Assembly: GCA_048940645.1 (NCBI GenBank)
Contig: JBHLOI010000041.1
Coordinates: 1 to 33,258, forward strand
Length of the DNA stretch: 33,258 nucleotides
Direction: 5' to 3'
Origin: Promethearchaeota archaeon
GTDB lineage: Archaea > Asgardarchaeota > Lokiarchaeia > Sigyniarchaeales > SOKP01
The notes below the pieces were generated by a model. That model was given only the letters and a program-made list of their open reading frames with translations, made no database searches and was not told the origin of the DNA. The translations under genes were made by a program, and so were the position numbers. Shown piece after piece: positions 1 through 33,258 of the stretch. Within the stretch, counting starts at the first letter, position 1. Every line of letters starts with the position of its first letter.

Positions 1-486
1 AGTTACATGGAAGCCACATATAAAAGGAAAATCACTCAGACGTGAGTGTATTCCTTCCATTTTCGAAACAATTATTAAATTCCCCTCATCAAATAAATTC
101 TTTTTAAATCCTCTAATATCACTTAATCGAACAGCACCAGCATCATCTAAAGAAGTTGGGGATAAAAATGCCTTATATTCGGTTTCTGATAATTCTGCAA
201 TTAATTTATGAACAAAAAAATCCCCTGCACCACGACAACCAACACCTTGCTTGCCCACAGATACATTAGAACTGTTTATTTCTAATAATTCCTTTATAAA
301 AGGATCTTCTACAGATTTCAGATCGCTTTTTTTACATTCTTCTAAAATTGCTTTTGCATATTTAGAAGCTAAATCCTCATCGATAATTTTAAAATCAATA
401 TATTCTTGGATCAATCTTTTAATAATCTCTTCATCAGTATTTCCCTTTTTTAATAAATTCCGAGTTAAACCTTCTAAATCACTCAA
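1..486 (-). CDS. AIR synthase/HypE-related protein (archaeal PurM-like family), truncated by the window edge; absent from the ORF track
   Basis: Manual translation from TTG at 486 (GTGAGG upstream): MSDLEGLTRNLL...VGKQGVGCRGAGDFFVHKLIAE...LDDAGAV...MEGIHSRLSDFPFICGFHVT, open to position 1; these motifs match archaeal AIRS/HypE-like proteins. Confidence 0.8.
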   Translation of the reverse strand, partial: MSDLEGLTRNLLKKGNTDEEIIKRLIQEYIDFKIIDEDLASKYAKAILEECKKSDLKSVEDPFIKELLEINSSNVSVGKQGVGCRGAGDFFVHKLIAELSETEYKAFLSPTSLDDAGAVRLSDIRGFKKNLFDEGNLIIVSKMEGIHSRLSDFPFICGFHVT

Positions 487-569
487 TTTCCTCACATTCA
501 AATATGTCCCATTAAGAATTTAGTTCAATAAAAAAAAAACATAAAATAACAATATTATGAAAAAAAACA

Positions 570-947
570 TTAAACATTAATTGTATTAATTACTTTTTCA
601 ATATTATTAAATAATCTTTTTAAGGTAAAGGGTTTCTCTTTAAAACTTATTACTCCAATAGAAAGAGCTAGTTCCTTAATTGTTTGGTCAGCACTAGCAA
701 AAATTATTTTTGGTTTATATTCACTCGAGTCTTCTAAAATTTCTTTAGATGCATCAATTCCATTTTTAACAGGCATTCTATGATCCATAATGATAATATC
801 TGGCTTCTCTGAAAAATTATCATACATTTTAACAGCTTCATCTCCATCTTTAGCTAAACCAATTATATCATAACCATTTAGACTCAATGCTTTCTCATAG
901 AGTTTTCTTAATGAGAGATCATCTTCCACGATAAAAATTTTTACTAT
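570..947 (-). CDS. Stand-alone response regulator receiver domain (CheY-like)
   Basis: KIFIVEDD...IIIMDHRMPVKNG...FASA...KPF receiver motifs. The ORF track starts at GTG 929, but beta-strand 1 lies upstream; probable start is ATA at 947 behind AGGTGG. Confidence 0.88.
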   Translation of the reverse strand: MVKIFIVEDDLSLRKLYEKALSLNGYDIIGLAKDGDEAVKMYDNFSEKPDIIIMDHRMPVKNGIDASKEILEDSSEYKPKIIFASADQTIKELALSIGVISFKEKPFTLKRLFNNIEKVINTINV

Positions 948-1217
948 TTCAAACCACCTATTAATATAATGGAATCTTTAAGCATAAAAATCAAATATAA
1001 ATGAAATCAAATGATCTTTGACATATCTGTTAATAGATATGTGGTATAAAAACTACTAATTATGATATAAGATTACTTTTTTTATAATAATTTGTCTGCG
1101 TAATATAATTTCTTTTTTCTAAGGATAAATAATTCTTAACTGAATCTTAATCATTATACTATATTTAAATTATTTTGAAAATTCTAATTCATAGTTCTAA
1201 ATTTTAAATATTTAATC

Positions 1218-2231
1218 ATGAAAATTAGAATAACTGCTCCGTGTAGGATACACCTTTCACTGATTGATGAAAACGGATACACTGGTAGAGTAGATGGGGG
1301 AATTGGCCTAATGTTAGATCGCCCTAATGTTGTCTTTGAAGCAACTAATAATGCCAAAGAATTTAAAATAGAGGCCCATAAATATTATCGAGAATCAATA
1401 GAGGTTATCAATGAAAAAGCCTCAAAAGTATTTAAACTATTTAATATTAGCAATAAAAATTTTCATTTCAATCTAAAACGTTATTATCCTAGTCATGTAG
1501 GTTTAGGTTCAAAGACCCAATTATCTTTAGCAATTGCTATTGCTATTATTCTATTAAAAAATTTTAATCAAGTAACAATAAAAGAATTAACTAAAATTGT
1601 AGAAAGAGGGGGAACTTCTGGAATCGGTTGGCGCGGTTTTGATAAGGGAGGCTTTATTTTAGATGCGGGGCATGATTTTGGAAAGGGAAAAGAAAAAGAA
1701 ACTTTTTTGCCCTCTTCAGCCTCAAAATCTGCTGATCCTGCTCTGACAATTATTAGATATCCTATCCCAGAACATTGGAGATTTGTGCTTGTTATCCCAA
1801 ATATAGGAAAAGGAGCATACGGCGATGAGGAGATAAGTATATTTCAGAACTATGCACCAATTCCGAAAGAAGAAGTAAATGAAGTTTCTCATCAAATTTT
1901 AATGAAAGTTATCCCTGGAATAATAAAACAGGATTTAGAATGTTTTGGGGAAGGTATAAAAAGAATTCAGAATATTGGTTTTAAAAAAATTGAAATTAGT
2001 CTACAACACAATATTGTAAAAAGTATATTGAATTTTTTCGAAGAATATGGATTGAAAGCTTATGGTATGTCATCTTTTGGGCCTAGCGTAATAGGAATAA
2101 CTGAATCTGAATCTGAAGCTAATAATTTATTAAAACAAGTTCAAATACGATTGAAAGGAACAGGAGGACATATATATATTTGTAAACCTAACAACTATGG
2201 AGCTAAAATTGAATATTTAGATGATGATTAA
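1218..2231 (+). CDS. mptG: Beta-ribofuranosylaminobenzene 5'-phosphate (beta-RFA-P) synthase, GHMP family
   Basis: PCRIHLSLID..GRVDGGIG, HVGLGSKTQL, RGGTSGIG..GGFILDAGH and GMSSFGP motifs. Confidence 0.92.
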   Translation: MKIRITAPCRIHLSLIDENGYTGRVDGGIGLMLDRPNVVFEATNNAKEFKIEAHKYYRESIEVINEKASKVFKLFNISNKNFHFNLKRYYPSHVGLGSKTQLSLAIAIAIILLKNFNQVTIKELTKIVERGGTSGIGWRGFDKGGFILDAGHDFGKGKEKETFLPSSASKSADPALTIIRYPIPEHWRFVLVIPNIGKGAYGDEEISIFQNYAPIPKEEVNEVSHQILMKVIPGIIKQDLECFGEGIKRIQNIGFKKIEISLQHNIVKSILNFFEEYGLKAYGMSSFGPSVIGITESESEANNLLKQVQIRLKGTGGHIYICKPNNYGAKIEYLDDD

Positions 2232-2617
2232 TGTCAATAAATAATCATGAAAAGTTATTTTGTTCTGATCTGTCTGAAAGAGAAAGAGCTTGCTTTGAAA
2301 TAGGAATCAAATTAGGTGCACTTTATCATATATTATCCGGGCTTCCTATATCCTCAAATAAAGACACTATTAATTCTATTGAGAGAGGAATCGAAGCTTC
2401 TATATCTTGCCAACCATATGTTAAGAGTGTTAAAATAAAACTGGATAAAAATAAAATAATGGGAGATAAATCAACTGAATTTGCATATGATGAAATCTCA
2501 GGTAAAATAATTAAAGCAGCGATCGAAGTTGAATATAAATCAGTAAAAGTCCTAGCGAAAGTTGAGTGGATAGAAAAACTTGAATATCCATTAATGTATA
2601 TTGAAAAAATTACTTAA
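2231..2617 (+). CDS. mptD: Archaeal dihydroneopterin aldolase
   Basis: ERACFEIGIKLGALYH..G.P, QPYV and C-terminal YPLMYI motifs; TAATG stop/start coupling to mptG. Confidence 0.88.
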   Translation: MSINNHEKLFCSDLSERERACFEIGIKLGALYHILSGLPISSNKDTINSIERGIEASISCQPYVKSVKIKLDKNKIMGDKSTEFAYDEISGKIIKAAIEVEYKSVKVLAKVEWIEKLEYPLMYIEKIT

Positions 2618-3324
2618 ATGGATGATTTTAACTTAAAAATATATTCTTCTATAAGTTCTATAGCTTTAAATGCATCTTGATTTTTACCAAATCGTCTTAC
2701 ATTCTTAATATTTTCTTCGATTTTATTTCGAAAATCTGTAATTAAATCTTTATTATGTTTTTCAATGGCAATCTTCAACCTTGTGGTCAAAATTAATGTT
2801 TCTAAAGTTAAATTTTCAGCTCTATTAAAGAGTTTATAAGATTCTTTAATTTTTACCAGTGATAAAATATTTAATATAAATTTGGAAAGATTAATTTTTC
2901 CAAAAGTATCTTTCCTAGTATACTGTGATTCTTTTTTAATCTCGCAAAAGATTGTTGCCCACGCTTGATTAATATATGGAATTTTACTTATTGAATTATT
3001 AGACTTTTTAATGTCATAATAATTATAATATTCTATAGGGAAAATTCTATACTTTTCAGAGAGATGTAGTCCCTTCAGTGCTGCTAATGCATACAAAAAT
3101 ATATTTTCTACAAAATTTATGCAAATCAGAGAATTTTGTTTTAAGTTTTTATAAGTATTCGTATTAGGATAAGGCTCAATGCTTATTTCATTATTGTCAA
3201 TTATTCTAATTCCCATACACGACGTATTCGGAATAAGTTCATTTCTTTTAATTGAAAAGGTAGTAGCTAATATTTCATATAAATAACCTTTTTTAAGTCC
3301 AAGTTCTTGAATATTTCCATTCAT
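2614..3324 (-). CDS. DUF447 family protein (split-barrel, pterin-cluster associated)
   Basis: YEILATT...PN..CMGI...YPNTNTYKNL...FNRAENL.LE..I..TR pattern; pterin gene context. Confidence 0.75.
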   Translation of the reverse strand: MNGNIQELGLKKGYLYEILATTFSIKRNELIPNTSCMGIRIIDNNEISIEPYPNTNTYKNLKQNSLICINFVENIFLYALAALKGLHLSEKYRIFPIEYYNYYDIKKSNNSISKIPYINQAWATIFCEIKKESQYTRKDTFGKINLSKFILNILSLVKIKESYKLFNRAENLTLETLILTTRLKIAIEKHNKDLITDFRNKIEENIKNVRRFGKNQDAFKAIELIEEYIFKLKSSI

Positions 3325-3426
3325 TAATTAATTCAACTTTAAAAATAAACAGAATCTATAATTTACTCTAAATTCTTAAGCTAAAAAACTTTCTAAAATA
3401 ATATTTTGTTAATAAAAAAAAAGAAT

Positions 3427-3960
3427 TTATTTGAGTCTCTGTTCAGATAAATTAAGATGATCAGATTCTACCTCTACAAATGCTTCGAAAATCTCTTTCA
3501 CACGAGGATTTGAAGATTCAGATGCAGCTTGAGTATAAAATTTTATTGCTCTCTCTTCTCGAGAATGTGATTCTTCAAGATTAGGTTTATATTCAGAAGC
3601 ACATGCATCATATTTTGGTAGTTCCAATTTATCTAATTTAAGTATTTTTTTCCAGACAGAAGCATGTTCATTTTCTACTTTTGCTAAGATTTTAAATAAT
3701 TTTTGACCCTCGAGATTTGGAGTCTTATTACTTGCGCATTTATAGAAAATTGTATTAGATACCTCAACTTCTAAAGCCCTTTCAGCATTAGTTCGATCCT
3801 TATCATTAAGTTCAACATCCCAATCACCTGTGTCATCATAATCTTTAGCTTTGACCATATACTTTTTATAAGCCCCACAAAACGGACAACGACTTGGAGC
3901 CTTTTCCCCAATGTAAGCTTCTCCACAAATTTTACAGACAAATACATTTACAATAGTAAT
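3427..3960 (-). CDS. Rubrerythrin-like protein: N-terminal rubredoxin domain plus ferritin-like four-helix bundle
   Basis: In-frame CKICGEAYIGEKAPSRCPFCG upstream of the ORF-track ATG (3858); ALEVE, VENEH, REERA and VESDH diiron motifs; probable ATT start at 3960. Confidence 0.88.
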   Translation of the reverse strand: MTIVNVFVCKICGEAYIGEKAPSRCPFCGAYKKYMVKAKDYDDTGDWDVELNDKDRTNAERALEVEVSNTIFYKCASNKTPNLEGQKLFKILAKVENEHASVWKKILKLDKLELPKYDACASEYKPNLEESHSREERAIKFYTQAASESSNPRVKEIFEAFVEVESDHLNLSEQRLK

Positions 3961-4155
3961 TTTTTACACCCTAAATTTATATTTTTAATTATATTTATTT
4001 ATAATTTTAAAAATTCTAAGATTTAATTTAAATTTTAAGTTATAGAACTTTTAAGGTATTTAATTTCTTAAGCGATAGTGTTAAACTAATAAATATAAAA
4101 AGAATTGTTGTACTTTCATATATAGATAATTTCAAAAATATCTGATTTTAGTAGA

Positions 4156-5274
4156 ATGAGAAGATCTATATCTCAGCTCAATGTGAAAGTCGTAGGCATA
4201 GATCCTGGTTCACTTAGTTGGGATTTTTTTGGATTAGATAGCGATGAAATTATATTAGACGCTTCTATTCCTTCAAGAGAATTAATAAAAGAACCAAATA
4301 AAGCTATTTCTATCATTAAATCTATTGAAAATATTGATTTGATGGTTGCTCCAAGTGGATTTGGACTTCCTCTCAAAAAGGTCAATGAATTGACTGAAAA
4401 AGATATTTTTTTTACTCTTTTGAAATTTAATAAAGAAGATAAAAATAAATTAATAGGTTTAGGTGAAGTCTTACGCCTAATAAAGTCTGAAAAAATTCCT
4501 GGAGTAATTGTTCCTGGTGTCAAACATTTGCCCACCATTCCACGGTATAGAAAGATCAATAAAGTAGATATGGGTACAGCCGATAAGCTATGCTCCACAG
4601 TTACAGGAATTAGGGATCAAATGGAAAGATTAAATATTGGTCCTGAAAAAACTAATTTTATTATGGTCGAGATAGGGTACGGCTTTACAGCAGTTTTAGC
4701 AATAGAAAATGGTCAAATAATTGATGGGATTGGTGGATCCAATATTATGGGATTTAGAGCATGTGGTAGCCTTGATGGAGAACTTGCTTATCTTATTAAA
4801 ACAATTCAAAAGAAGAATATTTACAAGGGTGGAGTATCATATATTGCTGGATATGAAGATCTAAGTATAAAAGAAATTGCCTTATTAGCTGAAAGAGATG
4901 AACAAACCAATATTGCCCTGAATGCATACATTTCTAGTGTTAAGAAAGCAGTTTATGCGATCTCTTCTTCATTCTCTGAAAAACAGAAGATAAAGGAAAT
5001 TCTTATAGCAGGGAGAGGAGCTGATTTAAAGTATTTAAGAGAGAAGATTTTAGTAAATCTAAATGATATTGCTCCTGTGAAATTGATGAAATCATATAGT
5101 CACTTATCAAAACATGCTGCCCAAGGTGCTGCCTTCATAGCGAATGGATTGTTAGGAGGAAGATTTAAACCAATAATAGATAATTTAAAAATAAAAGAAG
5201 CGACAGGTTCAATTTTAGATGATATTTATATTCCATTTGATAAAAAAAAATTATTAAGTGATTTAAATTCCTAA
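4156..5274 (+). CDS. DUF1464 family ASKHA-fold (butyrate/acetate kinase-like) protein
   Basis: GIDPGS.SWD, APSGFG, NKVDMGTADK, GSLDGELAY and AAQGAAFIANG motifs; the start may be GTG at 4183. Confidence 0.85.
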   Translation: MRRSISQLNVKVVGIDPGSLSWDFFGLDSDEIILDASIPSRELIKEPNKAISIIKSIENIDLMVAPSGFGLPLKKVNELTEKDIFFTLLKFNKEDKNKLIGLGEVLRLIKSEKIPGVIVPGVKHLPTIPRYRKINKVDMGTADKLCSTVTGIRDQMERLNIGPEKTNFIMVEIGYGFTAVLAIENGQIIDGIGGSNIMGFRACGSLDGELAYLIKTIQKKNIYKGGVSYIAGYEDLSIKEIALLAERDEQTNIALNAYISSVKKAVYAISSSFSEKQKIKEILIAGRGADLKYLREKILVNLNDIAPVKLMKSYSHLSKHAAQGAAFIANGLLGGRFKPIIDNLKIKEATGSILDDIYIPFDKKKLLSDLNS

Positions 5275-6841
5275 AATTCTAATCATTACCGGTTTGAATA
5301 GTTATCCTCTAATAAAAAAAATAGTAAAACCTATCAAGAATTTAGAAATTGAAGTTTATAAAGCTCAGATTTCAATTTCAGCATTTCTATCAGAGGAGAT
5401 GGTAGATCAAATCATCTCTGAAATCCCAAGTTCTGATTATGAATTAATTTTACTTCCTGGTTTTGTACAATGGGATAGTACCTTATTAGAAAGGAAATAT
5501 TCCCTCAAAGTACGAAAAGGTCCTGAATTTGCCTCAGATTTACCAGTAGTCTTTGAAAACCTACAAAGTATTAATTTATCAAATAGAATTCCTGCTAATA
5601 AACTTATTGAGATTTCTGGTGAAAAAGAATATCAAGAAATCATTATAGAACAATATGAGATCGCAAAAAAGAATATATCTCATCACACGTTCTACATTAA
5701 TGAAAAAAAATCAGATCTGATAATAGGACGTAATTTACCTCCCCCCGTTATTGCTGAAATCGTTAACTGTACAGAGAGGAGTGATAAAAACATACTTAAA
5801 AAAGTAAAACACTATGTAGAATCTGGTGCTGATATTATAGATCTTGGTTGTGTTTCGAATAAACCTAATCCAAATAGAATTAAAGAAATTATTAACCTTA
5901 TCAGAAAAAATTTTAATATTTTAATTAGCATAGATTCAATGGAAAAAAATGAGATTTTTGCCGCAGTTGATGAAGACATTGATATGATTCTTAGTCTTGA
6001 TGCTGGAAACTATAAAACTTATTTGAGTTTACCTAAAGATATCCCTATAGTAATTTTACCCACAAACGTTAAAGCAGCCTATTTCCCTAATGAACCAGAA
6101 ACAAGAGTGAAAATATTATTTGAATTGATTAATGAACTTCATAACCATGGCTTCCAGAAATTAATTGCTGATCCATTATTAGAAACACCTATTTCTCCAG
6201 GAATTTGTAATTCTTTAGAAACCTACTTTTTATATAAAAAGAAAGTGACTAAAGAAAATTACACCAAATACGAATTACCGATGTTCTTTGGAATTTCAAA
6301 TGTGGTAGAACTAATGGATATCGATTCTGTTGGTATTAACGGGCTTTTGGCAAGTATTGCAATTGAATTAGATATGGGTGTTGTTTTCACTGTTGAGCAT
6401 AGCACTAAATTAATGGGAGGTGTAAGAGAGCTAAAAGATTGTATTAAGCTCAATTACTTAGCAAAAAATAAAAAGATGCCTCCGATAAATTTAGGAATTA
6501 GTATTTTTAAAGCTAAAAAGAAGAAATCCCAAAAAACACCGAAAATTGATCAAGAGGAAGCTATTATGGTAAAGGAAATAAATCTAGATTATTATCCTGA
6601 TAAAAAAGGGTATTTTAGGATATATATTAACCATTATGCTAAGAAAATATATGTATTATTTTATTCTAATGAACGTAAATTAGATCAAGTTTTTATAGGA
6701 AATGATGCAGAGTCTCTAAGTAAAAAAATTATTCAATTTAAACTAACTGATAATTTATATCATATAAATTACTTGGGAAGAGAGTTAAATAAAGCAGAGA
6801 ATTGCTTACTTATGGGTAAATCTTATATTCAAGATGAATAA
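5267..6841 (+). CDS. Dihydropteroate synthase-like protein (methanopterin-associated) with a C-terminal DUF4346-like domain
   Basis: KILIITG N-terminus, ILLPG, IAEIV, GADIIDLG, ISIDS, IADPLL, GISNVVELMDIDSVGINGLLA, D.KGYFRI and HINYLGREL.KAE motifs. ORF track gives TTG 5294; probable start is ATT at 5267. Confidence 0.87.
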   Translation: MPKILIITGLNSYPLIKKIVKPIKNLEIEVYKAQISISAFLSEEMVDQIISEIPSSDYELILLPGFVQWDSTLLERKYSLKVRKGPEFASDLPVVFENLQSINLSNRIPANKLIEISGEKEYQEIIIEQYEIAKKNISHHTFYINEKKSDLIIGRNLPPPVIAEIVNCTERSDKNILKKVKHYVESGADIIDLGCVSNKPNPNRIKEIINLIRKNFNILISIDSMEKNEIFAAVDEDIDMILSLDAGNYKTYLSLPKDIPIVILPTNVKAAYFPNEPETRVKILFELINELHNHGFQKLIADPLLETPISPGICNSLETYFLYKKKVTKENYTKYELPMFFGISNVVELMDIDSVGINGLLASIAIELDMGVVFTVEHSTKLMGGVRELKDCIKLNYLAKNKKMPPINLGISIFKAKKKKSQKTPKIDQEEAIMVKEINLDYYPDKKGYFRIYINHYAKKIYVLFYSNERKLDQVFIGNDAESLSKKIIQFKLTDNLYHINYLGRELNKAENCLLMGKSYIQDE

Positions 6842-6844
6842 CTA

Positions 6845-8749
6845 CTAAGATAATATTTCATCAATAATCCTTCCCTGAGACTCCGCCGGTTTTGGAATTT
6901 GGAGAAGATGGGCTAAGGTTGGAGCAACATCTATTAGATTAACTATTTTATTTAATTTAATTCCACTTTCTATGCCAGGACCATTCAAAATTAATGGAGC
7001 ACTAACAGTATAATTACCAAGTTTAGCATTAGGAAGATAATAAGCATGTGCAGCACAATTTACTTGAACGGGGTAAGCTTCTGGTTTCTTTAAGAGATCT
7101 GCCGGTTGTTCAGCAGGGTTTAACTTTTCTAATCTGTAGTCGAATAATTGATAAGACGGATTTAAAAAGTAGATAACGTCCCCAACTCTATCACCATTTT
7201 GACCCAAATCTTCAGCATCTTCCTTCTTAAGTGCGAGATTAATAATATTTTTCCCTGTATCTGGATCTTTTAATTGGTAAAGAGCTTCAATTATTTCATC
7301 TCTAACTGATTCATACTCATTAGAATTTACGATGCCCTGTGGGTCTCTTCCTTTTAGATTAACCCATATATATGGTGGTTCTAAATAAGGAAATGCTTTT
7401 GTTTTTTTCCAATCTAAAATGTAGTTTTTATTATTATCGTCTAATTTATAAGTTAATAAGTTATTTCTAATTAGAGTAGGTAAAGGATTTGCAACTCTCC
7501 ATGAGGGCATAGCACCATGATCGGAAAGAAGAACTACAATTGTTTCCTTATCTACACAAGACTCCATTAATAACTTTGTTAACTCATCTATAATTTTATA
7601 GGCGGTTTTAATATGCTGTCGAGCTTTTTTAGCTTTTTTTTCTGTAAATAATGGAGATTTTTCATATAGATATCCTAATGTCATATGGTTCACACTGTCC
7701 AATATATGAATATGAAAAAAACAAATATCCCAATCCATATAATTTTTCATAAATTTTATTGTATTTGCGAGAGTCAATGCTTCTTTTCTTGCTAATGATA
7801 AGAATTTTGGTATCTTACCTGAAATCATGTAATCTACTTTTTGTACCCTAGGGAGTTTATAAATAATAGCATTTCGAATAATTCTTTCTCCTAAAATTTC
7901 AGGATTAGTCCAGCCTTTTATATTATATAAATTAGTAAATTGAAGCTGTAAATTATTTCCATCAGGTGATATGTCTTTAATTTTTAATTTAAAAAGGCAA
8001 GGAAGTATCCCATAAATAGTAGAAATATCTCGCGAGATCCATTCACTCCATTCATCAATTTTTAGGATATGCCAAACTTTTCTCTTATTTAATTGAATCG
8101 CCAGAGAATTATAACCAGAACCTTCAGTGTCGATCAAATATGCTTTTAAAGGGTGAAACTCTCTAATATTTTTATTTTTTATTACTATTGAAATTTGAAG
8201 GTGTGGAGATAAGCTCTTTATATCTTCTTCTACTTCCTCAGCTAATTTTATTCTTAGAGATTTAATTGAGGCATCATTAGCGTATTTCATGGTGAAAGCT
8301 AAAGTTAGCTCCCTAGGGAGCGATTCAGGTAAAGGCCAAGTTAAGAGACTAATTCCGCCATTTTTTAAATTTCCGGGCCATCCTCCTGGATAATTTAACA
8401 CAAAAGATTTTAGTCTATTTTTATCAGCAACATCCCAAAAGTATTCTGCGTTACAGTATTTAGATAATGACGTCCTTGATCGAATTTTTAATCCATAATC
8501 TAAAGGTTCTCCTGGGATATGCATATAAAAACTTGTAGCTCCATGGATAGCTGTAGTGGCTCCAGTAGCAATTGTTGTCCAATTAGTAGGCGTGTCGCAA
8601 GGAGGGCATGAATAAGCTTCAGCCATCACTCCACCATCAATTAGAGCACCAATGTTAGGGATTAGACCCTCATTATAAAACTTTTTCAAAAGATAAGGTA
8701 TTGCTTGATCTATCCCTATTAATAAAAGTTTTTTAGGTGATATCGCCAT
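6845..8749 (-). CDS. Alkaline phosphatase superfamily protein (nucleotide pyrophosphatase/phosphodiesterase type)
   Basis: LIGIDQA, TPTNWTTIATG (Thr nucleophile), DSVNH, SDHG, VNLKGRDPQGIV and DVAPT motifs. Confidence 0.88.
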   Translation of the reverse strand: MAISPKKLLLIGIDQAIPYLLKKFYNEGLIPNIGALIDGGVMAEAYSCPPCDTPTNWTTIATGATTAIHGATSFYMHIPGEPLDYGLKIRSRTSLSKYCNAEYFWDVADKNRLKSFVLNYPGGWPGNLKNGGISLLTWPLPESLPRELTLAFTMKYANDASIKSLRIKLAEEVEEDIKSLSPHLQISIVIKNKNIREFHPLKAYLIDTEGSGYNSLAIQLNKRKVWHILKIDEWSEWISRDISTIYGILPCLFKLKIKDISPDGNNLQLQFTNLYNIKGWTNPEILGERIIRNAIIYKLPRVQKVDYMISGKIPKFLSLARKEALTLANTIKFMKNYMDWDICFFHIHILDSVNHMTLGYLYEKSPLFTEKKAKKARQHIKTAYKIIDELTKLLMESCVDKETIVVLLSDHGAMPSWRVANPLPTLIRNNLLTYKLDDNNKNYILDWKKTKAFPYLEPPYIWVNLKGRDPQGIVNSNEYESVRDEIIEALYQLKDPDTGKNIINLALKKEDAEDLGQNGDRVGDVIYFLNPSYQLFDYRLEKLNPAEQPADLLKKPEAYPVQVNCAAHAYYLPNAKLGNYTVSAPLILNGPGIESGIKLNKIVNLIDVAPTLAHLLQIPKPAESQGRIIDEILS

Positions 8750-8846
8750 AAATAACTTTTATTTATTAAAACCTAAATTAATTTCTATTTATATTTAAAT
8801 CATTAAAATTTAAAACCAGACAGTTTTAAATTAGAAAGACTCATAT

Positions 8847-8880
8847 TAGTAAACATATACTTATAGTAAACCTATACTTT
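8847..8880. promoter_or_regulatory. Tandem 17-bp direct repeat, each unit containing AGTA-N6-TACT; candidate operator
   Basis: TAGTAAACATATACTTA followed by TAGTAAACCTATACTTT (15/17 identical) just upstream of the GDH-CBS start, in a divergent intergenic region. Confidence 0.45.
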
Positions 8881-8895
8881 AAATGGATTTAGATT

Positions 8896-10761
8896 ATGAT
8901 TCCAAAAAATATGGATATATTTCTCAAGGAAAGACTTCCGGAAGCTACCCTTAAAACTCGACTTAAAAAAGAGAATGGAAGGTGCTATTTAGAATTTAGT
9001 AATCTAGATGTACATCTTCTTTCACGTTTAGGAGTTATTACTGATAAGGTTGGTCCTAAATTAGTTAGTTGTATGTGGGAGGAAAAATCTACATTAGAAA
9101 TTGGTGGATATTTGGTTGTAGATTCTCTTGCCATGGGAAGCCCTTCTATGGGAGGAATCCGAATGCTCCCAGATATCACTCCATCAGATATTTATAATTT
9201 AGCTCGTGGAATGACCCTTAAAAATGCAGCAGCTAATCTTCCATATGGGGGTGGAAAATCAGGCATAGTCGCAGAGAGAAAGCTCTCAAAAGAACAACAT
9301 GATGAGACAATTAAAGGATTTGCACGCTTAATCCAACGTTATAGAGAGATATATGTACCTGGACCTGATGTAGGAACTAATGATTCTGATATGAAAACAA
9401 TTGCGATTGAAAATGGACTAGATAGTGCTGTATCAAAACCAGCAGATATGGGTGGAAATCGTATTGATGAACTTGGAGCTGCTGCTGGAGGTGTAGTGAC
9501 CGCATTACAAAAATTGTTGGAAATAATGCCTAGATTGCGTGTTCTACCTCAATTCGCAAATTTGAAAATTCCAAAATTAGAAAAACTCACAATTTTAATT
9601 CAAGGTTTTGGAGCCGTTGGCGCTCATGCTGCACGTATACTAAAAGAAAGAATTCCACTAGTTAAAATTACAGGAATTAGTGATTTAGAAGGATATTTAT
9701 ATAATGAATCGGGTTTACCAGTATTAAAATTATATAATTTATGGAAAGAAGAGGGTCTTGTTACAACTTCCTATTTTCAGAGTGATATTATTTCAGAAGG
9801 TTATAAACATCCTACAAAATTCTCAACAAATTCAAATAATTTATTACTCGAAGATGGTTTTTGTTTAATTCCTGCAGCTCCTGTATTTAATTATTTGGGA
9901 GTATGGCCAACTGAAACGCCTTCAATGCTAGTAGAAAGAATGGGAAATTGGGCAGTAATAGTTGAGGGTGCAAATACATATTCTCCTGACCCAAATAGAA
10001 AAGCTGCTCGAATACGGATGGAACAAATTGTATATCGTGAAAAAGGAGTTATGATAGCAAATGATTATTTAGTAAATTCTGGGGGAGTAATCTATGCTGC
10101 CCAGGAACATTTAATAAAAACTCCTGATCATCTCCAAATACCTGAAGAATATCTTGGAAACCGTAAAGCTGTTGAAAATTGGTTAGCTAATTATGCTAAA
10201 GAATTTGAAGAATTATCAAAAAATCGTTTAATAGCCGGTGAGGGTTATAGAAAAGAGGTTATTAGCCGTAATATGATTGAATTAGTTGATATATTATCAA
10301 GAAACCCAGATATACTTCCTTTTTTTGCAGCAGAGAAGATAAGTCTGCAACGTCTAACAGCAAAAGAAAGTGAAAGAACAGCTAAAGATATTATGGTTCC
10401 AATACCTACTATTGATGTAAATAGGAGTGTTCAAGAAGCAGCATCATTAATGATTGAAAAAAATAGTGGAATAGTTGCTGTACTCTCTGAAAGTAAGCTT
10501 GTAGGAGTTATGACTGATTGGGATATTACCAAATCTACTGCTGAAGGCATACAAGATGTTTCGCTTGAAAAAATTATGACGAAAGAGGTAATTAGCGCTT
10601 CACCTGATTTTACAATTTTAGATATTATTCGAGAATTAGAACAATTTCAAATATCTGCAATGCCGGTAGTTAAAGATGGCGAAGTCTTAGGTAAGGTTAG
10701 CTCGGATTTAATTGCACAACGTTATATTTTAAACTATCTACAAACACATGAAAATTATTAA
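8896..10761 (+). CDS. Glu/Leu/Phe/Val dehydrogenase fused to a C-terminal CBS-domain pair
   Basis: GGIRM, MTLKNA..LPYGGGKSG, PGPDVGTN, QGFGAVG, VEGAN and NSGGV motifs; then AKDIM...LVGVMTDWDI...IMTKEVIS...MPVV..G.VLGKVS (two CBS domains). Confidence 0.9.
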   Translation: MIPKNMDIFLKERLPEATLKTRLKKENGRCYLEFSNLDVHLLSRLGVITDKVGPKLVSCMWEEKSTLEIGGYLVVDSLAMGSPSMGGIRMLPDITPSDIYNLARGMTLKNAAANLPYGGGKSGIVAERKLSKEQHDETIKGFARLIQRYREIYVPGPDVGTNDSDMKTIAIENGLDSAVSKPADMGGNRIDELGAAAGGVVTALQKLLEIMPRLRVLPQFANLKIPKLEKLTILIQGFGAVGAHAARILKERIPLVKITGISDLEGYLYNESGLPVLKLYNLWKEEGLVTTSYFQSDIISEGYKHPTKFSTNSNNLLLEDGFCLIPAAPVFNYLGVWPTETPSMLVERMGNWAVIVEGANTYSPDPNRKAARIRMEQIVYREKGVMIANDYLVNSGGVIYAAQEHLIKTPDHLQIPEEYLGNRKAVENWLANYAKEFEELSKNRLIAGEGYRKEVISRNMIELVDILSRNPDILPFFAAEKISLQRLTAKESERTAKDIMVPIPTIDVNRSVQEAASLMIEKNSGIVAVLSESKLVGVMTDWDITKSTAEGIQDVSLEKIMTKEVISASPDFTILDIIRELEQFQISAMPVVKDGEVLGKVSSDLIAQRYILNYLQTHENY

Positions 10762-10772
10762 ATTAGTTAACA

Positions 10773-11897
10773 TTAATAATATTTTACGATATTATATAAC
10801 GTATTTCTTTGAGCTGGTCGTTTCCCAGCACTTTTTATGATTTTGATGATTTCATCTGGTGATAAATATTCTCCAAATTCAGCACCAGCACTCTTAGAGA
10901 TATTTTCTTCCATTAATGTTCCTGAAAAATCATTGACTCCATAATTAAGAGATACTTGTGCAAATTTTGGTCCTAATTTTACCCACGAACATTGTAAATT
11001 ATCAATAGAATTATTAAAAAACAATCTTGCAACACAAAACAATTTCAAGTCTGCCATTCCATAGCTCGCTTGTAATGGAAAATCTTTTAATTTAACTAAC
11101 ATTGGCCTTTCTTTAACAAAGGGTAAAGGCACAAATTCAGTAAAACCATGGGTTTCTTTCTGAATATTTCTTATAATTTCTAAGTGCTTAATCCTATCTT
11201 CCAATTCTTCAATATGTCCATACATAATTGTTGATGTGGTGGGGATTCCTAAGTTATGAGCTATAGATATGATGTTGATCCATTCGGCAGTGCTTACTTT
11301 ATTTGGGCATATAATTTTTCTTATTTTATCAACTAAAATTTCAGCAGCAGTGCCAGGTATTGAATCTAAACCTGATTTTTTCAAAATTTTTAGAGTATCT
11401 TCAATGCTATTGCCTGATAATTTAGCCATATAATATATTTCTTGAGGTGAGAATGCGTGGATATGAATCTCTGGATTTACTTTTTTTACAGTTTTTAAAA
11501 TATCTAGATAAAAATCAAATTTTATTTTAGGATGTATACCACCTTGAATACATACTTCAGAACAGCCGTTAATATGTGCTTGCTGAACTTTCTTTCTTAC
11601 TTCCTCGATGGTTAATAAAAATCCTTCTTTATTTGTAATAGGAACACTGAAGGAACAAAATTTACAACCTTTTTGGCAAATATTTGTAAAATTTATATTC
11701 CTGTTTATTACAAATGTGACTACATTCTGCTTTTTCTTGAAACAAATTTCATCTGCCGTAGCTTGTAATGCTCTAAATTCTTTTCCAGTCACCTTAAGCA
11801 GTTCTAAAGCTTCTTGAGAAGTAATTTCTTCTGATTCGAGACTCTTCTTCAATATTGATTTAATCTTTTGCCTAATTTGACTATAAATCTGTACCAT
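10773..11897 (-). CDS. cofH: FO synthase subunit 2 (radical SAM)
   Basis: VTFVINRNINFTNICQKGCKFCSF, IQGG.HP, PGTAAEIL, QCSWVKLG and NDFSGTLMEENIS motifs; adjacent to cofG. Confidence 0.92.
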   Translation of the reverse strand: MVQIYSQIRQKIKSILKKSLESEEITSQEALELLKVTGKEFRALQATADEICFKKKQNVVTFVINRNINFTNICQKGCKFCSFSVPITNKEGFLLTIEEVRKKVQQAHINGCSEVCIQGGIHPKIKFDFYLDILKTVKKVNPEIHIHAFSPQEIYYMAKLSGNSIEDTLKILKKSGLDSIPGTAAEILVDKIRKIICPNKVSTAEWINIISIAHNLGIPTTSTIMYGHIEELEDRIKHLEIIRNIQKETHGFTEFVPLPFVKERPMLVKLKDFPLQASYGMADLKLFCVARLFFNNSIDNLQCSWVKLGPKFAQVSLNYGVNDFSGTLMEENISKSAGAEFGEYLSPDEIIKIIKSAGKRPAQRNTLYNIVKYY

Positions 11898-12993
11898 TTA
11901 AATTAATATTATCTATAATTTTTTTAATATTTACTGGACAGAATTCCGATTTTTGTATATATTTTTCATAAATTGGAAATCTTTCTCTTAGTTTATAACC
12001 TAAGTTACTACAAATACTTTTTAAATTATTAATTTGAGGCCATAAATGATCAGGATTGATATAATCAATTGTAAATGGAGATATACCTCCAAAATCATTG
12101 ATTCCCAACTCGATTGCTTCTTTCTCATATCCTCGTATTAAATTAGGTGGTACTTGGATGGCAATCTCGTTTCCTAATATAAGTTTTGCAATACCAGCTA
12201 TTTTTAGAGTTTCTTCAATAGATATAGGATTTTCTGGATGATATTGAATTCCTTCTTTTCCTACAAAATTTTGTATTATTACTTCTTGAATATGACCATA
12301 ATCTTCATAAATTTCTTTGATTAAGTTAAGATCTTTAATCCTATCCTCAAATTTTTCACCAATGCCTAGTAATAAACCTGTGGTGAACGGAATTTTTAAC
12401 TTTCCCGCATTCTTAATATGTTCTATTCTTTTTTCTGGTAATTTACCTGGCGATAACTCATGAACTCTTCCTCTTTTAAACAATTCTAAGCTAGTGCTTT
12501 CCAACATTAATCCCATACTGGCATTGAAATTTTTTAGTTTTTCCAATTCCTCAAAAGTCAGTACTCCAATATTACTATGAGGTAACAGTTTAAAATCTAA
12601 AAGATAAGAACAAAGAAAGATAATAAACTGTACATAATCATCATGTTTTCTCTTTTTTAATTCTCGTTTAACCTCGATGAAATTATCTGGCCTTTCTCCA
12701 GACATCAACAAGGCTTCCTTACAATTTGACTTTACGGCTTTTTGAATTAGTCTAATAATTTGTTCATTACCTAAAAGAATAACATTACCTTTGCCATCTA
12801 ATTTAGGAACTTTATAATTATAAAAACAATACTTACATTCATTTTGGCAATAATTTGATAAAGATAAGGTAAAGTTTTTTGAAAACGTAATAATATGTCG
12901 GCTCTCATTTGGTAATGAAGACTTTATCTCTCTTACCTTTTCTTTTAGTTTTCTTATTGAAAGATTTTTATAATAATCTACATTTTTGCTCAT
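11881..12993 (-). CDS. cofG: FO synthase subunit 1 (radical SAM)
   Basis: TFSKN...C.NECKYC, ASMGLMLE, PFTTGLLLGIGE, GHIQEVIIQNF, QVPPNL and DFGGISP.T.DYINP..WP motifs. Confidence 0.93.
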   Translation of the reverse strand: MSKNVDYYKNLSIRKLKEKVREIKSSLPNESRHIITFSKNFTLSLSNYCQNECKYCFYNYKVPKLDGKGNVILLGNEQIIRLIQKAVKSNCKEALLMSGERPDNFIEVKRELKKRKHDDYVQFIIFLCSYLLDFKLLPHSNIGVLTFEELEKLKNFNASMGLMLESTSLELFKRGRVHELSPGKLPEKRIEHIKNAGKLKIPFTTGLLLGIGEKFEDRIKDLNLIKEIYEDYGHIQEVIIQNFVGKEGIQYHPENPISIEETLKIAGIAKLILGNEIAIQVPPNLIRGYEKEAIELGINDFGGISPFTIDYINPDHLWPQINNLKSICSNLGYKLRERFPIYEKYIQKSEFCPVNIKKIIDNINLNGTDL

Positions 12994-12994
12994 T

Positions 12995-13660
12995 TTACCA
13001 TCTTTTATACTTTAAAATGACATAATTTTTTCGGTGATTAAGATCGATGAGTTTGAACCTTTGAGCTTGGCCCATTTTATCAAAACCCACGCCTTCAGCT
13101 AATGTAATGGAATCCTTTCCTCCTATAACCCATGGTGCTATAGTTAGCCTTATTTCATCCACTAAATCTTCCTTAATAAAACTCCAATTTAGATTTCCTC
13201 CACCTTCTAGAAGAATAGATTTAATCCCTAAATTATATAGATTTGACATTGACTTTTTAAGATCTACATGTAAACCTTTTCCGTTCCTCATTATTTTTAT
13301 GTTTCTAGCTTCAAATTGTTTAACTTTTTCTTGAGGTACATTTTCTGTAGCACATATTACTGTAGGATAAGTTTCTGGCTTATAAGTTATCACCTGTGAA
13401 TCAATTGGAATAGATAAGTTACTGTCTACAACAATACGATAATAACCATTATGTTCATAAAATTTAATATGAAGTTTAGGATTATCCTTTAAAATCGTAT
13501 TTTTTCCGACCATAATCGCATCTACTTGAGTTCTGAGTTTATGAACATCTTTCCAATCCTTTTCATCTGATATTTCAGAATCCCCCTCTTTTGAGGAAAT
13601 CTTCCCATCTATCGTCATGGCTGCATTTAAAATAATATAAGGTTTTTTAACGTTTTTCAT
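12995..13660 (-). CDS. arfC: 2,5-diamino-6-(ribosylamino)-4(3H)-pyrimidinone 5'-phosphate reductase (archaeal RibD reductase domain)
   Basis: PYIILNAAMTIDGKI, VHKLR..DAIMVG..TILKDNP.L and LLEGGG.LNWS motifs; no deaminase domain; start is ATG 13660 or TTG 13666. Confidence 0.9.
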   Translation of the reverse strand: MKNVKKPYIILNAAMTIDGKISSKEGDSEISDEKDWKDVHKLRTQVDAIMVGKNTILKDNPKLHIKFYEHNGYYRIVVDSNLSIPIDSQVITYKPETYPTVICATENVPQEKVKQFEARNIKIMRNGKGLHVDLKKSMSNLYNLGIKSILLEGGGNLNWSFIKEDLVDEIRLTIAPWVIGGKDSITLAEGVGFDKMGQAQRFKLIDLNHRKNYVILKYKRW

Positions 13661-14810
13661 GAACAAGTTTACCCCTTACATATGTTTTTTTAATATTAAA
13701 TGAATTAGTTCTTCCAATGATTAATGCATAAAACGTATCAATATCTAATTTTGGTGTATAGTAATTAGGATTATTTAAATCAATTATAAAGAAATTCGCA
13801 CTTTTCCCTTCTGATATCGAACCAATCTGACCTTCGACATTAAAGATTTTAGCAGCTTTAATTGTAACCATCTTTAGCAAATCTTTGCCGGTTATTTTTA
13901 TGTTCCTGTCCATCACTCTTAAGATCCGGTATAAATACCGCAATTCTTCAAATAAATCAGGACTATTAGCCATTATATTATCTGTTCCGATCGCTAAGGG
14001 TATTTTTAATTTTAAAATTTTATTTATTGGTGGAAAACCAGCTCCAAAATATCCATTACAACGTGGACATAATATTAGGGAATTTTGTTTTTGTTCTAAA
14101 AGTTTTAAATCTTTTTCAATAAAATGAGTTCCATGAATAAATATATCGACAATATTATCATTAAAAATTTGATTTACTAAATCATTATCCCTTTCTAACT
14201 CAGCAACATGACAAGCAACAATTTTTCCAGAAATCTGTTTACATTTTCTTAGGGCTTTTTTAACTTCTGGATTAATATTTTTATAACTTGGTAAACCCAT
14301 CCCATCTGCTAATTGGAAAATCTTTTTAATCTCGTCTTTCTCTCTATATCTTCCTAGAACTAAAGAATTAATGATTTTTTCTCTTTTTATAGCTTCATTT
14401 AAAATTTTTAGTCCGTCAACTCCCCCTTCCCTAAAATCGATAAAAGAAGTAATTCCATTTGATAATATTTCTAATATTGATTTTTTAATTCCTTCTATTA
14501 TCACTTCTTTTCGAGTTTCATTTAATAGGAGATGCTTAATACCATTTGGAGGTGCGACGACTTCTTTTAAAGGTTTATTAAACCCTTGTTCCTTAGCAAA
14601 ACTATCTCCAATATGAATATGAGAATTGATCAATCCGGGTACTAATAATAAATTTGAGCTTTTATCTGAAAGTTGGATAGTATCTCCTACATTCTTATAT
14701 GAAATACTCTTAAAATTACCATTTTCATTAATTAGAATTTTAATATCTTTTTTTAATTCTAAGTTATCACCAATTAAACCATAATTGCTAAAAATTTCTG
14801 AACTGTACAT
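13647..14810 (-). CDS. Metal-dependent amidohydrolase (cytosine/guanine deaminase-like)
   Basis: PGLINSHIHIGDS, HVAE, IHGTH, CPRCN and GTDN motifs; overlaps the arfC start. Confidence 0.88.
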   Translation of the reverse strand: MYSSEIFSNYGLIGDNLELKKDIKILINENGNFKSISYKNVGDTIQLSDKSSNLLLVPGLINSHIHIGDSFAKEQGFNKPLKEVVAPPNGIKHLLLNETRKEVIIEGIKKSILEILSNGITSFIDFREGGVDGLKILNEAIKREKIINSLVLGRYREKDEIKKIFQLADGMGLPSYKNINPEVKKALRKCKQISGKIVACHVAELERDNDLVNQIFNDNIVDIFIHGTHFIEKDLKLLEQKQNSLILCPRCNGYFGAGFPPINKILKLKIPLAIGTDNIMANSPDLFEELRYLYRILRVMDRNIKITGKDLLKMVTIKAAKIFNVEGQIGSISEGKSANFFIIDLNNPNYYTPKLDIDTFYALIIGRTNSFNIKKTYVRGKLVHEKR

Positions 14811-14906
14811 AAAGAAAAAAATTATTTTTACATTATTTCAAAAAATAATTTAATTGAATAATAATTATTAGAATTGGTAAAAGCAAATAAATTTCGGTGA
14901 TTTTTA

Positions 14907-15866
14907 ATCAATCTGTTTAGAAAGGATTTACAAGACTCAATTTCGACAATAGACATTCCTATAGATAAAGTAGGAATTGTAGGAGTAGAAAAAAAAGTAG
15001 ATATTGTTCAAGAAAATAAAAAATATTCTTTTTATCCTAAAATTTCAGCATTAATTTCATTACCTAGTCACAAAAGAGGAATCCATATGTCTCGAACATC
15101 TGAAACTATTGAGGAAATCATAAATGAAGTAATATTCAAGCCAACTCCCTCTGTAGAAGTAGTAGGAGATAGGATTGCTCGAAAATTATTACAAAAACAT
15201 TCATATACAGAAAAAGTTGAAGTCAAATTAGAGGGTAAAATTATAGTCCAAGCAAAAGATGATAAGCAACGAACAATACAAAAAGCATATAATATTACTT
15301 CATTTGTGAAAGCTTGGAAGAACCAACAGAAAAAGATTGATTTTAATTACTTCATTGGAGCAAGCGCCATCGGAATGACAGTTTGTCCTTGTGCAAAGGA
15401 AATGAGTCAAGAGTATGCTGAAGAAATTATTAAAAATAGAAGTGATATAAATATTCCTGATGATACAGTACAAAAACTTCTCAACATTTTACCTTTTAGT
15501 TCACATAATCAAAGATCGAATGGAACTATAATAGTGCAAATAAAGGATTTAAATAATCATAAGATTGATGTGTTAGATATTATCGAAATTATTGAAGATT
15601 CTATGAGCGGAAAAATGCAATCTGTATTAAAAAGACCAGAAGAAGCTAAACTTGTCAGAAGTGCTCATTTAAAACCATTATTTGCTGAAGATGTAATTAG
15701 GGAAATGGCAAAGAATTTTATTATAAGAGATTTTCCAAATTTAGAGGATAATTTTAAAGTTATCTTTAAAATTGAGAGTTTTGAATCTATTCATCCGCAT
15801 AATGTTTATGCAGAATTAGTGACTACTATTGGAGATTTAAGAAATAATATCAAATTAATAGAATAA
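14907..15866 (+). CDS. mptA: GTP cyclohydrolase MptA (FolE2/GCYH-IB family)
   Basis: In-frame DLQ...IPIDKVGIVGV...KRGIHMSR lies upstream of the ORF-track ATG (15087, which is the internal HMSR Met); GMTVCPCA, HNQRS, LKRPEE, FAEDVIR and ESIHPHN motifs; probable start is ATC 14907 or CTG 14913 behind GGTGA. Confidence 0.9.
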   Translation: MNLFRKDLQDSISTIDIPIDKVGIVGVEKKVDIVQENKKYSFYPKISALISLPSHKRGIHMSRTSETIEEIINEVIFKPTPSVEVVGDRIARKLLQKHSYTEKVEVKLEGKIIVQAKDDKQRTIQKAYNITSFVKAWKNQQKKIDFNYFIGASAIGMTVCPCAKEMSQEYAEEIIKNRSDINIPDDTVQKLLNILPFSSHNQRSNGTIIVQIKDLNNHKIDVLDIIEIIEDSMSGKMQSVLKRPEEAKLVRSAHLKPLFAEDVIREMAKNFIIRDFPNLEDNFKVIFKIESFESIHPHNVYAELVTTIGDLRNNIKLIE

Positions 15867-15901
15867 CTCTGCAAATGAGCATGATACAAATCTTGGCTTT
15901 A

Positions 15902-17053
15902 TTACCTTTTCTTCTTTAAAAAATGTCTATAGACAATTTGATAATTTTTTATACTAATTATTCTAGGATTACGTTTAAATTTGGATGGAATGGGAGTACT
16001 ACATCGCGAACAGAGATTTGAAGTTTTTAGCCAATCTTTAAATTCATCAGCATGAGCTGGATATCTACAATTTGGACATACGATTATCCCCCTGCCATTG
16101 TCATTGGGGAGTTTTGGCAGCTTAAAACAAAAAATACATTTAAAATCATCTTCTGATAGGTATGATGCTCTTGGTTTATATCTATCTAAATTTATAGCCT
16201 TTGAAGTTGTTTTTACGGCTCTAGTTCTAGTAGTTTTTGTAGTTCTAGTTTTTTGCCTGTGAGAAGTAGGTGTTGTTCTCGATAATTGAGATCTAGATCT
16301 TGTTGTTTGAGTCACTGTTCTTCTTGAAGGTGATGGGGTAGTTCTAGTTGTTGTACGCACCCTTTGCCTTTGAATTGTAGGAGTATTTAATGAATTTATT
16401 CTTCTAGTACGTTGAGCAATGTAATCTCGAGTTAATGTTGGAAGTGTTCTATGTGAACTAGCTAATCCAAAGATAATAAAGATTGATAATGATGCAATGA
16501 ATAATAATAAAAGATTTAGGTTTAAAGAGAAATGAAGAGGGGTTATAGGAGAATCATAAAATTCTATAACAGTATAAAACAATACCCAATAAATTATTAT
16601 AAAAAGAATAACTGTGGAAGTTAGAATATATCCTAATGTCCTAGCTTTTACTGATTTGGTTCCAAAATAGATTACATTATATTTCTTAAAACACCGATAT
16701 AAAGAATAAGAACCATAGATTATAAATGGAAATCCAAAAATGAGACTCCACCAACTAAAATATAGATTTGAGCCTTCAAGAAGGTTTTCACCCAATATAC
16801 CTGTAAAATATCCCCAAATAGAGTAAAAAATTCCGATGAATAAAGGAATAATTACAAAAAAAGCAGTATTGTGTGGTGAATTAAATTCGCGATGCTGCTT
16901 GATATTTTCAAAAATTTTTACTGTAAAAATTATCCATAAACCAATAAATATCCATGTTAAAAAAATATTTAATGAAATTGAGATAGAACCATGTATTATA
17001 CCGATTATCAAAAAAGCGATAAAAATTATCACTAAACCCTTCTTTTTAATCAT
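15902..17053 (-). CDS. Polytopic membrane protein (about 6 TM) with a Thr/Arg-rich linker and a C-terminal RING-like Zn finger; putative E3 ligase
   Basis: Hydrophobic segments across the N-terminal 200 aa; CIFC-x16-CPNC-x4-H-x2-E-FKDW-x6-CSRC; last gene of the Ubl-E1-E2-JAMM run. Confidence 0.8.
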   Translation of the reverse strand: MIKKKGLVIIFIAFLIIGIIHGSISISLNIFLTWIFIGLWIIFTVKIFENIKQHREFNSPHNTAFFVIIPLFIGIFYSIWGYFTGILGENLLEGSNLYFSWWSLIFGFPFIIYGSYSLYRCFKKYNVIYFGTKSVKARTLGYILTSTVILFIIIYWVLFYTVIEFYDSPITPLHFSLNLNLLLLFIASLSIFIIFGLASSHRTLPTLTRDYIAQRTRRINSLNTPTIQRQRVRTTTRTTPSPSRRTVTQTTRSRSQLSRTTPTSHRQKTRTTKTTRTRAVKTTSKAINLDRYKPRASYLSEDDFKCIFCFKLPKLPNDNGRGIIVCPNCRYPAHADEFKDWLKTSNLCSRCSTPIPSKFKRNPRIISIKNYQIVYRHFLKKKR

Positions 17054-17076
17054 GGTTTAATTCTCACCTAAAAATA

Positions 17077-17883
17077 TTATTCATCATATTCTAAATAGGC
17101 AGGTTTACCTTCAATAATTGGATTCATAAATTCCAAAATCTCCGGTAACATTCTCACATCTAAATACCCTTTAATATCAAATGGTACTGAAAACCACTTC
17201 TTTGTTTTAAAATTTGCACGATAGATTTCAAATCCCAATGAAGTGCCATCAATTTGATACGGATCTATAACTAGCGCAATTGCTTTATCCCATAATTTTT
17301 GATATCTTGCTTGAGTTCCTAAATCTTCTTTAGACATAAAGCATCCATATGAAGGATGGGAGTGATACCAACCACAAATAAATAGATTGTGTTTTTTTAT
17401 ATCTTTAAATGCTCTCACATAATTTTTATAATCTTTTATTTCAGCATAAACTGCTGTACCATGTCCCATTGGATAGGCATCTTCCACATGGAGAACTCCT
17501 TTAGCATTATCAAACTTTCCAGCGAGCAATCCTATCACTTCAACCCATTTCTGTCTTCGAATTTTAGAATGAGCGTATTTTAATGAATGACTAGCTATCT
17601 TAAGGATAGTTTTTATTGTTACAGCTATATGTGCTTCAGCTCTATCATTATTAGCATAAGTTATTACTGGTTCCATTGGTATAGGTTCAAGTTTAACTTT
17701 AACTTTTTCTGAATGCCCTAATGGCTGGGTTTCAATAAGTTCGGAAGTTAATTCTTCCCTTAATTCTTCTTCTAATTGTAATTCGGTATATATCTCTTCA
17801 AGTAATTCTTTTTTAATTTTTTCTTTAATTTTTTGTTTTATTGCTTCTTTGATTGAATTGCTATTTTTCTCGTCTATATTCAT
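17077..17883 (-). CDS. JAB1/MPN+ (JAMM) metalloprotease, Rpn11/CSN5-like deconjugase
   Basis: EVIGLLAG and GWYHSHPSYGCFMSKEDLGTQ JAMM motif, ALVIDP; charged N-terminal extension. Confidence 0.92.
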   Translation of the reverse strand: MNIDEKNSNSIKEAIKQKIKEKIKKELLEEIYTELQLEEELREELTSELIETQPLGHSEKVKVKLEPIPMEPVITYANNDRAEAHIAVTIKTILKIASHSLKYAHSKIRRQKWVEVIGLLAGKFDNAKGVLHVEDAYPMGHGTAVYAEIKDYKNYVRAFKDIKKHNLFICGWYHSHPSYGCFMSKEDLGTQARYQKLWDKAIALVIDPYQIDGTSLGFEIYRANFKTKKWFSVPFDIKGYLDVRMLPEILEFMNPIIEGKPAYLEYDE

Positions 17884-17890
17884 TATAATT

Positions 17891-18418
17891 TCACCACTTA
17901 TTCTTAGCGTACTTCTTTACTAAATTTTTAACTTTTTTCTCGAAAAATTTAGGATTTTTCATCATTTCTATTGCTGCTTTTTTATTAAAAACATCTGTTG
18001 GATTTACAAATTTACCTCGGGTATTTAACATAGCAATTATTGCTTGGACTACTGTAACAGCAGTTTTTGAAGGACTCCATCCACCTTTTTTACCAATTAA
18101 GGAAGGATCTACTAATGCTAGACAAATATTCCTCTGACCTTTGTATTCACTTGGTTTTGGCCAAAAATTTGGATGCCAAATCGGAGTATGCATTCTTACA
18201 AAAGGTGGTTGCTTAGGATACTGAACAGGGAATCTCATTTCTAGTTTAAAAAGTCCTCCTGCAAAAGCAGTACCTTTAGGCCCCTTAATTGTGATAGCTA
18301 AATGATCAATGCTCTTCTTTTTAGAATCAAACGGTTTTAATTGAACTATAGTACCAACTTTAAGCATTTTTTTTAATCCAGCAAAATCACGGGAAACGCG
18401 ACTACTTCTTATACTCAT
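17891..18418 (-). CDS. Ubiquitin-conjugating enzyme E2 (UBC fold)
   Basis: ITIKGPKGTAFAGGLFKLEMRFPVQYPKQPPFVRMHTPIWHPN...ICL...WSPS...VVQAIIAML; catalytic Cys99. Confidence 0.93.
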   Translation of the reverse strand: MSIRSSRVSRDFAGLKKMLKVGTIVQLKPFDSKKKSIDHLAITIKGPKGTAFAGGLFKLEMRFPVQYPKQPPFVRMHTPIWHPNFWPKPSEYKGQRNICLALVDPSLIGKKGGWSPSKTAVTVVQAIIAMLNTRGKFVNPTDVFNKKAAIEMMKNPKFFEKKVKNLVKKYAKNKW

Positions 18419-18522
18419 TTTCTCAACCCTTTTTGTTTTTCTTTATTTTTATAATAAAATTTTTCTCTTTTATATATGTTTTTTTCATTAAACTTTTATA
18501 AAATATATTTTTAACTAAAATT

Positions 18523-19758
18523 TCAATTTAATTTTAAGGTTACATAAATTTCTCCACCTTTAAATCCTGCAACTGTAATAAATTCGTAATTTCTTAAACC
18601 GTTTTCGATTGTGGTTTGTTCTAAATCAATTACTTTGATATCATTGAAATCCAATAAGGTTAGAACAGGCTCAAAATCATGTTCTAATTCAAATCCATTT
18701 TTCTTTAATGTCTTAATTATATTTATACAAGGTGATTGAGGTCTCATTTTTATAGCCACTCGTCTAACAGATTTGCCACATTGAGAGCATTCTGGATTTC
18801 TTGGCTTTTCAATATGATATAATCTCATCGTCATTGCATTAAAGATCACATAATCTTTAATAGGTTCTCCTAATCCTACATGACCTTTTTTCCAATGAAG
18901 TATTTTTACTGCTTCGTGTGATTGTAAAGCAGAAATAACCGCATTTATGGTAATTATTCCAGGATCATGCCTATCAATGATTTTTATAATATCATCTGTA
19001 GTATATTCAGGTAAAAAATTATGTTTGTTAACCAATTCATTTGCAACCTTTTGAATAAATTTTATATCAGTTATATCTTTTGGACTAGGTTCTCGATCAA
19101 ACTTTTCCTTAAATGCCATATCTCCTTTAAAAACACAATGAATCCTTTTTCTGGGGACTCCAACAACTGTACACGCTGCCATTTCATCACTTTCGCTTAC
19201 TGGTAGCGGATTGCACTCATAACAAGCATTTTGATACGGAAAGATTGTGTAAATATGACCATGATAGCCGGATACCCCTGCATCTACGAGTGGTTTTCTA
19301 AATCTTATGCATTGAGCATTTAAGTTCAAGCGTGCATTCATTGAATCAAGACCTCCAATTACAACGTCAGCAGCTTGATATAATGCAGGATCTAATCTTT
19401 CTAGAGAGGTATGATATCCTCTAATAATAATGTTAGGGTTTATTTCCTTTAGTTTCCGAGCAGCAACAACTGCCTTAGGTTCTCCTATCTTTGCATCTGT
19501 GAAAAGAATTTGACGATTCAAATTAGAATGTTCAATTATATCTAAATCAACAAGATCTAATTGACCTAACCCTAACATAGCTAAATTCTTAGCTATTTCA
19601 CATCCTAAACCCCCTACACCAACAATTAACACTCTCGAGTTTTTTACTAATTTTTGTGACCAACCTTCGAGACGAAATTGGCGATCATATAAATCTCTCT
19701 CTTTTACTGACAATTCTTTTGCAAAGAAATCTGAATCTTTATCCAATATTATCACCAT
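18523..19758 (-). CDS. Ubl-activating enzyme E1 (ThiF/MoeB fold, UBA3/UBA2-like with a catalytic Cys segment)
   Basis: YDRQ, GVGGLGCE, D.DIIEHSNLNRQ.LF, GLDSMNAR, ACYEC and CSQC Zn site; MAACTVVGVPRKRIHCV resembles the eukaryotic CT-x3-PR/x-x2-HC catalytic segment. Confidence 0.93.
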   Translation of the reverse strand: MVIILDKDSDFFAKELSVKERDLYDRQFRLEGWSQKLVKNSRVLIVGVGGLGCEIAKNLAMLGLGQLDLVDLDIIEHSNLNRQILFTDAKIGEPKAVVAARKLKEINPNIIIRGYHTSLERLDPALYQAADVVIGGLDSMNARLNLNAQCIRFRKPLVDAGVSGYHGHIYTIFPYQNACYECNPLPVSESDEMAACTVVGVPRKRIHCVFKGDMAFKEKFDREPSPKDITDIKFIQKVANELVNKHNFLPEYTTDDIIKIIDRHDPGIITINAVISALQSHEAVKILHWKKGHVGLGEPIKDYVIFNAMTMRLYHIEKPRNPECSQCGKSVRRVAIKMRPQSPCINIIKTLKKNGFELEHDFEPVLTLLDFNDIKVIDLEQTTIENGLRNYEFITVAGFKGGEIYVTLKLN

Positions 19759-19769
19759 TAATAATAATT

Positions 19770-19823
19770 AAAAAAAAAAAAAAAAATGAAGAGCTTAATG
19801 CCTTCATATTATAATTTATGAAG
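19770..19823 (-). terminator. Intra-operon oligo-T tract (T17 on the minus strand) preceded by short hairpins
   Basis: A17 at 19770-19786; CTTCATA/TATGAAG stem (19802-19823); alternative TGAAG/CTTCA stem (19787-19806); lies between the Ubl stop and the E1 start. Confidence 0.5.
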
Positions 19824-19837
19824 AAAATTATATAAGT

Positions 19838-20164
19838 TTACCCAGCAGTACTCGCAGGAATCAAAAGTATATCATCGCCATCATTTATATTATAATCTTT
19901 TAATTGGCTACTTTCATCCATTGTAACTCCACCAGATGATAAATGAAAATCATTAGGATCAAGGCCATATAAATTTCCTAATGTTTCCTTAATATCACTT
20001 ACATGATTAGCATCATTTACTGTTAATTTTTCCTTCTTTTCACCAGGTCCAATGGTTGACGTAAAGTATAAAGTCAATTTCTTTCCCGCTGAAGGAGTTT
20101 TAGTAGATGGTGTTTTAGATTTTACAGGTTCTAATTCCTCATCAAAATCTTCTTCAAAACTCAT
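19838..20164 (-). CDS. Ubiquitin-like protein 1 (beta-grasp) with an acidic N-terminal tail and a single-Gly C-terminus
   Basis: VSDIKETLGNLYGLDP..FHLSSGGVTMDESSQLKDYNINDGDDILLIPASTAG; directly upstream of E1. Confidence 0.9.
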   Translation of the reverse strand: MSFEEDFDEELEPVKSKTPSTKTPSAGKKLTLYFTSTIGPGEKKEKLTVNDANHVSDIKETLGNLYGLDPNDFHLSSGGVTMDESSQLKDYNINDGDDILLIPASTAG

Positions 20165-20245
20165 TTATTTCACGACTTTTTTATTATTTTGTAATTTTTT
20201 ATTTTTTAAGTTTAATAAAATCGCATTAAAACGATATTATAAAAC

Positions 20246-20270
20246 CCATTGGAATGAATTTGAAGTTTTT
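20246..20270 (-). repeat. 25-bp element, copy 1 (inverted repeat partner of 21109-21133)
   Basis: CCATTGGAATGAATTTGAAGTTTTT is the exact reverse complement of 21109-21133. Confidence 0.9.
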
Positions 20271-20432
20271 TTAGTTTTTACTAAAAATAAAAAGAAACTT
20301 ATTTGGATGCTTAAGAAATTATATTATAAATTGAATGAATGCCTAATAATTATATAAGGTGTAAAATAATGTTGCAGAAAGAATATATATTTACAAAATC
20401 GAAATATTTTAACAATATAAAAGTATAGTCTT

Positions 20433-21104
20433 ATGAACTCTGCGAATGATGTCGAATCTATTATTCTTGAATTAGTAAAAGAATATTTAGAAAAAAAGCC
20501 ATTCTTTTCAATAGAAAACATTGTTGTATTTATTAATAATAGGGTAAAATCAAATCCTTTTATCAATAAAGCTAGGATTGAAATTACTATTAAAAATCTT
20601 ATTAAAAAGAGAATGATAATTCCAGGAACAAAATTGATGAAAAATAATATTATTGAACATCCAGTAAGGAATGAAATCTTTAATTACATAAGGAAAAATC
20701 CTTCGAATATAAATGAAATAATGAATGCTCTAAATATTGGAAGTAATCAAGCTTTATGGCATCTATCCTGTTTGGAAAAATTTCGATTTGTTAGATCAAA
20801 AAAAATTAACAATCGAAAAATAATTTTTGAATATGATTCAAATCCAGAACTTGACGAGCTCTATTATTATTTAAATTTAGCTATTATTCAAGAAATAATT
20901 AATTTTATGAAAAAGGAAGATAAAGCCTTAAAAATTACAGAAATAGCAACTAGCTTAAAAAAGAATCATAATATAATTAAAAAATATTTAAACGTTTTAA
21001 AAAAAATGAAATTAATAAAAATAGAAAAAGAAAAAAAAAGATTTAAATTCAAATTAGATACAGAGAAATATTCTAAAGTTAGAGAAATAATTCAAGGTGT
21101 ATGA
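20433..21104 (+). CDS. Tandem winged helix-turn-helix (ArsR/MarR-like) transcriptional regulator
   Basis: RNEIFNYIRKNP...INEIMNALNIGSNQALWHLSCLEKF and LKITEIATSLKKNHNIIKKYLNVL wHTH units. Confidence 0.8.
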   Translation: MNSANDVESIILELVKEYLEKKPFFSIENIVVFINNRVKSNPFINKARIEITIKNLIKKRMIIPGTKLMKNNIIEHPVRNEIFNYIRKNPSNINEIMNALNIGSNQALWHLSCLEKFRFVRSKKINNRKIIFEYDSNPELDELYYYLNLAIIQEIINFMKKEDKALKITEIATSLKKNHNIIKKYLNVLKKMKLIKIEKEKKRFKFKLDTEKYSKVREIIQGV

Positions 21105-21108
21105 ACAT

Positions 21109-21133
21109 AAAAACTTCAAATTCATTCCAATGG
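21109..21133 (+). repeat. 25-bp element, copy 2
   Basis: AAAAACTTCAAATTCATTCCAATGG, 57-81 nt upstream of the membrane-Ubl ATG. Confidence 0.9.
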
Positions 21134-21189
21134 AATTTAAATTTTAAATTATATATTAGAAATTTAGATAATAATTTAATAAAAAAATC

Positions 21190-21999
21190 ATGAAGAAAAA
21201 ACATAGATTTTTAAGTATTATAACTCTTTACGTTATTTTTATAATTATCTATATGGCTTTTTTCTTATTCCGTATAGAAAGCATTCCTTTATTTCTCGTT
21301 CTAGTTATCGGTAGTGTCTCAGTACTATCCACCAGTACTATCTATACAATTATTCAATCTTCAAGCAGTGAGGATAAGAGAATAAGCGAGAAAAAATATA
21401 TCAAAAAACAAAAATCGATTAAAAAAAAAACAATTGATCTCATCGATGATTATATTGATGCCATGCCTTCAATAAAAGATTATGTTGAATCAAATGCATC
21501 ATATGATAATATGAAAATAATTAATAAATATATTTTTTCTGTGTTTAGCCAGGAAGAATTAGATAACATAAATCTTTTAGAATTATCAAAAATGGATAAA
21601 ATAATGTTTATCAGAGAAATGTTGTATTTTAATAAACAAGAGAGAAAAATTTTAATCGAAAATATGTTGAAAAACAGGGATAAGACTGACGATGAAATAA
21701 TCTATAAGCCTCCTACAAATCTTATTGAAAAGGAAGACCAGATACGAGTTTATGTAAGATCATTAGTTGAGCCCGGTGAGAAAACAAAAATCATTATAAT
21801 TGATACAACAGAACTAATAATTGGTGTTAAAGAAAGAATTGGAATATTATTTGACTATAATTTAGAAGATTTTCTTTTATCCTCTGGAGGAATATTATTG
21901 CATGAAAATTCACAAATAAAGGATTATGATATTGATGATGACGACGAAATTGCTCTGATTCCATCAAGAAAAGAAAAAAATTTAAAAAAGAAGAACTAA
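21190..21999 (+). CDS. Membrane protein (2 N-terminal TM) with a C-terminal Ubl domain paralogous to the neighbouring Ubls; no terminal Gly
   Basis: Two hydrophobic helices at about aa 8-55; C-terminal VYVRSLVEPGEK...VKERIG.LF...DFLLSSGG..L.ENSQIKDYDIDDDDEIALIP followed by SRKEKNLKKKN. Confidence 0.85.
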   Translation: MKKKHRFLSIITLYVIFIIIYMAFFLFRIESIPLFLVLVIGSVSVLSTSTIYTIIQSSSSEDKRISEKKYIKKQKSIKKKTIDLIDDYIDAMPSIKDYVESNASYDNMKIINKYIFSVFSQEELDNINLLELSKMDKIMFIREMLYFNKQERKILIENMLKNRDKTDDEIIYKPPTNLIEKEDQIRVYVRSLVEPGEKTKIIIIDTTELIIGVKERIGILFDYNLEDFLLSSGGILLHENSQIKDYDIDDDDEIALIPSRKEKNLKKKN

Positions 22000-22015
22000 T
22001 AGGATAAGGATTTTT

Positions 22016-22432
22016 TTAACCAGCAGTACTTGCCGGAATTAATAATATATCTTCACCATCATTCACGTTATATTCGCTTAGCATTGAACTCTCATCCATA
22101 GTAATCCCACCCGATGATAAATGAAAATCAGCAGGATCTAAACCAAATAAATTCGCAACAGTCTCTTTAATATCTCCAACACTATTTCCTGTGTTTATGA
22201 GTAATTTTTGCTTTTTTTCACCAGGACCTATAGTTGACATAAAATAAACCGAAATCTTTTTGCCTGCCGATACAGCTTTAACTGCTGGAGTTTTAGCTTT
22301 GAGCTCTTCCGCTGGAGTTTTAGCTTTGACCTCTTCCGCTGGAGTTTTCGCGGAAGGTTCTTCTAATTCTTCATCTAAATCTTCATCAAATTCTTCATCA
22401 AATTCTTCATCAAATTCTTCATCAAAATCCAT
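22016..22432 (-). CDS. Ubiquitin-like protein 2, paralog of 19838-20164, with a repeat-expanded N-terminal tail
   Basis: YFMSTIGPGEKKQKL...VGDIKET..NLFGLDPADFHLSSGGITMDESS.L..YNVNDGEDILLIPASTAG; GGTG-N7-ATG start. Confidence 0.9.
   Translation of the reverse strand: MDFDEEFDEEFDEEFDEDLDEELEEPSAKTPAEEVKAKTPAEELKAKTPAVKAVSAGKKISVYFMSTIGPGEKKQKLLINTGNSVGDIKETVANLFGLDPADFHLSSGGITMDESSMLSEYNVNDGEDILLIPASTAG
22284..22348. repeat. In-frame 27-bp tandem repeat (about 2.4 copies) encoding KTPAEE(V/L)KA
   Basis: GCTGGAGTTTTAGCTTTGA(G/C)CTCTTCC twice, then GCTGGAGTTTT. Confidence 0.85.
22365..22424. repeat. In-frame 12-bp tandem repeat (5 copies) encoding DEEF/DEDL/DEEL
   Basis: AATTCTTCATCA three times exactly, plus two variants. 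Confidence 0.85.
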
Positions 22433-22618
22433 AAATAAACACCAAAGTATTAGAATTATTAATTTTATTGAGTTTTTTAATTATTTTTTGTATTTTCTTA
22501 ATAAAAATAATGGAAGTTATAATATATAAATAGAATCTACAAGCAATACAAAAAGAGCTTAATTTCAAATTGCAAACACTTTAGAGTTAATATTAATATA
22601 ATTTAATTAAGAAATTAA

Positions 22619-23740
22619 ATGAATAAAAGAAATATCATGAATGATAAACCTATTCCCAAGTATCAAATTCGCGAAAAAACGCCTGAAGAAGAAATCGAAA
22701 TGATTCCGGATTCAAGACTACTTAAAAAGATAAAGGAAGAAAGGATTAAGTTAAACAGAGAGAAAAGTGATTGGGAAAAGGTTGTTAAAAAGCTTGAAGG
22801 ATATCAAGAAAACATAAAAGAGCTTGAAAAAAAAAGAAAAGAGAAAGAACTTGAAGTTAAAAATCTTCTAAACCAACGTGAAAAGTTAAAAAATGAATTA
22901 GAAAGAATGAAAAATGGGATTAAGCAACATAAAAATGATCTACTGTTAAAAGAAAGAGAGCTAGATCAAAAAAATGCTGACCTAGATAAATATCAAGAAA
23001 AGCTTGATAGACTAAAAGACGCTCTAGAGAGCGAGAAAAAATATCTAGAAAAGGAAAAAGCAAGAGCAGAAATTCGTGTTAAAGAAATTAAAACTAAAAT
23101 ACCTGGAATGGAAAGAAGAGAAAATGCATTAGAGAGAACAATTGAAAAATTAGAAAATGAATTAATGGACTTGAGAAATGAAATCAAACATCTTTCAAAA
23201 GAAAGGGATAATTTAAATAAAGAAATCAATGATCTAAGAAAAAACATTTTTGATGAAAAAAACCGAATTGATGATGAAAAGAGAAAATTAAAAGATGATA
23301 AAGATAAAAATCGTATTAGAAAAAAGGATTTAAATCTTAAAGCTCGTGAAATTGATAAAAAAAAAGAAGATTTAGAAAAATTTAGAGACAAAGTTGAAAA
23401 TGATGTAAAGAATTTGGAAAAAAAGAAAGGACAACAAGAAACAAGATTAAAAGAGCTAAATAGGAAAGTTCCTAAAGCGGAAGATACTTATTATTCATTA
23501 GAACGCAAAATCCGTGATTTAGAAGATAAGCATAAAAGATTAAATAATGATTATAAGCAGTTAGCAAAAGAGAAATCGATGATAGACTCTGAAAAAAATG
23601 CTATTAGAAGAGAGAGAGAAAAGTTAGAAAGAGATAAAGAGAGATTCCTTGGAGAAAAAAGAGATTTTGAGAGAGAATTAAGGAAAATCAAAGAGATACC
23701 AAAATATAAAATCAAATCTAAAACTCCTTCAAAATATTAA
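22619..23740 (+). CDS. Long all-coiled-coil protein of unknown function
   Basis: Continuous K/E/L/R heptads over about 330 aa with no ATPase or globular domain; internal duplication; IPKYxIxxKTP motif at both ends. Confidence 0.8.
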   Translation: MNKRNIMNDKPIPKYQIREKTPEEEIEMIPDSRLLKKIKEERIKLNREKSDWEKVVKKLEGYQENIKELEKKRKEKELEVKNLLNQREKLKNELERMKNGIKQHKNDLLLKERELDQKNADLDKYQEKLDRLKDALESEKKYLEKEKARAEIRVKEIKTKIPGMERRENALERTIEKLENELMDLRNEIKHLSKERDNLNKEINDLRKNIFDEKNRIDDEKRKLKDDKDKNRIRKKDLNLKAREIDKKKEDLEKFRDKVENDVKNLEKKKGQQETRLKELNRKVPKAEDTYYSLERKIRDLEDKHKRLNNDYKQLAKEKSMIDSEKNAIRREREKLERDKERFLGEKRDFERELRKIKEIPKYKIKSKTPSKY

Positions 23741-23760
23741 TTATTGTTAATGGGAGATTT

Positions 23761-24801
23761 ATGAAAATTCCTACAGGAATTGAAGGAGATTATATAGAAA
23801 CTAAAAGTGATAATTTTTTTTTCGACGTGAAAGGGGTTCATCACCCTTCTGATAGAAAAATATGTTTTATTCGTTTTTATCCTCATCTAAATGGGGATCG
23901 AATCAAAAATGGAAAGAAGTATAAAAAGATCTACGATCTACAAGAACGGTTCTCCTTTTTAAGAAAGCATCACCCAAAATATTTATTTTTCTCTAAAGAA
24001 TTTGATATAGAGCTACAATGTGTCAAAAATGAGGATATTAAAAAAATTTATACTCCACGAGAATATTATAAAGAATTATCGCAAAAATTTAATCCTGACC
24101 GTCTTGAAAAATGTTCTAAAGATCTATGTGAATTATTTATCGAAAAGGCAATGCTCCCACATGGTTCAATCGGTATAACAGGTTCTCAAATGGTTGGATT
24201 AAGCAAAAATCAATCTGATATTGATTTGATTATTTATGGAACAGACATAAGCCGAAATTTCCAAAATAAGCTTCCTATTATCCTAGAAAAAGATCAATAT
24301 TGTAGAAAATATACCAAAGAAGAATACCACAATCATTATGAATGGAGAGTGGGAGGTTCAAGAATTCCATTTGAAAATTTTTTAAAAAGTGAGAGAAGGA
24401 AGCTCCATCAGGGTATGTATAAGGAATTTGAATTTTTTATAAGATATATAAAAAGTCCTAAAGATTGGAAGGGAACTTATTATGATTATTTATATAAAAA
24501 TATGGGAAGAATAAAATTAAAAGCAGAAATCATTGATGATTCTAATGCTATCTTTACACCTTGTTCCTATAAAATAGATGGCATAAAAGTCTACAATAAT
24601 AAATACATTTCAAAAAAGATTAAATTAGATGATATTATGATGGTAACTTCTTTCAGAGGAAGATTCTGTGAACATGCAATTAAAGGAGAAAAGGTTCTTG
24701 TTGAGGGAAAATTGGAAAAAGTCATTTTTAGGAATAATAAAGAATATTTTAGAATATTATTAACAGATCAGAAACAAGATAAAATGATGATTTTAGAATA
24801 A
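23761..24801 (+). CDS. Archaeal predicted nucleotidyltransferase (pol-beta superfamily) with a C-terminal OB-like domain
   Basis: FDVKGVHHP.DR, GITGS..VG...SDIDLIIYG and SFRGRFCE.A..GE.V.VEGKLE motifs. Confidence 0.8.
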   Translation: MKIPTGIEGDYIETKSDNFFFDVKGVHHPSDRKICFIRFYPHLNGDRIKNGKKYKKIYDLQERFSFLRKHHPKYLFFSKEFDIELQCVKNEDIKKIYTPREYYKELSQKFNPDRLEKCSKDLCELFIEKAMLPHGSIGITGSQMVGLSKNQSDIDLIIYGTDISRNFQNKLPIILEKDQYCRKYTKEEYHNHYEWRVGGSRIPFENFLKSERRKLHQGMYKEFEFFIRYIKSPKDWKGTYYDYLYKNMGRIKLKAEIIDDSNAIFTPCSYKIDGIKVYNNKYISKKIKLDDIMMVTSFRGRFCEHAIKGEKVLVEGKLEKVIFRNNKEYFRILLTDQKQDKMMILE

Positions 24802-24870
24802 AATCAAGTAAAATATAAAAAAATAATAGGCATCTTTCATTATAAATTATAGAATTAAGAAATAAAAACT

Positions 24871-25926
24871 ATGATTGAACGTTATATTAAGGCAACTGAG
24901 CTAGATTCAGACGATCCTGATGCGTGGATTAATTTAGGAGATGCCTATTATAATGAAAATGATTTTGATAACGCAATTAATTGTTATCAAAGAGCTATTG
25001 ATATATATCCTTATTTTTCTGAAGTTTGGAATAATATTGGTTTAGCTCTTTCAATGAAAGGAGAATCAGATAAAGCGATTGAGTATTATATGAAGGCTCT
25101 AGAGTTGGAACCTGAAGATGCTACTGTATACTATAATATTGGTTTTGCTTATGAAGATAAAGAAGAATTTACTAACGCATTAGAATATTACACAAAAGCT
25201 TTAGAATATGACCCAAGTAATACTGATGTTTTAAATAATATGGCTTTAATATATAGAGGAGATAAGCAATATGATATGGCTATTGATTGTTATGAAAGAG
25301 CATTAAAAATTAATCCAGATGATCCTTTGCTTTACAATAATCTCGCCATTATTTATTATGATCAACGAGATTATGATAATACTATCCTTTATTATGAAAA
25401 AGCATTAGAATTAGATTCTGATAATGCTGATTTGTGGTGTGAATTAGCAGACATTTATTATGAATTAGGTAATTATGATTTAGCGATAAATTGTTATAAA
25501 AGAGCAATAGAGATTGATCCTTTGTGTGTTGAAGCTTTAAATGATTTAGGCCTATCCTACAACATAAAAGAAAAATTTAAAGAAGCCATAAAATGCTTTC
25601 AAGAAGCTTTAGAAATCTTACCTGATGATCCTATATTATATGATAATTTGGGATATAGTTATTATGCATTACATGATTACGATAAAGCAGTTTATTATTA
25701 TAAAAAAGCCTTACTAAAAAATCCTAATAATACTTCTACGAGAATGAAGTTAGGAGAAATTTATTGCGATATTAAAAGAGATTACAAAAAAGCCATCCAA
25801 CATTTTGAAAAACTTCTTAAATTGAAACCAAAAAATTTAGATTTTTGTGAAACTTTAGCTTTTTGTTATGAAAAATTACATTTATATGAAAAAGCTAATA
25901 AATGCAGAGAAATGAGTTTTAAATGA
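24871..25926 (+). CDS. Tetratricopeptide repeat protein (about 10 TPRs)
   Basis: Repeated 34-aa units W.NLG..Y...A...Y.KALEL.P. Confidence 0.93.
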   Translation: MIERYIKATELDSDDPDAWINLGDAYYNENDFDNAINCYQRAIDIYPYFSEVWNNIGLALSMKGESDKAIEYYMKALELEPEDATVYYNIGFAYEDKEEFTNALEYYTKALEYDPSNTDVLNNMALIYRGDKQYDMAIDCYERALKINPDDPLLYNNLAIIYYDQRDYDNTILYYEKALELDSDNADLWCELADIYYELGNYDLAINCYKRAIEIDPLCVEALNDLGLSYNIKEKFKEAIKCFQEALEILPDDPILYDNLGYSYYALHDYDKAVYYYKKALLKNPNNTSTRMKLGEIYCDIKRDYKKAIQHFEKLLKLKPKNLDFCETLAFCYEKLHLYEKANKCREMSFK

Positions 25927-25979
25927 ACAAATCATTAGTCTTCTTAACTTTTTTATTTTATTAAACTAACTGAATTACA

Positions 25980-27290
25980 ATGGATTTGTTTAATTGTGAT
26001 CTTCATATTCATTCACCACATTCTATTGCAGTTTCTAAATCATTAAATTTAGATTCAATGAGAGAAACCTGTAAAAAGAAAGGGCTTCATATTTTGGGTA
26101 CTGGTGATGCCCTACAACCAGACTGGCTTAAATATTTAGAAAAAAATCTAAAGCGTAACAATGATAGAGCATATTATTATAAGGATATCTCGTTTATACT
26201 ACAAACTGAAATTGAAGATAGAGATAGTGTCCATCAAATGGTGCTTTTTCCTAATTTTGATACGGTTAAACAAATACAAAATAAACTGAAACCTTACTCT
26301 AAAAATATTCTTGATGAATGGGGAGGACGTCCAAGAGTAAATCTTTTTGGTGCGGAGTTAGTAGATTTAATAACCGACTCTGGCGGTTTGATTGGACCTG
26401 CTCATGCGTTTACTCCATTTAAAGCAATATTTCGCCAAAATAAATATAATACATTAGAAAGTTGCTACCAAGATACTGTAAAAAAAGTAACTTTTCTGGA
26501 ATTAGGATTATCTGCTAATACAGAATTGGCTGATCGTTTAGAATCTTTAAATAATGTCACATTTCTAAGTAATAGTGATGCTCATTCTCAAGATCCTCGT
26601 TCTTTAGGCCGAGAATTCAATCAATTAGATATCGATAATCCCTCTTTTGATGAGATTGAACTTGCCTTGAGAAGAAAAGAAGGGAGGAAAGTAACACTCA
26701 ACGTAGGATTACACCCTAAACTTGGAAAATATTATAATATGTTTTGTAATAAATGTAGGAGAAGGGTTTTATTTAAAAAAGGTAAAAGCGGTATTTCAGA
26801 AATTTTTTCTCAATATACCATAACTGATAATTTTATTCTATTCTTCTCAAATAATCCATTAAAATCGAGAATAGATTACATTAAACAAGTAGCAAAGGAA
26901 AAAATGATTTGTCCTAGCTGTAAGGAAGCAACTGGTAAAAATTTTAAAATTAGATTAGGCGTGAGTGAGAGAATTGAAACGATTGCTTCCTACAAGAAAC
27001 CAAAACATCCAGAACATCGCCCTCCATATATAAACGCTATTCCTCTAATCGATATAATTCGATCTATTAGAGGGGTTAAAAGTACTAAGAGTAAAACTGT
27101 ATTAAATGAATACAATAGGTTAATTGAAAAATTTGGCACTGAATTTTCGATTTTAATCGATATACCAATAACAGACATCGAAAAATTTAATAAAAATATT
27201 GCTTCTATTATAAATGCTTTTAGGAATAATGAAATCCAATATTCACCTGGCGGAGGAGGATCATATGGAGAAATTAAATTTGATCTTTAA
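25980..27290 (+). CDS. PHP-domain protein with Zn finger, endonuclease Q-like
   Basis: DLHIHS, GTGD, GRP, GPAHAFTP, ELGLSA, SNSDAHS...LGREFN, LGKY..CNKC...CPSC..GVSERI and PGGGGSYG motifs. Confidence 0.85.
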   Translation: MDLFNCDLHIHSPHSIAVSKSLNLDSMRETCKKKGLHILGTGDALQPDWLKYLEKNLKRNNDRAYYYKDISFILQTEIEDRDSVHQMVLFPNFDTVKQIQNKLKPYSKNILDEWGGRPRVNLFGAELVDLITDSGGLIGPAHAFTPFKAIFRQNKYNTLESCYQDTVKKVTFLELGLSANTELADRLESLNNVTFLSNSDAHSQDPRSLGREFNQLDIDNPSFDEIELALRRKEGRKVTLNVGLHPKLGKYYNMFCNKCRRRVLFKKGKSGISEIFSQYTITDNFILFFSNNPLKSRIDYIKQVAKEKMICPSCKEATGKNFKIRLGVSERIETIASYKKPKHPEHRPPYINAIPLIDIIRSIRGVKSTKSKTVLNEYNRLIEKFGTEFSILIDIPITDIEKFNKNIASIINAFRNNEIQYSPGGGGSYGEIKFDL

Positions 27291-27324
27291 AAATCTAATT
27301 TTTGAAAAAAACCATAATAAGTTA

Positions 27325-27567
27325 CTATATATTAAACTCTAAATTTAAGTTAAGTAGTTCTCCACATTTAGAGCAAACCATCCAATCAAAAACTTTTACA
27401 GCAACAGTCATTAACTCTAATTGTTCTCTAGGAAATTGATTTCTGAATTTCTTAATATACCCACATGTCGGACAACTTATAATAGCTCTAACTTTTATAA
27501 GTGATCCTTTAGTTTCTGAGCTATCTACAGGTGACCTACTGCTGTCTTTATTGTAATCAATTTCCAT
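27325..27567 (-). CDS. Small Zn-ribbon protein
   Basis: CPTCG and CSKCG pairs; AAGGGG upstream of ATG. Confidence 0.7.
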   Translation of the reverse strand: MEIDYNKDSSRSPVDSSETKGSLIKVRAIISCPTCGYIKKFRNQFPREQLELMTVAVKVFDWMVCSKCGELLNLNLEFNI

Positions 27568-27953
27568 TTTAATTAAAACCCCTTATTATCTTGCACATGA
27601 AAATTAATTCTTATAAATTTAATTCTTATATAACTTGTCCTATTATTCTCATGAACAAATTGAAATATTTTAATAAAACTTCTAACAATTATAATTTCTT
27701 TAAAAGATATCAATTTAAAGTTGTAAATTTATTATGTCCTCTTTTAATTGCCCATATCTTTCATAAAATTTGAAATAATTTTTATTTACTCTAAAGGTTT
27801 AAAAATGTAATCATGCTTAAATTCTATCTAAATCAATTTCCCTGGTATATAAGAGTTGATGTATTATTTCCATAATACAAGAATAATACTTTCTTATATT
27901 ATTCTGATATAATACTGATATTATATATTAATGAATTAGACTTGGTTAGTTAA

Positions 27954-29093
27954 ATGAGTGATAAGGAATATGATTTAACTGAAATTGCGAGATCAAGAAT
28001 ATCAGTTAGATCAAGATTTACAGAAATAGCTCGTCAAAATAAACTCAATCAGACCTCCAATTTAGATGATGATAAATATTTATCAGACTTACTTAAAATA
28101 TTAAAAATCAAAAGTTTAGTGATAGGGATTGGCGGTGCTGGGAATAACACGGTATCGAGAATGCAAGATATTGGAAGTAAATTTGTTGAAACCCTAAATA
28201 TAAATACTGATGCTCACGACTTATATTATTCCAATGCGAATAAGAAACTTCTAATAGGTAAAGAAATATGTAATGGTTTAGGGTCTGGAAATGATCCTAG
28301 TATTGGAGCTGCAGCAGCCGAAGAAGACATAGAAAGAATTTCTGAAATATTAAAAGCAGATGTGGTTTTTTTAGCTTTTGGTTTAGGTGGAGGTACTGGG
28401 ACGGGGGCAGCTCCTATTATTGCTAGAGAAGCGAAAAAGAATAAAGCAACAGTGGTTACATTTTGTTCAATTCCTTTCACATCTGAGGGTAAGGAGAGAA
28501 TGAATAGAGCAAAATCGGGACTTAAGGAAATTATTAGCGACACTGATTGTTTAATACCAATACCTAATGATAACCTTTTAAGATTCAATAAAGGAATACC
28601 AATCTTAACCGGTTTTAAAATAATGGATGAAGTGTTAATTAGGTGTATCCGCGAAATCCTCAACCTAATTAATAACTGTGGTCTGATAAATATTGATTAT
28701 GCTGATGTAAAAAAGATTTTTGAAAAAAAGGGGGAACTTCCCAGTGGTTTGATTGGGATAACAGAATCTTATGGAGAAGAATCAGATCTTATAAAAAAGG
28801 CAAAATTAGCGCTACATAATCCGTTATTAGAGCCTGATCCTATGCAAGTTGATAAATGCATAGTCTCTGTATCAGGAGATCATAAGTTATCCTTATCTAA
28901 AATCGATAAGATAATTGCTACTATCACAGATGAAATTCCTGAGGAAGCTTCACTCAAATTTGGAACCGCTTTAGATCCCTCCTTAAAATCAAAAGTTAGA
29001 ATAATGGCTTTAGGACGAGGGCCTATATCTCCGTATGCCCAAGCTTCTTTGGATGGAACAGATTTTCCTCAACCTAATTTTACTGCCCTATAA
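27954..29093 (+). CDS. ftsZ: Cell division protein FtsZ
   Basis: GIGGAGNN, NTD, GLGGGTGTGAAP, PF..EG..R, N.NL and INIDYADVK (T7 loop) motifs. Confidence 0.95.
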   Translation: MSDKEYDLTEIARSRISVRSRFTEIARQNKLNQTSNLDDDKYLSDLLKILKIKSLVIGIGGAGNNTVSRMQDIGSKFVETLNINTDAHDLYYSNANKKLLIGKEICNGLGSGNDPSIGAAAAEEDIERISEILKADVVFLAFGLGGGTGTGAAPIIAREAKKNKATVVTFCSIPFTSEGKERMNRAKSGLKEIISDTDCLIPIPNDNLLRFNKGIPILTGFKIMDEVLIRCIREILNLINNCGLINIDYADVKKIFEKKGELPSGLIGITESYGEESDLIKKAKLALHNPLLEPDPMQVDKCIVSVSGDHKLSLSKIDKIIATITDEIPEEASLKFGTALDPSLKSKVRIMALGRGPISPYAQASLDGTDFPQPNFTAL

Positions 29094-29179
29094 CTTTTTT
29101 TCAATTAGCATTAAAAAACTTTTAAAAGTGTCTCAATTTTCTTGTAATATAAATTAATAATTTACTTGCTTTAAATTAA

Positions 29180-29644
29180 ATGGTTGAATTTATTATGAGC
29201 AATAAAATGCCAGAATATGAATTGAGAAAGGAGATTCGAAGGTTTTTAGAGAAAAGAAAGGTTCTTGTATTGTGTACTTGTTTGAAGAATGTACCAAGAG
29301 CAACTCCAATGGATTTTTATATTGAAAAAAATACTGATAATTTTCATATTTATGTAGGACCTACTCCTGGAAAGAAAGTTGAAAATATTAAAGAAAATCC
29401 AATAGTTAGTATTGGCATCTATACACCCATGTCAGAAGGAAAAATCCAAGGAATGCAAATTACAGCATCTGGAAGAAAAAAATTAATTTTTTTAAAAGAA
29501 GGAGACGAAGACTTCAAAAAAGCACAAAAGATTGTTCGAGGAAAGAGAAAATTGATTCTAAAAATAATACCCGAAAAAATCGAACTTCTTGATTATGATT
29601 TCATTAAAGATGGATATTCAAGATTACAAGTTTTAGAACTGTGA
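29180..29644 (+). CDS. Pyridoxamine 5'-phosphate oxidase-like split-barrel protein (FMN/F420-binding)
   Basis: VLCT...PRATPMDF...GKKVENIKENPIVSIGI...GMQI pattern; the start may be ATG at 29195. Confidence 0.75.
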   Translation: MVEFIMSNKMPEYELRKEIRRFLEKRKVLVLCTCLKNVPRATPMDFYIEKNTDNFHIYVGPTPGKKVENIKENPIVSIGIYTPMSEGKIQGMQITASGRKKLIFLKEGDEDFKKAQKIVRGKRKLILKIIPEKIELLDYDFIKDGYSRLQVLEL

Positions 29645-29694
29645 TTCCAGAAAATCTATTTTAAATTATAATAAAAAAAAAGAATTAAAATTTA

Positions 29695-29991
29695 TTATTT
29701 CATCATATCTATTGCTTCTGAACCTTCAATTAAAGGCTGAATCTTAAACACATATCCTTCAAATCTCGTAAAAGCGGAAAGCCGCTTAGCAATTCCCTTT
29801 ATTCCCTCATACAGCTTTTCTTTTGGTATCTCATAGATGTTATATATTTTATAATGGTAATCTGCGACTACCCATTGATAAATACGCTTCACAAATTCGG
29901 GATATGCAGGAGCTTTACCTGAAACGTAGAATTTTACTGTATCCTCAGCAATATGAGGAGGATATTTTACTATACTCATAACGTAAACCAT
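29695..29991 (-). CDS. Small hypothetical protein
   Basis: ORF with GGTGA upstream of ATG 29991 (ORF track gives 30006); no recognised motif. Confidence 0.6.
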   Translation of the reverse strand: MVYVMSIVKYPPHIAEDTVKFYVSGKAPAYPEFVKRIYQWVVADYHYKIYNIYEIPKEKLYEGIKGIAKRLSAFTRFEGYVFKIQPLIEGSEAIDMMK

Positions 29992-30177
29992 TCTGAATTT
30001 CACCATTTTCTTTTACTAATGGTAAGAAAAGTTATTATTAATTGTTATAAAAATTTTTACTATAATATCAAATATAAAAATTGAGGATTTAGTTCAATTA
30101 AACAAAAAGTTTTTGGAGAATGTATATTTATTCATTTAATACATGAATTAAAATTGAAAAAACCATTATTGAATACG

Positions 30178-33138
30178 ATGCTATCAGATAAGGACCAGAA
30201 AGAACTTAAAAAAGCTCAAACTGATAAGCAATTAAAAACTATCTTTAAAAAAATTGCTTCTAAAAAACCAGATGACTTTTTTCCTACGGAGGAACTTCGA
30301 GCATTAGGATATATAAGAAAGCAATGTGATATTTGTGGTACTTTTTTCTGGACCGTTCTTAAAGAAAGAGAAGTATGTGGTGATCCTACATGTTCTGGTG
30401 GTTTTCAAGTAGTTGTTGATAATCCTTCACAGGTTAAACTTTCATTCATAGGAGTATGGAATAAAATTGTAGAAATCTTGGAACCCAGAGGTTATAAGCC
30501 CATTAATAGATATCCATGTGTAGCAAGGTGGAATCCTACATCTGAATTCACGATAGCTTCAATTTCTGCTTTTCAACCATATGTAATTACAGGTGAAGTT
30601 GAAGCTCCAGCTAAAAAGCTAATAATACCCCAATTCTGTTTAAGATTCAATGATATAGAAAATGTGGGAGTTACAGGGAGTCATTGCACTGGATTCGTGA
30701 TGATTGGTCAGCATACCTTTGTTCCACCAGATGAATGGAATCAAGGAGAACTCTTTATGGATATCCATTATTTTATCCACGAAGGTGTCGGATTAGCTAA
30801 AGAAGAGATAACTATTCATGAAGATTCATGGGCTGGCGGTGGTTCATTTGGGTGTTCTTTAGAGTTCTTTAGTCGAGGAGTGGAACTATTTAATCAAGTA
30901 TACACAATGTATGAACAAACTCCAGAAGGACCACGAGAACTAAAACTTAAAGTCCTAGATATGGGAATGGGTCAAGAAAGAGTATCTTGGTTTTCTCAAG
31001 GGACTCCAAATATGTATGAGGCAATATTTCCTCTAGTTCTTAATAAATTAAGAGAAATTACTAAAATTAAGCTAGACTTGGATTTATATAATGAATTTTC
31101 AAAATATTCTGCTTATTTAAATATTGATGAAGTTAAGGACATGGATGCTGCATGGCAAAAAGTCGCTAACGAATTAGGGCTTAAGGCAAATAATTTAAAA
31201 AATAAAATTTTGCCTATGACAGCGCTTTATTCTGTTGCTGAGCATGCAAGAACTTTACTTTTTGCTATTAACGACGGAAAACTCCCTTCAAATGTGGGCG
31301 GAGGCTATAATTTAAGAGTTATTTTTAGACGTGCCATAAGTTTTATTGATCAGTTCCAATGGAATATAGATATCGCAGATGTCTGTAGTTGGCATGCATT
31401 AGAACTAAAAGAATTATTTCCAGAGGTTTCCTCACATTTAGACGAAATTAAGGAAATCTTGGATTTCGAAAAAGAAAAGTATTATTTGAACAAAAAAGAA
31501 GCAAAACGAATTTTAGATAAAGAACTGAAGAAAGGAATATTATCAACAGAAAAATTAATAGAATTATATGATTCTAAAGGAATTAATCCAGAGTTAGTCA
31601 AAGAGACAGCAAAAAAGTATGGAATTTCAATAAAAATTCCCGATGATTTCTATAGTTTAGTTGTTGAGCGGCATGAAAAACAGGAACAAATCCATGCTAC
31701 TGAAAAGGAAATTGAATTAGATTTGTCTGGAATTCCCGAGACTAAATCTCTTTATTATTATGATTATAATGAAATCTCTAATGAGGCTAAAGTGCTTAAA
31801 ATTATTAAAAAGTATGTGATATTAGATCAATCTGTAGCATATCCAACTTCAGGAGGACAATTACATGATATTGGAACAATTAATGGAGAACCATTTAAAG
31901 AAGTCTTTAAACAAGGAAATTATGTTGTTCATGTAATGGAAAAAGACCCAACATTCAAGGAAGGAGATATAGTTAAAATAGAAGTAGAAAAAGAATGGAG
32001 GACTCAACTCTCTCAACATCACACAGCAACTCATATCGTCAATGCTGCAGCACGAATAATATTGGGAGAACATGTGAATCAAGCTGGAGCAAAAAAAACA
32101 CTCAAAAATTCTCACTTAGATATTACTCATTATAATCAGATTCCTGATGACAAACTTATAGAAATAGAAAATAAAGCTAATGAAATAGTTGATAAAAAAA
32201 TTGATTTAAATTTATCATTTATACCACGATCAGAAGCTGAACATGAATATGGCATGTCAATCTATCAAGGTGGGGCCGTTCCCGGGAAATATTTAAGGAT
32301 AGTAGAAGTTCCAGGAATTGACGTGGAAGCATGCGGAGGTACCCATTTAAATAATACTTCAGAAACTGGAAAAATAAAAATTATCAAATCACAAAAAATT
32401 CAAGATGGAATTGTAAGATTAACGTTTACCGCAGGACATGCGACTGAAGAACTCGAGAAACTTGAAGCTAATGCTATTAAGGAGTTAGAAACTATATTAC
32501 AAGTTCCTCAAATTAATATCGTACAAAGGGTAAATGAATTAATAGATAAATGGAAAAAGTTAAAAAAGGCTCTACAATCTGGTAAATATAATAAAGAAGA
32601 TCTAGAATTAACTTCAAAAGATAAATTTGAAGGAGATATACTAACGGAATTATCGCGACTTCTTAATGTTAGGAAAGAAAAAATACCTTCAAAAATTAAG
32701 AAATTTTACTCTGAATGGAATGAAGCAAAGATAAAATTAAATCGAATTAAAAAGTATTTAAGCACAGATTACATAGAAAGCCTAATTAAGAATGCTAGAT
32801 CTTTTGGAAACTCAAAGTTAGTAAGTGCCACCTTTAACAATTTAGATCAAAAAGAAGTTCAAAATATTAGCTCTAATGTTTTAAAATATTCCGATAATGT
32901 AATAACTATATTTTTTAATGAAAATGAAAAAGGAACAGCTATTACAGGAATGATTGATTCAAAAGCTGCAAAAAATTCTGATTTTCATATGGGAAATTTT
33001 ATAAAAGAGGAAACTAATTTTTTAAAAGGTAAAGGCGGTGGAAAATACGATTATGGTCAAGGATTTGTTGAAAAAAAATATGTAAATACAGACACTGTTG
33101 TAAAACATTTCTATAAAAGACTTTTTAAAAAGGAATAA
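30178..33138 (+). CDS. alaS: Alanyl-tRNA synthetase, archaeal type
   Basis: N-terminal C.ICG..FW...CGDP.C, RYPCVARW, IASISAFQP, PQFCLRFND, LDMGMGQER, PSNVGGGYNLR; editing motifs HHTATH and EACGGTH; C-Ala KGGG; start is ATG 30178 or TTG 30154. Confidence 0.96.
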   Translation: MLSDKDQKELKKAQTDKQLKTIFKKIASKKPDDFFPTEELRALGYIRKQCDICGTFFWTVLKEREVCGDPTCSGGFQVVVDNPSQVKLSFIGVWNKIVEILEPRGYKPINRYPCVARWNPTSEFTIASISAFQPYVITGEVEAPAKKLIIPQFCLRFNDIENVGVTGSHCTGFVMIGQHTFVPPDEWNQGELFMDIHYFIHEGVGLAKEEITIHEDSWAGGGSFGCSLEFFSRGVELFNQVYTMYEQTPEGPRELKLKVLDMGMGQERVSWFSQGTPNMYEAIFPLVLNKLREITKIKLDLDLYNEFSKYSAYLNIDEVKDMDAAWQKVANELGLKANNLKNKILPMTALYSVAEHARTLLFAINDGKLPSNVGGGYNLRVIFRRAISFIDQFQWNIDIADVCSWHALELKELFPEVSSHLDEIKEILDFEKEKYYLNKKEAKRILDKELKKGILSTEKLIELYDSKGINPELVKETAKKYGISIKIPDDFYSLVVERHEKQEQIHATEKEIELDLSGIPETKSLYYYDYNEISNEAKVLKIIKKYVILDQSVAYPTSGGQLHDIGTINGEPFKEVFKQGNYVVHVMEKDPTFKEGDIVKIEVEKEWRTQLSQHHTATHIVNAAARIILGEHVNQAGAKKTLKNSHLDITHYNQIPDDKLIEIENKANEIVDKKIDLNLSFIPRSEAEHEYGMSIYQGGAVPGKYLRIVEVPGIDVEACGGTHLNNTSETGKIKIIKSQKIQDGIVRLTFTAGHATEELEKLEANAIKELETILQVPQINIVQRVNELIDKWKKLKKALQSGKYNKEDLELTSKDKFEGDILTELSRLLNVRKEKIPSKIKKFYSEWNEAKIKLNRIKKYLSTDYIESLIKNARSFGNSKLVSATFNNLDQKEVQNISSNVLKYSDNVITIFFNENEKGTAITGMIDSKAAKNSDFHMGNFIKEETNFLKGKGGGKYDYGQGFVEKKYVNTDTVVKHFYKRLFKKE

Positions 33139-33258
33139 TTTCAAATTAAGCATCAGGCATTTTCTATATAAAATATATAGCATCTATACATTATGGCGAA
33201 ATCGCTTATATCTTTATTGACATACTATTCACATAAGATAAGAGAAATTATAGTATAA

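Follow-up and report, generated by a model that had tools for sequence, protein, structure and literature searches.

Four genes in the 33,258-nucleotide stretch of DNA analysed here (the window) raise the question of where their translation begins, as conserved N-terminal sequence lies upstream of the first ATG, GTG or TTG in each of them. The window belongs to a metagenome-assembled genome (MAG) of Lokiarchaeia (Asgard), not of a methanogen, with a GC content of 29.8%. The first-pass annotation had proposed that the four genes start at ATA, ATT or ATC (ATH; AUH in the messenger) behind Shine-Dalgarno-like motifs, and every coordinate of that pattern holds.

Start sites of the four genes

Each of the four genes has an upstream in-frame stop, no ATG, GTG or TTG is found between this stop and the residues of the N-terminal Pfam domain, and 6-7 nt separate the GGTG or GTG of the motif from the ATH codon. 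Judging from sequence comparison, these are very probably intact genes translated from near-cognate AUH codons, namely AUA in the receiver gene, AUU in the rubrerythrin and dihydropteroate synthase-like (DHPS-like) genes, and AUC in the MptA gene. Evidence that a canonical start is missing is strongest for rubrerythrin, where the whole PF21349 domain lies upstream, and for MptA, with 55 domain residues upstream; it is less strong where fewer profile positions lie upstream, 8 in the DHPS-like gene and 3-4 in the receiver.

The gene of the GTP cyclohydrolase MptA/FolE2 family (14907..15866, + strand; 319 aa), whose homologues are named MptA by NCBI, is read from ATC 14907. The Shine-Dalgarno motif CGGTGA (14895..14900, + strand) provides the in-frame stop with its own TGA, and is followed by TTT TTA and then ATC, 7 nt from the end of GGTG. 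Only from this codon is the match to PF02649 (GCHY-1) full-length (E 4e-61; profile 2-260 of 260, residues 6-302), and residues 5-75 align with residues 12-83 of the solved FolE2 2r5r. The first canonical codon, ATG 15087, lies 60 codons in and encodes the Met within the conserved G-x-H-M-S-R motif. Across 60 loci from independent MAGs the start column holds mostly ATT, with ATC in the closest relatives and ATG in four loci (L022, L027, L050 and L057); many of the 60 have no canonical codon for 50-60 codons, and a GGTGA-type motif is kept before ATT or ATC in most. Moreover, the 54 codons before the first ATG evolve as coding sequence, since codon differences there are synonymous in 891 cases versus 532 non-synonymous, and changes at the third position dominate, as they do downstream.

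The reverse-type rubrerythrin (3427..3960, - strand; 177 aa) is read from ATT 3960-3958. Its motif AGGGTG (3972-3967) and in-frame stop TAA (3966-3964) together occupy 3964..3972 on the - strand, and AAA stands between TAA and ATT, so that 6 nt separate the end of GGTG from the start. The protein carries PF21349 (RUBY_RBDX, rubredoxin-like CxxC...CxxC) at residues 7-34 and the ferritin-like PF02915 at residues 60-170, a domain order opposite to that of the classical rubrerythrin 9fj2, and the first canonical codon, ATG 3858, lies downstream of the whole N-terminal zinc/iron-binding domain. ATT is kept in 10 of 10 sequences (the host gene and nine orthologues); two of the nine orthologues have TAA before ATT and no canonical codon within 45 codons.

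In an alternative reading, ribosomes would pass over the ATH codons and start at the next canonical codon of each gene (GTG 929, ATG 3858, TTG 5294 and ATG 15087), the upstream conserved stretch being an untranslated relic. Gene finders restricted to ATG, GTG and TTG yield exactly such models, and a shortened rubrerythrin of 143 aa, with NCBI as its source, is present in a public collection. However, a rubrerythrin made in this way would have no rubredoxin-like domain at all, and MptA would miss 55 residues of its fold, among them those aligned to the solved FolE2. Purifying selection acts at the protein level on the upstream codons, canonical codons are absent over 45-60 codons in many orthologues, and the MptA ATG is an internal motif residue. 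A downstream start thus has a very small chance of being correct.

The single-domain response-regulator receiver (570..947, - strand; 125 aa) runs from ATA 947-945 to the stop at 572-570. It is preceded by AGGTGG (954..959, - strand), with TTTGAA (6 nt) between motif and ATA and 7 nt from the GGTG core to ATA, and by an in-frame TAA at 980-978 (- strand). Read from ATA the domain is complete, with beta-strand 1 and the acidic pair present, and Response_reg PF00072 is matched over profile positions 1-110 of 111 (residues 4-116). Use of the first canonical codon, GTG 929-927, six codons downstream of ATA, would delete beta-strand 1 (KIFI). The start column of 20 same-genus orthologues holds ATA in eleven, ATG in five, ATC in two, and ATT and TTG in one each, and most of them have a GGTG-type motif at equal distance. 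Strictly speaking, a slightly shorter product could still arise from this GTG in the host genome.

The DHPS-like pterin-binding protein (5267..6841, + strand; 524 aa; DUF6513, Pterin_bind and DUF4346) is read from ATT 5267. A partial Shine-Dalgarno motif, AAGTGAT (5256-5262), and the in-frame stop TAA (5264-5266), which adjoins ATT, lie within 5256..5266 on the + strand, and the upstream DUF1464 gene runs past ATT to its stop at 5272-5274. DUF6513 begins at residue 3 of the protein read from ATT, and the first canonical codon, TTG 5294, lies nine codons downstream. About 20 genomes of the same genus keep the arrangement AGTGATTTAA ATT and lack any canonical codon over 22 codons, and orthologues of other families have ATG at or adjoining the aligned column. 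As with the receiver, a slightly shorter product, here from the TTG, is strictly conceivable in the host genome.

In the rubrerythrin, DHPS-like and receiver comparisons, an alternative start might be offered in some orthologues by a GTG, TTG or ATG that lies in frame close to the motif.

When homologue N-termini are compared with the available start codons, as the first-pass annotation proposed, the ATH codon of the four genes is kept in orthologues from 10-60 independent MAGs and interchanges with ATG or TTG at the same aligned column in some species. Since the host MAG is fragmented (126 contigs, 89.6% complete), assembly or sequencing error, or recent pseudogenisation, might be suspected of having turned ATG into ATH. 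Nevertheless, identical ATH codons occur in dozens of MAGs assembled independently in different studies, the frames are intact and conserved, and the changes always affect the start codon and always follow a Shine-Dalgarno motif; the probability of such an artefact is practically negligible.

Distribution of ATH starts in the host genome

Across the genome, codons were counted at a distance of 5-8 nt behind those Shine-Dalgarno sites at the 5' ends of ORFs for which no canonical start accounts (unexplained sites). The pattern is stronger than chance would give: enrichment was found only for ATT (z 7.0), ATA (z 6.0) and ATC (z 3.3), with weak excesses of CTG and ACG, while AAT, TAT, TTA, TTT and AAA showed none at that distance. 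The spacing optimum is 7 nt for ATH and 7-8 nt for ATG, and among the unexplained sites a clear peak exists only for ATT, ATA and ATC. Two canonical starts that the first-pass annotation had used as comparators were also correct: GGTG-N7-ATG (22432..22446, - strand; ATG 22432-22430) and, in a JAB/MPN protease gene, GGTG-N8-ATG (17883..17898, - strand; ATG 17883-17881).

Of 97 ATH codons, 75 are in frame versus 14 and 8 in the other two frames. Among 20 further candidates, 13 have a Pfam domain that starts upstream of the first canonical codon, and none contradicts the pattern. About 60 of 90 matches stand above background, about a third of the 90 being the expected background, and usage follows the order ATT > ATA > ATC. 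The ATH share of Shine-Dalgarno-led starts climbs with motif length (21%, 32% and 36%). That AUH starts depend on the motif is a partly circular claim, as the set was detected by means of it. AUH-start genes in the host genome number at least about 60, roughly 2% of long ORFs, and appear to make up a fifth to a third of the genes with a strong Shine-Dalgarno motif. Beyond the four genes, several dozen others, that of the initiation factor aIF1 included, are most probably read from ATT, ATA or ATC behind a strong ribosome-binding site. Overall, the proposal of ATN initiation finds support in the orthologues for the four genes and in the spacing, frame and Pfam controls for the genome; its extension to the lineage is borne out as well, the habit being common to dozens of related Lokiarchaeia MAGs. 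AUH starts would accordingly be a conserved habit of Lokiarchaeia, apparently strongest in the family of the host genome.

Initiation could also be indirect, with ribosomes beginning at a GTG or TTG in or beside the motif, stopping at once and re-initiating on the nearby ATH with relaxed codon choice. Mini-ORFs are indeed present (GTG-TAA before the rubrerythrin ATT, GTG-ATT-TAA before the DHPS-like ATT, TTG-TGA before the aIF1 ATT and an 8-codon TTG...TGA before the MptA ATC), the DHPS-like ATT overlaps the upstream gene's stop, and the GTG is in frame with the DHPS-like gene where relatives have lost the in-frame stop. Yet GGTGA itself contains GTG and TGA, so mini-ORFs arise automatically; the motif's GTG has no Shine-Dalgarno motif of its own, the ATH peak at 7 nt puts this GTG out of frame with ATH, and the receiver has no such in-frame mini-ORF. 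We consider re-initiation highly unlikely, and direct initiation at ATH the better reading.

As the starts are most probably ATT, ATA or ATC, gene finders limited to ATG, GTG and TTG cut front ends. The first-pass annotation had predicted systematic truncation, which occurs and is not universal: besides the 143-aa rubrerythrin, MptA proteins in ENA, JGI and Logan are shortened at various places, whereas the NCBI entries for MptA in relatives give the whole protein and put M at the ATT or ATC codon. Callers of this kind strip N-terminal domains from a few per cent of Lokiarchaeia genes; examples from the host genome are Fe-S and rubredoxin-like domains, the P-loops of a Rag/Gtr-like and a GPN-loop GTPase, and the aIF1 zinc knuckle. 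Such truncation distorts structure prediction, expression constructs and phylogenies, in a group whose proteins are mined for eukaryotic signature functions.

The initiation apparatus and a possible role of aIF1

In the host aIF1 gene (PF01253) ATT comes after GGTTGTGA; no canonical codon precedes the zinc knuckle, and the first one is codon 43, inside the SUI1 domain. Elsewhere in Lokiarchaeia, ATT is kept in the host family (f1), ATA is found in three other families, and ATG or TTG is used in genera g2, g8 and g9 of family f2 and in family f6. One orthologue has no ATG, GTG or TTG anywhere in its ORF.

The initiator tRNA gene (contig C43, + strand, from about 12090) is canonical, with A1:U72, a GGG:CCC anticodon stem, the anticodon CAU and two introns, and so is the 16S 3' end, GGAUCACCUCCU, as read from a genome of the same genus. 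A limited pattern search of the host assembly, whose tRNA set is incomplete, found no initiator-like anticodon arm with another anticodon. These observations bear on the idea that another nearby non-canonical codon is used (TTA or CTG in MptA; GTA or another ATT or ATC in the receiver), or that an elongator tRNA makes the first residue Ile instead of Met. Each proposed start does have several near-cognate codons close by, a few codons away at most, and the weak excesses of CTG and ACG fit; but conservation, with exchange for ATG or TTG, is limited to the ATH column, the clear spacing peak is confined to ATT, ATA and ATC, and the initiator tRNA found is canonical, with no other initiator-like arm in the limited pattern search. 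This idea is very improbable, and AUH remains the preferred start.

The first-pass annotation had attributed the pattern to relaxed third-position selection. That mechanism is an inference: the initiator tRNA (CAU) and 16S 3' end are canonical and lend it nothing, and the aIF1 ATT start is the one suggestive feature. A strong duplex between the GGTGA-type motif and the 16S 3' end could set the P site about 7 nt downstream, where the ordinary initiator Met-tRNA would pair with the first two codon bases, a mismatch at the third being tolerated. What the sequences show is the lack of canonical starts, the motif spacing, the preference for one frame, the conservation and the exchange with ATG; which tRNA reads AUH starts, which residue comes first, how efficient such starts are and whether they are regulated are matters that we infer.

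In Saccharolobus, aIF1 discriminates against AUU in vitro, and bacterial infC, which encodes IF3, has an AUU start used for autocontrol (PMC4705826). Here the factor that turns AUU down in other archaea is encoded by a gene with an AUU start of its own, and synthesis of aIF1 would therefore probably be self-limiting in the manner of infC; AUH-start genes might then respond jointly to the aIF1 level. Several other families of Lokiarchaeia start aIF1 at ATG or TTG, so this loop cannot explain the habit everywhere. A broader, tentative and rather doubtful possibility is a Lokiarchaeia stringency regulon, in which dozens of AUU-, AUA- and AUC-start genes would be governed by a strong Shine-Dalgarno motif and the level of aIF1, with aIF1 limiting its own synthesis. 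Redox and cofactor enzymes, small GTPases and aIF1 itself would be among its members. If it exists, it would be an archaeal counterpart of infC autocontrol and of eIF1 poor-context autoregulation, and would operate in one of the nearest relatives that eukaryotes are known to have.

Comparison with known systems

In the literature searched, no systematic paper on ATT, ATA or ATC starts in Lokiarchaeia was found, nor any description of third-position near-cognate initiation at such frequency in archaea. The start list of NCBI translation table 11 allows ATT, ATC and ATA, AUN starts occur in mitochondria and Mollicutes, and pcnB of E. coli starts at AUU. The same three codons are thus accepted as initiators, and NCBI uses ATT or ATC for some MptA orthologues; these precedents are listings, organelles and reduced genomes, however, whereas here the starts belong to free-living archaea and are strongly linked to long Shine-Dalgarno motifs.

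Within Asgard archaea, a 'rare ATT start codon' has been suggested in one MAG of Heimdallarchaeia (Kariarchaeaceae), in its tubulin gene atubA: the first beta-strand is missing from the protein as deposited, and an upstream ATT, at a plausible distance from a ribosome-binding site, restores it (PMC13394414). That proposal was a single-gene remark in a methods section, on another Asgard class, without genome-wide or comparative analysis.

Canonical archaeal initiation in P. abyssi and S. solfataricus is Shine-Dalgarno-dependent and starts at AUG, GUG or UUG (PMC6237735, PMC7531240). AUH use at the present frequency is not expected from such model systems, because Saccharolobus aIF1 rejects AUU in vitro (PMC4705826). 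The GGTGA-type motif, the optimum of about 7 nt, the anti-Shine-Dalgarno sequence and the initiator tRNA are the same here; what differs is the mismatch, which affects the third base of the codon and not the first.

The closest likeness in mechanism is with infC and pcnB, which also have a near-cognate AUU behind a Shine-Dalgarno site, but are isolated cases in E. coli, whereas here dozens of genes per genome use three codons across a class of archaea. With infC the likeness goes further, as the gene of a factor that rejects non-canonical starts itself uses AUU in both; the factor here is aIF1, of the eIF1/SUI1 family, and not IF3, and its autoregulation is conjectural. By analogy, the aIF1 AUU start suggests that feedback control of initiation stringency may occur in all three domains of life.

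Proposed start sites of the four genes

The window corresponds to contig C80 of a MAG (G000) of 3.83 Mb in 126 contigs, which is 89.6% complete and has 29.8% GC. Its organism is an Asgard archaeon, and a methanogen identity is rejected; every MptA orthologue with 70-97% identity comes from a MAG labelled Promethearchaeota or Lokiarchaeia. Judged by the Pfam domains of its genes, positions 1218-15866 hold a methanopterin/F420-type cofactor biosynthesis cluster, composed of a GHMP-kinase-like protein, an archaeal dihydroneopterin aldolase (PF04038), DUF447, DUF1464, a DHPS-like pterin-binding protein, two radical-SAM CofG/H-like proteins, RibD_C, an amidohydrolase and MptA. The cluster contains two of the four window genes with putative ATT, ATA or ATC (ATH) starts. 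A ubiquitin-like modifier system occupies 17077-22480, with a JAB/MPN protease (17080-17883), a ThiF-type E1 (18526-19758) and a ubiquitin-family protein (22019-22432), all on the minus strand. Beyond it lie an FtsZ/tubulin-family gene (27954-29090, plus strand) and, at the window end, the alanyl-tRNA synthetase gene (30085-33138, plus strand), which has candidate ATT/ATA codons but is uninformative, as its Pfam domain begins far downstream.

The first-pass annotation had proposed that four genes initiate at ATN codons behind Shine-Dalgarno-like motifs, and on re-reading of the window all the coordinates that it gave were correct. On the minus strand, the receiver gene has an in-frame TAA at 980-978, the motif AGGTGG at 959-954, ATA at 947 and its first canonical codon (ATG, GTG or TTG), a GTG, at 929, while the rubrerythrin gene has AGGGTG at 3972-3967, an in-frame TAA at 3966-3964, ATT at 3960 and ATG at 3858. 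On the plus strand, the DHPS-like gene shows AAGTGAT at 5256-5262, an in-frame TAA at 5264-5266, ATT at 5267 and TTG at 5294, and the MptA gene shows CGGTGA at 14895-14900, an in-frame TGA at 14898-14900, ATC at 14907 and ATG at 15087. Translation from these downstream canonical codons is contradicted, in the first place, by the domain losses that it would entail according to Pfam: the whole rubredoxin-like domain of rubrerythrin (residues 7-34), 55 residues of the GCHY-1 domain of MptA, eight profile positions of DUF6513 in the DHPS-like protein, and beta-strand 1 of the receiver. Moreover, MptA residues 5-75 align to residues 12-83 of FolE2 as solved in structure 2r5r, and the first ATG of MptA encodes the Met within the conserved G-x-H-M-S-R motif.

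Orthologues speak against the downstream starts as well. The MptA comparison covered 60 loci, drawn from independently assembled MAGs; at 5-7 nt past GGTGA the codon is mostly ATT, with ATC in the nearest relatives, ATA and GTT once each, and ATG in four species (MHQFKK/MPFK versus IHQFKK); in many of these loci, ATG, GTG and TTG are absent for 50-60 codons. Between DLQ and the ATG, a span of 54 codons, we counted 891 synonymous versus 532 non-synonymous codon differences; changes fell on the third position 1177 times, versus 451 and 241 at the other positions. The 40 codons past the ATG have the same pattern, and on this comparative evidence the stretch preceding it is translated. In rubrerythrin, ATT is retained in all nine same-genus orthologues, two of which have a TAA between motif and ATT and lack any canonical codon over 45 codons, and one of which has an ATG one codon earlier. 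The arrangement 'AGTGATTTAA ATT' of the DHPS-like gene, with 22 codons lacking a canonical one, is kept in about 20 same-genus genomes, and other Lokiarchaeia families carry ATG at or adjoining the aligned column (MKKILIVTG versus IPKILIITG). The aligned start column of the receiver reads ATA in 11 cases, ATC in two, ATT in one, ATG in five and TTG in one, mostly with a GGTG-type motif 6-7 nt upstream. These data for all four genes also rule out that the ATH codons reflect sequencing or assembly errors or pseudogenes, as the same ATH codons recur in independently assembled MAGs.

Probable ATH starts across the genome

A genome-wide test was carried out on G000, where canonical starts follow a GGTGA-type motif with a GGTG-to-ATG optimum of 7-8 nt. 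Triplet counts after every Shine-Dalgarno-like 5-mer were uninformative, being swamped by motifs within coding regions, and the share of pre-canonical codons with a motif was diluted and confounded by spacer codons ahead of true ATG starts. Both problems were resolved by removing motifs explained by a canonical start, that is, by keeping only Shine-Dalgarno sites with no such codon 3-12 nt away. When these sites were counted in ORFs of 100 codons or more, ahead of the first canonical codon, only three of the 61 triplets compared were seen to peak at a spacing of 5-8 nt: ATT (49 observed, 18 expected, z 7.0), ATA (28 and 9, z 6.0) and ATC (13 and 5, z 3.3). Triplets of like composition (AAT, TAT, TTA, TTT and AAA) showed no enrichment in the same test. 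The 90 ATH matches, about 58 over background, include all four window genes, and at 6-8 nt past the motif 75 ATH codons share the frame of the long ORF, versus 14 and 8 in the two alternative frames. Re-initiation on ATH after short GTG/TTG-stop mini-ORFs has some local support, as such mini-ORFs overlap the motifs; however, GGTGA generates them by itself, and the ATH maximum lies genome-wide at 7 nt past the motif, where the GTG of the motif is out of frame.

As an independent check, Pfam was run on 20 further candidates picked by motif and distance alone. The domain starts ahead of the first canonical codon in 13 of them; five were uninformative, two had no family and none contradicted an ATH start. 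Among the 13 are three HdrD-like Fe-S proteins, MvhD/FlpD, ETF-alpha, a nitroreductase, a Rag/Gtr-like small GTPase (contig C107, 21979-22884, plus strand) and a GPN-loop GTPase (contig C120, 731-1504, plus strand). In both GTPases the P-loop precedes the first canonical start codon, and an ATT follows a Shine-Dalgarno motif, so that gene models restricted to ATG/GTG/TTG lack the nucleotide-binding loop. Overall, orthologue conservation, interchange with ATG, Pfam domains, and genome-wide spacing and frame support ATH initiation in the four window genes and across the genome.

The ATH share of Shine-Dalgarno-led starts grows with motif length (21%, 32% and 36% for motifs of at least 5, 6 and 7 nt), which fits a weak start codon being compensated by a strong motif. 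Half of the detected ATH starts have a motif of at least 6 nt, in a search that is itself motif-based. In long ORFs, the first ATG is preceded by a match of at least 5 nt in only about 14% of cases, and the majority of genes seem to start without a Shine-Dalgarno motif. Four ACG matches 7 nt past motifs of at least 5 nt, over a near-zero background, and a small excess of CTG hint at occasional use of further near-cognate codons. A motif-independent codon log-odds estimate put the excess of ORFs with coding-like sequence ahead of the first canonical codon at about 125; it was set aside because the score is weak (0.14 nat/codon) and antisense and broken ORFs are included.

Public records

The phenomenon is already implicit in public data. 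The expectation of systematic truncation by gene callers was borne out in part: MptA proteins from ENA, JGI and Logan are shortened at various points, and a shortened 143-aa rubrerythrin is present in the public protein collection, whereas NCBI MptA records of relatives begin with M placed on the ATT/ATC codon. The shortened 259-aa MptA of G000 was absent from the protein collection searched. ATH starts bear on Asgard annotation. A single published mention was found, in the methods of a paper that proposes a 'rare ATT start codon' for the Heimdallarchaeial tubulin gene atubA (PMC13394414); the literature searched held no systematic description of AUU or alternative starts in Asgard archaea or Lokiarchaeia, or in connection with aIF1, and AUH starts go unmentioned in reviews on how archaea initiate translation (PMC7531240, PMC6237735).

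Initiation machinery and aIF1

Relaxed start selection, the other part of the proposal, is not seen in the machinery that was inspected: the initiator tRNA and the anti-Shine-Dalgarno sequence are canonical, and only the probable ATT start of aIF1 itself hints at it. The initiator tRNA-Met gene, located by pattern search on contig C43 from about 12090 (plus strand), has A1:U72, three G:C anticodon-stem pairs and a CAU anticodon, and carries two introns, which interrupt the anticodon loop and the T-arm region, respectively. It was missed by Rfam (30 tRNAs found in the MAG) and by ARAGORN, whose low count (13-17) is explained by introns. The 16S rRNA gene was searched for in the MAG and not found; in a same-genus genome, its 3' end, GGAUCACCUCCU, is an ordinary anti-Shine-Dalgarno sequence.

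The aIF1 (SUI1) gene (locus L153/L154; contig C43, 35933-36271, minus strand) has no ATG, GTG or TTG ahead of the CxxC...CxC zinc knuckle, its first canonical codon being codon 43, within the SUI1 domain. The protein probably starts at an ATT 9-10 nt past GGTTGTGA, an arrangement conserved across the family; in one orthologue (L161) the entire ORF is without a canonical start codon. The corresponding codon is ATA in three other families, and ATG or TTG in several more. The cultured Lokiarchaeon strains belong to a family whose aIF1 starts at ATG or TTG, and ATH initiation may accordingly be less marked in them.

ATH starts are supported, as far as sequence comparison goes, as a lineage-wide variant of near-cognate initiation. 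As Saccharolobus aIF1 rejects AUU, and the AUU start of bacterial infC, the IF3 gene, serves autocontrol (PMC4705826), it is reasonable to infer that aIF1 may limit its own synthesis through its AUU start, a testable feedback that would parallel that of infC.

Follow-up and report, generated by a model that had tools for sequence, protein, structure and literature searches.

Gene content of the locus

The window analyzed here is a 33,258-nt stretch of DNA from a Promethearchaeota archaeon, a Loki-type Asgard. It carries a putative conjugation operon on the minus strand, running from 20164 to 15902, in which the gene order is Ubl1, a canonical-type E1, an HPN-type E2, a Rpn11-like JAMM, and a six-TM RING-like protein. 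The gaps between genes along this co-oriented run are 79, 104, 7, and 23 nt. Ubl2, a membrane-anchored Ubl, and a double wHTH gene lie close by, outside of the five-gene run, and the operon is flanked by housekeeping genes. The features are as follows:

15902..17053, minus strand: polytopic RING-type protein, 383 aa (hydropathy and sequence reading)
17077..17883, minus strand: JAMM metalloprotease, Rpn11-like, 268 aa (JAB 1e-14)
17891..18418, minus strand: E2, HPN-type, 175 aa (UQ_con 1.5e-24)
18523..19758, minus strand: E1, canonical-type, 411 aa (ThiF 2e-60)
19838..20164, minus strand: Ubl1, 108 aa (PF00240 29.3 bits against a cut-off of 25.4, E 7e-7)
20240..20270, no strand: inverted repeat, left arm, 31 nt (76-106 nt upstream of Ubl1)
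20433..21104, plus strand: double winged-helix protein, 223 aa (HTH_5/ArsR 4e-9; second wHTH at 150-205)
21109..21139, no strand: inverted repeat, right arm, 31 nt (51-81 nt upstream of the TM-Ubl gene)
21190..21999, plus strand: membrane-anchored Ubl-domain protein, 269 aa (PF00240 3e-4; hydropathy)
22016..22432, minus strand: Ubl2, 138 aa (PF00240 2.6e-5, 24.4 bits, just under the cut-off)
22619..23740, plus strand: coiled-coil protein, 373 aa (Pfam matches solely coiled-coil)

The Ubl, E1, E2, JAMM, and multi-TM RING genes, together with the second Ubl and the membrane-tethered Ubl domain, were all found where an earlier note on this DNA had placed them. The same note had seen no ESCRT genes in the window, and we likewise found that none of the window ORFs of at least 100 aa matched an ESCRT family.

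The wHTH gene, which has an ortholog in 64 of 90 related loci, is bracketed by the 31-nt inverted repeat, whose arms are 94% complementary. Its product is likely a local regulator and probably controls both promoters through the shared repeat. The coiled-coil gene adjoins the Ubl gene in loci L044, L045, L049, and L050, as well as in the L. ossiferum and Promethearchaeum loci; its product is, we infer, a possible substrate or adaptor.

Tags, enzymes, and the six-TM protein

Ubl1 consists of a disordered acidic/KTP N-tail (residues 1-27) and a ubiquitin-fold core (residues 28-108), which the AF2 model renders as a beta-grasp with a core pLDDT of about 87. Its best Foldseek matches are Caldiarchaeum ubiquitin 6fj7/6fno. 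Ubl2 has a longer acidic repeat tail, and its core is 71% identical to that of Ubl1 (BLASTP 9e-53). In both free tags, the stop codon directly follows LLIPASTAG, in agreement with the earlier observation that they end in a single terminal Gly and have no propeptide. P103, A107, and G108 are invariant in the tag family alignment A1, and the Ala-Gly end is invariant across relatives, many of whose tags run on for a variable 1-7 residues beyond it, as would be expected of a modifier trimmed by a protease. Two free AG-Ubls are present in 60 of the 83 related loci holding a free AG-Ubl. We place both tags in the ubiquitin family: each is a beta-grasp protein whose N-tail is acidic and disordered and whose C-terminal Ala-Gly does not vary.

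A penultimate Ala in a tag is unusual for canonical-type E1s and counts against reading the operon as a conjugation pathway; activation of the tags is a prediction. The eukaryotic single-Gly modifiers ATG8 (Phe-Gly) and ATG12 (Trp-Gly) illustrate that E1-type activation tolerates residues other than Gly at the penultimate position, although these use the non-canonical E1 ATG7 and differ from the Ala-Gly tag in fold or decorations.

The membrane-anchored Ubl has a hydrophobic N-terminus (residues 4-55) and a Ubl domain (190-256) that ends in ALIPSRKEKNLKKKN, i.e., without a terminal Gly. All of its 59 orthologs in 90 loci have a LIPSRK-type end, and from its sequence we predict that this protein is not conjugatable.

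The E1 has an adenylation domain, two zinc CxxC pairs (179/182 and 324/327), a short Cys insert containing Cys196, and, at the C-terminus, a possible UFD. Its closest PDB matches are UBA2 (1e-38), UBA1, and UBA3 (1.5e-35), with MoeB (3e-33) and UBA5 (3e-16) behind them. Cys196 lies in a PGCTIRN motif, and all five E1 Cys residues (Cys196 and the zinc ligands) are invariant in 86 orthologs. In the E2, a 7-residue insert lies between HPN at 82-84 and Cys99, the sole Cys of the protein; neither HPN nor Cys99 varies among 90 orthologs, and of the PDB entries, Ubc15 (6.6e-15) and Cdc34/UBE2R match best. The catalytic roles that had been proposed for Cys196 and Cys99 are supported by this invariance and by their alignment with the catalytic Cys of human UBA2 and of Ubc15, respectively. 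The JAMM has a charged helical N-extension and the motif H174-x-H176...S184..D187, invariant in 83 orthologs. Its best PDB match is the Caldiarchaeum Rpn11-like protein 6fju (1.6e-17), followed by Rpn11, CSN5, and AMSH.

By hydropathy, the RING-type protein has six hydrophobic helices (about 6-22, 27-46, 63-85, 97-116, 139-162, and 175-198), and a basic Arg/Thr/Ser-rich linker lies between these and a C-terminal finger. The finger ligands C306, C309, C326, C329, H334, E337, C348, and C351, along with W341, do not vary among 30 orthologs, the most distant of which has 31% identity. RNF24 is among the profile matches to the finger (0.003), in an alignment that places E337 at RING-H2 Cys6; the AF2 pLDDT is 84, and the best 50 fold matches are all RING or U-box domains. 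The scores are modest (Pfam zf-RING_16 E 0.078, Foldseek E 5e-3, best VIA Z 7.7). A Glu occupies a finger position where Cys or His normally binds zinc, which counts against the RING reading. Sequence and fold comparison of the TM domain revealed no detectable relative of known structure that could bear on the ERAD-like or UFMylation-like role hypothesized in the earlier note. The six-TM protein is likely the ligase of the pathway. The eukaryotic polytopic RING ligases Hrd1/gp78, MARCH, and Pex2/10/12 have a similar architecture, in which a cytoplasmic RING that would bring a charged E2 to a membrane comes after a series of TM helices, yet neither sequence nor fold comparison detects a relationship between the TM domain here and these ligases. 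The HRD1 RING is one of many RING matches to the finger (E 2.9 by profile, rank 18 by fold), and no retrotranslocation partner was identified.

The similarity of the E1 to MoeB and the dual roles of archaeal SAMPs suggest an alternative in which the system carries sulfur, as those of the SAMP/Urm1/MoaD type do, and does not tag proteins. We regard this as extremely unlikely, given that E2, RING, and JAMM are all present, the E1 has an inserted catalytic Cys and no rhodanese domain, the tag belongs to PF00240 and not ThiS/MoaD, and MoeB/ThiF-type E1s are encoded elsewhere in the genome.

Relation to UFM1 and to Gly-Gly ubiquitin

The earlier note had called the modifier UFM1-like, with a tail spacing that matches UFM1. 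The tag would then be an archaeal UFM1 homolog with canonical enzymes and a precursor of UFMylation, which we consider improbable. Both proteins do end in a single Gly within an I-P-x4-G tail and contain a long beta1-beta2 loop, and the hhalign alignment of tag and UFM1 is full-length and colinear (71 columns, E 0.015), its score of 16.6 being slightly above that of ubiquitin against UFM1 (10.9). The accessible text of a 2026 paper (PMC12962969), which carries no identifiers, also describes structure-based Ufm1 homologues in nine Asgard clades. However, the hhalign probability was only 2.9% for UFM1 compared to 96.2% for ubiquitin (E 2e-9). Pfam Ufm1 had no match at E<=1 among the window proteins or in the whole genome, and nothing above the cut-off among 301 Asgard genomes. 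The best 50 matches by Foldseek and by VIA were headed by Caldiarchaeum ubiquitin, ubiquitin, ISG15, SUMO, and NEDD8, with UFM1 absent from both lists, and the ESM Atlas neighbors of the tag bear PF00240. The argument from spacing does not hold: in a gap-free alignment, Gly108 falls on ubiquitin Gly76, the tail being as long as that of ubiquitin.

The eukaryotic UFM1 pathway (UFM1, UBA5, UFC1, UFL1, UFSP) also acts at a membrane, the ER, but the window enzymes are instead a canonical E1, an HPN E2, a RING, and a JAMM; here the earlier description of a UBA3/UBA2-like rather than UBA5-type enzyme set was accurate, as the E1 matches UBA2 far better than UBA5. In congeners, a separate operon encodes a short E1 and a UFC1-like E2 together with an 88-aa protein whose last residues are IIDRGIVG (Val-Gly); this operon is a better UFM1-type candidate than the Ala-Gly operon. 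We read the Ala-Gly pathway as no relative of UFM1, and the link is not supported.

Asgard archaea also have an ESCRT-linked Gly-Gly ubiquitin (Lokiarch_37670; PMC9192718), and a Helarchaeial E1/E2/RING cascade has been reconstituted (10.1101/2023.07.25.550441). The two systems have organisms, fold, and enzyme classes in common, but the Gly-Gly ubiquitin belongs to another gene family (E 0.17 for Lokiarch_37670 against Ubl2), sits at another locus, ends in Gly-Gly, and binds UEV/Vps23, while the Ala-Gly operon has no ESCRT neighbors. Of the 81 genomes of the class, 70 have the ESCRT-linked ubiquitin; it was not found in the present 89.6%-complete assembly, so it is congeners that support the presence of two systems in one cell. 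On another contig, this genome has a second canonical E1/E2 pair, which comprises a 524-aa E1 with the same AACT Cys motif and a solo E2, and which could serve Gly-Gly ubiquitin.

E1s with dual specificity exist, such as UBA6, and the E1 and E2 of the operon could be the general ubiquitin machinery of the cell, also charging Gly-Gly ubiquitin, with the Ala-Gly proteins as extra substrates. In Lokiarchaeota, Hatano et al. distinguish a discrete Ub region from an ESCRT region, and the E2s that they aligned include the E2 family of the present operon. We nevertheless find such sharing unlikely, since the Ubl gene comes first in the operon in every lineage checked and the second pair could serve Gly-Gly ubiquitin. 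Cross-talk between the two pairs is possible. The earlier proposal of a distinct Asgard Ubl pathway at the membrane thus stands in part: a self-contained system with canonical enzymes, a membrane-embedded RING-type protein, and a single terminal Gly, apart from the ESCRT-linked ubiquitin and the second E1/E2 pair, is upheld, whereas the UFM1 link is dropped.

Conservation and proposed pathway

The Ubl-E1-E2-JAMM-TM-RING arrangement was found in 10/10 distant loci from four GTDB families. The five-gene operon is also kept in the cultured Ca. Lokiarchaeum ossiferum and in Hodarchaeum/Hodarchaeales, Heimdall, Hel, and Sigyn lineages (MAGs for Hodarchaeales and Heimdall). This recurrence, which answers the earlier call for a synteny check, indicates that the gene grouping is not chance. 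Of 301 Asgard genomes, 133 have a member of the tag family, and within families the operon is near-universal and syntenic (60 of 68 genomes in that of the window).

Bacterial Bil or CBASS anti-virus modules (Ubl, E1, E2, JAB) have a similar gene content, and PADLOC E1-E2 models match the adenylation domain of the E1 at 4e-18. This match is limited to the generic ThiF core, however, and the Ubl, E2, and RING have none. Near-universal, syntenic occurrence next to housekeeping genes is also unlike patchy defense islands, making a defense role very unlikely.

The closest known counterpart is the operon of Candidatus Caldiarchaeum subterraneum, which encodes a pro-Ub, an E1-like, an E2-like, a small RING finger protein, and a Rpn11-like JAMM (PMC5654768, PMC6043591; PDB 6FJ7, 6FNN, 6FJU). 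The same five gene kinds are clustered in both, its Ubl and JAMM are the best solved relatives of those in the window, its E1 is likewise minimal with a short Cys insert, and short C-terminal extensions also occur on relatives of the Ala-Gly tag. In contrast, the window tag ends in Ala-Gly rather than Gly-Gly and has a disordered N-tail, the small, soluble Caldiarchaeum RING is replaced by one fused to six TM helices with Glu at ligand position 6, and Ubl2 and the TM-anchored Ubl are additional paralogs.

Our analysis documents which genes are present, their folds and catalytic residues, and how they are conserved and ordered across genomes; no RNA run turned out to contain the locus. We infer all chemical steps, the substrates, and the biological role of the pathway; for the mechanism, we rely on homology to the Caldiarchaeum and Helarchaeial cascades, which have been reconstituted and work by such a scheme (PMC5654768; 10.1101/2023.07.25.550441). 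A homodimeric E1 would adenylate Gly108 with ATP, take the tag onto Cys196, and hand it to Cys99 of the E2. The charged E2 would engage the cytoplasmic RING-type finger of the six-TM protein, which would promote passage of the tag onto lysines of membrane or membrane-proximal proteins, and the JAMM would remove it again. In relatives with 1-7 residue tails or tandem tag copies, the JAMM would cut the precursor too; in the present genome, both tags would be made ready to use. The membrane-anchored Ubl probably provides a membrane docking or decoy surface. Overall, the operon probably encodes a dedicated conjugation pathway of the ubiquitin type, which would be the second of its kind in Loki-type and Heimdall/Hod-type Asgard archaea.

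Gene content of the locus

The window was found to be AT-rich (GC about 29%), and the operon is flanked by archaeal housekeeping genes, namely methanopterin and F420 biosynthesis, FtsZ and AlaRS. The earlier note had described, from sequence alone, a co-oriented run of a ubiquitin-like protein (Ubl), E1 (Cys196), E2 (Cys99), JAMM protease and multi-TM RING protein, plus a second Ubl and a membrane-tethered Ubl domain, and every item of this description was correct. Both free Ubls, Ubl1 and Ubl2, end in LLIPASTAG followed by a stop, again as claimed. The stated absence of ESCRT genes from the window also held, with no ESCRT family match in any ORF of at least 100 aa.

Features of the Ubl locus in the window
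20164 to 15902, minus strand: five-gene co-oriented operon, intergenic gaps of 79, 104, 7 and 23 nt
First operon gene, minus strand: Ubl1, 108 aa, PF00240 at 29.3 bits (cut-off 25.4)
Operon, minus strand: E1, 411 aa, ThiF 2e-60
Operon, minus strand: E2, 175 aa, UQ_con (PF00179) 1.5e-24
Operon, minus strand: JAMM protease, 268 aa, JAB 1e-14
Operon, minus strand: TM-RING, 383 aa, six hydrophobic helices followed by a basic linker and, at the C-terminus, a zinc finger
20433-21104, plus strand: double wHTH gene, upstream of the operon
21190-21999, plus strand: TM-Ubl, a membrane-anchored Ubl-domain protein, C-terminal end LIPSRKEKNLKKKN, without a terminal Gly
22016-22432, minus strand: Ubl2, core 71% identical to Ubl1

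The wHTH gene is flanked by a 31-nt inverted repeat (arms 20240-20270 and 21109-21139, 94% complementary). The two arms precede the divergent starts of Ubl1 and TM-Ubl, respectively, by 50-106 nt, and the repeat has the look of an operator shared by these two genes. A 373-aa coiled-coil protein (22619-23740, plus strand) was also observed; its place beside the Ubl gene is conserved in Ca. L. ossiferum as well as in other genera, and it may be a substrate or adaptor. The ORFs at 23761-24801 (plus strand, 346 aa), 25980-27290 (plus strand, 436 aa) and 29695-30006 (minus strand, 103 aa) matched no Pfam family at E<=0.001.

The modifier compared with ubiquitin and UFM1

The AF2 model of Ubl1 is a standard ubiquitin beta-grasp (b1-b2-a1-b3-b4-3(10)-b5) over residues 28-108, preceded by a disordered N-terminal tail. 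Its best Foldseek match was Caldiarchaeum ubiquitin (E 1.6e-7, TM 0.83), and ubiquitin variants, SUMO1, NEDD8 and ISG15 were also recovered; VIA returned ISG15 at Z 14.2 and ubiquitin at Z 13.2, with an rmsd of 1.5 over 75 residues. Sequence matches were likewise led by ubiquitin, ISG15 and Caldiarchaeum ubiquitin, and the ESM Atlas neighbours of the tag carry PF00240. Ubl2 (24.4 bits) and TM-Ubl (20.8 bits) fell below the PF00240 cut-off that Ubl1 exceeds. Compared as a family by hhalign, Ubl1, Ubl2 and their relatives matched ubiquitin at 96.2% (E 2e-9, score 48.8).

The alignment of Ubl1 to ubiquitin is free of gaps to the end, and Gly108 therefore corresponds to Gly76 and Ala107 to Gly75. 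At the place of the Gly-Gly C-terminus that marks the ubiquitin family, Ala107-Gly108 was invariant in 26 diverse members, and the same Ala-Gly end was present in 158 family sequences and, across 90 loci, in about 147 free Ubls. G79, L100, P103, A107 and G108 were invariant in the diverse family alignment. The family is sizeable, with 830 close relatives (80-97% identity) and, at the 50% level, 288 representatives. About one third of the close relatives terminate exactly at Ala-Gly, while the remainder carry 1-7 variable residues beyond it, such as YF, RLI or CFE. Three relatives of Ubl1 (P0121, P0122 and P0137) were observed to have tandem Ubl repeats, in three and two copies, or, ahead of a C-terminal Ala-Gly Ubl, N-terminal extensions that reach about 480 residues. 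This pattern of tails and tandem copies fits a modifier whose mature end would be exposed by a protease.

The earlier note had proposed that the modifier is UFM1-like, citing the spacing of its tail, and that the pathway is possibly an ERAD-like or UFMylation-like precursor of quality control. The tag and UFM1 do have in common a lone Gly, preceded at a distance of four residues by a Pro, and a longer first hairpin. The spacing does not discriminate between UFM1 and ubiquitin because the tail of the tag is as long as that of ubiquitin. The Pfam family Ufm1 (PF03671) had no match at E<=1 among window proteins or anywhere in the genome to which the window belongs, and nothing above its cut-off across 301 Asgard genomes. 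By hhalign, the Ala-Gly family matched UFM1 at 2.9% (E 0.015, score 16.6), and ubiquitin matched UFM1 at 0.3%; the UFM1 sequences used were database proteins named as such by their source and retrieved at 100% identity with a 75-aa piece of UFM1. Among the best 50 matches of Foldseek and the best 50 of VIA, UFM1 was absent, and ubiquitin, ISG15, SUMO, NEDD8, Hub1 and FAT10 were found. The cognate enzymes were not of the UFM1 kind either: the E1 is nearest to UBA2 (UBA5 at 3e-16), the E2 has an HPN motif and matches UQ_con, and the genome had no match to the UFC1-type E2 family (PF08694). Six independent tests speak against UFM1 kinship of the tag. The structural and profile comparison with UFM1, SUMO and ubiquitin that the note had suggested is led by ubiquitin-type matches, and its UFM1-like modifier is not supported by Pfam, hhalign, the fold rankings or the ESM Atlas neighbours. 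We regard the shared features as convergence or weak signal.

Two further leads to a UFM1 system were inspected and rejected. The one weak PF03671 match inspected, in Asgard genome G169 (E 0.0017), is taken as spurious, its frame looking by eye like a nucleoside phosphorylase, and a ThiF gene on contig 11 of the window's own genome, considered as part of a UFM1-type operon, is flanked by acetyltransferase-like genes. Of the 301 Asgard genomes, 13 had a UFC1-like E2 that passed the Pfam cut-off. Within the genus, matches at E<=0.001 came from four genomes, and those of two passed the cut-off. One lies in an operon of a congener:

Contig 91 of congener G231, 1354-5436, plus strand: UFC1-like operon, PF08694 E2 at 24.4 bits

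Its members are a Cdc48-N/zinc-ribbon protein, a 275-aa E1, a 390-aa JAMM, an 88-aa protein ending IIDRGIVG and the UFC1-like E2. The 88-aa protein had no BLASTP or Pfam similarity to UFM1. We consider this operon a candidate UFM1-type pathway. PMC12962969 reports structure-based Asgard Ufm1 homologues, and for the homologues described there the G231 operon is a better candidate than the Ala-Gly family.

Enzymes and the candidate membrane ligase

The E1 was closest to UBA2 (1e-38), UBA1 and UBA3 (1.5e-35). MoeB (3e-33), like UBA5, was more distant. In the alignment, the UBA2 catalytic Cys corresponds to Cys196, which lies in the insert after the first CxxC, and the CxxC pairs 179/182 and 324/327 align to the usual zinc site. 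With its glycine-rich loop, CxxC...CxxC and inserted Cys, the E1 has a canonical UBA1/UBA2/UBA3-type adenylation domain; residues from about 340 to 411 may form a ubiquitin-fold domain that would recruit the E2. In the E2, which is closest to Ubc15 and Cdc34-type E2s, HPN 82-84 and the single Cys99 align to Ubc15, with a 7-residue insert between them. The best match of the JAMM protease was an Rpn11-like protease of Caldiarchaeum subterraneum (1.6e-17), followed by Rpn11, CSN5 and AMSH. Catalytic and zinc residues of these three proteins were evaluated across 83-90 orthologs, with identity down to 36-51%, and all were invariant: G47, G49, C179, C182, C196, C324 and C327 in the E1 (86 orthologs), HPN and Cys99 in the E2 (90 orthologs), and H174, H176, S184 and D187 of the HxH...S..D motif in the JAMM protease (83 orthologs).

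TM-RING is the candidate ligase. Pfam gave a weak zf-RING_16 match to its finger (E 0.078). The best match in a domain-profile search was the RING-like C-terminus of IFT144 (4e-5), and the same profile also finds RNF24 (0.003), followed by RNF165, EL5, RNF4 and RNF38. C306, C309, C326, C329, H334, E337, C348 and C351, together with W341, were invariant in 30 orthologs, down to 31% identity. Cys or His occupies seven of the eight putative zinc-ligand positions. Position 6 is taken by E337, an invariant Glu in register with ligand six of RING-H2 fingers (Cys6 of RNF24). W341 aligns to the RNF24 Trp that contacts the E2. The AF2 model of the domain had a pLDDT of 84; its best 50 Foldseek matches were all RING/U-box domains, as were the best 50 of an exhaustive VIA search (top Z 7.7). 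Because of the profile matches, the invariant ligands and W341, and the Foldseek and VIA matches, we accept a RING-type fold for the modelled finger, with the Glu-containing position as a putative zinc site.

Both termini of TM-RING should be cytoplasmic, judging by hydropathy and charge distribution, and its orthologs mostly have 4-6 predicted helices. No PDB sequence match to the TM domain was obtained at E<=10. Its ESM Atlas model was poor (pLDDT 0.56), and the nearest folds were unrelated bacterial membrane proteins. In these two comparisons the domain had no recognisable relative, and there is therefore no specific tie to Hrd1.

On the best reading, these genes would form a ubiquitin-type E1-E2-RING cascade acting at the cell membrane, with the JAMM protease as deconjugase and, in relatives, also as maturase. 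Gene content, folds, residues and conservation are the observed basis of this proposal; its chemistry and targets are modelled on the reconstituted Caldiarchaeum and Helarchaeial ubiquitin systems (PMC5654768; 10.1101/2023.07.25.550441). As in Caldiarchaeum-type operons, Ubl, E1, E2, RING and an Rpn11-like JAMM are clustered. Unlike the small soluble RING E3 of those operons, the Asgard E3 candidate is a 383-aa protein in which six hydrophobic helices precede the finger. Since the system is of a known kind, the operon counts as a variant. A sulfur carrier and a defence module were considered as other explanations for this gene set; for the defence module, PADLOC was negative apart from generic ThiF and JAB cores.

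A proposed second pathway, distribution and significance

A further alternative is that the Ala-Gly tag and Gly-Gly ubiquitin share one cascade. For Lokiarchaeum, Hatano et al. (PMC9192718) used the ubiquitin Lokiarch_37670, which has AGG followed by five residues at its end and is encoded close to ESCRT genes. With a 78-aa piece of it from the PMC9192718 supplement as bait, this family was found in 70 of the 81 class genomes and in 20 of 25 congeners. It is unrelated by sequence to the Ala-Gly family (E 0.17). A Lokiarch_37670-type Gly-Gly ubiquitin was not found in the window's own assembly, which is 89.6% complete; a gap in the assembly is the simplest and likely cause. ESCRT genes are present in this genome, outside the window, and so is a second set of enzymes:

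Own-genome contig 121, 2631-4205, plus strand: second canonical E1, 524 aa, same AACT Cys motif
Own-genome contig 121, 6936-7445, minus strand: solo UBC-fold E2, 169 aa, about 3 kb from the 524-aa E1

The 524-aa E1 is 47% identical to the operon E1 in the adenylation half. The cell thus has two canonical E1/E2 pairs, matching two tag types, and the contig 121 pair may serve Gly-Gly ubiquitin. As far as genomes can show, the Ala-Gly operon is a distinct pathway. The earlier proposal of a distinct Asgard Ubl pathway with canonical-type enzymes at the membrane therefore stands in its separate tag family and its own E1 and E2, without the UFM1-like modifier. We also observed, on contig 60 of the same genome (7433-10353, minus strand), a P-loop protein, a JAB protein (163 aa), a ThiF E1 (293 aa) and an E2-like protein (186 aa). 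This cluster has no recognisable Ubl gene and resembles bacterial E1/E2/JAB modules.

The Ala-Gly family was present in 133 of the 301 Asgard genomes. In the window's own family 60 of 68 genomes had it, as did most of those in several further families, whereas one large Asgard family had it in none of 76. A synteny comparison across Asgard genomes, another suggestion of the earlier note, found the operon in distant loci and named lineages. The gene order Ubl-E1-E2-JAMM-TM-RING was kept in 7 of 10 distant loci, and in the other three a Ubl-E1 pair lies apart from an E2-JAMM-RING block. The operon and its Ala-Gly tag occur in the cultured Ca. Lokiarchaeum ossiferum B35 (CP104013.1, about 3.534-3.540 Mb), and also in Ca. 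Hodarchaeum mangrovi, two closed Heimdall-labelled chromosomes, Helarchaeota, Sigynarchaeum and Promethearchaeum. Contigs with an 86-97% identical E2 (L059, DATKTW010000176.1, and JBHL... records among loci L055-L119) carry other GenBank labels: Nanopelagicaceae bacterium, Odinarchaeota, Thorarchaeota, Hodarchaeota and Hermodarchaeota. They look like mis-binned or mislabelled Loki-type contigs.

To our knowledge, published archaeal work concerns Gly-Gly tags and small soluble RINGs. In the searchable literature we found no paper on an invariant Ala-Gly end, a polytopic RING whose ligand position 6 is Glu, or an anchored, non-conjugatable Ubl. A joint reading, which we put forward as improbable on present evidence, is that from Lokiarchaeia to Hodarchaeales there is a second dedicated ubiquitin-type pathway, with an obligate Ala-Gly tag and, as its sole ligase, a polytopic RING in which one zinc ligand is Glu; if membrane proteins tagged by this ligase were then extracted or turned over, membrane-embedded RING quality control (ERAD, MARCH, the peroxisomal RING complex) would have had a prokaryotic forerunner in it. 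An obligate Ala-Gly end would make the tag invisible to standard di-Gly remnant proteomics, so that di-Gly remnant searches would miss its modifications, and enzymes specific for Gly-Gly would not be expected to process it. The tryptic remnant would be the 19-residue DYNINDGDDILLIPASTAG. Direct tests of the pathway are feasible, since its parts are all small and Ca. Lokiarchaeum ossiferum, which has the operon, is in culture.

Archaeal ubiquitin operons are treated as ancestors of eukaryotic ubiquitylation. A parallel Ala-Gly pathway, with its own E1 and E2 and a membrane-embedded RING, conserved into the lineages closest to eukaryotes, would show that diversification into several orthogonal ubiquitin-like systems, and the placement of a RING ligase in the membrane, are both older than eukaryotes.

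Follow-up and report, generated by a model that had tools for sequence, protein, structure and literature searches.

The bacterial pair σE–RseA joins an ECF sigma factor to a membrane anti-sigma factor. In eukaryotes, HERP/Usa1, TMUB1 and Dsc3 are membrane UBL-domain subunits of membrane RING-ligase complexes, and membrane-tethered Nrf1/NFE2L1, as well as Rpn4, belong to circuits that tie the expression of proteasome and ubiquitin genes to the load on the pathway. Work on the ubiquitin systems of Asgard archaea treats them as forerunners of the eukaryotic system; we know of none on their regulation or their links to membranes. A further group of relevance is MUB/UBL3, prenylated membrane-anchored proteins of the ubiquitin fold, of which MUB binds the backside of E2 and blocks its charging by E1 (PMC4996978).

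Here we describe a gene for a membrane protein with an integral ubiquitin-fold domain (membrane-Ubl), found next to a Ubl conjugation operon in an Asgard MAG of 3.8 Mb and 89.6% completeness; the window, by which we mean the whole stretch of DNA analysed, is 33,258 nt long and has 29% G+C. From N- to C-terminus the protein consists of a two-helix TM hairpin, a basic linker, a helical domain that we call the mid domain, and a Ubl that lacks a conjugatable end (Table 1). We give about even chances to the reading that membrane-Ubl pairs at the membrane with the wHTH protein of the gene just upstream, and that the two form an autoregulatory module of the operon. The earlier note had turned to ERAD-type adaptors such as HERP or TMUB1 for comparison; our analysis points more to a regulatory tether, since the partner that gained support is the adjacent wHTH protein, predicted to bind through the mid domain.

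As in ECF sigma/membrane anti-sigma pairs such as σE–RseA, the gene for a small regulator adjoins that for its putative membrane partner, a cytoplasmic domain of the partner is predicted to dock on the regulator over the surface that reads nucleic acid, the partner appears to lie in the same regulon, which would provide feedback, and sibling proteins carry varied extracellular sensor domains. Unlike those pairs, this one has a regulator with tandem winged helices and a new, helical docking domain, and its input would be a cytoplasmic ubiquitin fold. Pfam searches with both proteins, and PDB sequence and fold searches with the mid domain, found no homology to sigma factors or anti-sigma domains.

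Like MUB and UBL3, membrane-Ubl would hold a non-conjugatable ubiquitin fold at the cytoplasmic face of the membrane. MUB, however, does so by C-terminal CaaX prenylation and has a lap-bar loop, whereas membrane-Ubl has an N-terminal TM hairpin, the mid domain and a basic tail; its C-terminus, ...KEKN(LKKKN), contains no Cys and hence no CaaX box, and Pfam searches found no sequence relationship to MUB. With HERP/Usa1, TMUB1 and Dsc3 it shares a UBL built into a membrane protein, and a polytopic protein with a RING-like finger is encoded nearby, but the domain order is another one and homology is not detectable outside the ubiquitin fold: Pfam returned no family other than ubiquitin at E up to 0.1. 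The likeness to Nrf1 and Rpn4 is a functional analogy only, that of a transcription factor for the tagging or degradation machinery which this machinery itself holds inactive at a membrane or keeps unstable. Tethering a regulator to a membrane is a known concept, as is a membrane UBL protein. New are the docking domain, its pairing with winged-helix proteins of the tandem type, and a ubiquitin fold in the role of input domain; full-text literature searches found no description of the membrane-Ubl protein, the mid domain or the wHTH/mid pair.

Table 1. Features of the membrane-Ubl locus (positions in the window; residue numbers refer to the membrane-Ubl protein)
Feature	Position	Strand	Basis or remark
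Ubl-E1-E2-JAMM-RING operon	15902..20164	-	Pfam, synteny
Multi-TM (polytopic) protein with RING-like finger	15902-17053	-	operon member
JAMM	17077-17883	-	Pfam JAB 1.2e-14
E2	17891-18418	-	Pfam UQ_con 1.5e-24
E1	18523-19758	-	Pfam ThiF 2.2e-60
Ubl1, operon head	19838-20164	-	Pfam ubiquitin 7.2e-7
Second copy of 25-nt element, 82-106 nt upstream of Ubl1	20246..20270	-	
wHTH gene, 223 aa, tandem winged helices, ArsR-type HTH_5	20433..21104	+	Pfam HTH_5
25-nt element, then TATA-like run, 57-81 nt upstream of membrane-Ubl start	21109..21133	+	
Membrane-Ubl gene	21190..21999	+	ORF, 269 aa, stop included in coordinates
Membrane hairpin (TM1 residues ~7-27, short outer loop, TM2 ~32-58)	21208..21363	+	hydropathy, AF2
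Basic disordered juxtamembrane linker (residues 59-82)	21364..21435	+	low pLDDT, K-rich
Mid domain (residues 83-165), undescribed, helical, predicted wHTH docking site	21436..21684	+	profile, AF2, co-fold
Ubiquitin-fold (beta-grasp) domain, residues 184-258	21739..21963	+	Pfam, alignment, AF2, Foldseek
Basic C-terminal tail SRKEKNLKKKN, no Gly, in place of STAG of the free Ubls	21964..21996	+	alignment
Ubl2, second free single-Gly Ubl, directly downstream of and convergent with membrane-Ubl gene	22016..22432	-	

The association of membrane-Ubl with the operon is kept in relatives. In three genera (g1, g12 and g5) the gene order is [RING-like < JAMM < E2 < E1 < Ubl1] <-> [wHTH > membrane-Ubl] < Ubl2, continued beyond Ubl2 by [coiled-coil > NTase-like > TPR > PHP]; in a fourth (g11) the core Ubl1 <-> wHTH > membrane-Ubl is retained and the enzymes are encoded elsewhere. 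Every orthologous locus with an intact wHTH gene has it directly upstream of membrane-Ubl. In G188 the wHTH gene appears truncated to a 77-aa remnant beside an intact membrane-Ubl gene, an observation that counts against the regulatory-tether reading. As to further machinery, the source genome has five CDC48_N matches (Cdc48-type ATPases) and no match to UEV (PF05743), but the control genomes likewise gave no UEV match. An apparent fusion of a Ubl to ribosomal protein S3Ae in L020 was discarded: it spans a run of N/X, that is, an assembly gap.

The start codon of membrane-Ubl is backed by an M-(K/R)-K-K N-terminus kept in the orthologues. The two N-terminal TM helices of the earlier note are found both by hydropathy, as two segments above 1.6 on the Kyte-Doolittle scale (19-residue windows), and in the full-length AF2 model (alignment of 44 orthologues), as helices 2-26 and 32-60. 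With KKKHR at the N-terminus and a K-rich stretch after TM2, both ends of the hairpin should be cytoplasmic by the positive-inside rule. TM2 carries a conserved motif, IGSV.VLSTSTIYT, in which S42, S47 and Y52 are invariant among orthologues, and the pattern I-G-S-(A/V)-x-x-(V/I)-S-x-x-(S/T)-x-Y recurs in the TM helix before the mid domain of sibling proteins. The linker is K-rich in all orthologues, and pLDDT is below 50 over residues 52-89 of the model. Between linker and Ubl, the model has a helical region at 84-161; the earlier note, while correct about hairpin and Ubl, had overlooked this conserved mid domain.

Residues 184-258 are modelled as a ubiquitin-like beta-grasp fold. This region has pLDDT 76-90 in the AF2 model, and superposition of the modelled domain by Foldseek gives TM(target) 0.78-0.88 and rmsd 1.1-2.5 Å against ubiquitin, NEDD8, SUMO and the Caldiarchaeum Ub. 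The Pfam ubiquitin family (PF00240) matches the protein at E 3.4e-4 and 20.8 bits, under its cut-off of 25.4 bits, and a precomputed PF00240 match is present in many orthologues. Identity to the two free Ubls of the locus is 33% in MAFFT alignments and 36-37% by BLASTP (E 1e-11 to 1e-17), and the alignments bear out the motifs said to be common to them: PGEK, DF.LSSGG and KDY.I.D.D.I.LIP.

The two free Ubls end in IPASTAG and the membrane-Ubl protein in IPSRKEKNLKKKN. The STAG of the former aligns at the LRGG of the RLRGG end of ubiquitin, where membrane-Ubl has S-R-K-E-K-N. The exchange of ASTAG for the polybasic SRKEKNLKKKN, with loss of the Gly, is as the earlier note described, but the family tail reads IPS-R-K-x-x-x, and the LKKKN extension is confined to the closest relatives. 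A Gly after the ubiquitin fold is absent from all of the best 120 of 413 relatives. Judged by its sequence, the domain does not have the C-terminal Gly of a conjugatable Ubl. With its hairpin, its ubiquitin fold and its Gly-less end, membrane-Ubl is a genuine and conserved membrane-anchored, non-conjugatable protein with a Ubl domain.

The 413 relatives came from a word-index search, the best 120 of them being 62-100% identical and 237-276 aa long, most commonly 264 aa. Full-length orthologues (E <1e-50) occur in 92 of 400 Asgard genomes, all from four genera of one Lokiarchaeia family: g12 (50 of 54 genomes), g1 (35 of 42), g11 (4 of 10) and g5 (3 of 6). Outside these genera, matches in the 400 genomes are to free Ubls only. 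Eighty membrane-Ubl loci were listed from species-representative genomes; all are in MAGs, labelled Promethearchaeota or similar, with no cultured strain among them. The gene is under purifying selection, with whole-gene dN/dS of 0.15-0.33 (NG86, six orthologue pairs; dS is near saturation and the ratios are rough), and the Ubl is its most constrained part, its dN/dS being lower than that of any other region (0.05-0.15 for five pairs out of six, by the same rough NG86 estimate).

Pfam has no match to the mid domain. Its residues P93, Y98, F116, K137, F140, Y146, R152 and L155 are invariant in orthologues, and a profile search of 1.84 billion representative proteins retrieved 110 clusters with the domain, which lies nearly always at the extreme C-terminus of membrane proteins of up to 2081 aa. 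In these siblings it is preceded by a TM helix and a basic stretch, and the ectodomains are of beta-helix/NosD, Ig-like, WD40 or LamG type. Membrane-Ubl is the only convincing mid-domain match in the source genome. When the domain was modelled alone (AF2, 59 sequences), its last three helices had pLDDT 85-91. Searches for a known fold gave nothing with E below 6 by Foldseek against the PDB and no convincing match by VIA-align (best Z 5.3, to ORC3; generic three-helix bundles at Z ~3), the Atlas search returned only the domain's own Promethearchaeota clusters, and a sequence profile search of the PDB found nothing under E 0.1; a UBA/CUE-like reading of the domain had no support from these fold and sequence searches. 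In 28 of the 110 clusters a zinc finger adjoins the mid domain. We do not call this finger a RING, its HMM having no match to the RING-like protein of the operon; for zinc-finger type P0134, a wHTH neighbour is absent.

The wHTH protein matches PF01022 (HTH_5) over residues 77-122 with E 4.3e-9 and 36.5 bits (cut-off 22), and has a second winged helix at residues ~150-207. Pfam places it among the ArsR/HTH_5, HTH_24 and HrcA-type regulator families, with no ESCRT-II family appearing even at E 0.1, and its nearest Atlas clusters are HTH regulators. Lokiarchaeia have many paralogues of it, with up to 19 matches in one genome. The adjacency of regulator and membrane-partner genes is conserved across these paralogous pairs: of 20 sampled wHTH paralogue loci, 15 have a gene for a mid-domain protein in the cluster, most often as the immediate neighbour, and in the remaining five the contig stops on the side where the mid-domain gene would be expected. 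The paralogues beside mid-domain proteins are 30-46% identical to wHTH. Three further wHTH/mid pairs (L023, L031 and L032) were found in the other direction, starting from mid-domain proteins.

Co-folding supports binding of the mid domain to winged helices 1 and 2 of the wHTH protein. With alignments, the pair gave ipSAE 0.82, 0.59 and 0.82 (median 0.82), and three controls gave 0.00, 0.00 and 0.45; the mark applied to this co-fold is reached by 58 of 80 solved complexes versus 2 of 110 mismatched pairs. The runs share at least 78% of contacts, with partner pLDDT of at least 72. In the predicted interface, the YIFS segment of the mid domain (residues 111-119) packs against wHTH residues 24-27 and 62-65, and the C-terminal helices of the mid domain pack against residues 103-113, the ArsR-type recognition helix, so that the helix GSNQALWHLS (residues 103-112) would be covered. 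The WHL triplet of this helix is invariant even among the wHTH paralogues, and across the paralogues the residues of the predicted interface are more conserved than the rest (0.62 vs 0.51). Winged helix 2, if it binds protein in all paralogues, may not serve DNA, which would count against wHTH as a DNA reader.

Two copies of a 25-nt element flank the wHTH gene, one before membrane-Ubl and one before Ubl1. The stretches at 20240-20270 and 21109-21139 are inverted repeats of each other, 31 nt long and 94% complementary; the core of the element is ACTTCAAATTCATTCCAATGG, which contains the dyad TTCCA-A-TGGAA, and in each gene's direction a TATA-like run follows, the element abutting the TATA/BRE region. 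Both copies are kept before Ubl1 and membrane-Ubl in the g1, g12 and g5 relatives, and in g11 both are altered in parallel, as a co-varying variant. The exact degenerate core occurs at only these two sites in the whole 3.8-Mb assembly. Given the shared element and its position, membrane-Ubl appears to have a promoter of its own with a cis element in common with the operon; together with synteny, this supports its membership in the regulon of the operon. Around the paralogous wHTH/mid modules, an exact 13-mer test found no repeated operator, a point that counts against the regulatory-tether reading.

In the mechanism that we propose, wHTH would be a transcription factor that reads the 25-nt element, as its position between the two copies suggests. 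Docking on the membrane protein, which probably covers one of its DNA-reading helices, would sequester or occlude it, an action like that of a membrane anti-sigma factor, and since membrane-Ubl is in the same regulon, the feedback loop would be closed. The sign of the feedback would follow from the mode of regulation: negative, as in σE/RseA, if wHTH is an activator, and positive if it is a repressor. The Ubl domain would take the place of the extracellular sensor domains of the sibling proteins and act as a cytoplasmic input, one that the pathway's own readers could recognise but not activate. The input might come from E1, E2, JAMM, Cdc48 or the proteasome, or the membrane RING protein might modify the domain, and use of the Ubl as a degron for Cdc48 or the proteasome might be another form of coupling; either way, the regulator would be released according to the state of the pathway. 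In this scheme membrane-Ubl would be a minimal, inward-looking member of the receptor/wHTH family, with an additional TM helix in place of the ectodomain and a Ubl after the docking domain. Taken to the family as a whole, we propose, at rather less than even probability, that surface receptors of Lokiarchaeia, each with a TM helix and mid domain, capture dedicated tandem winged-helix factors, and that the pair in the window, with its non-activatable Ubl as decoy or degron, lets the load on the Ubl pathway set transcription of Ubl, E1, E2, JAMM and RING.

Other readings of the locus deserve weighing against the regulatory tether. Membrane-Ubl might be a membrane UBL adaptor or inhibitor, in essence what the earlier note had in mind, the anchored Ubl localising or restraining E2, E1, JAMM, the RING protein, Cdc48 or the proteasome, with wHTH a merely transcriptional neighbour. 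MUB/UBL3 plays such a part towards E2s, and HERP/Usa1/Dsc3 towards membrane RING ligases. The preserved free-Ubl motifs and strong constraint of the Ubl fit such a role, as do the promoter element common to the gene and the operon, the polytopic nature of the operon's own E3-like protein and the presence of Cdc48-type ATPases in the source genome, and the two roles are compatible and could both hold. An adaptor role, however, leaves unexplained why the mid domain sits on dozens of Ubl-less surface proteins, each with its own wHTH paralogue, and why the wHTH/mid co-fold is strong, and Pfam shows no sequence relationship to the MUB, HERP, TMUB or UBX families; we regard it as rather unlikely. 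Less probable again, and in our estimation improbable, is that wHTH is an ESCRT-II-like tandem winged-helix adaptor linking the tails of membrane proteins to machinery, with membrane-Ubl as a built-in 'pre-ubiquitinated' cargo or nucleator. Its appeal lies in the predicted protein-binding role of winged helices 1 and 2, the most conserved among paralogues, in the mid domain on the tails of many large surface proteins (with the adjacent zinc finger in 28/110 clusters), and in the finding that Asgard ubiquitin binds ESCRT-I components (PMC9192718). Yet the Pfam placement of wHTH is among regulators, the ESCRT-II families being missing even at the relaxed threshold, one dedicated paralogue per membrane protein is typical of signalling pairs and not of a general adaptor, and a dyad-containing element brackets the wHTH gene.

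That the gene is a chance fusion peculiar to the lineage, or is decaying and functionless, is scarcely credible. The earlier note had named a lineage-restricted, unexpressed chance fusion among the outcomes that would overturn its reading, and the restriction is real, to four genera of one family; the chance fusion is rejected on the full-length copies in 92 genomes and the whole-gene dN/dS of 0.15-0.33, the Ubl domain being constrained still further. Start, length and tail are conserved besides, the synteny is invariant, and the gene has a conserved promoter element of its own.

The regulatory-tether reading makes of the locus a concrete, testable circuit, whose parts would be a regulator, a candidate operator present twice, a tether in the membrane that carries the new docking domain, and a ubiquitin fold as input. 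Its components are small and, except for the hairpin, soluble, which would make reconstitution in vitro possible without culture. If the reading is true, a wHTH protein held at the membrane would give a eukaryote-like tagging system feedback control over its own genes, as an archaeal equivalent of the Nrf1 and Rpn4 logic, and the wider receptor-regulator family to which the pair belongs may be a principal route for signals across the membrane in Lokiarchaeia.

The two free Ubls of the window both end in a single glycine (IPASTAG) without a propeptide. Their N-terminal extensions, which are made of 12-nt and 27-nt repeats, are acidic and K-T-P-rich, and differ in length. In relatives' genomes we also find proteins of 274–307 aa in which a linker joins an N-terminal Roadblock/LC7-like domain (a weak match, E ∼0.004) to a C-terminal Ubl whose end resembles those of the free, conjugatable Ubls; no gene for such a protein was found in the window's own genome. 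A 517-aa fusion of Ubl to ribosomal protein S3Ae, read from one of the same relatives' loci, was rejected because its ORF crosses a run of N (X in the translation), that is, an assembly gap.

Downstream of the Ubl locus, a block of coiled-coil, NTase-like, TPR, and PHP genes, in that order, is syntenic with the locus in several genera; the coiled-coil gene is preceded by a partial copy of the end of the 25-nt promoter-proximal element, together with a TATA run (AATGGAAGTTATAATAT). Separately, the translation of an ORF further along the window carries a GGGTGTG signature of the tubulin/FtsZ type.

Beyond the membrane-anchored Ubl protein itself, the helical mid domain recurs at the end of many large Asgard surface proteins (profile-search clusters P0134–P0230), which reach 2081 aa, have beta-helix, Ig, WD40, or LamG ectodomains, and in some cases carry two tandem copies of the domain. 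An eight-ligand zinc finger with the pattern C.(V/I)H...C..C...YC..C...CW.C lies ∼55 residues N-terminal to the mid domain in 28 of the 110 matched clusters (P0134, P0142, P0155, and others), and in the window's genome six or more proteins without the mid domain end in this finger. No Pfam family matches the finger, and an HMM built from it did not match the operon's RING-like protein.

Coordinates of the features discussed (L, loci from other genomes; C, contigs of the window's own genome)
Feature	Coordinates
Free Ubls	window 19838-20164; 22016-22432
Partial element copy + TATA run	window 22509-22525
Coiled-coil to PHP gene block	window 22619-27290
ORF with GGGTGTG signature	window 27954-29093
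Roadblock/LC7-like + Ubl proteins	L026:1583-2506; L028:2121-2954; L029:1323-2156; L030:1850-2674; L020:1342-1900
Ubl–S3Ae fusion (rejected)	L020:1342-2895
Zinc-finger proteins without mid domain	C60:15772-16854; C25:11815-13029; C104:8383-10167; C11:74017-74931; C104:6409-8187; C104:69368-70918
Mid-domain surface proteins (examples)	L041:10590-15113; L042:4264-8757; L043:10794-14690
Additional short wHTH genes	L041:10168-10593; L042:8754-9326; L043:10294-10791; L044:2948-3373; L046:8876-9283; L048:2483-2950

The winged-helix (wHTH) gene beside the membrane-Ubl gene of one relative (G188, the genome of L020) is shortened to a 77-aa ORF. In several paralogous wHTH/mid-domain modules, the full-length wHTH gene is separated from that of the mid-domain receptor by an additional short wHTH gene (135–190 aa). 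Together, the mid-domain surface proteins and the wHTH paralogues look like a whole family of receptor–regulator pairs.
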